A stretch of 64,000 nt of DNA from Chloroflexota bacterium (lineage in GTDB: Bacteria > Chloroflexota > Dehalococcoidia > UBA2979), in contig PBEG01000016.1 of NCBI GenBank assembly GCA_002718395.1, positions 1,003 through 65,002 of the forward strand. The letters are read 5' to 3'. Every line of letters starts with the position of its first letter. Position 1 is the first letter of the stretch. The notes beneath the pieces were generated by a model that worked only from the letters and a program-made list of their open reading frames with translations, did not search any database and was not told the origin of the DNA. The translations under genes were made by a program, and so were the position numbers. Of the stretch, positions 1 to 64,000 are shown one piece after another.

Positions 1-1
1 C

Positions 2-1192
2 GTAGCGCCTGGTAATGCTGGAACTTCGCTAGAGCCTAAAGCTGAGAATATCGAAATCAGTTGCTCTGATATTGAAGGTCTAGTTTCTTTTTCTGAAAAA
101 GAAAATATTGGTCTTGTAATCGTTGGTCCAGAAGATCCATTAGTAAACGGAATTACTGATGCATTCAAGAAAGTCGGGATTGATTGTTTTGGTCCTGAGT
201 CAATGGGAGCAAGACTAGAAGGCTCAAAAGTTTTTGCTAAATCTTTTATGAAAAAACATAACATCCCAACAGCCAACTATGAAAGCTTTACTGATGCAGA
301 TGAAGCTATCAAATATATTCAAAAGAATAAGTTTCCTCTTGTCATTAAAGCTGATGGCTTGGCAGCCGGAAAAGGTGTTGTGATTGTAGAAGACTATGAA
401 AGCGCTAATGAAACCATTAACGCATTTATCAGTGAAACGAAATATGGAGATGCCAGTAAAAAGATCATAGTTGAGGAATTTCTAAAAGGTCAGGAGCTTA
501 GCTATATTGTGATGGTGGATAGAAATGAATATCTCCCACTAGCAACATCACAGGACCATAAAACAATTGGAGAAGGCGATGTTGGATTGAATACTGGCGG
601 AATGGGAGCATATTCACCTGTTCCATTTGTAAACGAGGAACTAGATATATTAATTAAGAAAAAAGTTATCGAACCAACTGTTGACGGGCTTTTACAGGAT
701 GGAATTAGTTTTAGAGGATTTCTATATGCTGGCCTTATGATTGACTCAGATATGGATATAAAAGTATTAGAGTATAACTGCAGATTTGGAGACCCAGAGA
801 CTCAACCAATAATGCTGAGACTAAAATCAGACCTTATTGAGATGATCCAGACATGCTTCTCTGGGGGCATCAGTAATTATAAAGTTGAATGGGATCAAAA
901 GTCAGCTATGGGTATAGTGATGTCTAGTATCGGTTATCCAGAATCATATGAAACTGGTAAAAAAATCTCTGGGCTCGATGCATTTTCTGGCAGAGATGAT
1001 ATCAAAGTCTTTCATTCCGGTACACGCATAGAGAATCAAAATTTTCTTACCAATGGAGGCAGAGTTTTATGTTTAACTGCTCTTGGAGATGACTTAGATC
1101 AGTCCAATCAGAATGCATATTCCGCTATTGATAAGATTGAATGGGATGGAAAATATTATAGAAAAGATATTGGTTTTAGGGTAATGAAATAG
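2..1192 (+). CDS. purD: phosphoribosylamine--glycine ligase, 5'-truncated by the window edge (the frame is open from base 2; the ORF track starts at an internal Met at 203)
   Basis: ATP-grasp GAR synthetase C-terminal region. The frame continues unbroken to the window start with PurD-like sequence (IVGPEDPLVNGITDAFKKVGI...). Confidence 0.85.
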   Translation, partial: VAPGNAGTSLEPKAENIEISCSDIEGLVSFSEKENIGLVIVGPEDPLVNGITDAFKKVGIDCFGPESMGARLEGSKVFAKSFMKKHNIPTANYESFTDADEAIKYIQKNKFPLVIKADGLAAGKGVVIVEDYESANETINAFISETKYGDASKKIIVEEFLKGQELSYIVMVDRNEYLPLATSQDHKTIGEGDVGLNTGGMGAYSPVPFVNEELDILIKKKVIEPTVDGLLQDGISFRGFLYAGLMIDSDMDIKVLEYNCRFGDPETQPIMLRLKSDLIEMIQTCFSGGISNYKVEWDQKSAMGIVMSSIGYPESYETGKKISGLDAFSGRDDIKVFHSGTRIENQNFLTNGGRVLCLTALGDDLDQSNQNAYSAIDKIEWDGKYYRKDIGFRVMK

Positions 1193-1194
1193 CT

Positions 1195-2577
1195 TTATTT
1201 CTTCATTGATTCAAAAAAATCATTATTAGTTTTTGTATCTTTCATTTTATTCAAAAGAAACTCAACTGCAGCAATCTCATCCATATCGTGGACAACTTTC
1301 CTAAGAACCCACATTTTTTGAAGCTCCTCTGGATCCATTAGTAGGTCTTCTCGTCTTGTTCCAGATCTATTGATATGAACTGCTGGATATACTCTCTTAT
1401 CGGCGATTCTCCTATCGAGAGCAATTTCCATATTACCCGTACCTTTGAATTCTTCAAAAATCACTTCATCCATTCTAGAACCAGTTTCAACTAGTGCAGT
1501 TGCAATGATTGTTAAGCTTCCACCTTCCTCAAGATTTCTAGCAGCACCAAAAAATCTTTTTGGTTTTTGGAGGGCGTTTGCATCTACGCCACCAGTTAAT
1601 ACCTTACCTGAGGCAGGTGCAACAGTGTTGTATGCTCTCGCTAATCTTGTTATTGAATCTAGAAGAATTACAACGTCTTTTTTATGCTCTGAGAGTCTCT
1701 TGGCTTTCTCCAATACCATATCAGCAACTTGGACATGCCTTGATGCAGGCTCATCAAATGTACTAGAAACTACTTCTCCTCTGACAGTTCTAATCATATC
1801 TGTAACTTCTTCTGGTCTTTCATCTATAAGAAGTACGATTAGATGTACGTCTGGGTAATTTGCTGTAATTGAAGATGCTATATTTTGCAGAAGAATCGTT
1901 TTCCCAGCCTTTGGAGGTGAAACAATTAGTCCTCTTTGTCCCATACCTATGGGTGATGCTAAGTCTATGATCCTTGCAGTTAAGTCTTCGACACTTCCTG
2001 TTCCTTGTTCCAGCTTTAATCTCTCTTCAGGAAAATATGGTGTTAAATTCTCAAACAATGCTTTTGTTCTTACATTCTCTGGATCCTCAAAATTAATTTC
2101 TGAAACTTTTAATAAAGCAAAGTATCGCTCATTGTCTTTAGGAGGCCTGACTGAGCCTGAAAGAGTATCACCAGTTCTAAGATTAAATTTCCTTATTTGG
2201 GTTGGTGAAACATAAACATCATCTGGTCCAGCAATATATGATGTGTCTGATGATCTGAGAAAACCAAATCCATCTTGCAAAATTTCCAAAACACCTTCAC
2301 CAAAGATTCTCTTATCTTCTGCAGCATGCGCTTTCAAAATGGAAAATGTGATATCTTGCCTTCTAGCTCTTGAGATATTTTCAATCCCCATATCTTCAGC
2401 GGTTTTCTGAATCTCTGTTATTGATTTAGTTCTTAACTCAGGAAGACTTAGAACATCATCACCTTCAAGCTCAGATTTCGATATAACGTCATCATCTGTG
2501 AAAGTTGCAGCTCTATCTTGGAAATCCTTCTTATGTCTTGAATTTCTTTTTCTTCTGTTTTTACCGTTTGATGGCAT
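1195..2577 (-). CDS. rho: transcription termination factor Rho (with ~40 aa basic N-terminal extension)
   Basis: Aligns along the full length with E. coli Rho (RNA-binding domain [17 protein letters not shown], Walker [14 protein letters not shown]-terminal NDFFESMKK). The N-terminus [17 protein letters not shown] precedes the conserved start with no internal Met. Confidence 0.95.
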
Positions 2578-2583
2578 ATAAAA

Positions 2584-2904
2584 TTAAATATTTTGATTAA
2601 TGAATTCTTGAATCTGTGCCTTAGAAGCTGCGCCAATATGCTGAGCTTTTACAGCACCTTCGCTAAAAATTATTAGTGTTGGGATACTCCTTATTGCATA
2701 GTCCATTGCTGTCTTTTTGCTATTATCTACATCAACCTTGACAATCTTTATCTTTCCATTGAGTTCCTGGTCTAATTCCTCTAGTGCAGGTGCAATCATT
2801 TTACATGGGCCACACCACTCAGCCCAAAAATCAACAAGAACAGGTGTCTGTGATGATATGACATCTACTTGAAAATTCTCATCTGTAGTTTGAACTATAC
2901 CCAT
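2584..2904 (-). CDS. trxA: thioredoxin 1 (ORF extends to 2979; the internal Met at 2904 gives the canonical ~106 aa protein)
   Basis: WCGPCK active-site motif. The sequence from MGIVQTTDENF aligns with E. coli TrxA. The 25-aa upstream extension has no thioredoxin counterpart. Confidence 0.9.
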   Translation of the reverse strand: MGIVQTTDENFQVDVISSQTPVLVDFWAEWCGPCKMIAPALEELDQELNGKIKIVKVDVDNSKKTAMDYAIRSIPTLIIFSEGAVKAQHIGAASKAQIQEFINQNI

Positions 2905-3080
2905 TTTATTTTGAAAATTTAATTGCTTGATAAAAGATGTAACGATTTTTCTATAGAACTCTGGATAGAGATAATTCATTGTCCCTAAATAAAGTGTAAT
3001 AAAGCAAGTCTTTTTTTAAAAAAATATATTCTAAACTCATCACTAATACATTTTATAGTGAACTCTAATCACAGTAGTCT

Positions 3081-3896
3081 ATGATAATCATTGTGATAAC
3101 AAATAAAGACATCCTAAGAGAAGTTATAAAGATTTCAGTTGAAGCTGGAGAAATAATCATTGATTTATACAAGAACTCCGATATTGATATCCAACTAAAA
3201 AATGATGAATCACCACTTACTAGAGCAGATATCTCATCAAATAATCACATAATTAACAGGATAAAAAAGCTTACTCCAGAAATTCCTATTTTATCCGAAG
3301 AATCCAAAAGATTTACTCTTCAAGAAAGATCTAGATGGAAAGAGTATTGGCTAATTGATCCACTTGATGGAACAAAAGAATTTATCAATAGGAATGGTGA
3401 ATTCACTGTAAACATAGCTCTAATTTCCAACAATAGACCAACATTTGGCGTAATTCACATTCCTGTATCTCATGAAACTTACTGGGGTCATCAAGATTAT
3501 GGTTCTTATTTTATAAATTCAGATTCCGAAGAGCGAAAAATAAGTGTAAACAAAAGAAATAGAAAAAAAATTAGGGTTACTGCTAGTAGATCACATAACA
3601 ATAGCAAACTAACAGACTTCCTCAATAATATAGTAGATTATGAAATCTTATATGCTGGAAGCTCCTTAAAGTTTTGCCTCATAGCGAGGGGTCTAGCAGA
3701 TATCTACCCGAGACTGAGCCCTACATCAGAGTGGGATATTGCGGCTGGTGAAGCTATCTTATTAAATGCAGGTGGAAAATTACTGACACTAAGCAATAAA
3801 GAGATTAGTTATAATAAGAGCATTGATTTCATCAATCCTAGCTTTATTGCTTCAAATAATCTTTTATATATGAAAAATAGTAATGAGAATATATGA
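3081..3896 (+). CDS. cysQ: 3'(2'),5'-bisphosphate nucleotidase (inositol monophosphatase family)
   Basis: Close match to E. coli CysQ (WLIDPLDGTKEFINRNGEFTVNIALI, SSLKFCLIARG). The exact start is uncertain (ATG at 3081 or GTG at 3093). Confidence 0.85.
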   Translation: MIIIVITNKDILREVIKISVEAGEIIIDLYKNSDIDIQLKNDESPLTRADISSNNHIINRIKKLTPEIPILSEESKRFTLQERSRWKEYWLIDPLDGTKEFINRNGEFTVNIALISNNRPTFGVIHIPVSHETYWGHQDYGSYFINSDSEERKISVNKRNRKKIRVTASRSHNNSKLTDFLNNIVDYEILYAGSSLKFCLIARGLADIYPRLSPTSEWDIAAGEAILLNAGGKLLTLSNKEISYNKSIDFINPSFIASNNLLYMKNSNENI

Positions 3897-3909
3897 TTTC
3901 TAAAAAGTT

Positions 3910-5088
3910 TTAGCTTTCACCAAATAGATCCCTTGTGTAAATTTTCTCCGTAGTATCTGATAAATCTTCATGCATTCTGTTTGCCAAGATCAAAGATGAA
4001 GAATCTTTGAATTTCTCCAAGTTCGTAAATACTTCAGAACCATAGAATTGACTTTGAGTAATAAGTGGCTCATAAACAATCACTCTGACTCCTTTAGCTT
4101 TTATTCTCTTCATAATACCCTGAACTGAGGATGATCTTATATTATCTGATCCTTCCTTCATTATTAATCTGTATATACCAACACAATCAGGATTCTTCTT
4201 CATGATATCATCAGCAATATAATCTTTTCGTGAAACATTGGCATCAACTATCGCCCCAATTATATTCTGTGGAACTGAATTATAATTTGCTAACAGTTGC
4301 TTTGTGTCTTTTGGGAGACAATAACCTCCATATCCAAAGGAGGGATTATTATAACCCCGTCCTATTCTTGGATCTGAGCAAACAGCGGATATTATCTTTT
4401 CGGTATCCAATCCTAGGTTGAGAGCGTATGAGTCTAGCTCATTGAAATATGCTACCCTTAGTGCAAGATATGAATTTGAAAATAATTTCACAGATTCTGC
4501 TTCCTCAGGAGCAAGAAAAAAGCAAATTGGATCATTAAGCGCAATCTCCTCAAAAAGCTCACTAATTCTTTTTGCCAGATTAGAATTATCGCCAATAACA
4601 ATCCTAGATGGGTTGAGGTTGTCCTCTATGGCATGCCCCTCCCTCAAGAATTCAGGTGAGAATATTATCTGAATTTCTGGAAATTTACTTCTTATTTTAG
4701 ATATAAAGCCAACAGGTATTGTCGACTTAATCAGTATAGGTATTTTTGGATCATTGATTCTTATTTGATCAATTGTATCTTCTAGTATTGATGTATCAAA
4801 ATAGTTACCTTTCGGATCATAATTAGTAGGCAAAGCAAGAATATATAAATCTGTTTTTCCAAAAGTAGGCTCCAAATTTGGATAAGCTATTAATCTAGAT
4901 TTGTTAGATTCCAGAAACTCTTTAATCAGGGGATCATTAATTGGAGAGTTTGATGAATTAATCAGTCTTACTTTCTCTTCATCGATATCAATAATGCTAA
5001 CATTGTAATTTTGGCTCAATAAAACTGCTATTGAGTTACCAACATATCCAGCGCCAATTACTGAAATATTAGAAAAATTTTTCATCAA
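3910..5088 (-). CDS. ugd: UDP-glucose/GDP-mannose dehydrogenase family protein, probably UDP-glucose 6-dehydrogenase
   Basis: N-terminal Rossmann GAGYVG and catalytic-Cys motif GYGGYCLPKD. Size 392 aa. Adjacent to a UDP-GlcA epimerase-like gene. Confidence 0.75.
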   Translation of the reverse strand: MMKNFSNISVIGAGYVGNSIAVLLSQNYNVSIIDIDEEKVRLINSSNSPINDPLIKEFLESNKSRLIAYPNLEPTFGKTDLYILALPTNYDPKGNYFDTSILEDTIDQIRINDPKIPILIKSTIPVGFISKIRSKFPEIQIIFSPEFLREGHAIEDNLNPSRIVIGDNSNLAKRISELFEEIALNDPICFFLAPEEAESVKLFSNSYLALRVAYFNELDSYALNLGLDTEKIISAVCSDPRIGRGYNNPSFGYGGYCLPKDTKQLLANYNSVPQNIIGAIVDANVSRKDYIADDIMKKNPDCVGIYRLIMKEGSDNIRSSSVQGIMKRIKAKGVRVIVYEPLITQSQFYGSEVFTNLEKFKDSSSLILANRMHEDLSDTTEKIYTRDLFGES

Positions 5089-5133
5089 TCACACTCCTCA
5101 TTTTTTCCCATAACAAGCTGTAGATTAGAAAAT

Positions 5134-6144
5134 TTATATAGAGTAATAATCTCTATACCAATTTACAAAATTCTTCACTCCTTCCTCAATCGTTATTTTA
5201 GGTCTATATTTTGTTACCTCAAAAAGTCTTTCTGTATCAGCATGAGTAGTTAAAACATCGCCTGGCTGCATGGGTTGAAACTCTTTTTTTGCCTTGATAG
5301 ATAAATGTCTTTCCAATGTTGAGATAAAATCTAATAAACTAACTGGTCTACCATTTCCAATATTATATATAGAATATGGTGCAATTTTACTGCATGAAGG
5401 ATCTAGTTCATTATCCGAGCTAACGCTGCTTTTTTTGGGAAGTATTTCTTGTATTCTTACAATCCCCTCTACAATATCATCAATGTAGGTAAAGTCTCTC
5501 AACATATCACCATTGTTATTGATCTTTATTGGATCCCCATTGATTATAGATCGTGTAAATTTAAATAATGCCATATCTGGCCTACCCCATGGCCCATAAA
5601 CTGTGAAAAATCTTAAGCCAGTACATGGAATATTATAGAGATGTGAATATGCGTGTGACATCAACTCATTAGATTTCTTAGTCGCAGCATAGAGAGATAC
5701 AGGATGATCTGTGGAACTTGATTCAGATAGAACTTCATAGTCCTGAAATCCGTAAATGGAGCTTGATGAGGCATACACTAAATGATCAACATCAATAGAT
5801 CGACAAGCCTCCAGGACAGATAAATGACCAACCAAATTAGATTGTCCATAAATATAAGGATGATCGATTGAATATCTCACTCCAGGCTGAGCAGCAAGAT
5901 GAATCACACGATCAATTGCGCCCTCTTTCATTATTTGTGTAAGTTTATCAGTATCAATGATATCCATTAATTTAAATTGATAATTTCTATAATTCTCTAA
6001 AATGGAAAGTCTGTCTTTTTTTAACTTAACACTGTAATAATCACTGAGGTTGTCAATTCCAATTACGTCATACCCTAGCTCACATAATCTCATTGCAGTA
6101 TGAAAACCAATAAATCCTGCAGAACCTGTTAAGAGAAATTTCAT
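5134..6144 (-). CDS. NAD-dependent epimerase, probable UDP-glucuronate 4-epimerase
   Basis: Extended SDR (TGSAGFIGFH, YAATKKSNE YxxxK). Typical pairing with ugd in polysaccharide loci. Confidence 0.65.
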   Translation of the reverse strand: MKFLLTGSAGFIGFHTAMRLCELGYDVIGIDNLSDYYSVKLKKDRLSILENYRNYQFKLMDIIDTDKLTQIMKEGAIDRVIHLAAQPGVRYSIDHPYIYGQSNLVGHLSVLEACRSIDVDHLVYASSSSIYGFQDYEVLSESSSTDHPVSLYAATKKSNELMSHAYSHLYNIPCTGLRFFTVYGPWGRPDMALFKFTRSIINGDPIKINNNGDMLRDFTYIDDIVEGIVRIQEILPKKSSVSSDNELDPSCSKIAPYSIYNIGNGRPVSLLDFISTLERHLSIKAKKEFQPMQPGDVLTTHADTERLFEVTKYRPKITIEEGVKNFVNWYRDYYSI

Positions 6145-6171
6145 AAGAACTAGATTACCAGATAATAATCC

Positions 6172-8148
6172 TTAAATTTTCTCTGCTACAGAAACTCTAA
6201 AACGAAAAGATGGAATAGATCCATCTGGCTTCAATGTGTCATCTATCTCTTGCAGTGAAAATACCAACCGATTTAGGTAGCCATTCTTGTCTTGTTTATT
6301 GATTAACATTGGTAGTGCTGCACATTGATGAGGCTCCCAATTAACAGATATTGAGGAATCCTTGTTTGAAATTAATATTTCACCTCCAGTTACAGGAATT
6401 GCAGTCGTGCTTGAAACAAGGCTAGAAATTGGCTTTGTATGATCAAAATCACCATTAATTCTCAAAACCTCTCTTTGTCTACCTCCGCTTAGATATGAAA
6501 TCTCAATTTCATTTCCCCAGAAATCTGGTAAAAGAGTTAAGTAACCGACTCTCAGAAAATACTTGCCTCTCTTCCAATTTGGGAATTCATAATTGAGAGT
6601 AATCATTGGCTTTTGTCTTGAAATTGACAATCTTTTTTCAATATCTCCTAGAGCTGTATTGTGACTAGTTATTAATGTTATTGAAGATTTATCACTAATT
6701 ATCTCTGGCTCAACAACTTGTAGGTCAGATATTTTCTGGCCCTCAAAAAATCCCTGAGATTGAACGCCTCCAGTATAGAAATCTGCACCCAACAATATTG
6801 AATCGAAATAACCATGTGGCAATGTTCCAAATGCAGGATTATCAAATTTTGAAAACTGTAATTTATTAATAGTTAGGCCTTTTCTTAGGTTAAGGGATGC
6901 AATAACGTCCTTTGTGGATAATTTAAGTATTGTGTTCTCCTCATCAGTCGAATATTCAAAATTACTGTCATGATTTTCACAAGAATCATCGATTTCAGTT
7001 TTCGTATCAGTAGTTTTATCCCTAATTTTTATATTTGAATCAATGTGTTCATTGATCTGATGAATTTGTCCTACCGCTTTGTCCCATCTGTTTTTAGTTA
7101 TATGAGTTCTTAAATCACTCGACCATAAATCACATAGCCGTCTCTTTAAATCTTTGGATGCTCTGAGCTCAGAATCATCCATCATTTTATTAAATATCTG
7201 GTAACACATTGTATTAATCCATACATCATTCCGCCCTGATAGCGCCCAACGTGTAATATTGTATTTGGGCTGTTTCTTTACAGGAGCAGGATTTGCTGAG
7301 CTTACCAATATTCGAGCCTTTGTGTCTTGAGATGCAATATCAGGCATTATCTCTGAAGGAGTTGACCAAGTAATATCTCTATTTTTTGTCAAGTAAATCA
7401 TCAATTCTTTGATCCTATTCCATTCACCATGTGGGTGAATTGTTGACTCTGTATTGAATCGTCCAGGTCTATAATCAAAACATTCAGCATCATTTGTATA
7501 GAAAGGGACAATACCCATTTGAGAAGACTTATATTTATCAAAAAAATCAAGGTAGCTTTCAAAATTAATATCACCATGAGCAAATTGCTGGAGTTTTTGA
7601 AAAATAAATGAATTAGACCATAGAACAGGCATCTCATAGTTTGAAGGACTGAGAGCTTTGTTAGGCATCAGGCCATCCCACTCTTGATCATATTTAAAGG
7701 AAAGCTTTATGTTGCTCTCATCCATGATGAAGGAATCATATCCAACCTCATAAATTACATCTATGATACTACTAGAAAAGGCCATTTCATTGATAAGAGC
7801 AGTTTTAGGTCTTACATTCAGATAACGTTCATAAATTTCTAGACCTAAAAGATGATTCCAGTGATTGACCTCATAAGGAGTTAGAGGTGCGATCATTTGC
7901 ACGTAACCACTTCCAATCAGTTCCACTTTATCTTCATCAATTAATGATGAAAGCTTCTTGATCCAATTGTCATCAATCAAATTTATTCTCTCGAGCGTTT
8001 TTCCACTTGCTTCTATTGAAATCTTTATCCTATCTTCTTCACATAAGTCTAGAAGTGGCCAATAACATTTTTCTATAATAGATTCATGCTCATCTTCCTC
8101 TATTGATGAAAAAGAGAGATTCAAATGAAATGTGGTATACAATCTCAT
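6172..8148 (-). CDS. glycoside hydrolase family 57-like / carbohydrate-deacetylase-fold protein, function unknown (start probably at Met18 at 8148, coupled to the upstream stop)
   Basis: N-terminal TTFHLNLSFSS..EDE and later acidic motifs (ALINEMAF, YTNDAECFDYRPG) resemble the GH57 conserved regions. C-terminal half is beta-rich. Assignment by eye only. Confidence 0.35.
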   Translation of the reverse strand: MRLYTTFHLNLSFSSIEEDEHESIIEKCYWPLLDLCEEDRIKISIEASGKTLERINLIDDNWIKKLSSLIDEDKVELIGSGYVQMIAPLTPYEVNHWNHLLGLEIYERYLNVRPKTALINEMAFSSSIIDVIYEVGYDSFIMDESNIKLSFKYDQEWDGLMPNKALSPSNYEMPVLWSNSFIFQKLQQFAHGDINFESYLDFFDKYKSSQMGIVPFYTNDAECFDYRPGRFNTESTIHPHGEWNRIKELMIYLTKNRDITWSTPSEIMPDIASQDTKARILVSSANPAPVKKQPKYNITRWALSGRNDVWINTMCYQIFNKMMDDSELRASKDLKRRLCDLWSSDLRTHITKNRWDKAVGQIHQINEHIDSNIKIRDKTTDTKTEIDDSCENHDSNFEYSTDEENTILKLSTKDVIASLNLRKGLTINKLQFSKFDNPAFGTLPHGYFDSILLGADFYTGGVQSQGFFEGQKISDLQVVEPEIISDKSSITLITSHNTALGDIEKRLSISRQKPMITLNYEFPNWKRGKYFLRVGYLTLLPDFWGNEIEISYLSGGRQREVLRINGDFDHTKPISSLVSSTTAIPVTGGEILISNKDSSISVNWEPHQCAALPMLINKQDKNGYLNRLVFSLQEIDDTLKPDGSIPSFRFRVSVAEKI

Positions 8149-8149
8149 T

Positions 8150-9091
8150 TTAATTAAGTAAAGTCTTCCAAGAGCTACCCCAATGCTGATCAGAATCAAT
8201 TTCGCTCTCTAGAATCAAATCCAATGACTCAATAGCTCTAAATAAATTGTTTCTATTGATAAATTTGTAATTTCTGAGACTTATCCAGTTGTCAGGATTC
8301 CTTGTGGCTTTCAAAAGCCATTTAAAATCAGACTCATCATCGTCATAATTGAAAGCCAAAATTACTTTTTTGCCATAATATTCTGCCTCTTGCAGAATAG
8401 TCCCAAATGAGGTGATGATTATAGACGCATTGGCAATTTCAGTTTGCATATCTTCTGAATTAAAAACAAAATCAATTTCAGGGTATTTACTCAATAAATA
8501 ATCTTTTTTGTGCTTATAACCTGGCCCAATAATAATTTTCAATCTATTCATATAGTTTGAGTCATACAACAAATTAAGAACAATACTCGAAATATCGTTT
8601 GGGTCACTACCTCCAAAGGTCAGAAGAATCTTATCGTTAAGCTCTTTTTTGTATAGCTTTGGCTCTTTCAGAACTGAATAATGTTTCCCCCATAAGATTG
8701 AATTTTCTGAAATATAACTTTTCTTTATCTTATCTTTATTAATAAAGAAGGATGGAACTATAACTTCTCCAGAATGAATAGCCCACCTGTCAACCCTATC
8801 AATTATTATGGTATTTTCTTTATTTTTAAAAAAACCATCAATCATATCCATGCAATCGTATTTAGAGTCTACAAAAGCGTAACTGAAATTAAAATCATTA
8901 TGAGTTTGTTGCTTTATTATTTTAAATTTTCTCTTCTTAAGAAATTGACTCTCTATATCGTTTGTGGCCAAAAATATGGATTTATTTTTGAGTCCCATAA
9001 TCTCTATAATGTTAGTGAGTCTATACAAATGACCAAATCCTATTTCAACTCCGCCAGACGCGAAACATAGAATTTTCTCACTATGACTCAC
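8150..9091 (-). CDS. pseG: UDP-2,4-diacetamido-2,4,6-trideoxy-beta-L-altropyranose hydrolase-like (PseG family GT-B)
   Basis: N-terminal GGVEIGFGHLYRL (the GxGHxxR signature of PseG), ~310 aa. Adjacent to a NeuB-family gene. Confidence 0.6.
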   Translation of the reverse strand: MSHSEKILCFASGGVEIGFGHLYRLTNIIEIMGLKNKSIFLATNDIESQFLKKRKFKIIKQQTHNDFNFSYAFVDSKYDCMDMIDGFFKNKENTIIIDRVDRWAIHSGEVIVPSFFINKDKIKKSYISENSILWGKHYSVLKEPKLYKKELNDKILLTFGGSDPNDISSIVLNLLYDSNYMNRLKIIIGPGYKHKKDYLLSKYPEIDFVFNSEDMQTEIANASIIITSFGTILQEAEYYGKKVILAFNYDDDESDFKWLLKATRNPDNWISLRNYKFINRNNLFRAIESLDLILESEIDSDQHWGSSWKTLLN

Positions 9092-9097
9092 TTGAAC

Positions 9098-9946
9098 TTA
9101 GAAACTACTTCTTATTTTCTTCATAGGGCGAAGTCCATCAGTTGGGTCAGCCCTCCAATCTCGGTCAGCTATTTCTGAGTCTGATGGCTCCTTATTACCA
9201 TGACCATCAGCATCTATACCTTCACGGACTTCCTTAATGACAACCTCAATCTCCTTTGGCAACCAACAATGTCCCGATGAGAACTCTTCGCCTTTCTTAT
9301 CTAGATCGAGATGAAACTCTATTATGCTCGCATTCCATTTATGGATTGCTCTGTGAATCACACTAGGGCTGACTGTATGATCAGACCACCCAACATTACA
9401 TCCTGTTTTATCTCTTATCGTTTGTATTGCAGATAAATTGGCGTCTCTCAGCGGTGTCGGATATGAGGAATTGCAATGTAGAAATGTCAAGTCAGTACAA
9501 TTATTCTTATGTGCAATTTCTTTGGCATGTAATATTTCAGGAATTGTTGCCATACCTGTAGAAAGTATTAGGGGTTTCGAAGTATTTGAGCATTTCTCAA
9601 TTAATGAATCCCATAGTAATTCATAAGAAGCGATCTTAAGGAAATCTACATAGTCATCAAGAAGATCGACGGCGCTAAGGTAAAAAGGTGTGCAAGAAAA
9701 CTTTATACCTCTAGACTTAGAATGCTCATAAAGCAATGGGATATATTCCTCTGGTAACTCCCATGACTTTCTATCTCTATGATTTTTAGACTTTTCTAGA
9801 ATCTCACTTGAAAATAGTTGCTCTATTCTAAATAACTGAAATTTTACAGCATCACAGCCAATATCAGATGCACAATCAATAAATTCTTTGCATCTTTCCA
9901 GGTCATTACCATGATTACTTGATACCTCTGCAATGAAATATGTCAT
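9098..9946 (-). CDS. NeuB/PseI-family nonulosonic acid synthase lacking the C-terminal SAF domain
   Basis: FIAEVSSNHGNDLERCKEFI...AVKFQLF TIM-barrel signature of N-acylneuraminate/pseudaminate synthases. Ends after the linker (GHGNKEPSDSE) at 282 aa versus ~340 aa for PseI. Confidence 0.65.
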   Translation of the reverse strand: MTYFIAEVSSNHGNDLERCKEFIDCASDIGCDAVKFQLFRIEQLFSSEILEKSKNHRDRKSWELPEEYIPLLYEHSKSRGIKFSCTPFYLSAVDLLDDYVDFLKIASYELLWDSLIEKCSNTSKPLILSTGMATIPEILHAKEIAHKNNCTDLTFLHCNSSYPTPLRDANLSAIQTIRDKTGCNVGWSDHTVSPSVIHRAIHKWNASIIEFHLDLDKKGEEFSSGHCWLPKEIEVVIKEVREGIDADGHGNKEPSDSEIADRDWRADPTDGLRPMKKIRSSF

Positions 9947-9947
9947 A

Positions 9948-11111
9948 TTATTCCACTTCTATAGTAATAGTATTTAGAGCTAGTTGACAACGATGCTCGG
10001 CCTCACTTCGATCTTTTCCTGAAACTATAACATAACCGAATCTATCTGGATGCATCCTGATAGATGGTTGAATCTCACCTTTATCTCTAAAAAAACCAAA
10101 CTTCACAAAGCCAGGAACATTTTCTAATTCTTCTATTCCATGAATATCCTTGATGACACCTTCTTTTGGAAACCAATATCTTATTGAAGTAGCATTTCTT
10201 TTCTTAGGCTTAAGGTCTATCTCATCAATAGGAATAGAAAGTGAATGATGCATAACAATCTCTACTAAATTCACTCCCGTTGCTATTGGAACTTGATGAG
10301 TAGCAAACCAACCTCCAGATAGTCTTGCAGCAATTTCTATTACTTTTATATTTCCATTGTTATCAATAACAATGTCCCCTTTAATGATGCCCTCACTGAT
10401 ACCAATAGCCAAAGCACTATTCAGAATTATATGATCAATTTCTTCAAGTTCAGATTTACTGAGTTCTGGAGGAATATCACCACCGTCTTCGATAATATAT
10501 GGTTTGAATTGTGTCAATCTAGAATAGTTTCTTTCTGCAATTGCAGGGGTAAAACATCTTCCATCTAAAATAAAGCTCTCGGTGGAATATTGCTTACCCT
10601 CAATATATTCTTCCAAAATCAGTTTTCCTGAATCTCCCCATCTTATAGATTCTTCGAAAGCCCAATATAAATCTATATCCTGATCCAGGATTAAAACCCC
10701 TCTCGCGCCTCTTCCATCGTTTGGCTTTAAAACGAATCTTTCGTTATCACTATCCTCAATTATTCGTTTTAAATCCTGAAATGATGACAATTCATAATGG
10801 GCCGGACAGGGAATCTGATTTGCGGTGAAAGACTTTTTCATTAGTAGTTTATCTGATGCTATTTTCGCTGATTCAATCGATATTGATGGCAAACCAAGCT
10901 CAGTGGCTGTAAGTGCAACAGTGTATGGCACATCATTTGCAATTGTCATAACTCCGTCAATTGGGATTTTCTTAGAAAAGTTTTTTGACATTCTTGCTGT
11001 TTTCTCGGCATCTCTAGTAGATACTTTTATGAAATAGTCAGATAAATTAACAGAAGGAGCATTTGGATCTAAATCTGTAGCAATTGTTCTGATACCTTTT
11101 TGTTTTGCCAA
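9948..11111 (-). CDS. ATP-grasp domain ligase (carboxylate-amine ligase family)
   Basis: Pre-ATP-grasp plus ATP-grasp motifs (RFVLKPNDGRGARGVLIL, LILEEYIEGKQYSTESF, IEIAARLSGG). Confidence 0.65.
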   Translation of the reverse strand: MAKQKGIRTIATDLDPNAPSVNLSDYFIKVSTRDAEKTARMSKNFSKKIPIDGVMTIANDVPYTVALTATELGLPSISIESAKIASDKLLMKKSFTANQIPCPAHYELSSFQDLKRIIEDSDNERFVLKPNDGRGARGVLILDQDIDLYWAFEESIRWGDSGKLILEEYIEGKQYSTESFILDGRCFTPAIAERNYSRLTQFKPYIIEDGGDIPPELSKSELEEIDHIILNSALAIGISEGIIKGDIVIDNNGNIKVIEIAARLSGGWFATHQVPIATGVNLVEIVMHHSLSIPIDEIDLKPKKRNATSIRYWFPKEGVIKDIHGIEELENVPGFVKFGFFRDKGEIQPSIRMHPDRFGYVIVSGKDRSEAEHRCQLALNTITIEVE

Positions 11112-11163
11112 TTTATAGGCAGGGGCTTGTTCAGCTCCTGCGCCAACTATTAATAAATGCTTT

Positions 11164-11892
11164 TCAGGAGAAATAAATGCCTCCGTTTATATTAAGGGTT
11201 TGCCCTGTAATATAATTTCCATCTTCAGCTAGAAAGAATGCAAGTGAAGCAACATCAGAAGGGTCGCCCAATCTTCCAAGAGGAATCTGACTTTCTAACT
11301 CTTCCAGATTAATCGACGATAGTTCATCTTTCGTCATATCGGTTTCGATTAATCCTGGCGCTATTGCATTTGTACAAATTCCTTCATTTGAGAATTTTTT
11401 AGCCATAGATTTTGTTAGATTAATTAGAGCTGCCTTGGATGCTGCATAATGTACCTGATGAATCCCGCCCCATTGGCCACCCAATGATGAAATATTAATG
11501 ATTTTTCCAAATTTATTTTCTCTCATCTTGATAACAGCTCTCTGTGAACAACGGAAAGCACCAATAAGATTTACCGATAGCATGTTAAACCAATCGTCAT
11601 CCTCTAACTCTTCAAATAATTTGACTTGAGAAATCCCAGCATTATTTATAAGAATATCAATAGAACCATGGCTAGATTCAATTTCATCAAATGCGGCATT
11701 TACTGAAAGCGTAGAGCTAACATCAATATTAATTGCATATGCATTACCTGTGGATGCTAATTCTTCTGCTTCAATTTTTTTATCCTTGAAACCTATGAAG
11801 ACTTCGAAGTCTGATTGGATAAATTTTTCAGCAATTGATTTACCGATTCCTCTGCTAGCACCCGTAATAAAAACTCTCTTTTTTCTATTCAT
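11164..11892 (-). CDS. short-chain dehydrogenase/reductase (FabG-like 3-oxoacyl reductase family)
   Basis: TGASRGIGKSIA cofactor motif, NNAG, YAASKAAL catalytic YxxxK. 242 aa. Confidence 0.8.
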   Translation of the reverse strand: MNRKKRVFITGASRGIGKSIAEKFIQSDFEVFIGFKDKKIEAEELASTGNAYAINIDVSSTLSVNAAFDEIESSHGSIDILINNAGISQVKLFEELEDDDWFNMLSVNLIGAFRCSQRAVIKMRENKFGKIINISSLGGQWGGIHQVHYAASKAALINLTKSMAKKFSNEGICTNAIAPGLIETDMTKDELSSINLEELESQIPLGRLGDPSDVASLAFFLAEDGNYITGQTLNINGGIYFS

Positions 11893-11898
11893 TCAAAC

Positions 11899-13617
11899 TT
11901 ATCCCTTCCACATATCATCCATAGTTTGTCCAGCAAGTAGCATTGGTCTTACATCTGCTGATGGATCGATCATCACATCCAATAAGGCAGGACCTTTTTG
12001 TTCCCAAATCCATTCTATTTTTGCTCTAATATCTTCTTTTTCACTAAGCTTATTTGAATTGATCCCAAATCCATTAGCAATTGATCTAAAGTCTTGGGGC
12101 CTGAAGTCACCTGTTGTCGGATCTACACCCCAAGTTATGAGTTGAAATTGAGAAACTATTCCAAGCCTTGAGTTATTGAATACAATAATTTTGATATCCA
12201 GGTCTGAGTCTTTCAAGAATGCTAACTCCTGAATATTCATAAGCGCAGAACCATCGCCAACAATGCATACAATTCTTTTCTCTGGTGATGCCATTGCTGC
12301 TCCGATTGAGGAAGGAATATCATATCCCATTGTTCCATGACCAGCCGAGGTTAAAAATGTGTTAGTTTTAGGCTTAAAAGGGAGATGCCTTGCTGCCCAA
12401 TGTTGATGGCAACCCACACCAGTTACTAGAATTGTTTCATCTTGAGAAATCAGGCCGGCCAGTTTATCTAAAAAGTCTCTAGGTTGTATATTATTAGATC
12501 TCTTCATAGGGATATCATCCAGTCTTTGTTCAATCATGTTTTCCATGCTTGACTTCCAGCTCGAGTCTGAGAAAGACTTATTATGTTCCAAACTCTTTTG
12601 CAAGCCTCTACAAAAAAGATTTACGTCCACATTAATTGGCCAGTCTATGTGTACTCTAGAGTTATCTAATTCTTTTTGATCATTGTTAACAGATATAACT
12701 TTTGCATTACTAGCAAAACTTGTAACCTCTGTACCAGTTTGGCGAACATCAAGCCTGGAACCTAATACTAAAAGAAGGTCACAATTAGCTATAGCAAGGT
12801 TGGCAACCTGATGGCCTGTATGACCTATATATCCTAAAAATCGCTCACTAGATGAATCAAAACTCCCAAGACCTAAGAAGCTTGATACCACTAAAGCATC
12901 CATATTCTTTGAGATAGTCTCTAGCAAACTTGAATCATGAAGAGATAAAGAGCCGTGACCTAACAATATAACTGATCTTTTTGACTCTGATATAGCCTCG
13001 AGTATGCCCTCTTCAATAATTATTTCCTCGCTTTCTGATAGTTTCTCCAGATTTGAGTTGCTTCTTGTTGGTAAATCAAATGAAGAAATTTCTGTTCTTT
13101 GAACGTCCATTGGAAAGTCTAAAACGCAAGGGCCCATTCTACCTTTCACTGTGATATCAAATGCATCTGGGACCTCTGAGAAAACATCATCAGTAGTTAA
13201 AAGACAACTAGATTTCTTTGAAATTGGCTTGGTAATATCAACTGTTGGAGTTTCTTGAAAGCCTCTCTGCCTCACTTCTAGCCGAGTAGTTAAGTCTGCA
13301 GTCCCAATTTGCCCGGTAATAACGATTAATGGAGTTGAGTCATAATATGCATCAGCAAGAGGTGAAATTACATTTGTCACGCCAGGTCCGGATGTAACCA
13401 TAACAACTTGCGGCTTATTTCTTATTCTAGAATATGCCAACGCAGCATAAGCAGAGCCTTGCTCATTGTTAAAGCATTCAATCTTAATATTAAATTTTAT
13501 ACATGCATTAATAAGAGGTGCTATTGTTCCTCCTGGATACACAAATACTCTATCTATGCCTTCCATTACGAATTTATATGCTACCCAATCAGCAATATTA
13601 TCAATATTTCTCTTCAT
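11899..13617 (-). CDS. thiamine-pyrophosphate enzyme, acetolactate synthase large-subunit-like
   Basis: Three-domain ALS architecture, 572 aa. TPP motif IVGDGSALMNIQELAF...N. Pyrimidine-binding domain at the N-terminus. Confidence 0.8.
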   Translation of the reverse strand: MKRNIDNIADWVAYKFVMEGIDRVFVYPGGTIAPLINACIKFNIKIECFNNEQGSAYAALAYSRIRNKPQVVMVTSGPGVTNVISPLADAYYDSTPLIVITGQIGTADLTTRLEVRQRGFQETPTVDITKPISKKSSCLLTTDDVFSEVPDAFDITVKGRMGPCVLDFPMDVQRTEISSFDLPTRSNSNLEKLSESEEIIIEEGILEAISESKRSVILLGHGSLSLHDSSLLETISKNMDALVVSSFLGLGSFDSSSERFLGYIGHTGHQVANLAIANCDLLLVLGSRLDVRQTGTEVTSFASNAKVISVNNDQKELDNSRVHIDWPINVDVNLFCRGLQKSLEHNKSFSDSSWKSSMENMIEQRLDDIPMKRSNNIQPRDFLDKLAGLISQDETILVTGVGCHQHWAARHLPFKPKTNTFLTSAGHGTMGYDIPSSIGAAMASPEKRIVCIVGDGSALMNIQELAFLKDSDLDIKIIVFNNSRLGIVSQFQLITWGVDPTTGDFRPQDFRSIANGFGINSNKLSEKEDIRAKIEWIWEQKGPALLDVMIDPSADVRPMLLAGQTMDDMWKG

Positions 13618-13651
13618 TATTTTTCCTAATATATGCTCAATTTTTCCTAAG

Positions 13652-14755
13652 CTAGGAAGGCTTTTTTCTTGAGCCAGTTAAAAGTAGCATTATTATTAAT
13701 AAAGTAATGTACCCATAAAATAAATTATACTCTTTCAAATTAAAGTGGACTGAAATCATAGCTAGAGTGGCTGTTATCATTGAAATGAAAATAAAAATAA
13801 TTAAAACACTTCTATCAGAAAATCCTGCATTTGAAAGAATATGATGAAAATGTTCTCTATCGGCCAAAAATGGAGATCTTAATGCAATTAATCTTCTAGC
13901 AATTGTCATTAAAGCATCAGTGATGGGAAGAAAAGCAAACCAAATTGCTGATATTGCAGTGATAATTTTTTCTTCTTGAGATAAGAAAATTAAGATCCAT
14001 GCAATTATATGGCCTAGTGCATTTGATCCATGATCTCCAAGAAAGATTTTTCTCTCGACTCCAAAAAAACCTAAATTAAATAGAAGGAAAATAATTAAGC
14101 TTGAGATAATCACTAAACCCATCATGAATATGGTGCCCTGAAAAAAAAGCAGCATAAAAATAGAGGAAACTATAACTATTGCAACTGATGCTGCCAAGCC
14201 GTCTCTTCCATCTAACATGTTAAAAGCATTACATAATCCAACCACACCCAAGATTGTAAAGGGTATGCCGAATCCACCAAGATTAACTATGCCTTGACCA
14301 AATAGATTTCCCAGATCACGAACATATATATCAGTAGTTAAGATTACAATCCAGCTTGCAAGAATTTGTCCTACCAATCTTAATGTCCAAGGTACTTCAA
14401 TTGCCTTAAGCCCGTCTAGTGTCCCTATTATCATAATTGGTAGCAAGGAGGCTATGATATAGATATAGAAAGTATTCACTCCAAAAACAAAAGCGCCATA
14501 AATGATTGAAATAAATAATATTAATCCACCAGTAAGCGGTATCGCCCCTTTATGATCCTTTCTACGACCATCTGCTTCATCTACTAAATTAATACTTTTA
14601 GCTATTGAAGAGGCAATAAATGTAATGACCAATATTCCTATTAAGCCAAGGATAAATGACTGCACTGAAATTAACGGGCCTTCTGAGTATGCGACAATAA
14701 TCACGAGGACATAAATTGATAATACTAAAAAGATACTTAAGTTTTTGAGTATCAA
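13652..14755 (-). CDS. polyprenyl-phosphate HexNAc-1-phosphate transferase (WecA/WbpL/MraY family), initiating glycosyltransferase
   Basis: About 10 TM segments. Motifs NAFNMLDGRDGLAAS, FLGDHGSNALG and REHFHH match the WecA signatures. Confidence 0.85.
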   Translation of the reverse strand: MILKNLSIFLVLSIYVLVIIVAYSEGPLISVQSFILGLIGILVITFIASSIAKSINLVDEADGRRKDHKGAIPLTGGLILFISIIYGAFVFGVNTFYIYIIASLLPIMIIGTLDGLKAIEVPWTLRLVGQILASWIVILTTDIYVRDLGNLFGQGIVNLGGFGIPFTILGVVGLCNAFNMLDGRDGLAASVAIVIVSSIFMLLFFQGTIFMMGLVIISSLIIFLLFNLGFFGVERKIFLGDHGSNALGHIIAWILIFLSQEEKIITAISAIWFAFLPITDALMTIARRLIALRSPFLADREHFHHILSNAGFSDRSVLIIFIFISMITATLAMISVHFNLKEYNLFYGYITLLIIMLLLTGSRKKPS

Positions 14756-14807
14756 GAATTATTCTCCCCAGACTTAATTTATTTCTATAAACTTATTTGA
14801 TAAAAAA

Positions 14808-15581
14808 TTAAGGCTTCCACGGTGCATTTCCACTGCTCCAGAGGCTTTCAAGATAATTTTTGTCCCTCAAAGTATCCATTGGTTGCCAAAAGCCTTGGTG
14901 TTTATATAAGTTGAGTTCTCCAACCTCAACAAGCCTATTTAGGGGCTCATTCTCCCAAGAAGTAGTATCATCATCAATAAAATCAAGACACTTTGGAGAT
15001 AGTACAAAAAATCCACCATTTATAAGGCCGCCATCTCCCTTGGGTTTTTCCATAAACTCAATAACCTTATTCTCATTATGCTTTATAGCACCAAATCTTC
15101 CTGGAGGAGCAACTGCAGTAATAGTTGCTAAATTCCCCTTTTTCTTATGAAAATCAATCAATGAGGTTATATCAATATCACTTAAACCATCTCCATAAGT
15201 GAAACAGAAAAACTCCTCATTCTTTAGATACTTTTTTAGACGCTTCAATCTCCCTCCAGTCATTGTATCTTCACCAGTATCAATCAGGGTTACTTTCCAT
15301 TCTTCGGTATGGCGCTCATGTACCTCCATATTATTATTGACCATATCAAAGGTAACGTCTGAGGTATGAAGAAAGTAGTTAGCGAAATATTCTTTAATTA
15401 CATAACCCTTATACCCACAACAAATTATGAAATCATTCAATCCATATTTTGAGTAGTGTTTCATTAGGTGCCATAGAATAGGTTTTCCTCCTATTTCAAT
15501 CATAGGCTTTGGCTTCAGTGTTGTTTCTTCACTGATCCTAGTACCTAATCCGCCTGCTAATATAACGACCTTCATGCTCAT
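14808..15581 (-). CDS. rfbF: glucose-1-phosphate cytidylyltransferase
   Basis: 257 aa, near-colinear with Salmonella RfbF/DdhA (ILAGGLGTR..KPKPMIEIGGKPILWH..GFWQPMDTLRDK). Confidence 0.9.
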   Translation of the reverse strand: MSMKVVILAGGLGTRISEETTLKPKPMIEIGGKPILWHLMKHYSKYGLNDFIICCGYKGYVIKEYFANYFLHTSDVTFDMVNNNMEVHERHTEEWKVTLIDTGEDTMTGGRLKRLKKYLKNEEFFCFTYGDGLSDIDITSLIDFHKKKGNLATITAVAPPGRFGAIKHNENKVIEFMEKPKGDGGLINGGFFVLSPKCLDFIDDDTTSWENEPLNRLVEVGELNLYKHQGFWQPMDTLRDKNYLESLWSSGNAPWKP

Positions 15582-16549
15582 TACCTTAAATTATATTCTC
15601 TTAGCTTACTTCCAAGCTTACTTTTAACATGATAATAGTTTAAAAAATAATAATACCAAATTACTAATAAGTATAAGGATATCTGATCTTTGAGACCTGA
15701 TTGATTTTCTTTGATAAATGATTTTATGACTGGAAGTGGCTTTTCATCAAACCTTTTATGGGCTTGTTGCAAAGCATGATGTGAGAAGTAATAAAAAATA
15801 TACATATACACCATAATCTTCCTGGGGATTTGTAATTGCCTTACTAGCATTAATACTGAAATAAATTGCTCTAGCTTAGGGTTAGTTGCATAAACTCTTT
15901 TGCCTCTCATTTCAGAGAAATCGTCTTTTTCACCCATTTGAACTATCGCATGAGGGAAATAATATAATGAAGTATCTATCGAATAAGAGATCAAAGCTGC
16001 AGCTGTAGTTGGATAAACGTCTCCTTTGCTTCTACTACAATAATCAATCATGAAATCATGGGCCTGATTGGTCCATATTTTAGTATTTATAACGGTGCTG
16101 CCTATGTGCGCTGTTTCACCTAAGGCATCGTAAAGATACTTATTTCTCTGCCATGAGGCATCTTTATATATTTGACCATCTGAATCATTTACAGACATTA
16201 CTATCAAAGAATATCCATTCCTCTTTTCAAGAAAAGAATATAACTCCTTAAGCCTTTCCTTGATTAAATAATCCTCATCACTTATCACATGGAGATATTT
16301 GCAATTACATAGGTCTATTAACATTTTATAGTTTCTTGATATTCCAACATTTTCATTCTGCTCGAAGAATGTAATTACACTGGTCTCTTTTTTTTCTACA
16401 AAATTCTTAATCTTCTCTTCTTGTGAATTTGAAGAAATAATTATTTGATCAAATATATTTAATTCCAGTGCTTGTTCTATTACCTTGATAGCTGCATCTG
16501 GTCTCTTATATGTTGGTATACCAAGTGCTAACAAACTTTGCTTAGACAT
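15581..16549 (-). CDS. family 2 glycosyltransferase
   Basis: GIPTYKRP N-terminal GT2 signature and DxD-type acidic region. 322 aa. Confidence 0.7.
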   Translation of the reverse strand: MSKQSLLALGIPTYKRPDAAIKVIEQALELNIFDQIIISSNSQEEKIKNFVEKKETSVITFFEQNENVGISRNYKMLIDLCNCKYLHVISDEDYLIKERLKELYSFLEKRNGYSLIVMSVNDSDGQIYKDASWQRNKYLYDALGETAHIGSTVINTKIWTNQAHDFMIDYCSRSKGDVYPTTAAALISYSIDTSLYYFPHAIVQMGEKDDFSEMRGKRVYATNPKLEQFISVLMLVRQLQIPRKIMVYMYIFYYFSHHALQQAHKRFDEKPLPVIKSFIKENQSGLKDQISLYLLVIWYYYFLNYYHVKSKLGSKLREYNLR

Positions 16550-16565
16550 AATGAAATTCTATTTA

Positions 16566-17411
16566 TTACGAATTAAGTATTTGATTAAGGTATTTTCTAT
16601 CGCCCCAGAAACTCTTTGGTTCAAATTCTCTATAGGGATATGCTCCTAAATCAAGATCAATTATTTGGCCGCTCTCATTAATCCACTTCTTAACGAGATC
16701 AACAAGCCTTGTTGGCTCCCCCTTACAAATATTTATGAACCCTAGATTAGGTTTCTTGCATATGATCAATTTTGTTAACACCTCTGTTACTTCATCAACT
16801 GATAGATAATCTAATAATTGATCACCATTTGACATTCTAAATATTTTTTCTCTATTTTTAATAGCTTCATGTAATTGATTATATATTGTCGATGATATTT
16901 GACCTTTTCCATATACGTAAAATAATCTGGCCCAAGTTATATTGAAATTTGTCTTTTTCTGTAAAGCTAAAAGCTCCTGACTCAGTCTCTTCTTTGCAAT
17001 ACCATATTTAGTGATCGGTTGAGTTTCATTATTCTCATTAATCATCCCACTACACATTCCATACTCATAGCATGTTCCTAAAACAAAAACATTATTTACA
17101 CCGCGACCAATTATTTCTCTCAGAAAATTGAGGTGTTCTGGGAGATACTCTTTAACATGTCGGTCAGAATTTACGTTAGTTATATCATTCCATGCTAAGT
17201 GCACAATGGTATCGTAATCATTAGAAATCTCATCGGGCAAAGAATCTTTTCCGCCAATTTCATATTCCTTAATTAACAGTTGCTTATTATGACCTGTACT
17301 AATGCCTTTCTTTGATCTCACGAGAGATAGGACTTCTGTGTCTGATTTCAATAAGGATTCAGTCAAATATTTGCCTAAAAAACCAGTTCCACCTGTAAGA
17401 ATTACTCTCAC
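16566..17411 (-). CDS. NAD(P)-dependent sugar reductase/epimerase (short SDR, CDP-sugar 4-reductase-like). Start GTG at 17411 overlapping the upstream TGA (GTGA)
   Basis: TGGTGFLGK Rossmann motif immediately after the GTG. YGIAK YxxxK. ~280 aa, like the RfbS/Prt class. The ORF-track start at 17459 overlaps the upstream gene by 52 bp. Confidence 0.6.
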   Translation of the reverse strand: MRVILTGGTGFLGKYLTESLLKSDTEVLSLVRSKKGISTGHNKQLLIKEYEIGGKDSLPDEISNDYDTIVHLAWNDITNVNSDRHVKEYLPEHLNFLREIIGRGVNNVFVLGTCYEYGMCSGMINENNETQPITKYGIAKKRLSQELLALQKKTNFNITWARLFYVYGKGQISSTIYNQLHEAIKNREKIFRMSNGDQLLDYLSVDEVTEVLTKLIICKKPNLGFINICKGEPTRLVDLVKKWINESGQIIDLDLGAYPYREFEPKSFWGDRKYLNQILNS

Positions 17412-18652
17412 TCTAAAATTTCTAGTGTGGGAACAGCTATAACAAATCTTCCTCCCCACTCAGATATATAATTATTTTGATCAATTACCTCTTTTGCAAT
17501 ATTCCAAGGAAATATAAATACATAGTCTGGTTTATCTTTTTTTAAGTAATCAATATCTAGTATAGGTATATGAGAACCAGGCATATACTTACCTTGCTTA
17601 GATTCTGCCATATCACATATATATGGAATTAAATCTGGTTTGACGCCAGCATAATTAAGAAGTGTATTACCTTTTGCAGCAGCGCCATATCCTGCTACTT
17701 TTTTGTTTTCTTTCTTTGCTTGCAATAAGAAGCTCAGAAAAGAATTTTTGATTTCGTCTATTTCACTCTGGAATGTTTTATATGAGTCGAGGTTGTCAAG
17801 ACCCATCTCTTTTTCTTCATTAAGAATTTTATCAATGTATTCAGCATTATTTTGTATACTTGCGTCTTTCTTACAACCGTATATTCTCAAACTACCACAA
17901 TGTGTGGGAATCTTTTCAACATCATATATCCGCAAACCATGTCTTTCGAAGATATTGATAACTGTAGTTAGAGAATAATATGAAAAATGTTCATGATAGA
18001 GTGAATCAAATTGTTTTTCTCTTAACATATTAACTAAATGAGTAAACTCGATTGTTATTGTTCCATCATCTTTCAAAAGTAGAAAAAGTCCTTTGGTGAA
18101 ACTTTTTATATCAGGTACATGAGCATAAACATTATTTGCAATTATAAGGTCAGCTTTAGATTCCTTAGATACGTCTATTGCAGTTTCCTTCCCAAAAAAC
18201 CTTTCCTCAACCCTTATGCCTTTTGATCGAGCAATTTCAGCAGTAGATTTTGTTGGCTCTATGCCTAAGCAAGGGATTTCTCTTTTAAGGAAGTTCTTCA
18301 AAAGATATCCATCGTTAGATGCAATTTCAACAACAAAGCTATTACTATCAAGAGTTAATCTTTCTATGATTTTATTGGAGTAATCTTCGCAGTGATCGAG
18401 AAAACCTTTAGATGTTGAAGAAAGATAAGCATAGTCTTCATTAAAGATAGTCTCTGGAAGCACAAAATCTTGAGTCTGAACCAGAAAACAAGACTCACAA
18501 ACGTCTACTCTTAATGGAAAATAATGCTCCAACTGATTCAAATCATTTTCAGTCAGATATGCATTAGATGGCGGCGAGAAGCCTAAATCAGCAAAACTTA
18601 TGGATAGTGGATTATCACAGTTTCTGCATTTCATTATTTTGCTCTTAGTCAT
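17408..18652 (-). CDS. NDP-hexose C-methyltransferase (TylC3/NovU family; Zn-ribbon + Methyltransf_13/14-like)
   Basis: N-terminal CxxC...CxxC (CRNCDN...CESC). SAM fold in the middle. C-terminal C-MT domain. ~414 aa. Confidence 0.65.
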   Translation of the reverse strand: MTKSKIMKCRNCDNPLSISFADLGFSPPSNAYLTENDLNQLEHYFPLRVDVCESCFLVQTQDFVLPETIFNEDYAYLSSTSKGFLDHCEDYSNKIIERLTLDSNSFVVEIASNDGYLLKNFLKREIPCLGIEPTKSTAEIARSKGIRVEERFFGKETAIDVSKESKADLIIANNVYAHVPDIKSFTKGLFLLLKDDGTITIEFTHLVNMLREKQFDSLYHEHFSYYSLTTVINIFERHGLRIYDVEKIPTHCGSLRIYGCKKDASIQNNAEYIDKILNEEKEMGLDNLDSYKTFQSEIDEIKNSFLSFLLQAKKENKKVAGYGAAAKGNTLLNYAGVKPDLIPYICDMAESKQGKYMPGSHIPILDIDYLKKDKPDYVFIFPWNIAKEVIDQNNYISEWGGRFVIAVPTLEILE

Positions 18653-18676
18653 TCAAAAAAATTTGTGTAATGATTA

Positions 18677-19918
18677 TTATGGCACGTAGTGGGGCTCTGG
18701 CAGTGGGTGTAAAAACTTACCGCCTTTTTCTAAATATAATGCTTGTTGCTCAATAATTTCATCGGCAAAATTCCACGCACATAATAATATGACATCAGGT
18801 AAGTCCTCATGAATATGTTCGGTTGGAAAAATAGGAATATGAGTACCAGGAGTTATTTTGCCGTGCTTTAATTCACTCTTATCAACAACATAATCTACAA
18901 CTGAGTTATCAATTTGACAAAATTGCAAAAGACATTGTCCCTTTCCTGAAGCGCCATAGACTGCAATCTTTTTCCCTTGTTGTTTAAGCTCAATGATTTT
19001 CTTGCTTATTGAATCTTTGTGAGCAATAGCTCTATTTGCAAATTCGTTCCATGAAGAAATTTCATATAATCCCAATTCCCTTTCTTCATCAATCAATTGC
19101 TGAACACGATTTGATATTTTCCTTGGTCCGTCTTTATGCTGAAGATAAACTCTGATTGATCCTCCATGAATCCAAATCCTCTCCACATCAAATACTTCCA
19201 TTCCAAATCTTGAATATAATTTACAAAAGCTATCAAGTGAATGATATCCAATATGTTCATGAAAGACCTGGTCATACTGCAGTTCTTCAAACATGGTTTG
19301 TAGATGTGGCACCTCTATGACTGCAAAGCCATCTTGAGAAAGTGTAATGCTTATACCTTCTGCAAATCCATGAAGATCTGCAACATGAGCCATTACATTT
19401 CTTCCGATAACAATATCAAAAGTCCCATGATTATTTAGTATTGATTCTGCGCTCTCTAAATTAAAGAAACCAGCAATAGAATTTATCCCTCGATTATTTG
19501 CTATTTCTACAATATTTTCAGCTGGATCAATTCCGAGTACTTCTGAGCCGTTATCCTTGAAAATAGATAATACGGTACCATCATTACTTGCTACCTCTAG
19601 TACTTTTGGAGCATGTTGATTTTCATTTTCATGATGTGTTTTACGAATGCTGTCATGAAACTCTTTTGCATACTTAATGACAGCATCCGAAAATCCTGTT
19701 GCATAAATATAATCCGAAAATAAATCTCCTGGATCTAGGATTTCATCAATTTGAAGATGATTACATTCTCTGCAAAAACATAGATTCATTGGAAATTTCT
19801 TCTCATTTTCAATTTCATCAATGGAATCAAGAAAACTGTCAGAAAGTGCCATTTCTTTATAATCTAAGATAACCTCAAGAGCGTCAGCACCACAAATTCT
19901 GCAATTATTTATTTTCAT
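18677..19918 (-). CDS. NDP-hexose C-methyltransferase paralog (TylC3/NovU family)
   Basis: Same architecture as the adjacent gene (CRICGAD...CREC, VLEVASNDG, C-terminal domain). ~30% identity to its neighbour by eye. Confidence 0.65.
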   Translation of the reverse strand: MKINNCRICGADALEVILDYKEMALSDSFLDSIDEIENEKKFPMNLCFCRECNHLQIDEILDPGDLFSDYIYATGFSDAVIKYAKEFHDSIRKTHHENENQHAPKVLEVASNDGTVLSIFKDNGSEVLGIDPAENIVEIANNRGINSIAGFFNLESAESILNNHGTFDIVIGRNVMAHVADLHGFAEGISITLSQDGFAVIEVPHLQTMFEELQYDQVFHEHIGYHSLDSFCKLYSRFGMEVFDVERIWIHGGSIRVYLQHKDGPRKISNRVQQLIDEERELGLYEISSWNEFANRAIAHKDSISKKIIELKQQGKKIAVYGASGKGQCLLQFCQIDNSVVDYVVDKSELKHGKITPGTHIPIFPTEHIHEDLPDVILLCAWNFADEIIEQQALYLEKGGKFLHPLPEPHYVP

Positions 19919-19968
19919 ATTAATACTCGTTTAATCTAATAAAATTCATTTGGCCTTGACTAAAATGA

Positions 19969-21066
19969 TCAAGTACCAATCCATGGTTGTCCTCTATCAT
20001 TTGCAAGCTTACTATATTCCTCTATCTGATCCATACTAAATGAAAACATGTCATGCACAGATTGCTGGGAATCATGTTTATACCATTCTGCTGTGAATCT
20101 TATGCACTCATGAAAATTAAGAGTTGGCTCCCAATCAAGCAATCTTTTAGCTTTAGTGCAATCTAGTTGAAGTAAACATGATTCATTGAATTGTTGATTC
20201 CTATCTATGGATATTTCTCCCGAACCCCAAACTGAAATAATCTCTTTTGCGACCTCGTTGACAGTTTTGGTCTCCCCAACTTTTGGTCCAAAATTCCATC
20301 CGGTGCTAAAAATATCCTGACCTGTTGATAAATGCATACCTAATAATAGATAGCCGCTAAGTGGCTCTAGAACATGTTGCCAAGGTCTAGTGGACTCAGG
20401 ATTACGAATAATTATAGGATCATCATTATTTAATGCAGTTATGCAGTCTGGGACTAATCGGAACTTAGATCTGTCTCCTCCCCCTATAACATTACCTGCT
20501 CTAGTAGAGGCAATATGCTTATTTGTGCCTCTAAAAAAACTTTCTATGTAGCTTGCAATTACAAGTTCTGCTCCTCCCTTGCTAGCACTGTATGGGTCAT
20601 CTCCGCCTATGGTATCGTCTTCGACATAGCCCTCATCTTTTTCAACATTTCTATAACACTTGTCACTAGTAATTATTACAGCAGTGCATTTTTTCTCATA
20701 GTTTCTTATTGCTTCCAAAATATTGAGTGTTCCAACAATATTTGTCTCAAATGTATAATGTGGGTTCTCAAAGCTAACTCCCACTATTGCTTGTGCAGCA
20801 AGATGGAAAATAAAATCTGGCTTAAAAGAATCTACCTCTCTCTGAACTGATTCATAATTTCTTATATCTAAATACTTATAATCAATCTTATCTGCCAGCT
20901 TTATTGAATTAAAATGATCGTCCATATACTCAGATTCAAGTGCTATACCATATACCTCAGCACCTAGCTCTTTTAACCAAAGGCAAAGCCAAGAACCCTT
21001 AAATCCTGTACATCCTGTAACAAGAACCTTTTTATTCCTGTAAACATCATTAAAAAACTTGAACAT
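19969..21066 (-). CDS. rfbG: CDP-glucose 4,6-dehydratase
   Basis: VLVTGCTGFKGSWLCLWL, IRNPESTRPWQHVLEPLSGYL and WNFGP align with Salmonella RfbG/DdhB. Confidence 0.9.
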   Translation of the reverse strand: MFKFFNDVYRNKKVLVTGCTGFKGSWLCLWLKELGAEVYGIALESEYMDDHFNSIKLADKIDYKYLDIRNYESVQREVDSFKPDFIFHLAAQAIVGVSFENPHYTFETNIVGTLNILEAIRNYEKKCTAVIITSDKCYRNVEKDEGYVEDDTIGGDDPYSASKGGAELVIASYIESFFRGTNKHIASTRAGNVIGGGDRSKFRLVPDCITALNNDDPIIIRNPESTRPWQHVLEPLSGYLLLGMHLSTGQDIFSTGWNFGPKVGETKTVNEVAKEIISVWGSGEISIDRNQQFNESCLLQLDCTKAKRLLDWEPTLNFHECIRFTAEWYKHDSQQSVHDMFSFSMDQIEEYSKLANDRGQPWIGT

Positions 21067-21105
21067 ATATTTGCTTCCTATTCATAATTTATTAGAGATA
21101 AAACA

Positions 21106-21909
21106 TTATTTTGTAATCTTATATGCTGAATCAATGAGTCTTTTTGGAACAAAAGTATACATTTTTGCAAAAACTAATGATATTGCTCCCGAAATTGGTT
21201 TTCTCCATGAAAAGTTTTTTCTTCGTGCAAGAAAATTATACTGAAAGTTTTCACCAAATCTTTTGTCACTAAAATTTCCTACAACCCTATAACTTAGAAG
21301 AAATTGTTCAAGATTATAAATCTTATGGTTGTTGTTCATTAACCTAAGCCAAAGCTCTAGATCTTCTGCTTTTGAAAAATCCTCATCATATAAAAACCCT
21401 TCATCTATTATACCTCTTCTCATCATCACAGTGGGATGTGCGAGTGGATTCCTAAAAATTGACCATAATTTAAGTGCGGATGAAGATTTAGGATACTTTC
21501 TTGATGATATTTCTAATCCATTCTCATCAATTATCTGAATTGCTGAACCTACAATTGAATAGCGAGGATTATTTTCAAGAAAATCTACCTGAGATTCTAG
21601 CCTTATCGGATGAGATATATCATCAGGGTCCATCCTAGCTATAAATTTTCCTTTAGCTTTCTCTAATCCTAGATTCAGAGCTTGTGAGAAAATTTTTTTC
21701 TCCTCTGTTCTAAGAACCTTAATTCTATGATCCATCGAAGATATTTGATTAATTATATCTACTGTCTTTTGCTCAGTGCTATCATCCACGATAATTAGCT
21801 CGATATTCTTCAATGTTTGCTGAGTAATGCTATTGATAGATCGTTTGAGAAGTCTAACATCTTCATTGAAAGCAACCAGAATGACTGAAACTATTGGTTC
21901 GTCTTGCAT
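21106..21909 (-). CDS. family 2 glycosyltransferase
   Basis: VSVILVAFNE...IVDDSTEQ GT2 N-terminal motifs. 267 aa. Confidence 0.7.
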   Translation of the reverse strand: MQDEPIVSVILVAFNEDVRLLKRSINSITQQTLKNIELIIVDDSTEQKTVDIINQISSMDHRIKVLRTEEKKIFSQALNLGLEKAKGKFIARMDPDDISHPIRLESQVDFLENNPRYSIVGSAIQIIDENGLEISSRKYPKSSSALKLWSIFRNPLAHPTVMMRRGIIDEGFLYDEDFSKAEDLELWLRLMNNNHKIYNLEQFLLSYRVVGNFSDKRFGENFQYNFLARRKNFSWRKPISGAISLVFAKMYTFVPKRLIDSAYKITK

Positions 21910-21945
21910 GAAAGCATTTAGAAGAAAATGATTTTTCTATTATTG

Positions 21946-22521
21946 CTAGTAGAGAACTCTCATCATGCAGTGATCTATGATCATATGAAGATCTTCTGCG
22001 ATCTGCATATCATGAATAGGAACATTAACATTATATTGAGCAATTGAACCTAATGTTCCTCCACTGTATCCCGTCAATCCAATAGTTGTCCCACCATTTT
22101 CATTGGCATATTCAACTGCCTTGATAACATTCATCGAATTGCCTGATCCAGATATACCAAATACAACATCTCCCTCTTTGAAATGATTCTTTAGCTGCTC
22201 TACAAAAATGTCCTCATAAGAGACATCATTTGCATAAGCCATCATTGATGGAATATTGTCATTTAAGGAAAAAAACTTATATCTCTTTTGGTTTTCCTGA
22301 GTAAGGCCTTTATTGAAGTCGCAAACATAATGTGAAGCCGTAGCGGCTGAACCACCATTACCCATAATGAATATAGTCTTATCTCCATCTTTCGATTCCT
22401 CAAGAACATTCATTAGCGTATTCATGTCATCTAATGAAACTTTATCTATAGTATCTTTAAGCTTAGAAAAGTACTCCAAGATGTCATTTTTATAATCTTT
22501 ATTGTATTGAACTGCTTCCAT
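21946..22521 (-). CDS. gmhA: phosphoheptose (sedoheptulose-7-phosphate) isomerase, SIS domain
   Basis: FIMGNGGSAATASH, GISGSGNS SIS motifs. 191 aa. Confidence 0.85.
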   Translation of the reverse strand: MEAVQYNKDYKNDILEYFSKLKDTIDKVSLDDMNTLMNVLEESKDGDKTIFIMGNGGSAATASHYVCDFNKGLTQENQKRYKFFSLNDNIPSMMAYANDVSYEDIFVEQLKNHFKEGDVVFGISGSGNSMNVIKAVEYANENGGTTIGLTGYSGGTLGSIAQYNVNVPIHDMQIAEDLHMIIDHCMMRVLY

Positions 22522-23501
22522 CAGTTTTCCATTAAGTTAATTATTTTTGACCCTTTTGACTCAAAATTGAATTTCAATTCAAAGAAATCAATCATATTCT
22601 GCCTAAATTCTTCTTGTTTTTCCAGCGGACAGTAAAATAATATGAATCCTCCTCCTCCAGCTCCACATAGTTTTCCTCCAAGAGCGCCTGACTTAATTCC
22701 CCTATCATAAATATCATCAATGCCTGTATTAGAGATCTCACTAGTCAAACTTTTCTTCAGATTCCATCCTTCATGCAATATCTGGCCAAAGTCATCCAAT
22801 CTTCCTCCCTCAAGCGACTCTCTCAATTTATCAGCCTGTCTGACCATTAAATTCATTTGATCAATTTTATTTTTTTTTGAAATTTCTTCATTCTGCTTTT
22901 TTAGAATTTTTGAAGCAGATCTTGTTCCCTCTGTGAAGATCATGATCAAATTTCTATCTAACTCTTCTTTGAGATTATTCTGCATCTTAATAGGTTCAAC
23001 ATTGACTGTTCCGTCAGGAAAAAATTTAATGTGATTCAATCCTCCATATGATGCAGCATACTGATCCTGCTTCCCTATAGGATTTTTCAGACGATCAATT
23101 TCAATGTAACAAGCCTTACTAGCTAATTCCTCTTTAGATAAATTCTCACCAATATAACTATATACAACATTTAGTAGACCAACCGTAAATGAGCTGCTTG
23201 AGCCTAAACCGGTTCCAGATGGAGCATCTGCTATTGAGTTAATATCTATGCCCGTAATGCCTTTCTCTTCCAGTACTGCTTTAAAGATTTGATGTTCAAT
23301 TTCTTCAATAGAGGAAACTAATTCTGTTTTAGAATATTTTAACTGTATCTTCTCTCTGAAAAAGAACGGATGCATAGCGAGATATACATATTTATCAATT
23401 GTTGTACTTACAACAGCTCCTATTTGATCTTGATAGAATGATTGAAGATCAGTTCCCCCTCCGGCAAATGATATTCTAAAAGGCGTTCTTGAAATCAACA
23501 T
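22521..23501 (-). CDS. hddA: GHMP-family sugar kinase, D-glycero-alpha-D-manno-heptose 7-phosphate kinase-like
   Basis: PSGTGLGSSSS GHMP motif, RISFAGGGTD N-terminus. Sits between gmhA and hddC-gmhB. Confidence 0.75.
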   Translation of the reverse strand: MLISRTPFRISFAGGGTDLQSFYQDQIGAVVSTTIDKYVYLAMHPFFFREKIQLKYSKTELVSSIEEIEHQIFKAVLEEKGITGIDINSIADAPSGTGLGSSSSFTVGLLNVVYSYIGENLSKEELASKACYIEIDRLKNPIGKQDQYAASYGGLNHIKFFPDGTVNVEPIKMQNNLKEELDRNLIMIFTEGTRSASKILKKQNEEISKKNKIDQMNLMVRQADKLRESLEGGRLDDFGQILHEGWNLKKSLTSEISNTGIDDIYDRGIKSGALGGKLCGAGGGGFILFYCPLEKQEEFRQNMIDFFELKFNFESKGSKIINLMEN

Positions 23502-24752
23502 TTAAATAATACTCTTAACTTGATCTAATAGTGCATTTTTGGAATTGGTTTCAATTAGAAAACTTTCTTTCAAGCCAGCATTTTTACCGGCATTTATATC
23601 TCTTTGATGATCTCCAATCATATATGATTCATCTAGTTTAATATTCCATTCATTAGATGCTGAAAAAAACATTCCAGGTGCAGGCTTTCTACATTCACAC
23701 TTGATCTTATATTCTTTTCTCTCCTCAGGAAAACCTCCATCTGGATGATGAGGGCAGAAGTATATTGCATTTATAAAAGCCCCCTGATTACCCAAAAGGG
23801 TTTCTAATTTTTTATGGATATCATCTAACTCTTCTAGAGAACACAAGTTTCTGGCAATAACAGGCTGATTAGTAATAACGATAGCCATAAAATTGCTTTT
23901 ATTTATGAGCTTGATTGCCTCTACAACTCCATCAATTAACTCAATTTTATTAATATCATGCAATAGATCAACTTCTTCATTAATAACACCATCTCGATCC
24001 ATGAATATTGCTTTTTGTGGACTATCCAAACTCATAAAGGTCAATTTTTTTTGAGAAATATCTTCGCAAACTTGGGTAAATCTGATTGGTGTTCCCATGT
24101 CCTTTATGTATTCGGGTGTATTATATGCGAAGAGATGGAAGCCTTCTTCTATAGACCGTATTAATATATCACTCACAAGATCAGACTTTTGATTCTCTGG
24201 AATCAAACTGAGCATCTTGGGTGAGAGAATATAAACACCTGCATTGACCAGGTTTTTATAAATCAGTGCATCATTATGAGGCTTTAATAAAAAACTAGTA
24301 ATATGATTTTCATGATTTGTCTCTATTAGATCTGAATCAAATGGATGATCATTAGGATGAACCAACAAAGTGGAATCTGAATTTTCTCTTTTATGATAAT
24401 CAATCATTCTTTGTATATTAAATTCCATAATAATATCTCCATAGAATAGGAGAAAATCTTCATTTAATTGATTTCTTAGATTACCTAGAGCTCCTGCAGA
24501 TCCTAGAGGAACATCTTCCTGATGATAAGAAATCATAATATCCCAGTCTGAACCATCACCAAAATAATCTTTTATTTTTTGGCCTAGATATCCAATACAA
24601 ATGATTATTTCTCTGATTCCATACTTTTTTGCGAGCAATATTTGTCGCTCTAAAACTGGTATTCCTTCAACTTTGATTAGAGGTTTAGGAATATCAACAG
24701 AGATTTCGGAAACTCTGGTACCCTTTCCTCCTGCCATTATGACTAATTTCAT
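23502..24752 (-). CDS. bifunctional heptose-1-phosphate nucleotidyltransferase / HAD-type D,D-heptose 1,7-bisphosphate phosphatase (HddC::GmhB fusion)
   Basis: N-terminal MAGGKGTR nucleotidyltransferase fold. C-terminal HAD-IIIA domain FMDRDGVIN...GD with CPHHP..C.CRKP zinc motif typical of GmhB. Confidence 0.8.
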   Translation of the reverse strand: MKLVIMAGGKGTRVSEISVDIPKPLIKVEGIPVLERQILLAKKYGIREIIICIGYLGQKIKDYFGDGSDWDIMISYHQEDVPLGSAGALGNLRNQLNEDFLLFYGDIIMEFNIQRMIDYHKRENSDSTLLVHPNDHPFDSDLIETNHENHITSFLLKPHNDALIYKNLVNAGVYILSPKMLSLIPENQKSDLVSDILIRSIEEGFHLFAYNTPEYIKDMGTPIRFTQVCEDISQKKLTFMSLDSPQKAIFMDRDGVINEEVDLLHDINKIELIDGVVEAIKLINKSNFMAIVITNQPVIARNLCSLEELDDIHKKLETLLGNQGAFINAIYFCPHHPDGGFPEERKEYKIKCECRKPAPGMFFSASNEWNIKLDESYMIGDHQRDINAGKNAGLKESFLIETNSKNALLDQVKSII

Positions 24753-25657
24753 AATTCTTTTATTGTTTTAGCTAGTCCTTCACGAATAGAGAGTTTTGGT
24801 TTCCAGCCAAGATAACTTTCGGCTTTAGCATATGAGCCAAATTCAATTGATTCTTCATCATATCTAAATAATGATTGATCAGATTGAATATCAATTCTTA
24901 GATCAAACAAATCTTCAATTTGATTAACTATTTCTTCTGCACTTAAAGCAAGGCCTGATGATAAATTGAAGGTTTCATTTCCTGTTTCAATTTCAGTGCT
25001 TATTGCGAGGCTAAATGCATCTGCGATATCATCAACATGAATATAATCTCTTTTAGCTTTTATATCACCAAGCGTGATTTTTTGTTTATCTCTGTTATCA
25101 AAATTAATTTGCTTGATAATTGTTGGAATTAAAAAATGATCAACTTGGCCTGCCCCATATGCCTGAAAAATCCTAAAAGTAATATATGTCTTATCATTCG
25201 TTGAATAAAAATCAATAAGCCTCTCAGCAATTAATTTTGACTTACCCAGTATATTAATTGGATCCGTCGTGGATTTTTCAGCCAGAGGTAACTCGGAAAT
25301 CTTTCCATAAACTTTTCCTGTTGAGGCATATATGAATTTCTTAGCTTTTTTTGATGAATTAAATGCACTAAGAACGTTTTTAGTGCCATCAAGATTAATA
25401 TCTAAGGTTTGGTATTTTTTATCAATAATTTCTTCATGGGCAGTGATTGCTGCAAGATGAATTACAATATCAACTTCTGCAATCTTACTAGAAATGAATT
25501 TTTTATCGAGAATCGAGCCTGAATCGTACTGATCTAGATACTTTGAAATAGCCTTTTTTTGAATATCAATCCCTAGAATCTTAAATCCAGCATCTGAAAG
25601 TTTCTTTGCTATATTTCTTCCTAAAAAGCCGTTTACACCTGTGATGAGAATATTCAA
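24749..25657 (-). CDS. NAD-dependent epimerase/reductase (GDP-heptose-modifying reductase-like)
   Basis: ILITGVNGFLGRN Rossmann, SDR fold, 302 aa. 4-bp overlap with the upstream gene. Confidence 0.55.
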   Translation of the reverse strand: MNILITGVNGFLGRNIAKKLSDAGFKILGIDIQKKAISKYLDQYDSGSILDKKFISSKIAEVDIVIHLAAITAHEEIIDKKYQTLDINLDGTKNVLSAFNSSKKAKKFIYASTGKVYGKISELPLAEKSTTDPINILGKSKLIAERLIDFYSTNDKTYITFRIFQAYGAGQVDHFLIPTIIKQINFDNRDKQKITLGDIKAKRDYIHVDDIADAFSLAISTEIETGNETFNLSSGLALSAEEIVNQIEDLFDLRIDIQSDQSLFRYDEESIEFGSYAKAESYLGWKPKLSIREGLAKTIKEL

Positions 25658-26635
25658 TTAATAGTAACCTTTATCTATGAATTCTCTCCAATAGCTCAAC
25701 ACAGATTCCATCGTCTGCTCAAAAGGAATTTTAGGTTCCCACCCTGTCAGATCACGGAACTTCTTAAACTCACCTATAAATGTTTTCAACTCAGTAGGCC
25801 TTACTCTGATTGGGTCTACCTCATATGAAATCTTATCAGCACTTGTTGATAAGCTTATTAGTACCTCAAGACACTCTTTCATAGTATAAATATTTTGTGA
25901 ACCAATCAGATAAAGCTCTGATGGAACACCCTTTTCCATTGCTAGTGTGTAGGCTCTTACTAGATCTAATACGTCAGTAAAATTTCTAGTTGCTTCCAGG
26001 TTGCCTACCTTGATTACTGGATCTTGCAATCCTCTTTCAATAGATGCAATTTGAAAAGCAAATGAGGCGTTTGCACCTAATATACCTCTTCGCGGGCCCT
26101 CATGATTGAATGCTCTCGTTCTTATTATTGGAATATCATAACTAGCAGAATAGACCATTGAAACCATATCCTGAGCAGCCTTACTTGCAGCATATGGATT
26201 TATTGGATGCACTCTAGTTTCTTCTGTAATCGGGATAAGATTTTCAGGAACATCTCCAAATTCTTCAGGGGTGCAAGAAAGAAACACCTTCGCTTTAGAT
26301 CCTTGATTTCTCATTGCCTCAAATAGATTAATTGTACCAATTGCATTTGTCTGCATATATGCTGCTGGCATATCCCAGCTGGGCGTAACCCAACTAAGTG
26401 CTCCTAAATGATATATTTCATCGGGTTGAGTATCCTGGATGAGTTTGATTAGACTAGTTTGATCAATCAAATCGCCGTCATGAAGTGATATCTTATCAAC
26501 TATATGATGAATATTTCTTAGTTGAGAATTCGGCCTCTTTAAACCAAAAATTTCATTTTCTGGATTTTCAAGCAGTAGGTCTGCTAGATGGCTTCCAACA
26601 AAACCTGTAATGCCCGTGATTAGTATCTTTTTCAC
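25658..26635 (-). CDS. GDP-sugar 4,6-dehydratase family (Gmd-like; probable GDP-heptose 4,6-dehydratase or Rmd-like reductase)
   Basis: ILITGITGFVGSHL, YAASKAA, RAFNHEGPRRG (compare FNHESPRRG of Gmd). This is a second copy in addition to the bona fide gmd at 32521. Confidence 0.6.
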   Translation of the reverse strand: MKKILITGITGFVGSHLADLLLENPENEIFGLKRPNSQLRNIHHIVDKISLHDGDLIDQTSLIKLIQDTQPDEIYHLGALSWVTPSWDMPAAYMQTNAIGTINLFEAMRNQGSKAKVFLSCTPEEFGDVPENLIPITEETRVHPINPYAASKAAQDMVSMVYSASYDIPIIRTRAFNHEGPRRGILGANASFAFQIASIERGLQDPVIKVGNLEATRNFTDVLDLVRAYTLAMEKGVPSELYLIGSQNIYTMKECLEVLISLSTSADKISYEVDPIRVRPTELKTFIGEFKKFRDLTGWEPKIPFEQTMESVLSYWREFIDKGYY

Positions 26636-26656
26636 TGATTTTCTTCCGCCTAAAGA

Positions 26657-27658
26657 TTATTCGCTATAGTATACATGGATATCCTCGTTATTCTCCATGA
26701 ATTCATAAACAATGGTTTGCTCCAAAGCAGAGTGAAAATTAACAGGTGATATAAAACCTGTTTCACTGATAGATGATGAAAAAACGCTCTCACTACAGAA
26801 CTTTTTTACTCTTATTGAACTTATTCCATAGTCTTTTCCTGTTGCAAATGATAGAAGATCAAAAACCTTTCCAATTAGAAGTGCTAAGAAGATTGGAACT
26901 CGAAGATTTCTGTCATAATTTCTTCCAAATATTTTCTTAACAAAAGCTACAAGCTGATTCATAGTGAGATCAGGTTTATCGACAAAATTGTAAACATGTA
27001 TACCTGGATCAAATGATATTGAATATTCTATAAAAGCGGCTAGATTCTCAACATAAGCCATAGATTTTTTATTTAATCCGCTGCCTATCATTAAAAAAAA
27101 CTTTGAATAGATCTGGTTAAATAGGTTGTAAACATTTCCTCGATTCCTCTCTCCAAAAACCACAGTTGGCCTTATGATTACAAGACTTCTTAAATGAGGT
27201 TCTTCCTCTTGCCATGATTTATATACACTTTCTGCAAGCAATTTTGTTCTTCCATAATCATTGGATGGATTTGTTTCACTTGTCTCATCAACCTCACTAG
27301 TAACTTGACCATATACAGCTACAGAGCTAGTAAAAATTATGGTATTAATTTTCTTCTCTCTTGCTAGATCACAAACATTAGTCGCTCCATCCACATTTAC
27401 TTCATCATATAGACTTACAGGCCTCACATTATCTTTATGCTCAGCCGCAAGATTAATTATTATGGAATCATGGTTAATGGCATCCATTAGCTCCATTTTT
27501 GAGCGAACATCTGCAATTTTTGTTCTTTCTGGAAAGTTAAAGCTTGATGACTTATCGATAATCGAAAAATCTGCTTTCTTCTCGTCTAGCCTCTTACATA
27601 ATCTTGAGCCAATAAAACCACTTCCTCCTATAACATCAATTTTGATTTTGTCTTTCAT
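26657..27658 (-). CDS. NAD-dependent epimerase/dehydratase family protein (start probably Met21 at 27658)
   Basis: IDVIGGSGFIGSRL Rossmann, YGRTK YxxxK. The longer ORF-track start overlaps wzy by 56 bp. Confidence 0.6.
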   Translation of the reverse strand: MKDKIKIDVIGGSGFIGSRLCKRLDEKKADFSIIDKSSSFNFPERTKIADVRSKMELMDAINHDSIIINLAAEHKDNVRPVSLYDEVNVDGATNVCDLAREKKINTIIFTSSVAVYGQVTSEVDETSETNPSNDYGRTKLLAESVYKSWQEEEPHLRSLVIIRPTVVFGERNRGNVYNLFNQIYSKFFLMIGSGLNKKSMAYVENLAAFIEYSISFDPGIHVYNFVDKPDLTMNQLVAFVKKIFGRNYDRNLRVPIFLALLIGKVFDLLSFATGKDYGISSIRVKKFCSESVFSSSISETGFISPVNFHSALEQTIVYEFMENNEDIHVYYSE

Positions 27659-27662
27659 TTCT

Positions 27663-28895
27663 CTATTTTGATACATTAACTCTGTCTTCCGAAAAATATT
27701 TTTTCGATCCATAGACAATAGCTATAGATAGGACATATGAAAAAACGATGAATAATTTTTCGAAACCGCTATTTATAACTAACATTAGGAACATTGAGCC
27801 AATTATTGAAAATTTCACCCTCCAGTTTGATCTTATAGATAATACCCTTGATGTGATGACTGAAAATAAGAGCAAGAAAGTTAAAATACCAGCATCATAA
27901 GTAAAACCAGTTACAAAACCATCGCCACTGATTTTGCCCTCTCCTGATAGAAATAATCCGGTATTACCCCCAATGCCAGTTCCTAATATAAATTCTAGTA
28001 ATGTAAAATTTTTAAATAAAAGTAACCAGCTTTCTAACCTTTGTGAATCAGATGCATTGAAGTCGCTATAAAATTCCTGGATGGTCTCAAAGTTAATTAC
28101 AAATAGGAGAAGTGGAACAATTATGATCATTAACGAGAGAATTGCTCTCTTTATGTTTTTGAATGAAATTACATGAACAAATAGTATAAAAAATAGAGAC
28201 AAATATAGCGCTCTAGAAAAAGCCAAGAAGCTTGTAATGGCAAAAATTACTAATAAACAGTTTCTTGTTGATTTGCTTTTAAAATGACTGAAAAATAAAA
28301 TCCATGAGAAAGCAAGCAAGAAGTTAGCATAGTCAACGACAGTCCCGCCTATCCCGCCATTTGCTCTAAAGGTTACTAATGGGTTAGCACTCGTAAAATT
28401 ACTTCCGTATTCTCTGAGTATTCCAACATTTAAAATTTGTGGATGCTGGAGCACACAATAAAAAAACGTAATCAAAAAATATGCCACTAAATAATTTTGT
28501 GCAGAAATAAATATCTCTTTATCTCTTCTTGATGTTAAAAGTATTTGAAATAGATAAACCAACAAAAATGTTCTCAACAGAACATAGAGGCCTGAAATCA
28601 AGCCCATTACATCTCCAGTGAAAAACTGAAATAAAGCCTGAATAATGAAAATAATTGATATTGATACCAATAAAAGTGCTGAAGGTATATGTGTTTTTTT
28701 GTAAAAGTTTGAATCCAAAACAGTGATAAAAAGTAATAAAATTAGAAATTGTACTGCGGTTATTAACTGATTATTTATTGGCAAAAGAAAATCAAGCCAT
28801 GGTCTTAAAGCATTCAAAATAAATATAGCAGCTATTAAAGCTATGACGATTGTATCTGTTTTAAAAATATATTTACTGCTTAACGTCTTCATCAA
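27663..28895 (-). CDS. wzy: O-antigen polymerase/ligase-family membrane protein
   Basis: About 10-12 hydrophobic spans with a large periplasmic-loop region (Wzy_C-like: ...FSRALYLSLFF...). 410 aa. Confidence 0.6.
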   Translation of the reverse strand: MMKTLSSKYIFKTDTIVIALIAAIFILNALRPWLDFLLPINNQLITAVQFLILLLFITVLDSNFYKKTHIPSALLLVSISIIFIIQALFQFFTGDVMGLISGLYVLLRTFLLVYLFQILLTSRRDKEIFISAQNYLVAYFLITFFYCVLQHPQILNVGILREYGSNFTSANPLVTFRANGGIGGTVVDYANFLLAFSWILFFSHFKSKSTRNCLLVIFAITSFLAFSRALYLSLFFILFVHVISFKNIKRAILSLMIIIVPLLLFVINFETIQEFYSDFNASDSQRLESWLLLFKNFTLLEFILGTGIGGNTGLFLSGEGKISGDGFVTGFTYDAGILTFLLLFSVITSRVLSIRSNWRVKFSIIGSMFLMLVINSGFEKLFIVFSYVLSIAIVYGSKKYFSEDRVNVSK

Positions 28896-28912
28896 CTATG
28901 TCATGATAATAA

Positions 28913-29812
28913 TTAATCCTTTTCGTCAAAATTTTTATAGCTAGTAAAGCTGCTAGGTAATTCATTAGCAGAAAAAATGTCAGTAACTAACCTTATACCT
29001 CTGAAAGATGCCCAAAGGAATTGCTCGATGGAGAATAATACAATACCAATGAATGTATTAGGAATCAGTAACTTGAAAATTCCTAGTTCTTTATAGTTTT
29101 TCGATAGTGTATGCAACTCTTTCATTCTAATCTCAGGTATCTGTGATCTCATTGATTTTGTTATTGATCCCTGGTTATTTTGATTCGATAGTATTATTAA
29201 ATCTTTACAAAAAAACCAATTATCAATTTCTAATAGTTGTCTATAAAACCAATCAACGTCAACCAACCATGATAGCTCTGAATTGAATTGCAGTGCTTTT
29301 GTTTTTTTAACTACAATATTGCTAGGCGATCCTATGAGATTTCTTCTAAATAAATACTGTGGAAGTTTATCTAAAATAAATGAAGTCATATAATCGGGCA
29401 TATGGAATTTATATCTCGTACTTGGTTCTTTGATTAAAGCTGATCTGAGTATAATTAGATCTAGGCTAGGATCATTGTTGAGTAACCTCTTAAGATCTTC
29501 AAAAAATCTAGATTTTAATGGGCATTCATCATGATGCATAAATAATAAATATTCGCCTTCGCAGTCTCTGATTAGGTTGTTCCAATTGCTTACTGCACCC
29601 AGATTATTAATATTCTTTCGATACTGAATTTTCCCCTGAGAAAAAAGATTATGATTCTTAACAGTTTTTGAAACTCTATCGGACTCTGAGTCGTCATAAA
29701 TGAGGCACTCATATTCATATATTTTAGATTGCTCTAAGTGATCTAGTATAATTTGGATGCCAACTGGCTCTTCATAAGCTGGAATTAGAATACTTACCCA
29801 TGGTTTTCTCAT
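28913..29812 (-). CDS. family 2 glycosyltransferase
   Basis: VSILIPAYEE...IYDDSESD GT2 motifs. 299 aa. Confidence 0.7.
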   Translation of the reverse strand: MRKPWVSILIPAYEEPVGIQIILDHLEQSKIYEYECLIYDDSESDRVSKTVKNHNLFSQGKIQYRKNINNLGAVSNWNNLIRDCEGEYLLFMHHDECPLKSRFFEDLKRLLNNDPSLDLIILRSALIKEPSTRYKFHMPDYMTSFILDKLPQYLFRRNLIGSPSNIVVKKTKALQFNSELSWLVDVDWFYRQLLEIDNWFFCKDLIILSNQNNQGSITKSMRSQIPEIRMKELHTLSKNYKELGIFKLLIPNTFIGIVLFSIEQFLWASFRGIRLVTDIFSANELPSSFTSYKNFDEKD

Positions 29813-29840
29813 TATTATTTCTATTTTCTTAATTCTAAGC

Positions 29841-30626
29841 TTAATTCAAAAAAAATTTTCTAATTCTATGCTGAAAATAATTTGGAATGATTTTTCTAAA
29901 AATCCAAGATCTTAGTCTCACATACTGGTAATAAATATCCTCTTTGATTGTCATAATCTTTATATTTTTTGATGAAACAGAAAACCCCTCCTTATAAAGA
30001 TATTTATATACCTTCCTAACCCATTTGCCTTTGACAACTCCATTCAGGTATGGGAGCACTGTGGTATCTACTGAATAGAAATCTGAATACTTATTGCTTC
30101 TCTCGCTTCCATATATTTCAAAATCCCATGCAGACTCCTCAGCTTTAAGAAGATCTTTGAGTACTTCTTTTTTAAAAAGAGACCATACAGTTGCGGTTCG
30201 ATATAATCTATCTTCATGTATCCTTCCAATTCCCTTTAAGATTTTATAATCATATTTAGGAAGAGGGCTTAATCTTAGACAGCTCCAATTGTTCTCAACA
30301 GCTAATTCTGAAAAATAAATTACTTTCTTTGTGTCTATTTCTTTGTAGAGAAAAATGTCATCAAATATCATAAGAATATATTCTTGATCAATTTTCTCAA
30401 TACACTTAATTATATTGTCAGACCAAGAGGTTTCGCTCCCAATTTTAAGTGGAATAAAAGGCTCTATACTTGGAGTCTTTTCATTTGTCCCTAAATAAAT
30501 TTTAAATGGGCAATCAGGCCAAAAATTTTTATATGTTTCTGAGAGAGGCAGCCATAAATCTTCAGCTCCATCATAGCTACATATTAGAATACAAATATCA
30601 TTTGATAGGTTATTTGAGTTAGGCAT
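29841..30626 (-). CDS. hypothetical protein, possible GT-A-like glycosyltransferase
   Basis: ICILICSYDG...MIFDDIF resembles a GT-A DxD core. No firm family assignment. Confidence 0.3.
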   Translation of the reverse strand: MPNSNNLSNDICILICSYDGAEDLWLPLSETYKNFWPDCPFKIYLGTNEKTPSIEPFIPLKIGSETSWSDNIIKCIEKIDQEYILMIFDDIFLYKEIDTKKVIYFSELAVENNWSCLRLSPLPKYDYKILKGIGRIHEDRLYRTATVWSLFKKEVLKDLLKAEESAWDFEIYGSERSNKYSDFYSVDTTVLPYLNGVVKGKWVRKVYKYLYKEGFSVSSKNIKIMTIKEDIYYQYVRLRSWIFRKIIPNYFQHRIRKFFLN

Positions 30627-30645
30627 TAAACGACGAATCTTTTTT

Positions 30646-31527
30646 TTAATCTTCCTTGCCGATAATTATAATATCTTGAAAGCTAAGATAGTTAGATCTA
30701 CCACACCATGATCCATAATGGATTGGATTGATAACACTCAGTCTATTCTCTCTGATATACGAAATCATAGTTTTCTCGTCATAAGCTATCGCCTCTTCAG
30801 GTGCATCTTTGTCTGTTGTTAAACATGTTTCAGTTTCAACCTGATGTATGAAGTTCATTGTGCTCTTTTTATCCTCAATGAGCTTAGATGATTCTGGATT
30901 CAGCAAGAAAAATGTTGCGAAACATCTACCATCATCTTTTAGAACTCTCTGAATCTCAGATAAATAATTATTTAGATCATTTGGGAGCATATGTGTAAAA
31001 ACTGAGGTGAGAAATATGAAATCGAAGTAACTATCATTGAAGGGGAAATTATATTTATCAGCATCAATACCATCTTTGTTATAAATTGGATTAACAACTT
31101 CAACATGCTGAAAATGAAAGTTATCATATTTATCTGAGATATTATTTTGAGCCCATTCAACTTGGTCTTTCATTATATCAAAACCAAAATACTGCCCAGT
31201 TTCAGATAAATAATCAGTGAAGGAAACTGCCATTCTACCTGTGCCACAGCCTATGTCTAAAACTGTATCATTTTGTTTTACACCTCCAAGTTCAACAAAA
31301 TAATCAAAAAATTCTTTCCCAATACCTAAATAGTTCTCTTTTCCTATAAAATGGGTAGATGGCGGAGGAACCATGCTCTTTGATCCTCCACTCAAATAGT
31401 ACTTGAAATCTAAAATTCCAAAAAAGACTTTTTTTATGCCTGACCTAAGAAAATTAGGTAACAATCCTCTAAGGCTTTGTCCAATTCGATCTGATTTTGC
31501 TTGAATCTCTGAAGCTGTCTTTTTCAT
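30646..31527 (-). CDS. class I SAM-dependent methyltransferase
   Basis: VLDIGCGTGRMAV motif I, acidic motif II FDFIFL. 293 aa. Confidence 0.75.
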   Translation of the reverse strand: MKKTASEIQAKSDRIGQSLRGLLPNFLRSGIKKVFFGILDFKYYLSGGSKSMVPPPSTHFIGKENYLGIGKEFFDYFVELGGVKQNDTVLDIGCGTGRMAVSFTDYLSETGQYFGFDIMKDQVEWAQNNISDKYDNFHFQHVEVVNPIYNKDGIDADKYNFPFNDSYFDFIFLTSVFTHMLPNDLNNYLSEIQRVLKDDGRCFATFFLLNPESSKLIEDKKSTMNFIHQVETETCLTTDKDAPEEAIAYDEKTMISYIRENRLSVINPIHYGSWCGRSNYLSFQDIIIIGKED

Positions 31528-31544
31528 TTACTCCCTTCCTTGGG

Positions 31545-32495
31545 TTAGTTATTGCTTTCTAAATAAAACTGATATGTCTTTTTTAGCCCATCTCTTAACT
31601 TTGTTTTTGGATATATATTGAAGTTATTTAGTATTGATGTGTCTAGAAGTTTCCTTGGTGTTCCATCTGGCTTAGATTTATCAAATATAATTTCACCTTC
31701 AAATCCAACAACCTCTTTAATTAATTTTGATAAATCTGCTATGGAGATATCTTTGCCATACCCTACATTCAGATGCGATGAATTATCAGGAAGATTTGAG
31801 AAGAAAGCCTCCTTCTCTATCGACATTACTTCAAGTATCACCTCAGCCAAATCATCAACATAAAGAAATTCTCTCATTGGCTCTCCTGATCCCCAAACAA
31901 CAACCTCAGAGTCATTATTTAACTTAGCATTATGCATTCTATTCATTAGGCCTGGGATAACGTGAGAACTTAAATCATGAAAATTATCATTTGCTCCATA
32001 TAAATTTGTTGGCATCAGGCTTCTAAAATCTGTTTTGAATTGTTTATTGAATGCCTCGCACATTTTTAGACCAGCAATTTTTGCAATTGCATAGGACTCG
32101 TTTGTTTTTTCTAGATAGTCTGATAATAAATATTCCTCTTTAATAGGCTGAGGACATTCTTTTGGATAGATGCAACTACTGCCTAAGAATAGAACTTGTT
32201 TGACGTGATATTTCAAACAAGCTTTCATTAAGTTTGTCTGTATCATTATGTTTTCATATATAAAATCAGCAGGATATGAAGAGTTGGCAACAATACCACC
32301 GACCTTTGCTGCAGCAATTACGACACAATCAGGCTGATTAATTTTGATAAAGCTATGAACTGCTTTACTGTTTGTGAGATCTAAATTTTCTTTGGACTCA
32401 GTAACTAGATCATATTCTTTTGGATATAATTCTACTGATCTTCTAACAGCGCTTCCTACCATTCCATTATGTCCAGCTATGAATATTGTTTTCAT
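31545..32495 (-). CDS. fcl: GDP-L-fucose synthase (GDP-4-keto-6-deoxymannose 3,5-epimerase/4-reductase)
   Basis: IFIAGHNGMVGSAVRR, AAAKVGGI, YPADFIYEN, SKPDGTPRKLLD: colinear with E. coli Fcl. Confidence 0.9.
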   Translation of the reverse strand: MKTIFIAGHNGMVGSAVRRSVELYPKEYDLVTESKENLDLTNSKAVHSFIKINQPDCVVIAAAKVGGIVANSSYPADFIYENIMIQTNLMKACLKYHVKQVLFLGSSCIYPKECPQPIKEEYLLSDYLEKTNESYAIAKIAGLKMCEAFNKQFKTDFRSLMPTNLYGANDNFHDLSSHVIPGLMNRMHNAKLNNDSEVVVWGSGEPMREFLYVDDLAEVILEVMSIEKEAFFSNLPDNSSHLNVGYGKDISIADLSKLIKEVVGFEGEIIFDKSKPDGTPRKLLDTSILNNFNIYPKTKLRDGLKKTYQFYLESNN

Positions 32496-32520
32496 CGGTT
32501 ATTTCCGTGCATGAATAGTC

Positions 32521-33558
32521 TTACTCAATTCCACCAAAATCATTGTACTTAAGGTCATAATTTACCATGCCTGAAACGAGCTCTTTGAAAGATATTTTTC
32601 TTTCCCACCCCAGCTCTCTCTCTGCCTTAGAAGGATCGCCAAGTAGTATTTCAACTTCGGCTGGTCGATAATACCTAGGATTAATTTTGACAATCTTGTC
32701 TCCAGTTTCAGAGTTCATCCCAATCTCATCCTCTCCTTTTCCTTTCCATTCTATAGAGATCCCCACTTCTTCAAATGCGAGTTCAACAAATTCTCTAACA
32801 GTATGAGTCTCTCCGGTTGCAATCACATAATCCTCGGGTTCTTCTTTTTGAAGCATCAGCCACATAGCTTCAACATAATCTTTTGCATGGCCCCAATCTC
32901 TTTTCGCATCGATATTTCCAAGCTCTAAAATTTCTTGTCTTCCTTGTTTGATTCTAGCAACAGCTCTTGTTATCTTCTTTGTTACAAATGTTTCCCCTCT
33001 CCTTGGAGATTCGTGATTAAACAAAATTCCATTACATGCAAACATTCCATAGGATTCTCGATAGTTCACAGCTAACCAATATGCGTATAATTTAGCTGCA
33101 CCATATGGAGACTTTGGATAGAAAGGTGTTTTTTCACTCTGTGGTTCGGTTCCAGGAAGGCCACCAAATAGTTCTGAAGTAGATGCTTGATAATATTTGC
33201 ATTCAACTTTAGCATCTCTAATTGCATCCAATAACCTAGCTGCACCAATACCACTTACTTCAGCTGTATACTCTGGCAATTCGAATGAGACCGCAACATG
33301 TGACTGGGCTCCTAAATTATATATCTCATTGGGCTGTATTTTTGAAATTAGTCTGTGCAAATTGCTAGAGTCAGTTAAATCGCCATGATAGGTATGAAGA
33401 TTTGGATGATCCATTATGTGGTCAATCCTTTTTGTGGTGAAGACTGACGATCTTCTTAAAATGCCATGTACCACATAGCCTTTAGAAAGCAAAAGCTCAC
33501 AAAGGTAAGAGCCATCTTGCCCAGTAATACCAGTAATAAAGGCCACATTATTAGTCAT
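32521..33558 (-). CDS. gmd: GDP-mannose 4,6-dehydratase
   Basis: [33 protein letters not shown], colinear with E. coli Gmd. 345 aa. Confidence 0.9.
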
Positions 33559-33610
33559 ATTTATTCCTCCAGTATCTTAAACTAATGCACGAACGATAAC
33601 TGATAAGACA

Positions 33611-34753
33611 TTAGGTTAATGTTTTAAAGATATCCATAGTTTCCTCTGCGCATCTATCCCAAGAGAAAATCTTAGCCCTCTCCTTTCCACGCTCACTTAA
33701 TTTGGATTGGAGATCTTTATCGCTCAAAACTTCTGTTATAGCTTTCTCCATTTCAATTGGATCTCTGGGATCATCTATCATATAGGCAGCATCACCGACC
33801 ACTTCTGGAAGAGAAGACATATTACTACATATAACTGGTGCACCACAGAACATTGCCTCTAAAGGAGTGATATTAAATCCTTCATATAGTGATGAACACA
33901 TAAATACATCTGCTGCTTTGTAGAAATTGAATATTTCCTCATCATCAGTGTATTTAATCCATCGAAGATAATTTTTTATTCCATGCTTCTCTGCCATTTC
34001 ATCTATGTCAAAGTAAGGATATGAGTGATTCTTTCCAATAATAACTAAATTGATTTCCTCCCCTGTCTTTTTAATTATCTTAGAAAGAGATTCCATTAAT
34101 ACAGGAACATTTCTTCTGTTCATAATTAATCCAACAAACAAGACTATCTTTCCTCTAATATTATGTTTGAGTTTTAGTTTATTAACTGCTTCATCATCGC
34201 TTTTTAAATCTAGTTTTAGAAATTCATCTTCTACCCCTAGATTGGTGACAAATATTTTATTGTCATCTACATCATAATATTTCAGTATTTCTTTTTTTGT
34301 TGCCTCTGAGCCTGTAAGAATAATTTCTGCTCTATGGACAGTAGGGCCTGTGAGCATCTTTAGAGCTGCAAGATTTCTCTTTGGAAACCATTCGGGATGA
34401 GCAATATATGAAATATCAAATATAGTTACTATTTCTTTAATTCTTTGAGGAAAGACTGGCAATGTATAATTTGACGTGAAATAAAGGTCTGCAGTTTTAT
34501 TCTTTCTGAGTGCGTTGGGTAAAAAAACATTCTCCCAAATAGGTCCGATATTCATACTCTTTGGTGGAGTAACAAGAGTGCTTTCTACGTTTGAAGCATT
34601 AATAAATTGATCTGAAGAAATCTCGTCTTTAAAGAATATTTTATAGTTATTCTCTTGATATTTTTCGCTCCAAATACGAATTATATTTGCTAAATATCTT
34701 CCAACTCCGGTCCTTTTGCCCTCTAAGTTCCTCCCGTTTATGAGTATCTCCAT
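33611..34753 (-). CDS. family 4 (GT-B, group 1) glycosyltransferase
   Basis: C-terminal EX7E region ([25 protein letters not shown]). 380 aa. Confidence 0.75.
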
Positions 34754-34764
34754 GCAACACCTTT

Positions 34765-35694
34765 CTAGTTATTATTCTTAAGCCAATCTACAGTTTTAGC
34801 TAAACCATCCTTTAATGAAGTTCTCTGGCAAAAGCCTATTTTCTTGATCTTAGAAATATCTCCATACCACTTAGGAACATCACCTGGGAAAGATTCTCCA
34901 GAAGTTTTAATCTCTATTTCTGAACAGTCCATTTCTATAGCTATTAATTGAGCCAGATCTAATAGCTTGACTTGCTCGCCACTTGCCAGATTATAATCCT
35001 CACCTGCTTCACCACTGGATGCAATTATTTCAAGGCCATGAACTGCATCATCAATATAAAGATAATCCCTTATTTGTTCTCCATCGCCCAGGATTTCTAA
35101 GCTTTTATTATTGTTCTGTATCTTTTTGACAATATCGTGTATCGCAAACCGATTCATTCCTAAACCATAAACACTGAACATTCTTGCAATTCTAACATCT
35201 AATCCATAGCATCGATTGTATACAAAGCAATAAGACTCACCTGCAACTTTGGCTGCCCCATAAGGAGATGATGGTTTTACATAAGATTTTTCAGAAACTG
35301 GCAATTCATTTGTTGTATCAAATATGGATGCAGTAGATGGAAAGATTACTCTACAGTTAAATCGTCTAGCTGACTCAAGCACTTGAAAAAGTCCATACAA
35401 TGTATTTTGGAAATCATTAGAAGGATCATTTACTGAACTAGCAACATTAGCATTAGCTGCCATGTGAAAAATTACTGTATCTTTAGTGAGAAATTGATCG
35501 AGTATATTCTCTTCTTTTATATCAAATATTTTAGATTTGTTGTGAGTTCTTTCGCATGGCAATTGGTCAATAGCCACTATCTCGATAGATTGCTTATGAA
35601 GACTTTCAACCAATGCATTGCCTATAAAACCTGAGGCACCAGTTATTAGGGCTCTTCTTATTTCATGATTTAAGTTAATGTCAGACTCTTTCAC
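34765..35694 (-). CDS. NAD-dependent sugar epimerase/dehydratase (GalE-like extended SDR)
   Basis: ALITGASGFIGNAL, YGAAKVAGE YxxxK. 309 aa. Confidence 0.65.
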   Translation of the reverse strand: MKESDINLNHEIRRALITGASGFIGNALVESLHKQSIEIVAIDQLPCERTHNKSKIFDIKEENILDQFLTKDTVIFHMAANANVASSVNDPSNDFQNTLYGLFQVLESARRFNCRVIFPSTASIFDTTNELPVSEKSYVKPSSPYGAAKVAGESYCFVYNRCYGLDVRIARMFSVYGLGMNRFAIHDIVKKIQNNNKSLEILGDGEQIRDYLYIDDAVHGLEIIASSGEAGEDYNLASGEQVKLLDLAQLIAIEMDCSEIEIKTSGESFPGDVPKWYGDISKIKKIGFCQRTSLKDGLAKTVDWLKNNN

Positions 35695-36617
35695 GGTATT
35701 TCAATTACTTCCTTCACCTTTACATTCTTTTGAAGATCTATATCAAATATCTCTTCATTTTGAATATTTCTTAACCTTTCCTCAAAATTGTCAAAAGTCA
35801 ACTTGCCATTCTTATCCTTATATTCTCTAAAATTAGCTTTCTGATAGGCTTCTTGAGGAGAGAGGACAGTTAAATTTGATAGCAAGTCATTCCTTACAAA
35901 AAAGATGTTGTTGCCAGCAGTATTCCCTGCCACTAGACAATAGCCTTTTCTCTTTGCAAGATCATCCAAAGCTTTAATTGATGCGCCATAAAGAACTCCT
36001 GAGTGATGTTCTGAGTGCCTAGTGAAGTCATTTCTATAACAAGTAGTTACTTTGGCATCAGGACCAAAAATACTATTGTATTCGCATATTACTATTCTAG
36101 GGTGAAATGATTCTATAGATTCCCAAATCCAATAGTCATTACCATCTATGTCAATAGAAAGTATTCCTAAATCAGGATCGATTCCACTATCACTGAGAAT
36201 CGACTCAATATTCTTCTTAGTGATAAATGCATTTTCAGCCTTGATATTATGTGCCCAATAAATTTGATCTTGTTTTAGATAATCAATGTCTGACCTATTT
36301 CCATCTATAACTAGGCCTGACCAATAATTATTTACTAGAAGGAATCTTGTATTTGATTGCAAATAATTCTCAACGCCAAATTCAACGAATACTTTATTCT
36401 TAATCTCAATCTTGTTAATGAGATACTGGATAATTCCATCTTCACCCCATTGAGAAAAGACTCTGAATTCACTATCAGATATAGTGAGATCTGAATCATT
36501 TATTTGACGTGCTTCTATTCTTCCTAAAGCCTCTTGAATCAAGTTAATTTTTGAAAGTAGTTTCTTAAAAAAACGGATATATTTTCTTGGATCAATGTAA
36601 TTAAATAATTTCTTCAT
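35691..36617 (-). CDS. hypothetical protein, possible SAM-dependent methyltransferase-like fold
   Basis: FSQWGEDGII and VFVEFGVENY motifs only. No confident family. Confidence 0.25.
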   Translation of the reverse strand: MKKLFNYIDPRKYIRFFKKLLSKINLIQEALGRIEARQINDSDLTISDSEFRVFSQWGEDGIIQYLINKIEIKNKVFVEFGVENYLQSNTRFLLVNNYWSGLVIDGNRSDIDYLKQDQIYWAHNIKAENAFITKKNIESILSDSGIDPDLGILSIDIDGNDYWIWESIESFHPRIVICEYNSIFGPDAKVTTCYRNDFTRHSEHHSGVLYGASIKALDDLAKRKGYCLVAGNTAGNNIFFVRNDLLSNLTVLSPQEAYQKANFREYKDKNGKLTFDNFEERLRNIQNEEIFDIDLQKNVKVKEVIEIP

Positions 36618-36683
36618 GATGGCTAGCTCATTGATGCATTGAATTTAAATTATTTTTATAATCTTTAATGCTAAATATCACTC

Positions 36684-37253
36684 TTATGGGTTATCCAATT
36701 TTTTTATGAGTTTTGCTGGATTTCCAGCAAAAAAACAGTCTTCTGGGACATTATCTAAAACAAGACTATTTGCACCAATAATCGACCTCTCTCCTATTTT
36801 TACACCCTTCATAATCGTAACATTTGCACCAATCCATACATCATCCTCAATAACTACTTCCTCTTCTTTTAAATCTATTTCTTTAGGTTGGCCTTTTGTA
36901 ATAATCTCTTTGTATTGAAGGTGTCTATCTATTGGATCTTTTGGATGTGTATCATTGTCAAAAATATTGCAATTATGGCTTATCAGGACTCTATTGCCAA
37001 TCTTTATTGATTTTCCAGACCATATATGAGTATTTCTTCCAACAAAACAATAATCTCCTATGATGATCTTGCCTCCATGACCAAGTATCATAAATAATTC
37101 AGCTCTAACATGAGTATTATCACCAATTACTAAATCTTCCTTTCTACCATTAACATTAGACATATCTACACAAGGATAGATCACGCTATTTTTCCCTAAA
37201 ATATATGGCCTTTTAGGAAATAATTTTCGAAAAATTCGCTTTAAGAAATTCAT
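36684..37253 (-). CDS. left-handed beta-helix (hexapeptide-repeat) acetyltransferase
   Basis: Repeated [LIV]GxxxxI hexapeptide units (IGDNTHV, IGDYCFVGRNTHI, IGANVTI, IGERSIIGANSLV). 189 aa, WbbJ/maltose-acetyltransferase-like. Confidence 0.75.
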   Translation of the reverse strand: MNFLKRIFRKLFPKRPYILGKNSVIYPCVDMSNVNGRKEDLVIGDNTHVRAELFMILGHGGKIIIGDYCFVGRNTHIWSGKSIKIGNRVLISHNCNIFDNDTHPKDPIDRHLQYKEIITKGQPKEIDLKEEEVVIEDDVWIGANVTIMKGVKIGERSIIGANSLVLDNVPEDCFFAGNPAKLIKKLDNP

Positions 37254-38606
37254 CTACTCTCTCTCACAGATAATATCATCGATCCATTCTAATTCCTTTT
37301 TGGAGGATTCAAAGTCAGATATATAATCTCCTAAAGTAGTCATCTGCTTTTTAAGTATTTCTTGATTATACTCATCATCACTAAGTCTCCTATTCAACTC
37401 CACAAAAAGATCATCAATATAAACCTTAGATTCTGGTAGATTATCATAATAAACAAATGGGTTATTATATAGCTCGGGAATATCTAAACAAATTACCGAA
37501 GTTTCGGTCATAAAAGCCTCCAACGCAATACTAGAGCTTATTAGCATTAGAATCTTGCTCTTTTTTAAAATGAGCTCATTATTATCAGTATGAATTTCAT
37601 AATTCATTTTGAAGGCATCTTTATAAATACTCTTCAAAAAATAATCCTCCCAATATTCTTGATTCATGGATGGGTGAAGTTTAAGAATAAATGTATATTC
37701 TTCTTGTTCGGTTGACTCCATCTCAGATAAAAGTTTTGGGATCTTGTTCAAAAGAAAATGATTTAGTTCATCACTTCTTGGATTAACAGCTAAAGTCAAA
37801 TAATTCTTTAATTTTTTAGAGTTACTTTCTAAATAATGATTATGAATATCAGTACCGAAGACCTTGATCTCAGATTTCTTTATTTGATCAACAAAATCAC
37901 GCTTTGTTTTTTCACCCCAAACAACTAGATAATCTGAAATCGTGTAATCATACATTCGATTTGTTGGGGCCATCTGGCCATGCTGATGTGTTATGGTTGG
38001 AATATTTTTTAATTGTGATGATTCAGTAAAAACTCTCTCAAATAAATGTAAATCACAAACTGTTAAGGTAACTTTAGGTTTATACTCATCTATCAATTTC
38101 TTAGAAAAAGAAATATATCTTTTTACCTTTGAGAGAATGAAGGACTCTTCTGCAGTCAAATGCTTAAAAGTCCAAATATATTTATCAAAACAAATCCCGG
38201 ATACTTTCATGTATATGCAAGCGATACTTTCCGATGTGTAATAATTAAAAACACTTTTACAATCTGTAACAATCAAGATTTCTCTTTTGTCAGTGACTTC
38301 TGAAATCAGATTATTCAATACAGGAAATGCTCTATGTGAATCTGGATAATTACTAACAAAAAGATATTTCTTTTTGAAATTTGAATTCAGAGTAAGAATC
38401 TTATTTTTTTTAAGCTCTGACCTTCCAATAGAGAAAGTCCCAAAGTTCGAAAGACTCCATAGCAATTCTTTGATCTTTTTTTTGAACATATCTTGTGGCT
38501 TATGTGACGAAATATGAGCAGAACCGTAAAAAGTTATCAAATAATCACTTAAGTTGAATCCTTCAAAAAAAATTGGATTAACTTTCATATGATCAGGTGT
38601 TTTCAT
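37254..38606 (-). CDS. putative GT-B capsule-synthesis-family glycosyltransferase (KpsS-like; candidate nonulosonic-acid transferase)
   Basis: 450 aa, no TM, Rossmann-like alternation. Position next to Pse-pathway genes. Family call is weak (by eye). Confidence 0.3.
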   Translation of the reverse strand: MKTPDHMKVNPIFFEGFNLSDYLITFYGSAHISSHKPQDMFKKKIKELLWSLSNFGTFSIGRSELKKNKILTLNSNFKKKYLFVSNYPDSHRAFPVLNNLISEVTDKREILIVTDCKSVFNYYTSESIACIYMKVSGICFDKYIWTFKHLTAEESFILSKVKRYISFSKKLIDEYKPKVTLTVCDLHLFERVFTESSQLKNIPTITHQHGQMAPTNRMYDYTISDYLVVWGEKTKRDFVDQIKKSEIKVFGTDIHNHYLESNSKKLKNYLTLAVNPRSDELNHFLLNKIPKLLSEMESTEQEEYTFILKLHPSMNQEYWEDYFLKSIYKDAFKMNYEIHTDNNELILKKSKILMLISSSIALEAFMTETSVICLDIPELYNNPFVYYDNLPESKVYIDDLFVELNRRLSDDEYNQEILKKQMTTLGDYISDFESSKKELEWIDDIICERE

Positions 38607-38718
38607 GCTAATAACTTTCTAGTCAAAAAATGGAGGATGAGATTTATTTAAATCAGACAGTCTATAGGTCCCTTTTTATATTTGGTAGATATCTAAATTA
38701 TGAATTATAGATCTTGGA

Positions 38719-40374
38719 CTAATTTGGGCTGAATATTTGCTCCTTATCAAGCCTACAAAGCCTATCATTTTCTTTGTCAGCTATAATTATGGATCTATCA
38801 TTAAGTCTATGAATCTTAACAGGGTTATTCCAATTATAGTCTTCCCTTCCTTCTGGATTGATGTTCTTGATAACTTTCCCACTATAATCTATTGCTAGAA
38901 TCTGATGTTCTCCTCTTACACATAAAAGAATAATATCATTAAAAGGGCAGACAGCTCTGATCACATGAATGTCACTTTTCAAGAAAGAAAAGTCTATTGT
39001 ATTAATTAATTTCAGTTCTGAATTAAATTCATAAACAATTAACTTATCAAAATCTGCTGTGAAAATATGATTATCATCTCGGATTGATATGGTCTTTATA
39101 AGTATCCTTTTATTTCCAGATACTTCGGCCATATTAACTTCGTCTTGGAAAATTCCCTCAAAATCAACCTTCAATATTCTTCTATTTAAAGTATCGGCTA
39201 TAAAAATATACCCTGAATCAGATGCGTCCATATCTTGTGGGTCATTTAGAGCTGGCTGACCAGAGTAAGAGCTATGTTTAATTAGATTATTGTTTTTTAA
39301 TTTATATATATTCAATTCAGACTCGTTTGAGATCCTTCTTTCAATAATCGCAAAAAGACTTTCTTCGCCATGCTGATGGAAACAAATTGATGAAGGTCTC
39401 TCAAGCTTCTTATCTTGGATTTTAAGAACGTCTAGATATTCAAGATCCTTATTAAATAACTGAATAACCCCATTCCCCCTATCAGCAATAAATAATCTAC
39501 TTTCAGAATCTGATGTAACTCCAGAAGGTCTATTGAGCTCCCCAGGAAAATATTGTCTTTTGATAAAACTTTCTAGGTGCTTTGAGTCTAGATCCATTTT
39601 CATAATTCTGTCATTGTTCATGTCACATATATAAAGAAAATTACCATCGACAAGACCAGAAATTGGTAAATCGAAAAAATTAATCTCATGTCCCTTGGAA
39701 CCAATCTGGAAAAGGAAGTTCATCTCATGATCAAAAAATTGCACTAGGTAATTCTTATTATCAAATACAATTAAATATCTTTCTGTAATACTTATATCAG
39801 ATGGATTTCTTACTTTCCCATATCCTCCTCTCCCGAATTCTAAGTGTTCTGTATATTTGATTTTTTCTTTAGTTAGTTCAATCCTAATGAGTTTTGGGGA
39901 ATCAGAATCAAGCATAAAGATGCTTTTTTTCTTTATTATCATTGAGACAATATCTTTATTTTGATTTAGATCAGAGTAATCAAAGTGAGCAGTAAGTAAA
40001 TCCTCTTTCTCATCAAATTTCATAATGACTGAATTCTCGGTATCACAAAGAAATATTGCTCCGTGTTCCTCAGAGCAATTAATTGAGCTGTAATTGCCAT
40101 GCTTTAGTTTTATGCTTTTCTGCTGTATGAGCTTTAGATCAAATTGCCTTAACAATTTATTTTCTACATCTAAGACATATATATTTTTATTATTTATAGA
40201 GAATAAAGATGATTCGTGAAGACTTAATTCATCAAAACTTTTTGATGCCAAACAGACGTCGTCGTCCAGTACAAATATTTTCTCTTCAGGTGGTCCACAA
40301 ATTATTATCATTTTTCTATCGCTTGATAGAAGTATCTGCTTCGGTCTTGTGAATCCTTTTATTTCAACTGCCAT
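38719..40374 (-). CDS. NHL-repeat beta-propeller protein (cytoplasmic, 551 aa)
   Basis: Recurrent NHL-type blades (DRGNGVIQLF, NDRIMKMD, LNRRILKVD, NDRLCRLD). No signal peptide. Confidence 0.55.
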   Translation of the reverse strand: MAVEIKGFTRPKQILLSSDRKMIIICGPPEEKIFVLDDDVCLASKSFDELSLHESSLFSINNKNIYVLDVENKLLRQFDLKLIQQKSIKLKHGNYSSINCSEEHGAIFLCDTENSVIMKFDEKEDLLTAHFDYSDLNQNKDIVSMIIKKKSIFMLDSDSPKLIRIELTKEKIKYTEHLEFGRGGYGKVRNPSDISITERYLIVFDNKNYLVQFFDHEMNFLFQIGSKGHEINFFDLPISGLVDGNFLYICDMNNDRIMKMDLDSKHLESFIKRQYFPGELNRPSGVTSDSESRLFIADRGNGVIQLFNKDLEYLDVLKIQDKKLERPSSICFHQHGEESLFAIIERRISNESELNIYKLKNNNLIKHSSYSGQPALNDPQDMDASDSGYIFIADTLNRRILKVDFEGIFQDEVNMAEVSGNKRILIKTISIRDDNHIFTADFDKLIVYEFNSELKLINTIDFSFLKSDIHVIRAVCPFNDIILLCVRGEHQILAIDYSGKVIKNINPEGREDYNWNNPVKIHRLNDRSIIIADKENDRLCRLDKEQIFSPN

Positions 40375-40387
40375 TTTTGATGAGTAT

Positions 40388-41284
40388 CTAATCTAATGAT
40401 TTAGGATAGTAAATTTTTCCTTTTATATAATGATCCAAATAATGTTTTTCAAAATTAATGCCTTGTCTAATTGCCTCTTTCCTCATTCTAAATGGAGGCT
40501 CGAGACCAATATCTAGTAATACATATCCGCTGGTTTCCAATATGAGGTCAAACTTTATTAGATATTCCTCTAATTTTAGGCTCTTCATGATCTTTTTTAG
40601 TGAGCCTATTATTCCGAAATCTCTAATTTCGTCATGAAATTTATGAGTAAGAATCCCGGTTTCAAAATCTAAAACATTAAATCTATCTCCATATACGTTT
40701 ACACGTAATGAAACTCCTGGATGCTCTGGTTGTAAGATATATTTTTCCTTAAAATACCTGTCTTTATTCCAATTAAAGAGTTCAAATGGGATTGAATTTG
40801 CATTAAACCTATATACATAGTTAGGGTTCTTGCTAAAGTCAGATTTCAACCAATACCAACCATTATCTTTTTCATTGAGTGCATCTTTAAGGGTATCCTC
40901 AGAATCTATATATGAAGTTTCAGGTATAGGCACACCTAAATTAGCGAAATGCTCATAATATTTCTCTTTATTTAAGCAAATTTCCACTGACTTACTTGGG
41001 ATATATTTAATAGAAAAAGTTTCACAAAACAATGCTGCGCTCAAGTGGGCAAACTGAGCAGATGCAGTAAAAACTAGATCATCTTCAGAAAAATCCTCAG
41101 ATCTACCTATCTCTATCAGTTCGCTGATAGAGTCATACCCACACTGAAAAAATTTATCGCAGTACAGCCTCCCTGGTGCATTTTCATTAATATCTGTCCC
41201 AATTATTTTTAAATTATAATCTTTTATTGTCTCTAAGTATGGGATCTGAGCAAAATTGCAACCTAAAAAAAGTATCTTTTTCAT
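40388..41284 (-). CDS. ATP-grasp domain protein
   Basis: N-terminal Rossmann-like pre-ATP-grasp, central ATP-grasp features (YILQPEHPGVSLRVNVYGD). 298 aa. 4-bp overlap with the upstream ATP-grasp gene. Confidence 0.5.
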   Translation of the reverse strand: MKKILFLGCNFAQIPYLETIKDYNLKIIGTDINENAPGRLYCDKFFQCGYDSISELIEIGRSEDFSEDDLVFTASAQFAHLSAALFCETFSIKYIPSKSVEICLNKEKYYEHFANLGVPIPETSYIDSEDTLKDALNEKDNGWYWLKSDFSKNPNYVYRFNANSIPFELFNWNKDRYFKEKYILQPEHPGVSLRVNVYGDRFNVLDFETGILTHKFHDEIRDFGIIGSLKKIMKSLKLEEYLIKFDLILETSGYVLLDIGLEPPFRMRKEAIRQGINFEKHYLDHYIKGKIYYPKSLD

Positions 41285-42369
41285 ATTCCCGCCTTAATTA
41301 TTTCTTGCTCTAGTTCCTCTTGTGTATTTGCAGAAAATGTCTTAAAACCTCTTTTCCTATTTATCGAATCTACCTTTTTAAAGAGTATTGCTGTTGGTTT
41401 AATATAATCACTTAAGTCTGGTACATCGCCTCCAGCCATAACATTAAGTGCCGTTTCAAGAAAGTCATATGAAAGAGCTTTTGGATAGAAGCCTTCAATA
41501 AGAAGGTCACCACCAAAATCTAAATGTATTTCGATTAAATGTAATTTCCCCTTTTGGTCTTGCCTAAAATTAATTAATAAGGGTGACCTAGATATTTTAT
41601 AGCTATCTATCAAATATTTAGCAAGTTGATGAGCTTCCTTTTGCAATTGGTTATCTTTGGAATCTGAAAATGTTTTAAAACCTTGGCCTGATATTGTCCC
41701 ATCACTAAGATTAAGCTTATTTATCTCCTCTAATAAACAAATAGGCAATAATTCACTATCGGAGACTAAACTTATTAGTGAATAATCCTTTCCTGGAAGA
41801 TACTCTTCAATAAGAATAGTTTCATCCATTGTTGCTTTCCTGGCAAGAATGATAGCTTTTTCAATATCTTCTTTTTTTTTCACCAAAGTAACGCCACTTT
41901 TACCGATTAAACTAAGAGATGGCTTTATAATTACTGGATAATCAAATACAAAGTCATTAAGTGAACTCCCTTTTTTTATGATCTTAAATTCAGGTGTGGG
42001 AATATTGTTTGGGCATGATTCCCTGAGTTTGTACTTATGAACAATTTTATCAGCACTATCTATAGGTAAAGATGGTATTTCAAAATACTCAGAAATCTTA
42101 CTTGCAACGATTACTGGTAAGCCAGAGCTTCTATTTAAAACTCCAGAAACACGATACTTCTCTTTAATCTTTGATAAATCGTAAAGCATTTCATTGAATG
42201 AATATGTGCTTTTCTGAATATAATGGTCAACGTATTTTAGCCCAATTGCTGAAGGATCTTTATCTATTGCAATTATAATATACCCGAGTTTTTTCGCTGA
42301 TAAAATTAATGGTAATTGTGATGGGCCAGCTGCAATACAGATAATTGCTTCCTGTTCAATATTTGTCAT
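41281..42369 (-). CDS. ATP-grasp domain ligase
   Basis: VIIKPSLSLIGKSGVTLV, ILIEEYLPGKDYSL, HLIEIHLDFGGD: ATP-grasp B and C subdomains. 362 aa. Confidence 0.55.
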   Translation of the reverse strand: MTNIEQEAIICIAAGPSQLPLILSAKKLGYIIIAIDKDPSAIGLKYVDHYIQKSTYSFNEMLYDLSKIKEKYRVSGVLNRSSGLPVIVASKISEYFEIPSLPIDSADKIVHKYKLRESCPNNIPTPEFKIIKKGSSLNDFVFDYPVIIKPSLSLIGKSGVTLVKKKEDIEKAIILARKATMDETILIEEYLPGKDYSLISLVSDSELLPICLLEEINKLNLSDGTISGQGFKTFSDSKDNQLQKEAHQLAKYLIDSYKISRSPLLINFRQDQKGKLHLIEIHLDFGGDLLIEGFYPKALSYDFLETALNVMAGGDVPDLSDYIKPTAILFKKVDSINRKRGFKTFSANTQEELEQEIIKAGI

Positions 42370-42385
42370 TTATGGCTCTCTTCCT

Positions 42386-43066
42386 TTAGAGATTTTGATA
42401 TATTTGTTCCGCTCTTTTCCAATCATCAAGATCATCAATATCAACAACTCTCCAGCTAGGTATCAAAATTACTGTCGCATTAAGATGATAGCCTTTTGAC
42501 TTTTCTATCCAAGTTTTTGGTTTTGCCCAATAAAATTGTCCAGCATCATGAAGTGCAACTGGCAAGTCTTGAGATCTAGATGAGTAATACTCTGGGTAAA
42601 GCATTTTTAATCCTCCGGATTCTAATTTCTCAAAGGATCTAAATATTGGATAATTGAAAGTAGTTGCTGCGAATACATTTTCCCAATCCCCATTCTTAAT
42701 CAATTCATAACCTTGAAGAATATCTTTTGATTGTACTAGGGGTGATGTGGGATAAATGGAACAAACATAATCTAAATCGTACCCAATTCTTATTAACTCA
42801 CTTACGGCATGACCAATAACCTCATGAGTTCCAGTAAAGTCATCCGAAATTTCAGATGGTCTCATGAATGGTACCTCGGCACCATATTTCATCGAAATCT
42901 CTGCTATTTCTTCATCATCTGTAGAAACAATAATCTTATCGAATATACTTAGAGCCCTAGCCACCTCTATCGAATAAGCAATTATTGGCTTTCCCAAAAA
43001 ATTCTTTATATTTTTCCTTGGAATTCTCTTGCTTCCACCTCTAGCAGGGATAATTGCTATATTCAC
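42386..43066 (-). CDS. pseF: acylneuraminate/pseudaminate cytidylyltransferase (CMP-NeuAc synthetase family)
   Basis: IAIIPARGGSKRIPRKN N-terminal signature. 226 aa. Translationally coupled to pseC. Confidence 0.8.
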   Translation of the reverse strand: MNIAIIPARGGSKRIPRKNIKNFLGKPIIAYSIEVARALSIFDKIIVSTDDEEIAEISMKYGAEVPFMRPSEISDDFTGTHEVIGHAVSELIRIGYDLDYVCSIYPTSPLVQSKDILQGYELIKNGDWENVFAATTFNYPIFRSFEKLESGGLKMLYPEYYSSRSQDLPVALHDAGQFYWAKPKTWIEKSKGYHLNATVILIPSWRVVDIDDLDDWKRAEQIYQNL

Positions 43067-44238
43067 AATAATTCTCTTAAAGCCTCAATAACAAATTTCT
43101 GTTCATCAGATGTCATAGTTGGGAACAAAGGAAGCGTTATTACTCTTTGACTATAATCTTCTGCATTCAAACAATACCCCTCCTTAAAACCTAAATCTTT
43201 ATAGAAAGGATGAAGGTGAACTGGCATGTAATGTATATTTACGCCAATACCTCGATCTCTCAATAAGTTGAATAATTCTTCTCTCGATTTATTGGCCTCA
43301 TTCTGATCGACTAGCACAACATATAGATGAAATGCAGATAAATTTTCTCTTCTTACAAATGGTAACTGTAAGGGGAGATCTGATAATTGATTATTATATT
43401 GTTGAGCAAGGAAGTTTCTTTTTTGAACATAATCATCCACTCTTTTCAGCTGACTAAGCCCCAGTGCTGCGTTTAGGTCTGGCATTCTATAATTGAAGCC
43501 CAAAACATGTTGTTCGTAAGACCAAATTGGAGAGTTTGTTTGTAACATTCTATTCTTGTCTCTTGTTATCCCATGAGACCTATATAGTTCCATCTTATCT
43601 CTCAATTTTTTATCATTTGTCAGACCGATACCGCCTTCTGCGGTGGTAATAATTTTTACTGGATGGAAACTAAATATAGTGATATCAGACCAAAGACAAT
43701 TACCAATCTTTTGACCATTCCTACTTGCACCTATGGCATGTGCAGCATCTTCAATGATCTTGATTTCATATTTTTCTGTAAGCTCTCTTATTATCTCTTG
43801 ATCACAAGGCTGCCCTGCAAATGCAACTGTTACAAGAATCTTTGGTAATATCTTTTTCTTTTCAGCAATTTTAAGTCTTCTTTTTAATTGCTCAATATCA
43901 ATATTATATGTGCTCTTATCAATATCTATGAAATCAACTTTAGCGCCACAATATAAAGCACAATTTGCAGAGGCAACAAAGGTATTTGGAACTGTCCATA
44001 GTATATCTTCTGGGCCCAGGTTGAGAGCTAAACATGCCAGATGTAATGAGCTTGTAGCTGAGTTAGATGCAACCGCATATTTAGCATCTACATATTCTGC
44101 TACGCTATCTTCAAAGCTCCCCACTATTGGTCCCTGAGTAATGAAATCAGACTTCAAGACATCTATAACAGATTTAATATCATCTTCAGTTATATCCTGC
44201 CTTCCGTAAGGTATTGGTTGGTGTTTTCTTTTATTCAT
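43063..44238 (-). CDS. pseC: DegT/DnrJ/EryC1-family PLP aminotransferase (UDP-4-keto-6-deoxy-HexNAc 4-aminotransferase)
   Basis: AAT fold type I. Conserved Lys region (FSFHPVKIITTAEGG). Adjacent to pseB. Confidence 0.8.
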   Translation of the reverse strand: MNKRKHQPIPYGRQDITEDDIKSVIDVLKSDFITQGPIVGSFEDSVAEYVDAKYAVASNSATSSLHLACLALNLGPEDILWTVPNTFVASANCALYCGAKVDFIDIDKSTYNIDIEQLKRRLKIAEKKKILPKILVTVAFAGQPCDQEIIRELTEKYEIKIIEDAAHAIGASRNGQKIGNCLWSDITIFSFHPVKIITTAEGGIGLTNDKKLRDKMELYRSHGITRDKNRMLQTNSPIWSYEQHVLGFNYRMPDLNAALGLSQLKRVDDYVQKRNFLAQQYNNQLSDLPLQLPFVRRENLSAFHLYVVLVDQNEANKSREELFNLLRDRGIGVNIHYMPVHLHPFYKDLGFKEGYCLNAEDYSQRVITLPLFPTMTSDEQKFVIEALRELL

Positions 44239-44283
44239 AAAATGATTGGCTATCTAACCAGTCTTTACTCTTATATGGAAATA

Positions 44284-45285
44284 CTAGATTTTTCCTATCT
44301 TATCTTTATTCTTTTTTATCCAATCTCTTAATTGATCTACCTTCATCCAGTCTTTGTTTGAATCGGATGTATAGACAAAATCTTTATTTACTTTTTTTCC
44401 ACCTTTAGTATTAGGGGCATCTCCACCCCATTTCCCTATTGAAGGAAGAATCTTATAATAGTCAGTAAACTCATATGTATGATCAGAATCTTCAAATCCA
44501 ATCATCTGCTCATGAACTTTCTCACCAGGTCTTATGCCAATTATCTTGTGAGGAAGTCCAGGTGCAATTGCCTCAGCAATTTCAGTTACCTTCATCGAAG
44601 GTATTTTTTTAACAAATATTTCTCCTCCTGCCATTTCGTCAAATGCTTTCCAAACTAAGTCCACTCCTTGCTCAAGAGTGATCATAAATCGAGTCATTCT
44701 TATATCAGTTATTGGTATTTCCTCTGAAGACTCTGCTAGATTCATGAAGAATGGAATGATAGAACCTCTTGATCCAAGTACATTCCCATATCTCACAACT
44801 CCAAATCTTGTATTATTCGCACCTGCATAATTGTTGCCTGCAATAAATAATTTATCTGATGCTAGCTTTGTCGCTCCATAAAGATTTACAGGATTGCTAG
44901 CCTTATCTGTCGAAAGTGCTACGACTCTTTTAACCTTCTTATCAATGGCTGCATCGATTAAATTCATTGCACCATGAATATTGGTTTTCACACATTCAAA
45001 TGGATTATATTCTGCAGTTGGAACAATCTTTGTAGCAGCCGCATGAACCACGAAATCTATATCGTCGAGTGCTCTGCTGAGTCTCTCTTTATCTCTAACG
45101 TCTCCAATGAAGAATCTAACTCTTTTATCATCTTGATATAACTTTGCCATTTCCCATTGCTTCATTTCATCTCGTGAATATATAACTAAGCGTGATGGAT
45201 TATATTTCTGGAGTGTCATTGGAACAAATGTATGTCCAAATGAACCTGTTCCACCTGTTATAAGGATATTTGAATTTTCTAACAT
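44284..45285 (-). CDS. pseB: UDP-N-acetylglucosamine 4,6-dehydratase (inverting), PseB/FlaA1 family
   Basis: ILITGGTGSFG, YSRDEMKQWEMA, GATKLASDKLF match PseB. 333 aa. Confidence 0.85.
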   Translation of the reverse strand: MLENSNILITGGTGSFGHTFVPMTLQKYNPSRLVIYSRDEMKQWEMAKLYQDDKRVRFFIGDVRDKERLSRALDDIDFVVHAAATKIVPTAEYNPFECVKTNIHGAMNLIDAAIDKKVKRVVALSTDKASNPVNLYGATKLASDKLFIAGNNYAGANNTRFGVVRYGNVLGSRGSIIPFFMNLAESSEEIPITDIRMTRFMITLEQGVDLVWKAFDEMAGGEIFVKKIPSMKVTEIAEAIAPGLPHKIIGIRPGEKVHEQMIGFEDSDHTYEFTDYYKILPSIGKWGGDAPNTKGGKKVNKDFVYTSDSNKDWMKVDQLRDWIKKNKDKIGKI

Positions 45286-45295
45286 ACTATATTCC

Positions 45296-47107
45296 TCAAT
45301 TAATAATTGTTGCCATTTCTAAAAATTCTTTATTGTTTTCTAGTAAGTATTCATAATTGCCACTATCAACTACATGTCCATTATCAATAAGATAAAGTTT
45401 GTCACATTTTTGAACGGTGCTTAGTCTATGGGCAACTATTATTATTGTCTTTGTCTTCGCAAAATTATTTATAGCATCCATAACTAGTGCTTCAGTAACA
45501 TTATCAAGGGAGCTAGTTGCCTCATCAAAAATCAAAATCTCACTCTCTCTGTATAGGGCTCTTGCTATACCAATTCTTTGTCTTTGCCCACCAGATAGCT
45601 GCATTCCATTTTGACCAACCTGAGTATCTAACCCATCTGGCAAAGTTGAAATAAACTCATCCAAATTCGCCAACATAACTGAATTTTGAATTTTAGATTT
45701 ATTTATCTCATTCATTGATTTCCCAAAGGCTATATTCTCTTTGATTGAAGCATCAGATAAAAATATAGATTGGGGGACAAAACCAATCTTTTCCTGCATC
45801 AGGCTAATATTATTTTTATGAATTACAAATTCTCCATCAATTACAATTTCACCACTATCTGGCGTTATAAGGCCTAATATAATGTCGATTATTGTTGATT
45901 TTCCTGAGCCTGATGAACCTACTATTCCAATTGTTTTATTAACTGGAATCTCAATATTGAGATTATTAAGTGCTGAATTTAATTTACCTGGATATGAAAA
46001 ACTTATATCCCTTAACTCGATTGTTTGTCCAATTTTAAATTGATCAAAATTATATTCATTTTCTTTTTCAATTAGTAACTTTTCATTTTGGCTATTCTTA
46101 AAATCTTCTCTGATACTATCAAATGCTGATAAATTACCTTGAATCGTTGAAATGCTAGCATAGACTTGTTGAAAAGCAGGTAGCAGCTTAACTCCTGCTA
46201 ATGCATAAACAGATAAAACGGGTACAACTCCACTAAGAGATCCGTCATGAGACCTGATTAGGTAAAGTATAAAAATTATAATTGAGCTAAATGCAATCAG
46301 TTCCATAAAGTATCTAGGAATCTGAGACAGCGCAACAATTGAACCTTGCCCTCTCGCAAACACTCTTCCAGATCTTTTGAATCTTTTCATATATTTCTCT
46401 TGAATACGAAGAAATAATACATCTCTAATTCCACCTAAGCCCTCAGAAAGCTCTTTGTATCTTTCCGTATGAGAATTTGAAACATCCTTACTATTTTTAG
46501 AGAGCCTGGATCTAATCATTTGATATATAGAAAGATATGCAATGCCAAAGATTAATAGTGCAATTATAGCAACATATGGATCATAAATTACCATGCTCGT
46601 TATTATGAATATTGCTGTAAATATCCTTGCATTAAGCATGATAAGAGGATTAATAATCCCAGACTTTACTCTATTGGTTTCGGCAGTTATTTGTTTAATT
46701 AGATTAGCGCTGTTTTCTTTAGAGTGAAAAAGCCAGTTTTTATTTAGATAATAATTAAATAGTGTATTTTGAATGCTCACTCCCAGTTCTTGGCCAAATA
46801 GTGATAGAACCCATATTGTATATGTAGAAATCATTGTTCCAATAGCCAAGATACTTATAACTATTCCCCCTAGGAATAATACAAACTCACTTGTATCCCC
46901 TGATCCAGACCATTCATATACGTTAGCTAAAATATTTTCACCATATAAAGTTCCAGGATCAGTAACCACCAACATAAATGGTCCTATTGATGCTACCGTT
47001 ATCAACTCAAAACCAGCAGTTATGATTGCGAGAAGTTGTATCAGAAAGAATTTCTTCCTCTGGATAGATCCTAGAAGCAAAATGAGTTCAGTAACTTTTT
47101 TTATCAT
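45296..47107 (-). CDS. ABC exporter, fused permease-ATPase (MsbA/PglK/Wzk-like candidate lipid-linked-oligosaccharide flippase)
   Basis: N-terminal 6-TM domain, Walker A GIVGSSGSGKST, signature LSGGQRQRIGIARAL, Walker B ILIFDEATS. 603 aa. Confidence 0.8.
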   Translation of the reverse strand: MIKKVTELILLLGSIQRKKFFLIQLLAIITAGFELITVASIGPFMLVVTDPGTLYGENILANVYEWSGSGDTSEFVLFLGGIVISILAIGTMISTYTIWVLSLFGQELGVSIQNTLFNYYLNKNWLFHSKENSANLIKQITAETNRVKSGIINPLIMLNARIFTAIFIITSMVIYDPYVAIIALLIFGIAYLSIYQMIRSRLSKNSKDVSNSHTERYKELSEGLGGIRDVLFLRIQEKYMKRFKRSGRVFARGQGSIVALSQIPRYFMELIAFSSIIIFILYLIRSHDGSLSGVVPVLSVYALAGVKLLPAFQQVYASISTIQGNLSAFDSIREDFKNSQNEKLLIEKENEYNFDQFKIGQTIELRDISFSYPGKLNSALNNLNIEIPVNKTIGIVGSSGSGKSTIIDIILGLITPDSGEIVIDGEFVIHKNNISLMQEKIGFVPQSIFLSDASIKENIAFGKSMNEINKSKIQNSVMLANLDEFISTLPDGLDTQVGQNGMQLSGGQRQRIGIARALYRESEILIFDEATSSLDNVTEALVMDAINNFAKTKTIIIVAHRLSTVQKCDKLYLIDNGHVVDSGNYEYLLENNKEFLEMATIIN

Positions 47108-47661
47108 CTTTTTTTATTGAAAATTTCAGCCTTGCACAATTTGATTGCTAATGTATCTCTCTCATTTAAAACGGGCTCGGACACAAAAGGCCATTTAATT
47201 GATATCTGATTATCATTCCAAATTATAACTCTCTCGTGCTCAGGAGAATAAAACTCGGTTGTTTTGTAAACTAATTCAGCACTTTCTGTGATTGTATAGA
47301 ATCCATGGGCGAATCCCTCTGGTATCCATAGCTGTTTCTTATTCTCTGAAGATAAGATTTCTCCTACCCAAGAACCAAATGTTTCTGAGTCTTCTCTTAT
47401 ATCAACTGCAACATCAAATACTGAACCATCAATAACTCGGACAAGTTTTCCTTGAGACATTGGTGGCAACTGATAATGCAAACCTCTCAAGACTCCTTTA
47501 GATGATTTGGAATGATTGTCTTGAACGAAATTTACTTCAATACCAGCAACCTCCTCAAAAACTCTTTTATTGAAACTTTCGTAAAAAAAACCTCTTTCGT
47601 CACCAAATATTTCTGGCTCAAAAAGTATAATTTCAGGAATGCTTAATAAACTGTATTTCAT
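47104..47661 (-). CDS. rmlC: dTDP-4-dehydrorhamnose 3,5-epimerase
   Basis: Cupin RmlC motifs (RGLHYQ, DIRE...GSW). 185 aa. Confidence 0.9.
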   Translation of the reverse strand: MKYSLLSIPEIILFEPEIFGDERGFFYESFNKRVFEEVAGIEVNFVQDNHSKSSKGVLRGLHYQLPPMSQGKLVRVIDGSVFDVAVDIREDSETFGSWVGEILSSENKKQLWIPEGFAHGFYTITESAELVYKTTEFYSPEHERVIIWNDNQISIKWPFVSEPVLNERDTLAIKLCKAEIFNKKR

Positions 47662-47671
47662 AATTATGATA

Positions 47672-48562
47672 TTAGTGATTTAATCCATTGTTTAGAATTT
47701 TGAGCAAATAATCACTGTATTCATTATTACTAATCTCTTCGCTCAAATGCCTTAGCTTTTTATCATCAATCCAAGAATTTACATATGCGATCTCTTCGGG
47801 ACATGCAATCTTCAAACCATCTCTATTTTCAATAGCATGCACAAACTGTTGAGCATCAAGTAAACTTTGATGAGTTCCAGTGTCGAACCATGCATCCCCC
47901 CTTTCCAAGATCTCAACCGATAATTTGTTCTCCCTTAAATAAGCAAGATTTAAATCTGTAATCTCAAGCTCCCCTCGTGAAGAGGGTTTCAATGATTTTG
48001 CAATTTCGCTGGCGTATCCATCATAAAGATATAATCCGGTAACAGCATAATTTGTCTTTGGTTTCTTTGGCTTTTCAATAATAGTTTTTGCCTTTCCTTC
48101 TTTATCAAAGGATATAACTCCATACTGTTTTGGATTTTTGACATAATAAGCAAATACGGATGCTCCATCCGTGAACGAATTTGCTCGATTAATAGCTAAT
48201 TGAATAGAATTTCCATGAAAGATATTATCTCCCAATATTAATGCTGAGGGAGAGCCAGATAAGAAATTCTCTGCAATAAGAAAGGCTTGCGCTATTCCCT
48301 CAGGCCTTTTTTGAACTTCGTATGATAGACTTATTCCCCATTGACCTCCGTCACCCAATAGGTTTTTAAAACTCTGAATGTCTCTTTCGGTTGAGATTAT
48401 CAATATTTCCCTTATTCCAGACATCATAAGCGTAGAAAGAGGGTAGTAAATCATTGGCTTGTCATACACTGGCAGAAGTTGCTTCGATATGACTTTCGTT
48501 AATGGATATAACCTAGTACCAGAACCTCCAGCTAAAATTATTCCTTTTCTATCTTTACTCAT
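47672..48562 (-). CDS. rmlA: glucose-1-phosphate thymidylyltransferase
   Basis: GIILAGGSGTRLYPLT. 296 aa. Confidence 0.9.
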   Translation of the reverse strand: MSKDRKGIILAGGSGTRLYPLTKVISKQLLPVYDKPMIYYPLSTLMMSGIREILIISTERDIQSFKNLLGDGGQWGISLSYEVQKRPEGIAQAFLIAENFLSGSPSALILGDNIFHGNSIQLAINRANSFTDGASVFAYYVKNPKQYGVISFDKEGKAKTIIEKPKKPKTNYAVTGLYLYDGYASEIAKSLKPSSRGELEITDLNLAYLRENKLSVEILERGDAWFDTGTHQSLLDAQQFVHAIENRDGLKIACPEEIAYVNSWIDDKKLRHLSEEISNNEYSDYLLKILNNGLNH

Positions 48563-49479
48563 TCTGTATTAGCAACTATTTTCTCTAATAGATCATTAGA
48601 ATAGTGCTCCCAATTTAAAATATCAGTTCCAAATGTTTCAATAATCTTTGCTGTGCTTAATTTTGAATTCTTTGGCCTTTTAGCCGGAAGAAGATACTCA
48701 TCCGATGAGATTTGATTGATTGAATTTGTTTTCATATCTTTGTAACCCAAGCTTTTAAGTCTCTCAAAGATTGAAACTGCAAAACCATGCCAACTAGTCT
48801 CACCTTTAGCCGTCATATTGTATATTCCAATAACCTCATTTAATGAAGTATCTTGGTAAAATATTTTTTTCAAGCAATTTAGAGTTAATTCAGAAATTAA
48901 ATTAGAGCTTGTAGGAGTACCTATCTGGTCGTCCACTACATTGATGAATTCTTTTGTCCTGAAAGCGTTAATCATTGTTAGTAGAAAATTTTTCCTTCTT
49001 TCTGAATATACCCAACAAGTTCTAAATATGAGGTACTTACAACCACTTCTAATTATACTCTCCTCTCCAAGTAATTTAGATTTGCCATAAACTGATAAGG
49101 GATTTACTCTACTTTCCTCTGTATAGCTTCCTCCGAAATAACCATCAAAAACATAATCAGTTGAATAATGAAGCAATAAGGCATCCTTCAGTTTTGCCAT
49201 CTCTGCAAGGTGTTGAACGAGATCTGCATTTACCCTAAAAGCCTCATTGGAATCACTTTCTGCTTTGTCAACATCTGTATAAGCTATTGCATTTATGATT
49301 ACATCTGGAGAAAACTTTTCAATGATTGAATCTAGTCTTTCAAAATCTTGAAGATTAATATCTGATCTATTAACTAGCTTTAGATTAAAAAAAGGTTTTA
49401 ATGAATTGTTTAGCTCAAAACCTACCTGACCAGAAGAGCCTAATAATAAAACTTTTATGAGTAATTCTTTTTTATCCAT
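48559..49479 (-). CDS. rmlD: dTDP-4-dehydrorhamnose reductase
   Basis: VLLLGSSGQVG, RmlD fold. 306 aa. Overlaps the rmlB end by 25 bp. Confidence 0.85.
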   Translation of the reverse strand: MDKKELLIKVLLLGSSGQVGFELNNSLKPFFNLKLVNRSDINLQDFERLDSIIEKFSPDVIINAIAYTDVDKAESDSNEAFRVNADLVQHLAEMAKLKDALLLHYSTDYVFDGYFGGSYTEESRVNPLSVYGKSKLLGEESIIRSGCKYLIFRTCWVYSERRKNFLLTMINAFRTKEFINVVDDQIGTPTSSNLISELTLNCLKKIFYQDTSLNEVIGIYNMTAKGETSWHGFAVSIFERLKSLGYKDMKTNSINQISSDEYLLPAKRPKNSKLSTAKIIETFGTDILNWEHYSNDLLEKIVANTE

Positions 49480-50507
49480 TCTCTATAGGCGCCGCCAATA
49501 ATGTTATCAGTCCATTCTTGATTCTCAAGATACCAAATCACAGTCTTTCGAATTCCAGATTCAAATGATTCATAAGGCATCCATCCAAGCTCTTTATTAA
49601 TTTTATCGCAATCTATTGCATATCTTCTGTCATGGCCTGGCCTATCTTTTGTAAAATTTATTTGAGACTTATATGATTGATTACTTGGTCGGATTTCATC
49701 AAGAATCTCACAAATATCTTCAGCAAGTTGAAGGTTGGTAATCTGATTAAGGCCACCAATATTATAAACATCGCCCGGAAGTCCATTTTTTAGAACTCTA
49801 TTTAGTGCATCACAATGGTCCGTGACGTATAGCCAATCTCTTATTTGCTGGCCATCACCATATATTGGTATTTCCTCGCCCTTTATTGCTCTCAGTATTG
49901 TGAGGGGTATAAATTTTTCAGGGAATTGGTAGGGACCATAATTATTTGAGCAATTAGTGATGATAGTTGGTAATTCATAAGTTCTGTTGTAAGCCCTAAC
50001 TAAAAAATCAGATGAAGCCTTGCTAGCAGAATACGGGCTATTTGGCTTATATCTAGTCTTTTCATTAAAAGCAGGTCCTGAAGGTGATGCTGATCCGAAC
50101 ACTTCATCTGTAGAAACATGCAAAAACCTGAATTTAGGTCTTCCATTTTCGCGTAGGTGACTAAAATACTCTCTCGTACACTCAAGAAGGTTAAATGTTC
50201 CAACGATGTTTGTTTGTATGAATCCTGAGGGCTCATGAATTGATCGATCTACATGTGATTCAGCAGCAAAATTGATAATCGCCCTTGGTTCATATGTCTT
50301 TAAGATTTTATTAACCAAATTTCTGTCACCAATATCGCCATGAAAGAATTGATAGTTTTTACTATCTTCTATAGAGGAGAGATTTTCAGGATTTCCTGCA
50401 TATGTAAGAAGGTCAAGATTAATAACCGTTTCTTGAGTATCTTCTAAAAAATTAATGATGTAGTTACTGCCTATAAATCCAGCACCACCAGTAACAAGAA
50501 TTGCCAT
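49455..50507 (-). CDS. rmlB: dTDP-glucose 4,6-dehydratase
   Basis: ILVTGGAGFIGSN, YSASKASSD. 350 aa. rmlBDAC order as in enterobacteria. Confidence 0.9.
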   Translation of the reverse strand: MAILVTGGAGFIGSNYIINFLEDTQETVINLDLLTYAGNPENLSSIEDSKNYQFFHGDIGDRNLVNKILKTYEPRAIINFAAESHVDRSIHEPSGFIQTNIVGTFNLLECTREYFSHLRENGRPKFRFLHVSTDEVFGSASPSGPAFNEKTRYKPNSPYSASKASSDFLVRAYNRTYELPTIITNCSNNYGPYQFPEKFIPLTILRAIKGEEIPIYGDGQQIRDWLYVTDHCDALNRVLKNGLPGDVYNIGGLNQITNLQLAEDICEILDEIRPSNQSYKSQINFTKDRPGHDRRYAIDCDKINKELGWMPYESFESGIRKTVIWYLENQEWTDNIIGGAYREWIKKNYS

Positions 50508-50565
50508 AATTATATTTTTTCTAACAAACCTTTATTTTATGAATTTTCCTGAGTTAGGTTGCTGA

Positions 50566-51498
50566 TTAATTATGTTCAGAGACCAATGCGTAATGTCTAA
50601 AAACTATCACTAAGATTCCTAGTATTGTTCCCAGAATTGTCCCCAAGATACAAATCATAGGCCTATTTGGATAATTTTTTGCTTCAGGGATCAGTGGTGG
50701 CTCAATCATTTGCAATACATATTCGCTGCTGATTCTTGCCATCATCTGAGTTTTTAGTTGAGCTTCAATTAGATCATTCATAGAGTTTCTAAGCTCAACA
50801 AGCCTTGTATTTTCCATTTCAGATTTGAGGAAATCTAGAGCATCTGAGGACTCTTGCAAATCTTTTTCTTGTAGCAACGAGTTAACTCCATTGATAATTA
50901 ACATTAAGAAGTCTTTAGCAAAAACTGGTGATATATGTTCTACAGATATGCTGATATATCCGTTGATTGGACTTTGATTTGCAGAAACTATGCCCATATA
51001 TCTTGGATATACTTCTTGAACAGATGGTATCTGAGATGTTGGAGGATTAACTCTTCTTATCCATTTGTCCAGTTTATAATCATATTTACTTGCATCAAAC
51101 CTAATTAAACCGGTTTCTGGATCATATGATTTAGCTGCCATAATTGATGGTAAAACTGCTCCCTCGGATTCAATAAGACTCTGCAAGAAAGCCTTTGATT
51201 GAATATGTGCCAGTATAAGATGACCCTTCTCCTCCCTACCAGATGCTGGCAGTGAAATACCAGCTAAAGAGGCGATACTACCTAACCCACCACTATTAAA
51301 TGACTGGCTTGATTCAGAAACAACATTAAGCAATGATGATGATTTATATGTATTAGTAAGCGATAGTGAATAAAGAACAGATATTACAGCAGATATCGCT
51401 GCGACAGTGATAATAAAAGATTTACCGTCCCATAAAACAGAAAAGAACTCTTTCAGATCAACTTCATAATCCCTGTTAATTTTATTTGATTCTTTCAT
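50566..51498 (-). CDS. wzz: polysaccharide co-polymerase (Wzz-type chain-length determinant, no kinase domain)
   Basis: Two TM helices (residues ~25-45 and C-terminal ICILGTILGTILGILVIVF) flanking a periplasmic coiled region. 310 aa. Confidence 0.7.
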   Translation of the reverse strand: MKESNKINRDYEVDLKEFFSVLWDGKSFIITVAAISAVISVLYSLSLTNTYKSSSLLNVVSESSQSFNSGGLGSIASLAGISLPASGREEKGHLILAHIQSKAFLQSLIESEGAVLPSIMAAKSYDPETGLIRFDASKYDYKLDKWIRRVNPPTSQIPSVQEVYPRYMGIVSANQSPINGYISISVEHISPVFAKDFLMLIINGVNSLLQEKDLQESSDALDFLKSEMENTRLVELRNSMNDLIEAQLKTQMMARISSEYVLQMIEPPLIPEAKNYPNRPMICILGTILGTILGILVIVFRHYALVSEHN

Positions 51499-51809
51499 AA
51501 CTCTTTTTTAAGTTTTTTAATCTCTTTTTTGAGTTCATTGTACTCTTCTGAGCGTCTTTTCAGGAAGTTTTTTGTTAGAAGGGCTCTCTCAGATATAGCC
51601 TTAGGAGTTAGAATATATATATAGCTTTTTTTATTATTCGAATCTCTAAAGTTAGATAATTTCAAGAACCCTTTGTCTATAAGGCCCTTAATAATGTAAT
51701 TCGTTTTGCCTAAACTAAGTCCCAACATCGCAGAAATTTCTCTTTGAGTGAGATTTGGATCTTCCTCATATATCCTTAGTACTCTGTATTCATAGTCTTG
51801 ATCATTCAT
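51495..51809 (-). CDS. small MarR-family winged-helix regulator (EPS-associated MarR type)
   Basis: 104 aa. wHTH (LTQREISAMLGLSLGKTNYIIKGLIDKGFL). Coiled C-terminus. Sits at the head of the polysaccharide operon. Confidence 0.6.
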   Translation of the reverse strand: MNDQDYEYRVLRIYEEDPNLTQREISAMLGLSLGKTNYIIKGLIDKGFLKLSNFRDSNNKKSYIYILTPKAISERALLTKNFLKRRSEEYNELKKEIKKLKKEL

Positions 51810-51822
51810 AATTGAAACAATA

Positions 51823-51830
51823 GCTACCGC
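51823..51830 (-). promoter_or_regulatory. ops-like element GCGGTAGC (core of the RfaH recruitment site GGCGGTAGnnTG) in the operon leader, 13 nt upstream of the marR-like start
   Basis: Minus-strand (non-template) reading ctaGCGGTAGCtattg. Lies between the rfaH ortholog and the first gene of the ~48 kb operon. An 8-mer may also occur by chance (~2 expected in the window). Confidence 0.4.
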
Positions 51831-51949
51831 TAGATTTTAGTAGCTAAAACCTTATTATAGTTTAAAATTTTTCTATCTCTGTTCATTTGATGAACAGCTA
51901 CATTATAATAAGATTATTTGTTCATGCAATGAACATAAGTTCAATTAGA

Positions 51950-52498
51950 TTATTTTTTATCTATTAACTTAAATGTTTCACTGCTAATGCTATCTTCAAT
52001 ATGATTAAATGGGATCTCTGTTTTTATATCCTGATTCAATATACTCATTAGTACTAAAACTCTATTTTTACTAGTTTTAGTTAGAAATCTAGCATTTAGA
52101 TTCTTAAATATACTTTTATTGATTTCTACCTTTTCCCCCTTTTTATGTTCTTTCTTGATGTCCTTCAAATGACAAATATCATTATGATCTAAATATGAAC
52201 AAATCTTTTGAATTGCCTCCCTAGGAACAAAAGAAAGTTTATTGCCAAATGTGATTAGATTAGAGACTCCTACAGTGGAGTTTATTTTGTTCCAATCTTC
52301 TTTATATAGATGAACTGAAATAAAAATATATCTAGGAAACATTGGCTTGACTTGAGAAGGATGTGAGTCATTAATGCTACTCTTTGAAATCATTGGAAGA
52401 AGTGTCATAAAACCTTGATTTGTAAGGTTCTTTTGAGCCTCAACTTCACTTCCTGGCTTAGTATATGCGAGTAACCATTTTTTATTCTTATGATCCAA
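51950..52498 (-). CDS. rfaH: NusG-family operon-specific antiterminator, RfaH ortholog
   Basis: NGN domain KKWLLAYTKPGSE..LLPMIS..PMFPRYIFISV and KOW-like KKGEKVEINKSIFKNLNARF align well with E. coli RfaH. Confidence 0.75.
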   Translation of the reverse strand: MDHKNKKWLLAYTKPGSEVEAQKNLTNQGFMTLLPMISKSSINDSHPSQVKPMFPRYIFISVHLYKEDWNKINSTVGVSNLITFGNKLSFVPREAIQKICSYLDHNDICHLKDIKKEHKKGEKVEINKSIFKNLNARFLTKTSKNRVLVLMSILNQDIKTEIPFNHIEDSISSETFKLIDKK

Positions 52499-52553
52499 GA
52501 TGAGTTTATTGACTTAGTTATATCAAAGCTGTAAAAGTTATTAACTTAAGATA

Positions 52554-55415
52554 TTAAAAACTATTTACTGCTGCTGCTGCAAGTGCCATTTGATATATTA
52601 TTTGTGTGACTTCTGTAGTAGCTTGAATACTTGAGAACGGTTGTACCTGTAATGGTATAACAATTGTATCTCCAGGAGCTAGCTGTGACCCCCGTCCTCT
52701 AAAAAACCCTGATGACAACTGTGATGGTGAAACTACACTTCCGTCTGATTTAATCAGATAGAGATTGGCTTCATCAGCAAATGATGTTAATCCTCCACTC
52801 AAGCTAATATAGTCATTAATTCCTAGATCTTTTTTGTATAAGTGTGAATTTGACACAAAAACTTCACCGATGACTGAAATACTTTGAATCTTTTTAGGGA
52901 TATGTAGCTTATCTCCATCTTCAAGAATTATATCATCTATACCTCCTGATAATATTCCATCAAGATCAATAACTAGTCGGCCAAGAACTTCGGTATCATT
53001 GGTGTCTGATGATATTAGAGATGTAAGTTGACTTATAGAATTACTATCAAGAGAGTCTTTGCCTAGACCGCCAGCCTGACTCGATAGCAGTATTTTTCTT
53101 TTCAACTCATCTTGAGCACTTTTTAATCTGTCTTTTTCTGCTTCTTGAATAGCCTCTCTTTGATAGTAAGCTGCATCGATTGATCCAAATTCAGTTACTC
53201 CTCCTGCTCTTCTTATGAGCTCGCCCAATGTTTGATTCTCTGTTATTGGATAAGTACCTGGAAAGAAGACCTCTCCGCTAATTTCAACTGACTGAAAATC
53301 TGTGGCCAACTGTTTTAGTATTACAGTATCCATCTCATTTAACTTAATCTCACTTGCCTCTTTTATAGAAGCAAAGTTATTTTTACTGATAAATTTCTTA
53401 TCTTGTTGATTTATAGTATTAAGCTCAATTTCAGCCTGATAAGTTCCATTCTTGGGTCCTCCAGCCGCTTTGATAGCATCTGACAAGATCATTTGGTTTG
53501 TGAGTGGATATTGACCAGGGAAATGGACATTTCCATAAACTGAAACGAGACTGAGTTTTTCTTTAGTATCATTCCTCTCTATCAAATCTATAATTGGATC
53601 AAGTAACTCTTGCCTACATAAAGATGTAATTGTTTTTGATAACGCCTCGCTTTGATAGTTCTCATTCTGAAGCTCTATCCTTTCTCTCTCCAAAGTTTGC
53701 TGAAGAATTAAGAAATCTTCTGGCGTTGAAAGTTTTTCTAGATCTTCTATAGGAATTGATTTCTTTGGTCTGAATCCAGATTCTTCAATTATCTTAATAG
53801 CCAAATCTTCTGGTAAAGTGCAGTAATCATAAACACTATACTCATAGTATCTCATAATGTCTGATTCTGACATTTCCAAATCTGGTTGGGTTTGTATTTC
53901 ACCAATGCTCATTGTATTTTTCTTATCAAGAGCTAGCTTTTCCTCCATAAGTGATTTTCTAAGATAGGTCAAAGATGTCCATTCGTCCTCAAGAACCATC
54001 ATATTGGAATCCTTATCAAGAACATATCGATCTCGTATCAGCCTAGTTGTGATTTGATCAGGAGTAATAATGGAAGGAAATAGGATAATTTCATCATGAT
54101 CCTTTAGAGTCAAATTTTTACTAGATTCAGGATTGCTAAATAGATCCTCTAAATCTATTTGATGAAACTCAAATAGTTGTGATTTTTTATTTTTTCTTTT
54201 TACTAGGACATAATTCAAATCTGTCATCTCCAGTAAGTCATCTGAATCATTAAAGAGATCCAATAATTTCATTCCACTTTGCCAAGGATAGAATCCAGGT
54301 TCTTGAGCATGTCCAGAAATTAGGACGGCATTTTTAAGATTATTGGGAACAGAAAATACTGAAACAACATCGCCATTCATCATCTCAAAATTTTGACTAT
54401 CTTTTTTATTCATATCGATTGAAAGAAGGTCAAATGAATTATTGATAGTATTTATCCTAGTAATATTTGTTGAAGAGAGGTTTGCTTTTGGTTTTAGATT
54501 TCCAGAATATTTTAGAAGGTGCTCTAAGTTCTCATCATTTTTGAGTTCATATATTCCAGGCTTATTTACCTCTCCTCTTATCGCAACTGTTTTTCCAATT
54601 GGCTCGATGAAAACTACATCGCCTTGCATTAATCTAGAATCATTACTAGTATCTCCATTTAGTAGAAGGTCGTAAAAATCAAATGTTGTAACGACATTAC
54701 CGTTTCTTTTAAGCTTGATATTTCTTAGCGAACCTGCCTTGCCTATACCCCCGCTCTTCATTATTGCATTTGTAAGTGAAGATAAAGCACTTATGCTGAA
54801 CATGCCTGGATTACTGGCTGATCCCAAAACAAAAATATCAATTGCTCTCAGAGTACCCATTGTAACGCTTACTTGTGCACCGATTAGTTGATTAGAAATT
54901 ATATTCTTCAGTAGCTCTTTCAAATCTCCAAAAGTAATGCCAGCAACAAACACTGGTCCAATTTCTGGAAGAAAGATATCACCATCTCTAGTGACTTTAA
55001 GTTCATACTTACTGTTCTTGCTCCCAAAAAGAATTATCTTAATTGTGTCATTTGGTCCAATCATATAATCGGGTGGAACAGGAACATCCTTTAAAGGAGC
55101 AAATGTAGACAGATTGTTTTGAAAGTAACTATATCCGAAATAATCTAGAGGCTCATTTGGTAATCTTACATTAGGGGGGTTAACAAAATTCTTGCCTCCA
55201 GTATATCCATAATCACTATCTGAAAAGTCAATTGTCTCTTGCCTTTTTTCATCGATTTCATCCTCATCATCTGACTCAAAATCGGAAACTTGATCAGCGT
55301 CACTGTTACCTAATCCGCTAGCTAGGTTAGTTAGTATTGATGCCTCCATTTGAGCATAAGAATTCTGTCCTATAATCAAAACTAATAGCAAAATAATTTT
55401 GTAGTTAAGTTTCAT
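52554..55415 (-). CDS. wza: outer-membrane polysaccharide export protein (Wza/OPX family, giant multi-SLBB form, 953 aa)
   Basis: Signal peptide. Poly_export-like region (PPDYMIGPNDTIKIILFG) followed by several soluble-ligand-binding beta-grasp-like repeats. Comparable in size to Vibrio WbfF/OtnA. Confidence 0.75.
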   Translation of the reverse strand: MKLNYKIILLLVLIIGQNSYAQMEASILTNLASGLGNSDADQVSDFESDDEDEIDEKRQETIDFSDSDYGYTGGKNFVNPPNVRLPNEPLDYFGYSYFQNNLSTFAPLKDVPVPPDYMIGPNDTIKIILFGSKNSKYELKVTRDGDIFLPEIGPVFVAGITFGDLKELLKNIISNQLIGAQVSVTMGTLRAIDIFVLGSASNPGMFSISALSSLTNAIMKSGGIGKAGSLRNIKLKRNGNVVTTFDFYDLLLNGDTSNDSRLMQGDVVFIEPIGKTVAIRGEVNKPGIYELKNDENLEHLLKYSGNLKPKANLSSTNITRINTINNSFDLLSIDMNKKDSQNFEMMNGDVVSVFSVPNNLKNAVLISGHAQEPGFYPWQSGMKLLDLFNDSDDLLEMTDLNYVLVKRKNKKSQLFEFHQIDLEDLFSNPESSKNLTLKDHDEIILFPSIITPDQITTRLIRDRYVLDKDSNMMVLEDEWTSLTYLRKSLMEEKLALDKKNTMSIGEIQTQPDLEMSESDIMRYYEYSVYDYCTLPEDLAIKIIEESGFRPKKSIPIEDLEKLSTPEDFLILQQTLERERIELQNENYQSEALSKTITSLCRQELLDPIIDLIERNDTKEKLSLVSVYGNVHFPGQYPLTNQMILSDAIKAAGGPKNGTYQAEIELNTINQQDKKFISKNNFASIKEASEIKLNEMDTVILKQLATDFQSVEISGEVFFPGTYPITENQTLGELIRRAGGVTEFGSIDAAYYQREAIQEAEKDRLKSAQDELKRKILLSSQAGGLGKDSLDSNSISQLTSLISSDTNDTEVLGRLVIDLDGILSGGIDDIILEDGDKLHIPKKIQSISVIGEVFVSNSHLYKKDLGINDYISLSGGLTSFADEANLYLIKSDGSVVSPSQLSSGFFRGRGSQLAPGDTIVIPLQVQPFSSIQATTEVTQIIYQMALAAAAVNSF

Positions 55416-55553
55416 GTAATTATTTCAATAATACTTCTTTTTTTTAAATCAACTTTTTCGAGTGATAGTATCTTATATAAAGAGTATATAAAAACAAATT
55501 TATATTGTAAGAGATACACTTTTTTAGACATATCTGCTATCAAGAGGGACTCT

Positions 55554-57077
55554 TCAAGAGAAGTATTTATTTTTATATTCTTTAAACGTAATTATATCTT
55601 TTTCGAGCATGCATTGTTTCTTTATTGAGCTTTCTGTTTCAATATTTAGTTTTTTCCAATTGGAATTATTCTTTGAATTTAACTCAAGAAATTTTAGTTT
55701 ATTCTTATGAGAAATAGACTCTCCAAGACGAATAAATGATCTTTTTTCTATGAGTGATTCTAAGATCATAGCTGAGGGAGTTAAAGAAGGGTCATTGATT
55801 CTTGCTCTCATAAGCTCAATATTTTCAGAGTGTCCAATTTCTTTGTGGTTATCCAAAAAATTAGCTATTGGAAGCATTTCATCAAGAATTTCATTTGCCC
55901 AATCTGTTAAAGAAATATTCTTATCATTTCTTACTAATTTCAAATTTGGCTTCCTGCCCATCTTTGCAACTTTGATATCATTTTTAAATATCTGTTTTTC
56001 TTCTATTTTATTGATGGGATCACTTTCCTTTACGAACGCATAGAGCATGAAGATCTCTAGAAAAATTATAGTCTCTTCACTAATCCCAATTGGAGAATAT
56101 GGATCCAGATCCAGTGACCTTAATTCAATGAAATCAACACCGCCATTCAATAACTTCTTTGCAAAACGAACATCTGATTTATCTATACTCTTAGCTCTAG
56201 CAGCGGCATAGTACTCATCTTCTATTTGTAATTGGTTAGCATTAATTTGAGAGAGCGTATCCCCTGTTTCATCAAAAATCTTTGAAAATGAATCGCTTTT
56301 TTGATTAGTTGCTTTTAACAGATCAGTGGTATATGAATTCAATGAATTTGTTGAAATATTAATTTTCGCCCTCGATAAATTTTGATACCCATACTCACTC
56401 ATCCTGATTGAAGTTCCGTATGGGGAAAATAAAGTGTTTTTATCTAACTTGACAAAATCATCATTTAAACCTGATAAAAAATCTTTAGTTATTGAAGGAG
56501 AACAACCAAATAAATAGAGAATTAGCCAATTCATTCTTAGAACATTTCTAAGAATAGAGAAATAATTCTCAGATCTTAATTCAAGAGATTCTCTTTCATG
56601 ATTTTTAAATATAGAGCTTGTCCAAATTTTTCTTGGTAATGAATAATTAAAGTGGACACCGGAAATAGTTTGCATTAATCGGCCATATCTATGAGATAAA
56701 CCTTTTCGATACACATGCTTAAAGAGTCCTTTGCTTGAAGTTCCAAATTTTGCAATAGGTATGCCGCCCTTACCTATATAAAATGGCATACTAAAAGGCC
56801 AGAGCATTTCGTCATCAACACTAGAGTAAAAAAAATGATGAATATCTAAAAGAAAATTAAGTGCTTTTCTTTTGTCAGAAAAAGGTGGTGTAATGAATTC
56901 TAGTTGAGCCTCAGAGAAATCAGTTGTTATATAACTATTACATAATGAGGAGCCTAATGATTTTGGATGGGGTTCTTGTGAAATCTTTGAATTCAAATAT
57001 CTTAAGCTTTCTTTTTCAATTCCTACTTCTGAGCACTTTATATATGGCTCTATCTCAGATAATAGTTCCTGTTTCAT
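55554..57077 (-). CDS. gshA: glutamate--cysteine ligase (E. coli type)
   Basis: LGSSLCNSYITTDFSEAQLEFITP, YGRLMQTISGVHFNYSLP, VDFIELRSLDLDPYSPIGI colinear with E. coli GshA. 507 aa. Confidence 0.9.
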   Translation of the reverse strand: MKQELLSEIEPYIKCSEVGIEKESLRYLNSKISQEPHPKSLGSSLCNSYITTDFSEAQLEFITPPFSDKRKALNFLLDIHHFFYSSVDDEMLWPFSMPFYIGKGGIPIAKFGTSSKGLFKHVYRKGLSHRYGRLMQTISGVHFNYSLPRKIWTSSIFKNHERESLELRSENYFSILRNVLRMNWLILYLFGCSPSITKDFLSGLNDDFVKLDKNTLFSPYGTSIRMSEYGYQNLSRAKINISTNSLNSYTTDLLKATNQKSDSFSKIFDETGDTLSQINANQLQIEDEYYAAARAKSIDKSDVRFAKKLLNGGVDFIELRSLDLDPYSPIGISEETIIFLEIFMLYAFVKESDPINKIEEKQIFKNDIKVAKMGRKPNLKLVRNDKNISLTDWANEILDEMLPIANFLDNHKEIGHSENIELMRARINDPSLTPSAMILESLIEKRSFIRLGESISHKNKLKFLELNSKNNSNWKKLNIETESSIKKQCMLEKDIITFKEYKNKYFS

Positions 57078-57113
57078 ATTCTCTGTTTCATTATTTAAAA
57101 TTGACCCAAGTAT

Positions 57114-59309
57114 TTAAATACTCTCTCTTGGTGATGTACTAAATCCATTGAAAATCTTTTTGATGGACCATGATTTTTGGCTAATAATATCTAATTCATC
57201 TGAAGCATCGGTTACTAGGTTATATAAGCCTCCCCCTGACTCAACTTTTGTGCCAGCATCTTTTGTGAGAGGGCTCCAAGAATATCCTGTTTTTTGTCTA
57301 GTAGAAGAACTTATAAAAAATAAGTCCATTGGCATCTCAAAATAGATCCATTTATTAAAACTACCTTCTCCGACACACTGAGAATCACAATCAGTTAATG
57401 CTACTATTGCTCCAACCCTTGCGCCTGTATCAAATCTTCTGGATATATCTATATGTGCGCCAACATCTTTACCTAGAAATTTACCCATACTTATTTTTAG
57501 GCGTGTATCGTAAAAAGGAATGTCACGGTAATAAGACAGAAATCCCGTTACAGTCTCATAATCCTGAAAACCAAACCTCTGATCAAAGTCTCTTTGCTTT
57601 ACCCAGAAAGCCTCTAAACCTAATGCCCATCTTCTATTATCTGGTAAATATAAAACCTCTCCTCCATATCCTCCATACATCCATTCGAGATAACCAGCAG
57701 AGAGCTTAGCTTTTATGTTTGTGCTTAATCCAAATACATAATCAATAGCCATTCTTCTTAATCCTGACTCACCCTCAGTTAAATATAATCTTCTGTTTTG
57801 CCTGACATGATAAAGCTCTCCATCCGGAACATGATATGTATAGTCTCTATAGTTATTTGCGATATCAATTCCAATATCAGTCGTAAATGTCAATCCTTTC
57901 TTAATTGCATATTCAGTGTGAATTAGGGCCTCAAGCTGCCAGAAGTAAAACTTTTCTTGGTGTTGAAGTGTACCTAGAGCATGAGGCTTTATTTCCCAGG
58001 AAAAATTTGGGTATAAAAAATCATTTTTAATAACAGTTACGTCATTCTCGAGTGGTCTATAGATATCATAAGAAAACATTTCTTCTTCTAGAGGCTGATC
58101 TCTAACAATTCTTTTAATATCTCCTTTTCTTATGGTTGACCTTATTGTTTCAATACCCTGATCAATATTTATAATTGTTATATGTTCAATATTTTTTGGA
58201 GCATTACTTGCCAAAACTCTACTAGCCAAGTCAAGAGCTTGGGATGTCTTGCTGAATCTTCCCTGGCTTATCTCGGCTGCTAACTCATCCCCATTGAAAA
58301 AAATATTATGTGTTACAAAACCAACATTTGCCATCTCTCGAAATATCCTGTTAGTAAGAAATTTCTTCCAGTTATCATTTGTGGTGCTGTAGTTATCAAT
58401 ATTCGTATTTCTTAGTATTTCTGGCCCTAAAACTATGCTTGGGCGTCCTTTAAAATTAAGATTCGAATGTACAGATGCATTCAAGTAAATGGTGTTACCT
58501 CTAACATATCCTAGTGATAAATCTAATTTATCTCTATCACCTAGATTCATTCTGTAATTGAATGAATAATTAAATCTAGAGTCTAGTTGAAATTTATCCC
58601 CCGTTTCATCAAACCTTTTTTCAAGACCGATTATTCTTGAATAATTTGAAGAATCATATTCTAGCTTAAATGTGAAATTATCAATTGGGCTCAGATACTC
58701 TAAACCACCAAAAAATGCTGCGTCGCCTGAGAATAATCTGCCAAAGCTAACAAGACCGCCTAGAGTTCCTTTCTCGCCGCCTCTAATTTTTTTTGATTCA
58801 ATGAAATGCCCCAAAGGATTATTGAATGTATTTTTACCTGCAAGTCTCCCCCAACCCAAACCAAAGCTCAAATCAAAATTATTGATTTTCTTAGACCCTA
58901 CGATATATTCGCTTGCATATGCTCCTGTACCACCAAAATCAGTTATCCCCATTGCTATCTGGGGGAAATTATCTCTTTCTTTAAGTAACAAAAAACGAAA
59001 ATCAATACCTTTATCTTTCCATGTTTGCTGACTACCTTTCATGTAAGGCCTAGAGGTACCCTCGGTATATTTGAGCGTTGCTTCCATCCAGGGGAATATC
59101 TGGACTGATGAGTAGAGACGGTTATAAACTTCTTCTGAAGAGATTCCAAAAACAAACTCTCCATCATCTAAGAATCTGGCTGAGGGAGTTTCAATTAAAC
59201 CTATGCCACCATATGTCGATTGGAAATAAGGTGAACTATAATCATCTGCATACACCGTAATTGAAACGATGCAGCTAAAAAATATTAATAATGAAATTTT
59301 CTTAAGCAT
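57114..59309 (-). CDS. YjbH/GfcD-family outer-membrane beta-barrel protein (exopolysaccharide/group-4-capsule assembly)
   Basis: Signal peptide. YGGIGLIETPSARF..YSSVQIFPWMEATLKYTE..GITDFGGTGAYASEYIVGSK..FDLSFGLGWGRL and C-terminal PMDLFF..SWSPLTKDAG align with E. coli YjbH. Confidence 0.8.
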   Translation of the reverse strand: MLKKISLLIFFSCIVSITVYADDYSSPYFQSTYGGIGLIETPSARFLDDGEFVFGISSEEVYNRLYSSVQIFPWMEATLKYTEGTSRPYMKGSQQTWKDKGIDFRFLLLKERDNFPQIAMGITDFGGTGAYASEYIVGSKKINNFDLSFGLGWGRLAGKNTFNNPLGHFIESKKIRGGEKGTLGGLVSFGRLFSGDAAFFGGLEYLSPIDNFTFKLEYDSSNYSRIIGLEKRFDETGDKFQLDSRFNYSFNYRMNLGDRDKLDLSLGYVRGNTIYLNASVHSNLNFKGRPSIVLGPEILRNTNIDNYSTTNDNWKKFLTNRIFREMANVGFVTHNIFFNGDELAAEISQGRFSKTSQALDLASRVLASNAPKNIEHITIINIDQGIETIRSTIRKGDIKRIVRDQPLEEEMFSYDIYRPLENDVTVIKNDFLYPNFSWEIKPHALGTLQHQEKFYFWQLEALIHTEYAIKKGLTFTTDIGIDIANNYRDYTYHVPDGELYHVRQNRRLYLTEGESGLRRMAIDYVFGLSTNIKAKLSAGYLEWMYGGYGGEVLYLPDNRRWALGLEAFWVKQRDFDQRFGFQDYETVTGFLSYYRDIPFYDTRLKISMGKFLGKDVGAHIDISRRFDTGARVGAIVALTDCDSQCVGEGSFNKWIYFEMPMDLFFISSSTRQKTGYSWSPLTKDAGTKVESGGGLYNLVTDASDELDIISQKSWSIKKIFNGFSTSPRESI

Positions 59310-59460
59310 ATCTAATTTTAGTCAACTATAAATAATCTCACACAGTCTATAAGTTATATTAACGTTTTTAGAAGTGTCTAGATGATATTTAGTAACTAAT
59401 ACTTACCCAAATGTCTCAACTAAGGAGAAATCTTGGGCAAGTACCTAAGTAAGATATTGT

Positions 59461-60045
59461 CTAGTTACTTGACGAAGTAGTTGTACTACTAGTTGTGGTA
59501 GTAGTCGTAGTTACACCCGTTGTTGTTGTTGCTGCTGCTGATGTAGTTGTAGTAACTGGATCAGTTGTAGTAGCTGTTGTAGTTGTTGTAACTGGATCAG
59601 TTGTAGTAGCTGTTGTACTACTAGTAGTTGTTGTAGTTGCTGGCGTCGGTGTCGGCGTCGGCGTCGGTGTAGGTGTCGGCGTCGGTGTAGGTGTAGGTGT
59701 AGGTGTCGGCGTCGGTGTAGGTGTAGGTGTAGGTGTAGGTGTTACAGGATCATTGCCAGATGGGGTAGTGTATTCCGAAGAACCGCCACTAAAAAGTCCT
59801 AAAATTGCTCCAGTAATCGCAACCCAGACTCCAGCTCCAGCCACACCAGCTGCACCAGCTGATGATGAGCCGCCAGCTGCTTCTGCTGCTTCTGCTGCTT
59901 CTGCTGCTTCTGCTGCTTCTGCATTAGGATCTTCAAATTCCCCAGCTCCTTCTTCACCCTCTGATGCAATAGACTTAAAGCTTGCGCCAGATAGGACAAG
60001 AGTTAACATTGAGAAGTATGTACCGAGTTTTTTCAATAATTTCAT
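59461..60045 (-). CDS. YjbE/GfcA-like secreted Thr/Pro/Ala-rich low-complexity protein
   Basis: Signal peptide, (AEA)n block, Gly/Ala hydrophobic segment, (TP)17 linker, poly-Thr tail. Immediately upstream of the yjbH-like gene, as gfcA/yjbE is in E. coli. Confidence 0.6.
   Translation of the reverse strand: MKLLKKLGTYFSMLTLVLSGASFKSIASEGEEGAGEFEDPNAEAAEAAEAAEAAEAAGGSSSAGAAGVAGAGVWVAITGAILGLFSGGSSEYTTPSGNDPVTPTPTPTPTPTPTPTPTPTPTPTPTPTPTPTPTPATTTTTSSTTATTTDPVTTTTTATTTDPVTTTTSAAATTTTGVTTTTTTTSSTTTSSSN
59552..59617. repeat. 36-bp direct duplication (gtaactggatcagttgtagtagctgttgta ...) encoding a repeated TATTTDPVTTTT unit
   Basis: Two near-identical copies at 59552..59581 and 59588..59617. Confidence 0.8.
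59642..59743. repeat. hexanucleotide tandem repeat (GGTGTC/GGCGTC/GGTGTA)x~17, encoding (Thr-Pro)n on the minus strand
   Basis: Directly visible: ggcgtcggtgtcggcgtcggcgtcggtgtaggtgtcggcgtcggtgtaggtgtaggtgtagg... Confidence 0.9.
59877..59923. repeat. 9-bp tandem repeat (GCTGCTTCT)x5 encoding (Ala-Glu-Ala)n on the minus strand
   Basis: gctgcttctgctgcttctgctgcttctgctgcttctgctgcttctgca. Confidence 0.9.
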
Positions 60046-60254
60046 CTGTGATGATCCTTTAAATTAGTTTGTATTTTAATCTACCCACCCCAGGTTTTCA
60101 TATACCTAAGGTGTAAGTTTTAATCAATTAGCATTGTTTGTAAACAACATTTTCACTTTTTTGCATAAAGTTACATGTGTTAGTTGAAGAGGATTATAGT
60201 TGAAACTAAAAGTATTAAATACCCTTTTATTGAGTTATTTTTTTAGCCATAAAA

Positions 60255-60857
60255 CTAAGCTTTATCATCAAATGGGCGAATTGACATTCTTTTCACTATA
60301 TATTCTTGAAGATTATTTATGTCTTTTTCAGTCAAAGCACCATCAAAAACTCCAGTGAATAATTGATCAAAATCCTGAACTACACTTGTAAAGTATATTG
60401 TTAAAGGTTTCATCATCTCTTCAGAAATGCGATAGAGCGTTCTTCTTGAATCGGCAGGATCTTTTTCTCTTATAAAAATCTCACTATCAACGCCAATAGA
60501 GAGTACTTTTCTGAAATTTGCGAATGTAGTTGCTGGAAAAATATCACAAATAGAATCATATAAATCATCTCTACTAACCCCATTATCACCTCTGAATTGA
60601 AACAAAATAACTGAACAAATAATTTGAACTTGGAGATAGCCAGATCTGATGTAATTGGATAGTTTTCTAGGCTGAAGATCTCTATTTGATAATCCTAAAG
60701 CTCTTATAGTGGCGGCATATGCAAGAACCTCTATGCCTTGATTTGTATCCTTGAAATCAATTGTAGACTGATTGACAGCTTCTGATAGACTGCCCTTTTT
60801 CTTGTTGATCTCCCATTTCTCAATACTTTTATTTATCTGGCTGACTTTATTGTTCAT
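60255..60857 (-). CDS. hypothetical protein, possible C-terminal winged-helix (MarR/PadR-like wing REKDPADSRRTLYRIS)
   Basis: No signal peptide or TM. Only a weak wHTH-like pattern in the C-terminal half. Confidence 0.25.
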   Translation of the reverse strand: MNNKVSQINKSIEKWEINKKKGSLSEAVNQSTIDFKDTNQGIEVLAYAATIRALGLSNRDLQPRKLSNYIRSGYLQVQIICSVILFQFRGDNGVSRDDLYDSICDIFPATTFANFRKVLSIGVDSEIFIREKDPADSRRTLYRISEEMMKPLTIYFTSVVQDFDQLFTGVFDGALTEKDINNLQEYIVKRMSIRPFDDKA

Positions 60858-60927
60858 TATTCAATTAAAATAAATATTTTTATTGGATATAATCTATTAC
60901 TCTTTAGTAAATATCTCAAATGGATAA

Positions 60928-61275
60928 ATGGATATGTTTAAGAAAAAAATATTTTTAATTGTTTCATTGATAACTTTCAGCTCAATGACTTTCGCTGAAT
61001 GCAATTACCCAAAGAAAAAGTTTGATATTCCCTCAGGGAAAAAAGCAACTGAAGCCGAAATGGTTGAAACCATGGGTAAAGTAAAACAATTTCAGGCTGA
61101 TCTAGGGGTTTACAGAATATGCTTGGATAATGAGTTAGCCAAAGTCTCTCCTGAGCTTGAGTCATATGAGGAAATTGAGAGAATGAATGCTCAAAAATAC
61201 AATGCCTCAGTCGAAGACGAACAAAAAATGGCTGAAGAATGGGGCGAAGCTGTCAGGGCCTTTAAATCAAAATAA
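60928..61275 (+). CDS. small secreted/periplasmic hypothetical protein (115 aa, signal peptide, 2 Cys)
   Basis: N-terminal MDMFKKKIFLIVSLITFSSMTFA signal-like segment. Helical, charged mature part. Divergent from the 60255..60857 gene. Confidence 0.4.
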   Translation: MDMFKKKIFLIVSLITFSSMTFAECNYPKKKFDIPSGKKATEAEMVETMGKVKQFQADLGVYRICLDNELAKVSPELESYEEIERMNAQKYNASVEDEQKMAEEWGEAVRAFKSK

Positions 61276-61293
61276 TCAAATAAGGATCAAAAA

Positions 61294-62265
61294 GTGTCTA
61301 AAACTGTGACCATCACTGGTGCAGCTGGTCAGATTGGATATCAGCTCGCATTCAGAATTGCTTCTGGTCAACTTCTAGGAGCAGATGAAAAAATTAATTT
61401 AAGTCTTTTAGAGATTACCCCTGCATTAGATGCGCTGAAAGGAGTTGCTATGGAACTAGAAGACTGTGCTTTTGAGTCGCTAGTTGAGATTACTATTTCA
61501 GATGATCCTAATGAAGCATTTAAAGATAGTGATTATGCATTTTTAGTTGGCGCTAAACCCAGAGGGCCAGGAATGGAGAGAAGCGACTTATTACAAGAAA
61601 ATGCAAAAATCTTTTCAGCTCAAGGAAAAGCAATAAATGAAAATTCATCAAGAGATATAAAAGTACTCGTTGTAGGAAATCCAGCTAATACAAATGCTTT
61701 GATCGCAATGTCAAATGCACCAGATATTGATCAAAGTGCATTTACTGCAATGACGAGACTTGATCACAACCGTGCGCTTGCGCAGCTTGCATCTAAATTA
61801 GGTTGTCATTCAAGCGAACTAAGCAATATGACTATTTGGGGAAATCATTCAACAACTCAGTATCCAGATGTGAGTAATTTGAAGCTAGAAGGTGAAAAAA
61901 TATTAAGTAGACTTGATCACGCATGGATAAAGGACAACTTTATTCCGCGTGTACAAAATAGAGGCGCAGAGATTATTAAAGCCAGAGGTTTATCTAGTGC
62001 AGCTTCTGCTGCATCTGCGGCAATTGATCATATGAGAGATTGGACATTGGGAACAAAAGACAATGATTGGGTAAGTATGGCTATACCTAGTGATGGATCA
62101 TATGGCATCAGTAAAGGCATCATCTATTCTTTTCCTGTGACATGCGAAAGTGGATCATATTCGATTGTACAAAATCTTGAAATCGATAATTTTAGTAAGG
62201 AATCAATGGAAATAACTGAAACAGAGCTTCTCGATGAAAAGGCAGCAATTGAGCATTTGCTGTAA
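61294..62265 (+). CDS. mdh: malate dehydrogenase (NAD, LDH-like family 2). GTG start with AAGGA Shine-Dalgarno 7 nt upstream
   Basis: [15 protein letters not shown]-binding and substrate Arg/His (DHNRA) motifs. 323 aa. Confidence 0.9.
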
Positions 62266-62290
62266 ATTTAGACAAGACCTAATTTAATCT

Positions 62291-62329
62291 GTAGAATCCA
62301 TGATCCGGATTACTACGAAATTATTTTTT
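62291..62329 (+). terminator. candidate intrinsic terminator after mdh (imperfect hairpin gtagaatcc..ggattactac followed by a T-tract)
   Basis: Imperfect ~9-bp stem with a bulge, loop atgatcc, then gaaattatttttt. Weak, AT-rich stem. Confidence 0.25.
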
Positions 62330-62354
62330 AGGGATTAATTTTCAAAAACTTCAA

Positions 62355-64000
62355 ATGATTTTTTTTATAGCGACAGTCATACTTTCTATTTGGATATTTT
62401 ACACCGCAATGGAATTGAGAAAAGCAACCCTGTTAGTGGGATTACTCCTTGCTGTATACACCCTGATTGGTGATCCAAACAGCATCTTCATCTCAATATT
62501 ATGGATTTTGTTTGGTCTTCTTGTTTCTCTCAATATTCCAGAAATTAGAAGAAACTACATTACCAAAAGAATCTTGGAGGTATATAAAGAGCTTCTACCG
62601 AAGATCTCACGAACAGAACAAGAAGCAATCGATGCAGGAAATGTTTGGTGGGATGCAGAACTATTCACGGGAAATCCAAACTGGGAAGTATTGAGATCTA
62701 ACCCAAAAGCGGAGCTTCCATCTGAAGAACAAGCTTTCCTAGATGGTCCAGTGAATGAACTTTGTGAAATGATTGATGAGTGGAAAGTTGCACATAAAGA
62801 TTATGACCTACCTCAGGATGTTTATGATTTTGTTAAAGAAAAAGGATTCTTTTCATTCATCATTCCGAAACAGTACGGCGGGCTTGAATTTTCTCCTCTT
62901 GGCCTCATATATGTAATGGCTAAAGTGGGTTCCCGAAGCGGGACCTTGGCCTCAATGGTCGGTGTTCCAAACTCCTTGGGGCCAGCAGAACTCCTTATGC
63001 ACTATGGGACAGAAGAACAAAAGAACGAACTGCTTCCAAAGCTTGCATCTGGTGAACATGTACCATGTTTTGCACTCACTGGTCCTTATGCAGGTTCAGA
63101 TGCAACATCTATGCCAGATACAGGGATAGTCTGTAAGGGTAATTTCGATGGAGAAGAAATCATTGGAATTAAGCTAAATTTCAGCAAAAGATATATCACT
63201 CTGGCACCGATAGCGACACTTATAGGTCTTGCTTTCAAAATGTATGATCCGGATCATCTATTAGGTGATACTGAGAATTATGGGATTACTTGTGCCCTTC
63301 TTCCAAAAGAAACAAAAGGACTAGAAACAGGAAGAAGACATATACCAATCGGTAGTCCTTTTATGAATGGCACTATTACTGGTGAAGACGTATTTATCCC
63401 GCTTGACTATATCATTGGTGGCGTTGAACAAGCTGGACAAGGGTGGAAAATGCTAACAGATTGCTTATCCGCTGGAAGAGCAATAGTTTTACCATCTGGT
63501 GCAATGAGCGGTGCAAAATCTGCTGTAGCTGTAACAGGTCCATATGCAAGAGCTAGAGAACAGTTTGGAATGCCAATTGCCGAATTTGAAGGAATTCTTG
63601 AACCTCTTGGAAGAATGGCAGGAAATTCGTATATGATCTCCTCTTCTGTATCTACCACAGCAATGGCAATTGGAGCTGGTGAGAAGCCATCAGTAATCTC
63701 AGCAATTCTTAAATATCATTCAACAGAACTTGCGAGAAATATAGGAAGAGACGCCATGGATATTCATGGAGGTAAGGCTGTCATGCTTGGGCCTAAAAAC
63801 TATTTGGCAGGCGGATATGAGAGCACTCCTGTAGGGATTACGGTTGAAGGTGCGAATATCATGACAAGGAGTTTGATCATTTTTGGACAAGGCGCCTTCA
63901 GATGTCATCCATATGTACTCAAAGAAATTGAAGCGGTCAATATGGAAGATAAAAATGAGTCACTTGAGCAATTTGATCTTCATCTATTTGGTCACATCGG
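62355..64000 (+). CDS. fadE: acyl-CoA dehydrogenase FadE (3'-truncated by the window end)
   Basis: N-terminal membrane-anchor-like region, then colinear with E. coli FadE (SRTEQEAIDAG..WW, EQAFLDGPV, GVPNSLGP, CFALTGPYAGSDA, RCHPYVL). The frame is open to base 64000. Not in the ORF track because it has no stop. Confidence 0.9.
   Translation, partial: MIFFIATVILSIWIFYTAMELRKATLLVGLLLAVYTLIGDPNSIFISILWILFGLLVSLNIPEIRRNYITKRILEVYKELLPKISRTEQEAIDAGNVWWDAELFTGNPNWEVLRSNPKAELPSEEQAFLDGPVNELCEMIDEWKVAHKDYDLPQDVYDFVKEKGFFSFIIPKQYGGLEFSPLGLIYVMAKVGSRSGTLASMVGVPNSLGPAELLMHYGTEEQKNELLPKLASGEHVPCFALTGPYAGSDATSMPDTGIVCKGNFDGEEIIGIKLNFSKRYITLAPIATLIGLAFKMYDPDHLLGDTENYGITCALLPKETKGLETGRRHIPIGSPFMNGTITGEDVFIPLDYIIGGVEQAGQGWKMLTDCLSAGRAIVLPSGAMSGAKSAVAVTGPYARAREQFGMPIAEFEGILEPLGRMAGNSYMISSSVSTTAMAIGAGEKPSVISAILKYHSTELARNIGRDAMDIHGGKAVMLGPKNYLAGGYESTPVGITVEGANIMTRSLIIFGQGAFRCHPYVLKEIEAVNMEDKNESLEQFDLHLFGHI

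Follow-up and report, generated by a model that had tools for sequence, protein, structure and literature searches.

The group-4 capsule operon of E. coli, gfcABCD(E-etp-etk), has a paralog in yjbEFGH. [quoted passage not shown] Members of the YjbH/GfcD family consist of two barrels of 12 + 13 strands with a lateral gate (PMC8346858, PMC11494523); a lateral-gate model has been proposed for GfcD (PMC11494523), and similarity to the amyloid exporter FapF has been noted for the family's N-terminal barrel (PMC9603273). In E. coli, GfcD is bound by the GfcB-GfcC heterodimer but only weakly by GfcC alone, and a natural GfcC-GfcD fusion, OtnG, exists (PMC8592465). Class-2 OPX genes next to a GfcD/YjbH barrel gene are known from a previous catalogue (Saïdi et al. 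2022, PMC9603273, Table 1 and Discussion); such barrels were found near OPX genes of Classes 1, 2A and 2B, and integrated GfcC modules were proposed to contact the partner barrels (PMC9603273). The locus described here is a modest, lineage-specific variant of this known system, in which the pairing of a Class-2 OPX with a GfcD/YjbH barrel is not new (PMC9603273).

The locus lies in a 64-kb stretch of DNA, referred to as the window, and its host is an uncultured, low-GC marine gammaproteobacterial clade, for which the low GC and sources in the Tara small size fraction hint at SAR86 as a tentative assignment. The following features were assigned:

60255..60857, minus strand: ORF200, a clade-restricted, highly conserved cytoplasmic protein encoded directly upstream of the A-like gene (synteny, homologs)
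59461..60045, minus strand: A-like, small secreted protein of the GfcA/YjbE type, 194 aa (ORF, sequence, tandem repeats)
57114..59309, minus strand: yjbH, outer-membrane protein of the YjbH/GfcD family, 731 aa, with a signal peptide of the SPase-I type (PF06082)
55554..57077, minus strand: gshA, glutamate-cysteine ligase, 507 aa, 36 bp downstream of yjbH (TIGR01434, PF04262)
52554..55415, minus strand: giant OPX (Wza-type) protein, 953 aa (Poly_export and SLBB Pfam domains)
52557..53306, minus strand: GfcC/YjbG-like module and terminal helix, the last 250 codons of the OPX gene (hhalign, hmmsearch, Foldseek)
51950..52498, minus strand: RfaH-like NusG paralog, 182 aa, downstream of the OPX gene (PF02357, E 2.7e-17)
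51823..51831, minus strand: ops-like element AGCGGTAGC, 13 nt upstream of the start codon of the MarR_EPS gene at the head of a long glycan operon

On the minus strand, the A-like ORF is followed after 151 bp by yjbH, which is followed after 36 bp by gshA and after a further 138 bp by the OPX gene. An earlier note on this DNA had placed a YjbH/GfcD barrel 151 bp behind an A-like protein, and both the coordinates and the Pfam match agreed with it. The YjbH protein is full length, as it matched PF06082 with an E-value of 2.6e-162 over profile positions 2-657 of 658, and phmmer gave E-values of 9e-94 against E. coli YjbH and 6e-95 against GfcD. All 275 homologs carried the PF06082 annotation, and a double beta-barrel fold is predicted from family membership. 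Rfam (gathering thresholds) and tRNA scans of the whole window gave no matches.

Comparison with relatives, which the earlier note had suggested, revealed the order A-like, yjbH, gshA in all ten clade loci, although the YjbH proteins are only 50-65% identical within the marine clade (about 45% protein divergence). ORF200, A-like, yjbH and gshA form a conserved order across this clade, and so does the longer series mdh, ORF115, ORF200, A-like, yjbH, gshA. The recurrence of the same order in ten related loci indicates that the reduced YjbH module is not an accident of one contig. An OPX gene with the GfcC module was found downstream of gshA in nine of the ten loci, at a variable distance of 0.09-5.4 kb from gshA and no more than 7 kb from yjbH; its position marks the edge of a variable glycan island. 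In locus L046, gshA and the OPX gene are separated by six genes, five of which are housekeeping genes on the opposite strand, and in L011 no OPX gene was detected within the 3.5 kb of sequence available after gshA. The description of gshA as wedged between the barrel gene and the 953-aa Wza holds for its same-strand position in the window, but L046 and L011 make a conserved yjbH-gshA pair flanking a variable glycan island the better description. Similar giant OPX genes with a GfcC module were also found immediately upstream of YjbH in three alphaproteobacterial loci (L032, L033 and L037).

The OPX protein comprises, from N to C terminus, a signal peptide of the SPase-I type, an acidic disordered region, Poly_export, multiple SLBB domains, a helical insert, further SLBB domains, a GfcC-like module (aa ~710-925) and a terminal helix (aa 929-952). 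Pfam matches included Poly_export (PF02563, E 5e-16), five SLBB_2 and four SLBB stretches, and the protein matched the Wza structure 2J58 both in sequence (E 5e-14) and by Foldseek (E 7.5e-19) with an AF2 model of pLDDT 70. The earlier note had seen no C/G homolog, a claim that did not survive: the OPX carries a GfcC/YjbG module of ~220 aa at its C terminus. An alignment of OPX C-termini matched a GfcC/YjbG alignment by hhalign with a probability of 99.5% (E 8.9e-23, GfcC residues 26-224). A GfcC profile gave an i-Evalue of 1.6e-10 at aa 751-926 in hmmsearch, whereas internal SLBB domains gave 18-260 and ordinary Wza proteins 0.2-0.3, and the model matched the GfcC structure 3P42 by Foldseek with an E-value of 4e-7 over 230 columns. 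PF06251 itself scored 17.4-17.7 bits, just under the gathering score of 20, so that the module could not be seen by eye. Every clade OPX carried it, and no stand-alone GfcC/YjbG gene was found among the window ORFs of at least 30 aa, in which the module occurs only as the OPX C-terminus.

A search of the last 175 aa of the OPX for Wza_C (PF18412) reported no match even at E<=10, although few matches weaker than E ~0.1 pass the HMMER filters. The signal peptide MKLNYKIILLLVLIIGQNSYA/Q contains no Cys and hence no lipobox Cys. Neither mark of Class 1, Wza_C or N-terminal lipidation, was thus seen in the 953-aa protein. It did show the marks of Class 2, i.e. an N-terminal Poly_export followed by SLBB and, by fold recognition, a C-terminal GfcC module, and fold recognition of GfcC was also the criterion of Saïdi et al. 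2022 (PMC9603273). The C-terminal GfcC module therefore assigns the OPX to the Class-2 type. The terminal 24-residue helix was predicted by AF2 with low confidence.

The absence of a B/F homolog, also claimed by the earlier note, was borne out. Of the two families for which that note had proposed an HMM search, GfcC was thus found in the OPX while GfcB was not: neither phmmer with the E. coli proteins nor a 13-sequence profile (--max) gave a GfcB/YjbF match at E<=1 among all stop-to-stop ORFs of at least 30 aa in the 64-kb window. Loci L001-L016, L045 and L046 were likewise empty, as were all 10 syntenic relatives, and the absence is local, covering the window and up to +/-10 kb in the relatives. 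With the same profile, GfcB was detected at 23 of the 24 informative non-clade loci, and divergent or fused forms outside its seed alignment were among the matches. A role as cryptic GfcB substitute was considered for ORF200 and ORF115 and rejected, as neither matched the GfcB profile; ORF200 in addition has no signal peptide and a MarR-like model.

The locus is best explained, with a probability of roughly 55%, as a variant of the gfcABCD/yjbEFGH outer-membrane module that is specific to this lineage, does without GfcB and lies in the conserved stretch flanking a variable surface-glycan island; the OPX-GfcC fusion would dock on YjbH, with the A protein as a retained partner. The minimal YjbH-type module suggested earlier is retained as a reduced set recurring in ten related loci, but not as A and D only, as GfcC is kept as a module of the OPX. 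A polymer made by the glycan cluster of about 50 kb would be passed by a PCP (Wzz-like) protein to the 953-aa periplasmic OPX, which has no detectable Wza_C pore domain and ends in the GfcC module and a predicted short amphipathic helix. The GfcC module may bind the two-barrel YjbH from the periplasmic side, in the manner of free GfcC and GfcD in E. coli. YjbH would provide or complete the passage through the outer membrane, possibly by lateral-gate release of a lipid- or protein-anchored polymer. The GfcA-type protein, kept in every module variant examined and greatly lengthened here in its Thr/Pro tail, may be the barrel's obligate partner, either as anchor/acceptor or as cargo.

Docking is supported by the GfcC-like C-terminus, recognised by three independent methods, together with the lack of a detected Wza_C and of a lipobox Cys. 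Contact between OPX and YjbH in this clade is a prediction. A GfcB-less system may dock differently, since E. coli GfcC alone binds GfcD weakly and GfcB-GfcC binds it better (PMC8592465). The terminal 24-residue helix could also span the outer membrane, as proposed for KpsD, which would make a barrel unnecessary for polymer exit. Further points against the preferred reading are the six-gene separation in L046, the OPX not found within 3.5 kb in L011, the ops-like site downstream of the OPX gene and the chance that GfcB lies elsewhere in the genomes.

It is possible, though rather unlikely, that the A-like protein and YjbH form a unit of their own, with no dependence on the OPX or the glycan island, YjbH exporting or displaying the Thr/Pro-rich protein or handling a different polymer in the way that E. 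coli yjbEFGH functions with no wza close by, and that the place of this unit beside the island reflects conserved core-genome synteny. The order from mdh to gshA is indeed kept while the distance to the OPX gene varies from 0.09 to 5.4 kb, with the opposite-strand housekeeping genes of L046 in between. In addition, the ops-like site and operator-like palindromes place the start of a separate transcript downstream of the OPX gene. AGCGGTAGC agrees with 7 of the first 8 bases of ops (GGCGGTAGnnTG), and L009 has GCGGTAGC conserved at the corresponding position. The match upstream of the MarR_EPS gene was the only one in the region, none being found upstream of A-like, yjbH or OPX. As the site lies downstream of the OPX and RfaH-like genes, the A-yjbH unit is not visibly under the antitermination control of the glycan operon; the RfaH-like protein scored 117.6 bits with TIGR01955, under the cutoff of 144.5. 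Operons of the yjbEFGH type need no adjacent wza-wzb-wzc, and GfcA may be a modified cargo directed to GfcD (PMC8592465); the FapF-like N-terminal barrel of the family (PMC9603273) also speaks for such a unit. An independent unit does not, however, account for the GfcC module, a known GfcD-binding partner, in all clade OPX proteins, nor for an OPX gene within 5.4 kb of gshA (7 kb of yjbH) in nine of ten clade loci or immediately upstream of YjbH in the three alphaproteobacterial loci.

ORF200, encoded upstream of this unit, may be a MarR-like winged-helix regulator. It gave no sequence match in Pfam, NCBIfam, PHROG or the PDB; its AF2 model (pLDDT 57) contains a helix-helix-hairpin at aa 96-144, and the best 50 PDB matches in Foldseek were all of the MarR family, but weak (E >= 2.6e-3). 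The 655 homologs showed about 80-92% identity among the matches listed, and ORF200 was syntenic in L001, L009, L010, L011, L045 and L046.

The A-like protein consists of a signal peptide, a conserved SEGEEGxxFxDPNA motif, an (EAA)5 repeat, a Gly/Ala-rich hydrophobic segment of the glycine-zipper type, GAGVWVAITGAILGLFSGGS, a (TP)~16 repeat and a Thr-rich tail terminating in SSSN. Orthologs with the same layout were found in seven clade loci, and differences at codon positions 1/2/3 numbered 415/294/931 among the seven orthologs in the minus-strand frame. This third-position excess indicates that the ORF is a real coding gene. The same architecture also precedes YjbH modules in 11 distant loci. 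No match to Pfam PF11106 (YjbE) was obtained at E<=10 with the whole protein or with the tail removed, a test that E. coli GfcA fails too, so that membership in GfcA/YjbE is assigned by architecture. Like those small, Thr/Ser-rich signal-peptide proteins encoded by the first gene, it combines this position with a low-complexity region, a Gly/Ala/Val hydrophobic segment and a Thr-rich tail; the likeness is one of position and layout. The 151-bp intergenic region behind the gene contains a 14-bp hairpin in the window; the sequence does not align across the clade, and the hairpin is not put forward as a conserved RNA element.

An unlikely extension of these observations would cast the A-like protein as the real substrate, or else the anchor, of YjbH with its double barrel. 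Threaded or exported via the N-terminal barrel, which is FapF-like, it would be coupled with the island glycan or decorated by it, this glycan being brought by OPX-GfcC to the C-terminal barrel, to form a mucin- or proteoglycan-like coat. A, D and the C module would then be the irreducible core of all gfc/yjb systems, with GfcB an enterobacterial-style accessory. The protein was 194, 197 or 187 aa long between contigs 98.9-99.9% identical, and repeat length that differs in near-identical strains may diversify the surface against phages and grazers in this very abundant ocean lineage.

Still less probable is a complete set, with the gene for the GfcB/YjbF lipoprotein at another place in the genome and a system that works exactly as in E. 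coli. The search spanned only the window and up to +/-10 kb in relatives, and myxobacterial polysaccharide clusters are split across the genome (PMC9603273). In the 23 non-clade loci, however, GfcB lay within 10 kb of YjbH, mostly directly beside YjbH or its fusion partner and often overlapping or fused. The 1-4 bp overlaps of gfcB-gfcC and gfcC-gfcD have been taken as a sign of coupled function (PMC8592465), and uniform relocation across a clade with 50-65% identical YjbH is less parsimonious than a loss accompanying the GfcC-OPX fusion.

GshA scored 426.3 bits with TIGR01434 (equivalog cutoff 393.3, residues 12-503) and matched PF04262 with an E-value of 2.3e-127. Its gene adjoins yjbH in all ten clade loci, with gaps of -4 to ~137 bp, and in L045 and L046 the end of yjbH runs into the start of gshA, with overlaps of 4 and 1 bases; gshA was found near YjbH in none of the 28 non-clade YjbH loci. 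The earlier note had considered that a promoter and terminator of its own for gshA would separate two independent units. No terminator was detected in the 36-bp gap of the window, and promoter and terminator scans gave no sites in the yjbH-gshA or gshA-OPX gaps. Promoter-like sites were fewer than in shuffled sequence (34 versus 46) and terminator-like sites at chance level (6 versus 5.4), so that the scans do not define transcription units. The stop/start overlap in two relatives and the 36-bp gap without a detected terminator would fit co-transcription of yjbH and gshA. That gshA is functionally tied to the module, e.g. through thiol/redox chemistry for the four conserved Cys-containing motifs of YjbH or for the glycan, is very improbable: an adjacency kept in ten of ten loci despite protein divergence, the overlapping codons and two invariant cysteines (C641 and C645) in clade YjbH speak for it, but gshA is a standard cytoplasmic equivalog, is absent near YjbH in all 28 non-clade loci, and unrelated genes are frequently merged into common transcription units in compact genomes. 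No link between glutathione synthesis and gfc/yjb systems is known to us, and the papers cited here mention none. In the preferred GfcB-less module with a docking OPX, gshA would be a passenger, i.e. a housekeeping gene locked into the yjbH transcription unit of a compact genome.

A lineage that keeps A, D and a fused C module while dropping B shows which parts are indispensable, and bears on the roles of GfcA and GfcD/YjbH. The locus also lends comparative support to two published ideas, namely contact between a partner barrel and the GfcC module integrated in a Class-2 OPX, and an association of the A protein with the barrel. As the GfcC module lies below the Pfam gathering score, a Pfam-only classification files this OPX, and would mislabel those of the clade, as pore-less Class 3. 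Several public MAGs with the locus are labelled as phyla that should not have an outer-membrane barrel.

The locus resembles E. coli gfcABCD(E-etp-etk) and yjbEFGH in a small Thr-rich signal-peptide protein with a Gly/Ala/Val hydrophobic segment directly upstream of a full-length YjbH/GfcD barrel, which is about 30% identical to both E. coli paralogs, and in its association with OPX and PCP genes. It differs in that no GfcB/YjbF lipoprotein gene was found, GfcC is a C-terminal OPX module instead of a free periplasmic protein, and the A protein is about twice as long, carrying a (TP)n repeat and a Thr-rich tail of ~100 aa. The overlapping B-C-D gene chain is missing, gshA follows the barrel gene, and the OPX is non-lipidated, with no Wza_C detected. 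Class-2 OPX proteins (KpsD-like; Poly_export-SLBBn-GfcC +/- Wza_C; Saïdi et al. 2022) share with it Poly_export, multiple SLBB domains, a GfcC-like C-terminus, a terminal helix, a signal peptide of the SPase-I type and a YjbH-family barrel encoded nearby. With 953 aa, however, it exceeds the reported medians of 605 aa (Class 2A) and 824 aa (Class 2B), and its GfcC module remains under the Pfam gathering score. Assignment to 2A or 2B turns on whether the terminal helix spans the membrane (2B) or not (2A), and the 24-residue helix here is predicted. As in Burkholderia fusions of the OtnG type, accessory parts have become joined to a larger protein, a sign of one common complex. Fused variants elsewhere join GfcC to the barrel (L026, L029, L036), GfcB to GfcC (L022, L031) or GfcB to the barrel (L040, L042) and still have GfcB, whereas the present locus has no GfcB and carries GfcC on its OPX. 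The Class-3 OPX proteins WzaX/S/B of Myxococcus with WzpX/S/B are similar in concept, a periplasmic OPX without its own outer-membrane pore pairing with a beta-barrel for the last export step, and in Class-3 systems an OPX has been shown to form a complex directly with a porin (PMC12819527). Wzp is, however, an 18-stranded PgaA-like barrel and its OPX partner is short and lipidated, whereas the clade described here combines a two-barrel YjbH with a long, non-lipidated, GfcC-bearing OPX.

An earlier note had described this locus as a reduced gfc/yjb-type set comprising only a GfcA/YjbE-type protein (A-like) and a YjbH/GfcD barrel, with gshA wedged between the barrel and a giant Wza. Its coordinates and gene identities were confirmed by ORF calls and by Pfam and TIGRFAM matches. 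The genes are as follows.

60255-60857, minus strand: ORF200, without family match
59461-60045, minus strand: ORF for the A-like protein, 194 aa, Thr/Pro-rich
57114-59309, minus strand: YjbH, 731 aa (PF06082, E 2.6e-162, profile positions 2-657 of 658)
55554-57077, minus strand: GshA (TIGR01434, 426 bits against an equivalog cutoff of 393)
52554-55415, minus strand: Wza-type outer-membrane polysaccharide exporter (OPX), 953 aa (Poly_export, five SLBB_2 and four SLBB stretches)
After the OPX gene, minus strand, in gene order: RfaH-like NusG paralog, MarR_EPS regulator, Wzz-type PCP, rml genes
1195-2577: Rho gene

The intergenic gaps are 151 bp between the A-like gene and yjbH, 36 bp between yjbH and gshA, and 138 bp between gshA and the OPX gene. 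Upstream, the product of ORF115 (60928-61275, plus strand) is small and secreted, has a signal peptide and two Cys, and shows neither a family match nor similarity to GfcB; its position between mdh and ORF200 is kept throughout the clade of marine relatives.

The claim that only A and D components are present held for GfcB and failed for GfcC, which was found fused to the C-terminus of the OPX. Pfam PF06251 matched OPX residues 860-925 with a sub-threshold 17.4 bits (gathering score 20). When a profile of OPX C-termini from 13 loci was compared with a GfcC/YjbG profile (n=11 proteins), the two matched with a probability of 99.5% (E 8.9e-23) over residues 26-224 of the 248 of GfcC and, in our reading of the alignments, conserved OPX positions coincide with invariant GfcC residues. 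The GfcC profile gave an i-E of 1.6e-10 for the C-terminal module, against 18-260 for this OPX's own internal SLBB domains and 0.2-0.3 for ordinary Wza, indicating more than generic SLBB similarity. The AF2 model of the OPX (pLDDT 70) matched Wza (2J58, E 7.5e-19) as well as GfcC (3P42, E 4e-7, 230 columns) and is closed by a 24-residue helix (residues 929-952), which might form a pore of its own. Pfam reported no Wza_C domain in the OPX, whose signal peptide lacks a lipobox cysteine. Under the classification of Saïdi et al. 2022 (PMC9603273) the protein is a Class-2 OPX and, by domain criteria, would be 2A.

GfcB could not be detected. A phmmer search with E. coli GfcB/YjbF gave nothing at E<=1 in any stop-to-stop ORF of at least 30 aa in the window, and a 13-sequence GfcB profile, run with filters off, found no match in either the window or any of the ten clade loci. 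The same profile recovered GfcB in 23 of the 24 non-clade loci with enough flanking sequence, including divergent proteins and fusions outside the seed alignment. GfcB thus appears to be absent locally, in the window and the ten clade loci; it might be encoded elsewhere in the clade genomes. The locus is real and conserved, yet less minimal than first appeared, with GfcC residing within the OPX and GfcB alone absent locally.

All seven A-like orthologs are built alike. Behind the signal peptide come the conserved motif SEGEEGxxFDDPNA, an acidic stretch of low complexity, a near-invariant hydrophobic segment GAGAGVWVAITGA(I/V)LGLFSGGS, the (TP)~20 repeat and finally a tail of Thr/Ser/Gly, usually ending in N. 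Differences among the orthologs at codon positions 1/2/3 of the minus-strand frame numbered 415/294/931, a signature indicating that the gene is real and translated. A Val/Gly-rich plus-strand ORF of 190 aa (59495-60067) lies antisense to it and is its shadow, the codon-position statistics favouring the minus-strand frame. The opposite-strand gene called at the corresponding place in L046 (9214-9789), one of the clade loci, probably represents this shadow ORF too. Pfam YjbE matched neither the A-like protein nor E. coli GfcA. The same architecture precedes the YjbH module in 11 distant loci, including Halopseudomonas, Thiomicrorhabdus, Pseudidiomarina, Salinisphaera, Burkholderiales and Sphingomonadales, with a signal peptide, Gly/Ala/Ser/Thr low complexity, a Gly/Ala/Val hydrophobic segment, an acidic patch and a Thr/Gly/Ser tail. 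This recurrence makes "A-like" a fair label. The tail is unusual in comprising about 100 residues in the window against roughly 10-25 elsewhere.

The A-like gene contains internal repeats (6 bp x 15.8, 9 bp x 5.2 and 36 bp x 2.2), and its product measures 194, 197 or 187 aa (window 59461-60045; L001 4209-4802; L006 403-966) on contigs otherwise 98.9-99.9% identical. One GAA-type insertion and a TP run shorter by five units make up the differences, which are either genuine repeat variation between strains or artefacts of assembly. Several assemblies break within this repeat.

Twelve marine metagenome contigs, from Tara Oceans and others, carry the exact YjbH sequence. Wherever the contig reaches, the order A-like, yjbH, gshA is kept in ten loci (YjbH 50-58% identical to that of the window); those with enough upstream sequence also have mdh and ORF115, oppositely oriented, and most of these have ORF200. 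The yjbH-gshA gap across the clade is -4, -1, 5, 23, 36 (window), 41, about 72 or more, or about 136 bp, with the two overlaps favouring co-transcription in some clade members at least. No gshA was found near YjbH in the non-clade loci. Between gshA and the OPX gene lie 0.09 to 5.4 kb. An epimerase gene and five opposite-strand housekeeping genes separate the two in L046, which shows that the OPX is not tied to yjbH-gshA. The five opposite-strand genes (13719-17989 of that locus) encode phosphoribosyltransferase, PNP_UDP_1, IF-2B/MtnA-like, Zn-ADH and DeoC-like proteins. In L011, no OPX was detected within the 3.5 kb of sequence after gshA. From this clade-only adjacency and variable distance, yjbH-gshA is a clade-specific conserved pair flanking a variable glycan island, of which the OPX gene is the first conserved gene. 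MAG JAQWQE01 (cluster2_bin.245) carries the complete A-like/yjbH/gshA/OPX locus twice on different contigs (L009 and L015), with gshA in each; a mixed-strain bin is more likely than a true duplication.

The source MAG is labelled Chloroflexi at NCBI; related contigs are labelled Gammaproteobacteria, Flavobacteriales, Alphaproteobacteria or Methanobacteriota, and one related single-cell genome "uncultured gamma proteobacterium" (conflicting records of the source and its relatives: MBI52011, L012 PALS01000043, L013 and P0029). We regard the lineage as an uncultured marine gammaproteobacterium of low GC; the other labels on this locus are probably binning errors, and such errors would account for the "Euryarchaeota" YjbH sequences found puzzling by Solan et al. 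2021.

Minus-strand ORFs extend beyond the rml genes down to about 3.9 kb, and sugar-modifying enzymes and an ABC exporter are among the products of the ten sampled, so that the region looks like a glycan cluster of about 50 kb. Its content suggests an unusual methylated glycan, possibly with ABC-type flipping. Two tandem sugar C-methyltransferase genes (Methyltransf_13/14) lie at 17408-19918, an MsbA/PglK-type fused ABC exporter gene at 45296-47107 and a GH57-family protein gene at 6172-8199, all on the minus strand. An ops-like AGCGGTAGC (51823-51831, minus strand), conserved in L009, is located 13 nt before the MarR_EPS start codon and adjoins the RfaH-like gene. In L022, L031, L029 and L036 (Pseudidiomarina and some Burkholderiales-type), GCGGTAGC is instead located just upstream of the gfcB...yjbH genes. 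Just upstream of the ops-like site, between the RfaH-like and MarR_EPS genes, two perfect TGTTCA-N5-TGAACA palindromes (51880-51896 and 51919-51935; 0.05 sites expected in the whole window by shuffling) look like an operator, and such palindromes occur at the equivalent position in L009 (9346-9362) and L045 (17555-17571). Together these elements mark the head of the long glycan operon; this head is located downstream of the OPX and RfaH-like genes and is therefore distinct from the A-like/yjbH/gshA unit. The A gene is directly preceded by ORF200, which encodes a cytoplasmic protein restricted to the clade. It has 655 marine homologs and is far more conserved than the neighbouring YjbH (about 80-92% identity among the best 120 of the 655 homologs, against 55-65%). 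Its sequence had no match in Pfam, NCBIfam, PHROG or PDB. All 50 top Foldseek matches of its weak AF2 model (pLDDT 57) were MarR-family regulators, and it may be a local regulator of the A-like/yjbH unit.

The canonical GfcB-GfcC-YjbH arrangement was found in Halopseudomonas, Thiomicrorhabdus, Enterovibrio, Spongiibacteraceae and Salinisphaera. Burkholderiales-type MAGs (L026, L029, L036) encode GfcC-YjbH fusions of about 990-1000 aa, like the OtnG fusion of Larson et al. (PMC8592465). Pseudidiomarina encodes GfcB-GfcC fusions of about 481-488 aa (L022 8358-9800; L031 8322-9785), some alphaproteobacterial MAGs encode YjbH-GfcB fusions of about 960-1010 aa (L040 9875-12910; L042 9890-12775), and others a divergently transcribed GfcB adjoining a giant GfcC-bearing OPX, followed by YjbH. 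Judged from these arrangements the family is a mosaic of fusions, within which the marine clade is set apart only by its missing neighbourhood GfcB.

The reading we favour, with a probability of roughly 0.55, is that the polymer would pass from the PCP to the OPX, whose GfcC module would dock on YjbH; YjbH would complete outer-membrane passage. The A protein would be a conserved partner of the barrel, either as anchor or acceptor or as cargo, and gshA a passenger sharing the transcription unit of yjbH. A tight GfcB-GfcC heterodimer binds GfcD, and GfcC alone binds E. coli GfcD weakly (Larson et al. 2021, PMC8592465). This weak binding, a possible pore formed by the OPX helix, the loose yjbH-OPX link in two loci and a GfcB possibly encoded elsewhere in these genomes are the main weaknesses of the docking mechanism. 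In its strongest rival, which we consider unlikely, the A-like protein and YjbH would work as a unit of their own that happens to neighbour the glycan island.

Much of the arrangement was already anticipated by published surveys, and the locus has some comparative value in showing which gfc/yjb components are core. GfcD/YjbH is a double barrel of 12+13 strands, and the lateral gate in its C-terminal barrel suits release of a lipid-anchored polymer (Solan et al. 2021, Fruet et al. 2024; PMC8346858, PMC11494523). Larson et al. 2021 (PMC8592465) suggested that GfcA might be modified and reach GfcD as its cargo. Homologs of GfcD/YjbH neighbour Class 1, 2A and 2B OPX genes, and the integrated GfcC module was proposed as the contact of Class-2 OPX proteins to a partner barrel (Saïdi et al. 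2022, PMC9603273). Direct OPX-porin and OPX-PCP contacts were described for a Class-3 system (Mellouk et al. 2026, PMC12819527). With an OPX that has no recognisable pore domain, carries a GfcD-binding module and is encoded near a GfcD-family barrel, the locus fits well with these published ideas on OPX-barrel contact.

Follow-up and report, generated by a model that had tools for sequence, protein, structure and literature searches.

A Thr/Pro-repeat protein encoded next to YjbH occurs as in-frame length alleles in uncultured marine gammaproteobacteria

We describe a gene for a Thr/Pro-repeat protein that occurs as co-existing length alleles, which change by whole in-frame units. The gene comes first in a large cluster for surface polysaccharides, on a 64,000-nucleotide stretch of DNA (the window below) from a marine gammaproteobacterium that is uncultured. 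In position and architecture the protein corresponds to YjbE and GfcA of E. coli, without detectable sequence homology. Its most likely role is that of a Sec-exported acidic chain partnering the double-barrel protein YjbH and carrying a stalk of adjustable length, possibly glycosylated.

The gene and its tandem repeats

The coding sequence occupies positions 59461..60045 of the minus strand, stop codon included; it starts with ATG and gives a 194-aa product. The ORF listing, the orthologues and purifying selection at the codon level establish it as a genuine gene. A Shine-Dalgarno-like AAGGA (60055..60059, minus strand), read from the sequence, is placed 9 nt 5' of the ATG. On the plus strand, a 190-aa ORF at 59495..60067 is an antisense shadow: synonymous-site variation tracks the minus-strand frame. 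Directly 3' of the stop codon, within the 151-bp spacer preceding yjbH, lies a hairpin (59398..59445, minus strand; MFE -34.7 kcal/mol, z -2.5). It lacks a U tract, no terminator-like site was found there, and its sequence is not kept in the orthologues. As a scan of 57-64 kb against Rfam returned two sub-threshold chance matches only, no RNA gene accounts for the region.

Four tandem repeats are found inside the gene, all given here in minus-strand reading. At 59641..59742, an (ACN CCN)17 array encodes (TP)17 by codon count and contains a 30-bp higher-order unit; Tandem Repeats Finder reports it as a 6-bp repeat of 15.8 copies at 59648-59742 or, alternatively, as period 30 in 3.1 copies with 91% match. 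In the acidic N-terminal region, a 9-bp repeat (GCA GAA GCA) of 5.2 copies with 100% match encodes (AEA)5 at 59876..59922. A 36-bp repeat of 2.2 copies (59537..59617; 95% match, Tandem Repeats Finder) encodes ATTTDPVTTTTT. An earlier note, made from the letters of the window, had listed these three repeats and all are present, but it missed a fourth, a 9-bp repeat in two copies (GCT GGT GCA, Ala-Gly-Ala) at 59844..59861, which is also variable. Its statement that the repeats are in frame holds: all four periods are multiples of 3 and none shifts the frame.

The longest exact self-match in the gene is 41 nt at offset 30, a length that 500 shuffles of its synonymous codons, with the protein left unchanged, never reached (mean 19, max 40). 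The repeats are thus DNA-level duplications, beyond what amino-acid composition alone would produce.

Length alleles and orthologues

Alleles of 187, 194 (window) and 197 aa lie on contigs with 100% identical YjbH protein. The sample consists of four complete gene copies, all from short-read assemblies (197, 187 and 187 aa vs 194 aa in the window), and holds two alleles per variable site. When repeat copy numbers are compared among strains, as the earlier note had suggested, 12 TP units are found vs 17, and two copies of the 9-bp repeat at 59844..59861 vs three. The two-copy state belongs to the window, the three-copy state to the related sequences L001, L002, L006, L022 and L023. The TP patterns, aaaacb-aaacb-acbbcd and aaaacb-acbbcd, are one 30-bp block apart; the array therefore changed by a higher-order block instead of the 6-bp units that had been expected. 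That the repeats vary the length of the protein was half right: the gene does differ between near-identical strains, but (AEA)5 is unchanged in the contigs spanning it (three others end inside the array), as is the 36-bp duplication in every contig that spans it.

These 30-bp and 9-bp changes are the sole indels in 12.6-12.9 kb of 99.97% substitution identity, and every indel seen in the gene measures 9 or 30 bp, without frameshift. Six of the 10 variant sites fall inside the 585-bp gene (P = 1.6e-6), a density about 30-fold above the flanks, and three of its four SNPs are non-synonymous. The alleles are linked to SNPs of their own: E91G in L002, P40T in L006 and T112M in L023. The 12-unit TP form comes from five independent assemblies and the 17-unit form from three; both are present in sample SAMEA2622690 (L004 and L023). 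Most simply, units are gained and lost by replication slippage or by unequal recombination between exact direct repeats of 38-41 nt. A single scan of metagenomes with one 21-nt flank pattern gave two unrelated chance genes, missed L005 by 4 nt and added no population alleles; look-ups via the neighbouring orf200 and mdh proteins yielded partial alleles, no further complete ones.

Eight related marine gammaproteobacterial loci, from MAGs and SAGs, keep the gene between orf200 and yjbH. Their proteins retain (TP)12-19, but lineage-specific arrays replace the tail repeats of the window: 9-bp (TTG) in 10-17 copies, 27-bp in 6 and 18-bp in 9, all with periods that are multiples of 3. Tail repeats thus turn over completely between species. 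That (TP)n stays at 12-19 units in eight orthologues despite this turnover suggests a length constraint and not free drift. On/off phase variation by frameshift was not found, periods being multiples of 3 in the window gene and in five orthologues.

Nearly all entries of the family in the protein database are fragments, truncated or chimeric. When the window protein and its 187- and 197-aa alleles were looked up by exact sequence in the protein collection, there was no match. A first homology search was dominated by low-complexity words and returned fragments only; a profile limited to the conserved blocks gave 43 matches, each shorter than 120 aa. An exhaustive HMMER profile search over 1.84 billion representatives gave 32 matches at E <= 0.001, all from the family itself except one spurious eukaryotic repeat protein. 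No relative was found in a scan of viral contigs, and a profile search of the PDB gave no match. Hits to the NCBIfam models GltJ, SslE and TonB (E 7e-5 to 0.016, far below cut-offs) are matches of Pro/Thr composition.

Protein architecture, neighbourhood and possible role

Along the chain follow a signal peptide, an acidic low-complexity segment, a hydrophobic helix, the (TP)n spacer and a poly-Thr tail. The predicted Sec signal peptide covers residues 1-27 (59965..60045, minus strand) and is laid out as MKLLKK, a hydrophobic core and SIA|SE, with small residues at -3/-1 kept family-wide. Cleavage is predicted after SIA27 and would leave a mature chain of about 167 aa; the 194 aa previously given for the mature protein is the length of the precursor. 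The protein is small and strongly acidic, and is predicted to be intrinsically disordered. Its Thr content is 30%; the mature chain has 15 Asp/Glu and zero Lys, Arg or His, the tail offers no tryptic sites, and the chain predicted to be exported is Cys-free. An AlphaFold2 (AF2) model, built on an alignment of fragments only, shows helices at residues 2-18 and 69-86, while few other parts are modelled with confidence (mean pLDDT 59).

The Gly/Ala-rich hydrophobic segment described in the earlier note is present as GAAGVAGAGVWVAITGAILGLFSGG at residues 64-88 and is the best-conserved part of the protein. Its glycine-zipper-like core, GAGVWVAITGAILGLFSGGS (residues 70-89; 59779..59838, minus strand), contains invariant alignment columns. 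The core consensus is GAGVWVAITGA(I/V)L.LFSGG: over its 20 codons we count 9-13 synonymous vs 0-3 non-synonymous changes, and GVWVAITGA is invariant across the family alignments. The segment is hydrophobic enough for a helix or, as previously suggested, an anchor: the Kyte-Doolittle 19-aa maximum is 1.87 at residues 67-85, above the classical threshold of 1.6, itself a rule of thumb, and coincides with the second AF2 helix. A GxxxGxxxG pattern at G79, G83 and G87 is noted as a motif only; the glycine-zipper Pfam models (Gly-zipper / Rick_17kDa_Anti) gave no match at E <= 10. The Thr-rich tail, residues 136-194 (59464..59640, minus strand), contains the 36-bp duplication and is invariant among close alleles. 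Inspection spoke against PEP-CTERM and GlyGly-CTERM sorting signals, as the hydrophobic segment lies inside the chain, which ends in TTTSSSN.

The next gene downstream, starting after 151 bp, encodes a 731-aa YjbH/GfcD homologue (57114..59309, minus strand; Pfam PF06082, E 2.6e-162); the same arrangement is found in seven related loci. The match covers profile positions 2-657 of 658, and identity to E. coli YjbH is 30% over residues 1-694; the double-barrel fold is carried over from the literature via this full-length Pfam match. Pairing with this outer-membrane protein is strict in the related loci, and YjbH is likely the functional partner of the Thr/Pro-repeat protein. Gene order around it is conserved among the loci: on the coding strand it runs orf200, the Thr/Pro gene, yjbH, gshA and the gene of an outer-membrane polysaccharide export (OPX) protein, with mdh and orf115 divergent on the other strand. 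Interspecies identity falls exactly at the Thr/Pro gene, from 74-90% (mdh, orf115, orf200) to 34-56% (YjbH, gshA, OPX), and a surface-glycan cluster of 58 kb makes up what remains of the window.

Searched by tblastn with the E. coli proteins, yjbF and yjbG are found neither in the window nor in L011-L019 at E <= 1e-5. With yjbG/gfcC and the lipoprotein gene yjbF/gfcB missing, the Thr/Pro-repeat gene abuts yjbH directly. The OPX protein (953 aa; 52554..55415, minus strand) has a Poly_export domain and multiple SLBB domains, and its C-terminus gives a sub-threshold GfcC match (E 0.0046). Such a putative GfcC-like end agrees with class-2 OPX proteins, in which a GfcC module is integrated, and would explain why yjbG is missing. 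Wzy_C is common to polymerases, ligases and PglL-type transferases. An ORF at 27663..28895 matches it weakly (25.4 bits vs a cut-off of 31.7) and is more likely an O-unit polymerase than an O-oligosaccharyltransferase; no transferase of the latter kind was identified, this sub-threshold protein being the sole candidate.

We consider it moderately likely that the protein is a disordered, acidic, Sec-made counterpart of YjbE/GfcA, the exported partner of YjbH with a repeat-varied, possibly glycosylated stalk. The chain would be exported via the Sec pathway; its mature part, with 15 Asp/Glu and devoid of Lys, Arg and His, has nothing that would retain the tail in the cytoplasm. YjbH, an outer-membrane protein of two barrels, the N-terminal one described as FapF-like in published work, would then receive the chain, and the conserved hydrophobic segment would anchor the chain or drive its self-association. 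Under a substrate or anchor model, GVWVAITGAILGLFSGG would sit in or at the YjbH N-terminal barrel. The extended TP/poly-Thr stalk, possibly O-glycosylated, would project into the capsule layer. Gain or loss of whole repeat units in the stalk and in the Ala/Gly run before the helix yields the length alleles. Against the model as a whole weigh the absence of yjbF and yjbG, the undetectable homology to YjbE and GfcA, the lack of an identified O-oligosaccharyltransferase, the small number of alleles, the two arrays of four that do not vary and the stable length of E. coli gfcA.

The Gly/Ala-rich helix could instead be an inner-membrane anchor, with the acidic N-terminal part in the periplasm, the tail in the cytoplasm and the repeats drifting in length as neutral filler. 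Indeed, a stop-transfer helix following signal-peptide cleavage would make the Thr/Pro tail cytoplasmic, leaving no export by YjbH and no O-glycosylation. The hydrophobicity of residues 67-85, the predicted helix and the database annotation of GfcA all fit such an anchor, and two alleles per site with mostly non-synonymous SNPs are consistent with relaxed constraint. Under the positive-inside rule, however, a chain with 15 acidic and no positive residues has no cytoplasmic retention signal, and its acidic flanks favour translocation. The strict pairing with an outer-membrane protein also speaks against the anchor, as the narrow range of (TP)n in all eight orthologues does against neutral filler, and we judge this reading unlikely. 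A bolder version of the export model is, in our view, quite unlikely as a whole: in these streamlined marine gammaproteobacteria the YjbE-like protein and YjbH would form a minimal two-part module, in which the chain is the long-sought polypeptide substrate of the FapF-like barrel, threaded to the surface, held by its glycine zipper and carrying or anchoring capsule polysaccharide, with stalk length setting capsule geometry and varying between co-existing strains.

Two further readings concern the length differences themselves. A contingency-type locus under diversifying selection would vary the stalk to evade capsule-recognising phages or grazers, as part of a strain-specific glycan island. 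The excess of variants over the flanks, the lineage-specific tail repeats and the position of the gene, exactly at the drop in identity and beside the glycan cluster, agree with this. We hold it to be very unlikely nonetheless, given two states per site, arrays that are shorter and less perfect than those of classical contingency loci, and no period able to give an on/off frameshift. It is also conceivable that a single true allele was collapsed or expanded in de Bruijn graphs during short-read assembly: all alleles come from such assemblies, many contigs break at the AEA or TP arrays, and database entries of the family are nearly all truncated or chimeric. Yet the final k-mers with which the megahit contigs were built (k119-k127) exceed the longest exact repeat, 41 nt, both TP forms recur in independent assemblies (those of the 12-unit form made with different assemblers), and the alleles carry distinct SNPs. 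As the 9-bp repeat spans just 18-27 nt in two vs three copies, it poses no assembly difficulty, and an artefact appears highly improbable.

Among the products of the upstream half of the group 4 capsule and yjb operons (GfcA-D, YjbE-H), GfcA and YjbE are understood least. The marine family offers a natural reduced system that retains just two adjacent parts, the Thr-rich protein and YjbH with its double barrel, and it lends support to a published proposal in which the YjbH/GfcD barrel has the small protein as its client. With one short hydrophobic segment under strong purifying selection while the rest turns over, it also indicates which residues matter. The locus illustrates how, in bacteria abundant in the ocean and at the border of a glycan island, in-frame repeats make a protein differ in length from strain to strain. 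Such repeat genes systematically break short-read assemblies, and their complete sequences are nearly absent from protein databases.

Comparison with YjbE/GfcA and other known systems

E. coli YjbE is the first gene product of yjbEFGH and has 80 aa, in agreement with the approximate length given before; GfcA/YmcD, of 101 aa, is encoded first in gfcABCDE-etp-etk, the group 4 capsule operon, and is named 'threonine-rich inner membrane protein' in RefSeq. The likeness to YjbE that had been proposed stands for architecture and for the position upstream of a full-length YjbH; at the level of sequence, homology is undetectable. Both enteric proteins share with ours a signal peptide, a low-complexity Ser/Ala/Thr/Gly region, an inner Gly/Ala/Val hydrophobic stretch, a Thr tail and a predicted lack of structure. 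Their genes likewise head an operon, on the same strand and upstream of yjbH/gfcD, in a context of polysaccharide export, and GfcA has the same Thr content of 30%. In contrast, the marine protein is 2 to 2.4 times longer, is strongly acidic in its N-terminal part and has gained a (TP)12-19 spacer and a repeat-encoded Thr tail of about 60-100 aa.

No YjbE or GfcA of enteric bacteria was among the matches of the exhaustive HMMER search. With hhalign, the probability was 0.2% vs YjbE, aligning just GVWVAITG on GVALAATG, and 2.7% vs GfcA. Eight family members gave no match to the YjbE model PF11106 at E <= 10. As a positive control, E. coli YjbE scored 5e-33, but its accepted paralogue GfcA gave no match at E <= 1, which leaves the test with little power. 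E. coli gfcA matched in 3,661 genomes, and 24 rows taken at even steps through their ranking showed no length change; length variability is thus no general trait of the comparison family.

Bacterial surface proteins with in-frame VNTRs include the staphylococcal SD-repeat proteins and the streptococcal alpha C protein. The Thr/Pro-repeat gene resembles them in its in-gene tandem repeats, in the gain or loss of whole units between close strains and in shifts of linker length without frameshift. It differs in the two states per site seen in the present sample, and its product has no folded domain on the stalk: the protein is all stalk bar one hydrophobic helix.

Secreted glycoside hydrolases have Pro/Thr-rich linkers, which the TP/poly-Thr tail resembles in composition and predicted extended disorder. 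The same resemblance applies to the Ser/Thr-rich disordered extracytoplasmic regions of streptococci, which are reported to be O-glycosylated (PMC12041528). Unlike these, the Thr/Pro-repeat protein would sit in a Gram-negative envelope, and neither a glycosyltransferase nor an O-oligosaccharyltransferase could be assigned to it.

Finally, the N-terminal barrel of YjbH and GfcD is FapF-like and may serve to secrete polypeptides, and a polypeptide as its substrate has been proposed before (PMC9603273, PMC8346858). The marine protein does not resemble FapC or any other amyloid subunit, and for the marine YjbH the barrel is assigned by way of its E. coli homologues. What it shares with the FapF/FapC secretion system is a disordered, Cys-free, predicted exported chain, encoded beside a FapF-like barrel protein.

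A repeat-rich gene and its family

The 194-codon ORF at 59461..60045 (minus strand, ATG start in the ORF listing), with an AAGGA site read from the sequence 9 nt 5' of the ATG, is a real gene, here called the TP gene after its Thr/Pro repeat. Its 194 aa, taken in the earlier note for the mature length, are those of the precursor: cleavage of the signal peptide after SIA27 would leave a mature chain of ~167 aa. Profile, RNA-family and structure searches returned no Pfam family, RNA family or solved structure for the protein.

We searched for homologues with the non-repetitive N-terminal 101 residues. In a scan of one genome per species, eight loci encoded a relative, with titles naming mostly uncultured marine Gammaproteobacteria MAGs or single-cell genomes; on a ninth contig, L019, nothing beyond the core motif is present, and this lies at the start of the contig. 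Complete relatives from six loci (180-233 aa) have a shared plan, and the features common to relatives are a signal peptide, a SIASEGEE..AFDDPN motif, a variable acidic stretch and an invariant core, GAGVWVAITGA(I/V)L.LFSGG. Across relatives, the 20 core codons differ from those of the window by 9-13 synonymous and 0-3 non-synonymous changes. As synonymous changes far outnumber the others, the reading frame lies on the minus strand and the core is under strong constraint: this hydrophobic segment is the constrained element of the protein. The same codon-change pattern fixes the frame against a 190-aa ORF on the plus strand, which we rejected as an antisense shadow.

Searched exhaustively with a HMMER profile, 1.84 billion representative proteins gave only 32 matches at E <= 0.001, all belonging to the family except P0048, a spurious eukaryotic repeat protein. 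The database entries (P0001-P0050) are nearly all truncated at the repeats or joined to unrelated sequence, and some terminate in peptides apparently derived from sequencing adapters (..SLIHI, ..CLLYTSDAADE); among the 5.8 billion proteins of the collection there are essentially no complete members.

Repeat structure, strain variation and turnover

Tandem Repeats Finder recovered all three repeats described earlier: a 6-bp array (x15.8, 59648-59742) that scores higher as a 30-bp unit x3.1, a perfect 9-bp array coding for (AEA)5 (x5.2, 59876-59922) and a 36-bp duplication (x2.2, 59537-59617). It added a 9-bp x2 repeat at 59844-59861, missing from the earlier list. By codon count, the TP array comprises 17 ACN-CCN units (59641-59742), and every repeat period in the gene is a multiple of three. 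At an offset of 30 the gene matches itself exactly over 41 nt, its longest such match and a length reached by none of 500 synonymous-codon shuffles; the repeats thus reflect events at the DNA level, beyond a repetitive protein. The region is raised in G+C (0.47-0.54 against ~0.33 in its surroundings), which is what codons for Thr, Pro, Ala and Gly would produce.

Alleles were compared in Tara Oceans assembly contigs whose YjbH protein is 100% identical to that of the window. Where the gene is complete, its protein is longer than the 194 aa of the window in contig L001 (197 aa) and shorter in L002 and L006 (187 aa each). The window and L001 share the TP codon pattern aaaacb-aaacb-acbbcd, and L002-L006 have aaaacb-acbbcd, a difference of exactly one 30-bp higher-order block; the 9-bp Ala-Gly-Ala unit has two copies in the window and three in each of five other contigs. 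Apart from these 30-bp and 9-bp differences, the 12.6-12.9 kb of alignment contain no indels and 2-3 substitutions. With all contigs pooled, 6 of 10 variant sites fall inside the 585-bp gene (P = 1.6e-6), and three of its four SNPs alter the protein. The proposal of a length-variable locus therefore holds for two of the four arrays, the TP array and the 9-bp Ala-Gly-Ala repeat; (AEA)5 and the 36-bp duplication, by contrast, were identical in all contigs spanning each.

Many contigs terminate within the TP gene, at the AEA or TP array or shortly before the latter, and the upstream gene orf200 is likewise a site of breaks in several contigs of this population. The length differences are nonetheless unlikely to be an artefact of repeat collapse in assembly, since the final k-mers of the megahit contigs exceed the longest exact repeat (41 nt). 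The 12-unit TP form is found in five independent assemblies and the 17-unit form in three; one sample, SAMEA2622690, yielded both (L004 and L023).

Across orthologues the plan is constant and the repeats are wholly turned over. (TP)12-19 is present in every one; the tails are built of (TTG)n in 9-bp units x10-17 (L011 and L015), of 27-bp units x6 (L013) or of 18-bp units x9 (L016), and the acidic regions carry independent small duplications such as (ESSSN)2 and (EAFDDP)2. For comparison, the length of E. coli gfcA was constant in 24 entries taken at even intervals from a ranked list of 3,661 genomes with a match.

The surrounding polysaccharide cluster

All the related loci have a common gene order: orf200, the TP gene, yjbH, gshA and a large gene for an outer-membrane polysaccharide export (OPX) protein on the coding strand, with mdh and orf115 divergent on the opposite one. 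In the window, conserved orf200 (60255-60857, minus strand) lies 209 bp upstream of the TP gene, is devoid of a signal peptide and matched no family; small, conserved orf115 (60928-61275, plus strand) has a signal peptide. The adjoining downstream gene is a full-length yjbH (57114..59309, minus strand; PF06082, E 2.6e-162). In the 151-bp spacer between the two, directly 3' of the TP stop codon, a stem-loop of ~14 bp (59398-59445, minus strand; z -2.5 against shuffles), lacking a U tract and not kept in sequence among orthologues, may stabilise or attenuate the mRNA and so set the ratio of the small protein to YjbH.

Next comes gshA (glutamate-cysteine ligase; 55554-57077, minus strand), which separates yjbH from the OPX gene in the window; of the eight related loci reaching past yjbH, seven show this too, an odd and conserved site, inside a capsule export block, for a glutathione-synthesis gene. 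The 953-aa OPX protein (52554-55415, minus strand) has one Poly_export domain and five SLBB stretches; the domain search reported no Wza_C, and residues 860-925 gave a sub-threshold match to the GfcC C-terminus (E 0.0046). E. coli YjbF and YjbG have no counterpart within the window or related loci. Class-2 OPX proteins are described as containing an integrated GfcC module, which fits the weak GfcC match and the absent yjbG: the protein may be of this class, its fused module taking the place of YjbG.

Beyond it lie a NusG paralogue, a MarR-type regulator, Wzz, rml genes, an ABC exporter, many sugar-modifying enzymes, glycosyltransferases and a weak Wzy_C protein; from this content, the TP gene heads a single-strand surface-polysaccharide cluster of ~58 kb. 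The Wzy_C-like ORF (27663-28895, minus strand; 410 aa, 25.4 bits against a cut-off of 31.7) might encode an O-unit polymerase, a ligase or a PglL-type O-oligosaccharyltransferase; in the window it is the sole candidate for protein O-glycosylation.

Between positions 51950-62265 of the window and the related loci L011-L019, amino-acid identity drops steeply at the TP gene. In the closer loci, mdh shares 71-90%, orf200 74-82% and orf115 mostly 72-90%, L017 being lower throughout; the values are only 40-56% for YjbH, 40-48% for gshA and 34-52% for the OPX protein. The TP gene marks the edge of a fast-diverging glycan island. L012 (PAJD01000004.1) and L019 (PALS01000043.1) have gammaproteobacterial gene order under the MAG labels Candidatus Neomarinimicrobiota and Methanobacteriota archaeon, and so are probably mis-binned; mis-binning of this kind might also lie behind the perplexing 'archaeal' YjbH sequences noted in the literature (PMC8346858). 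One MAG, cluster2_bin.245, holds two different copies of the whole module (L013 and L016), each with its own YjbH, gshA and OPX and with Thr/Pro proteins of 221 aa and 233 aa, which points either to a duplicated locus or to two strains placed in one bin.

Proposed working and likeness to YjbE and GfcA

The TP protein has a predicted Sec-type leader, and its mature part contains no Lys, Arg or His, 15 Asp/Glu and 34% Thr; AF2 places helices only at residues 2-18 and 69-86, with low confidence elsewhere. YjbH/GfcD is described as a FapF-like N-terminal barrel followed by a second, polysaccharide-porin-like one, and one published suggestion is that a secreted polypeptide stabilises or anchors the capsule (PMC9603273, PMC8346858). 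We propose that the chain is wholly exported, as the lack of positive charges leaves no cytoplasmic retention signal, and that YjbH takes it up. The glycine-zipper segment would hold the chain while an extended TP/poly-Thr stalk, possibly glycosylated, projects; the stalk would change by whole units through slippage or unequal exchange between direct repeats of 38-41 nt. The main rival makes the hydrophobic segment an inner-membrane anchor with the tail in the cytoplasm, which its Kyte-Doolittle value of 1.87 permits. We rate it lower than export: the charge pattern and the conserved spacer range of 12-19 TP units speak against it, as does the tight pairing with YjbH, which is an outer-membrane protein.

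The likeness to YjbE drawn in the earlier note is sound in architecture and position. Sequence homology to YjbE or GfcA is not demonstrable: hhalign pairs only GVWVAITG with GVALAATG of YjbE, at 0.2% probability. The Pfam model PF11106 finds E. coli YjbE at 5e-33 and leaves even the accepted paralogue GfcA unmatched at E <= 1; profile methods thus capture such low-complexity proteins poorly, and the failed Pfam test carries little weight either way. We therefore file the protein as YjbE/GfcA-like in working and place, its membership unproven. In E. coli K-12, YjbE (80 aa) and GfcA (101 aa) each consist of a signal peptide, a low-complexity region, a Gly/Ala/Val hydrophobic stretch and a Thr tail, and their genes both open an operon, with yjbH or gfcD further downstream. 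The TP protein has the identical order of parts and the identical position, with 30% Thr as in GfcA. It is best read as an expanded, repeat-encoded YjbE/GfcA-like protein in a reduced yjbE-yjbH module, useful mainly as a comparative handle on the function of GfcA/YjbE and of the YjbH/GfcD barrel.
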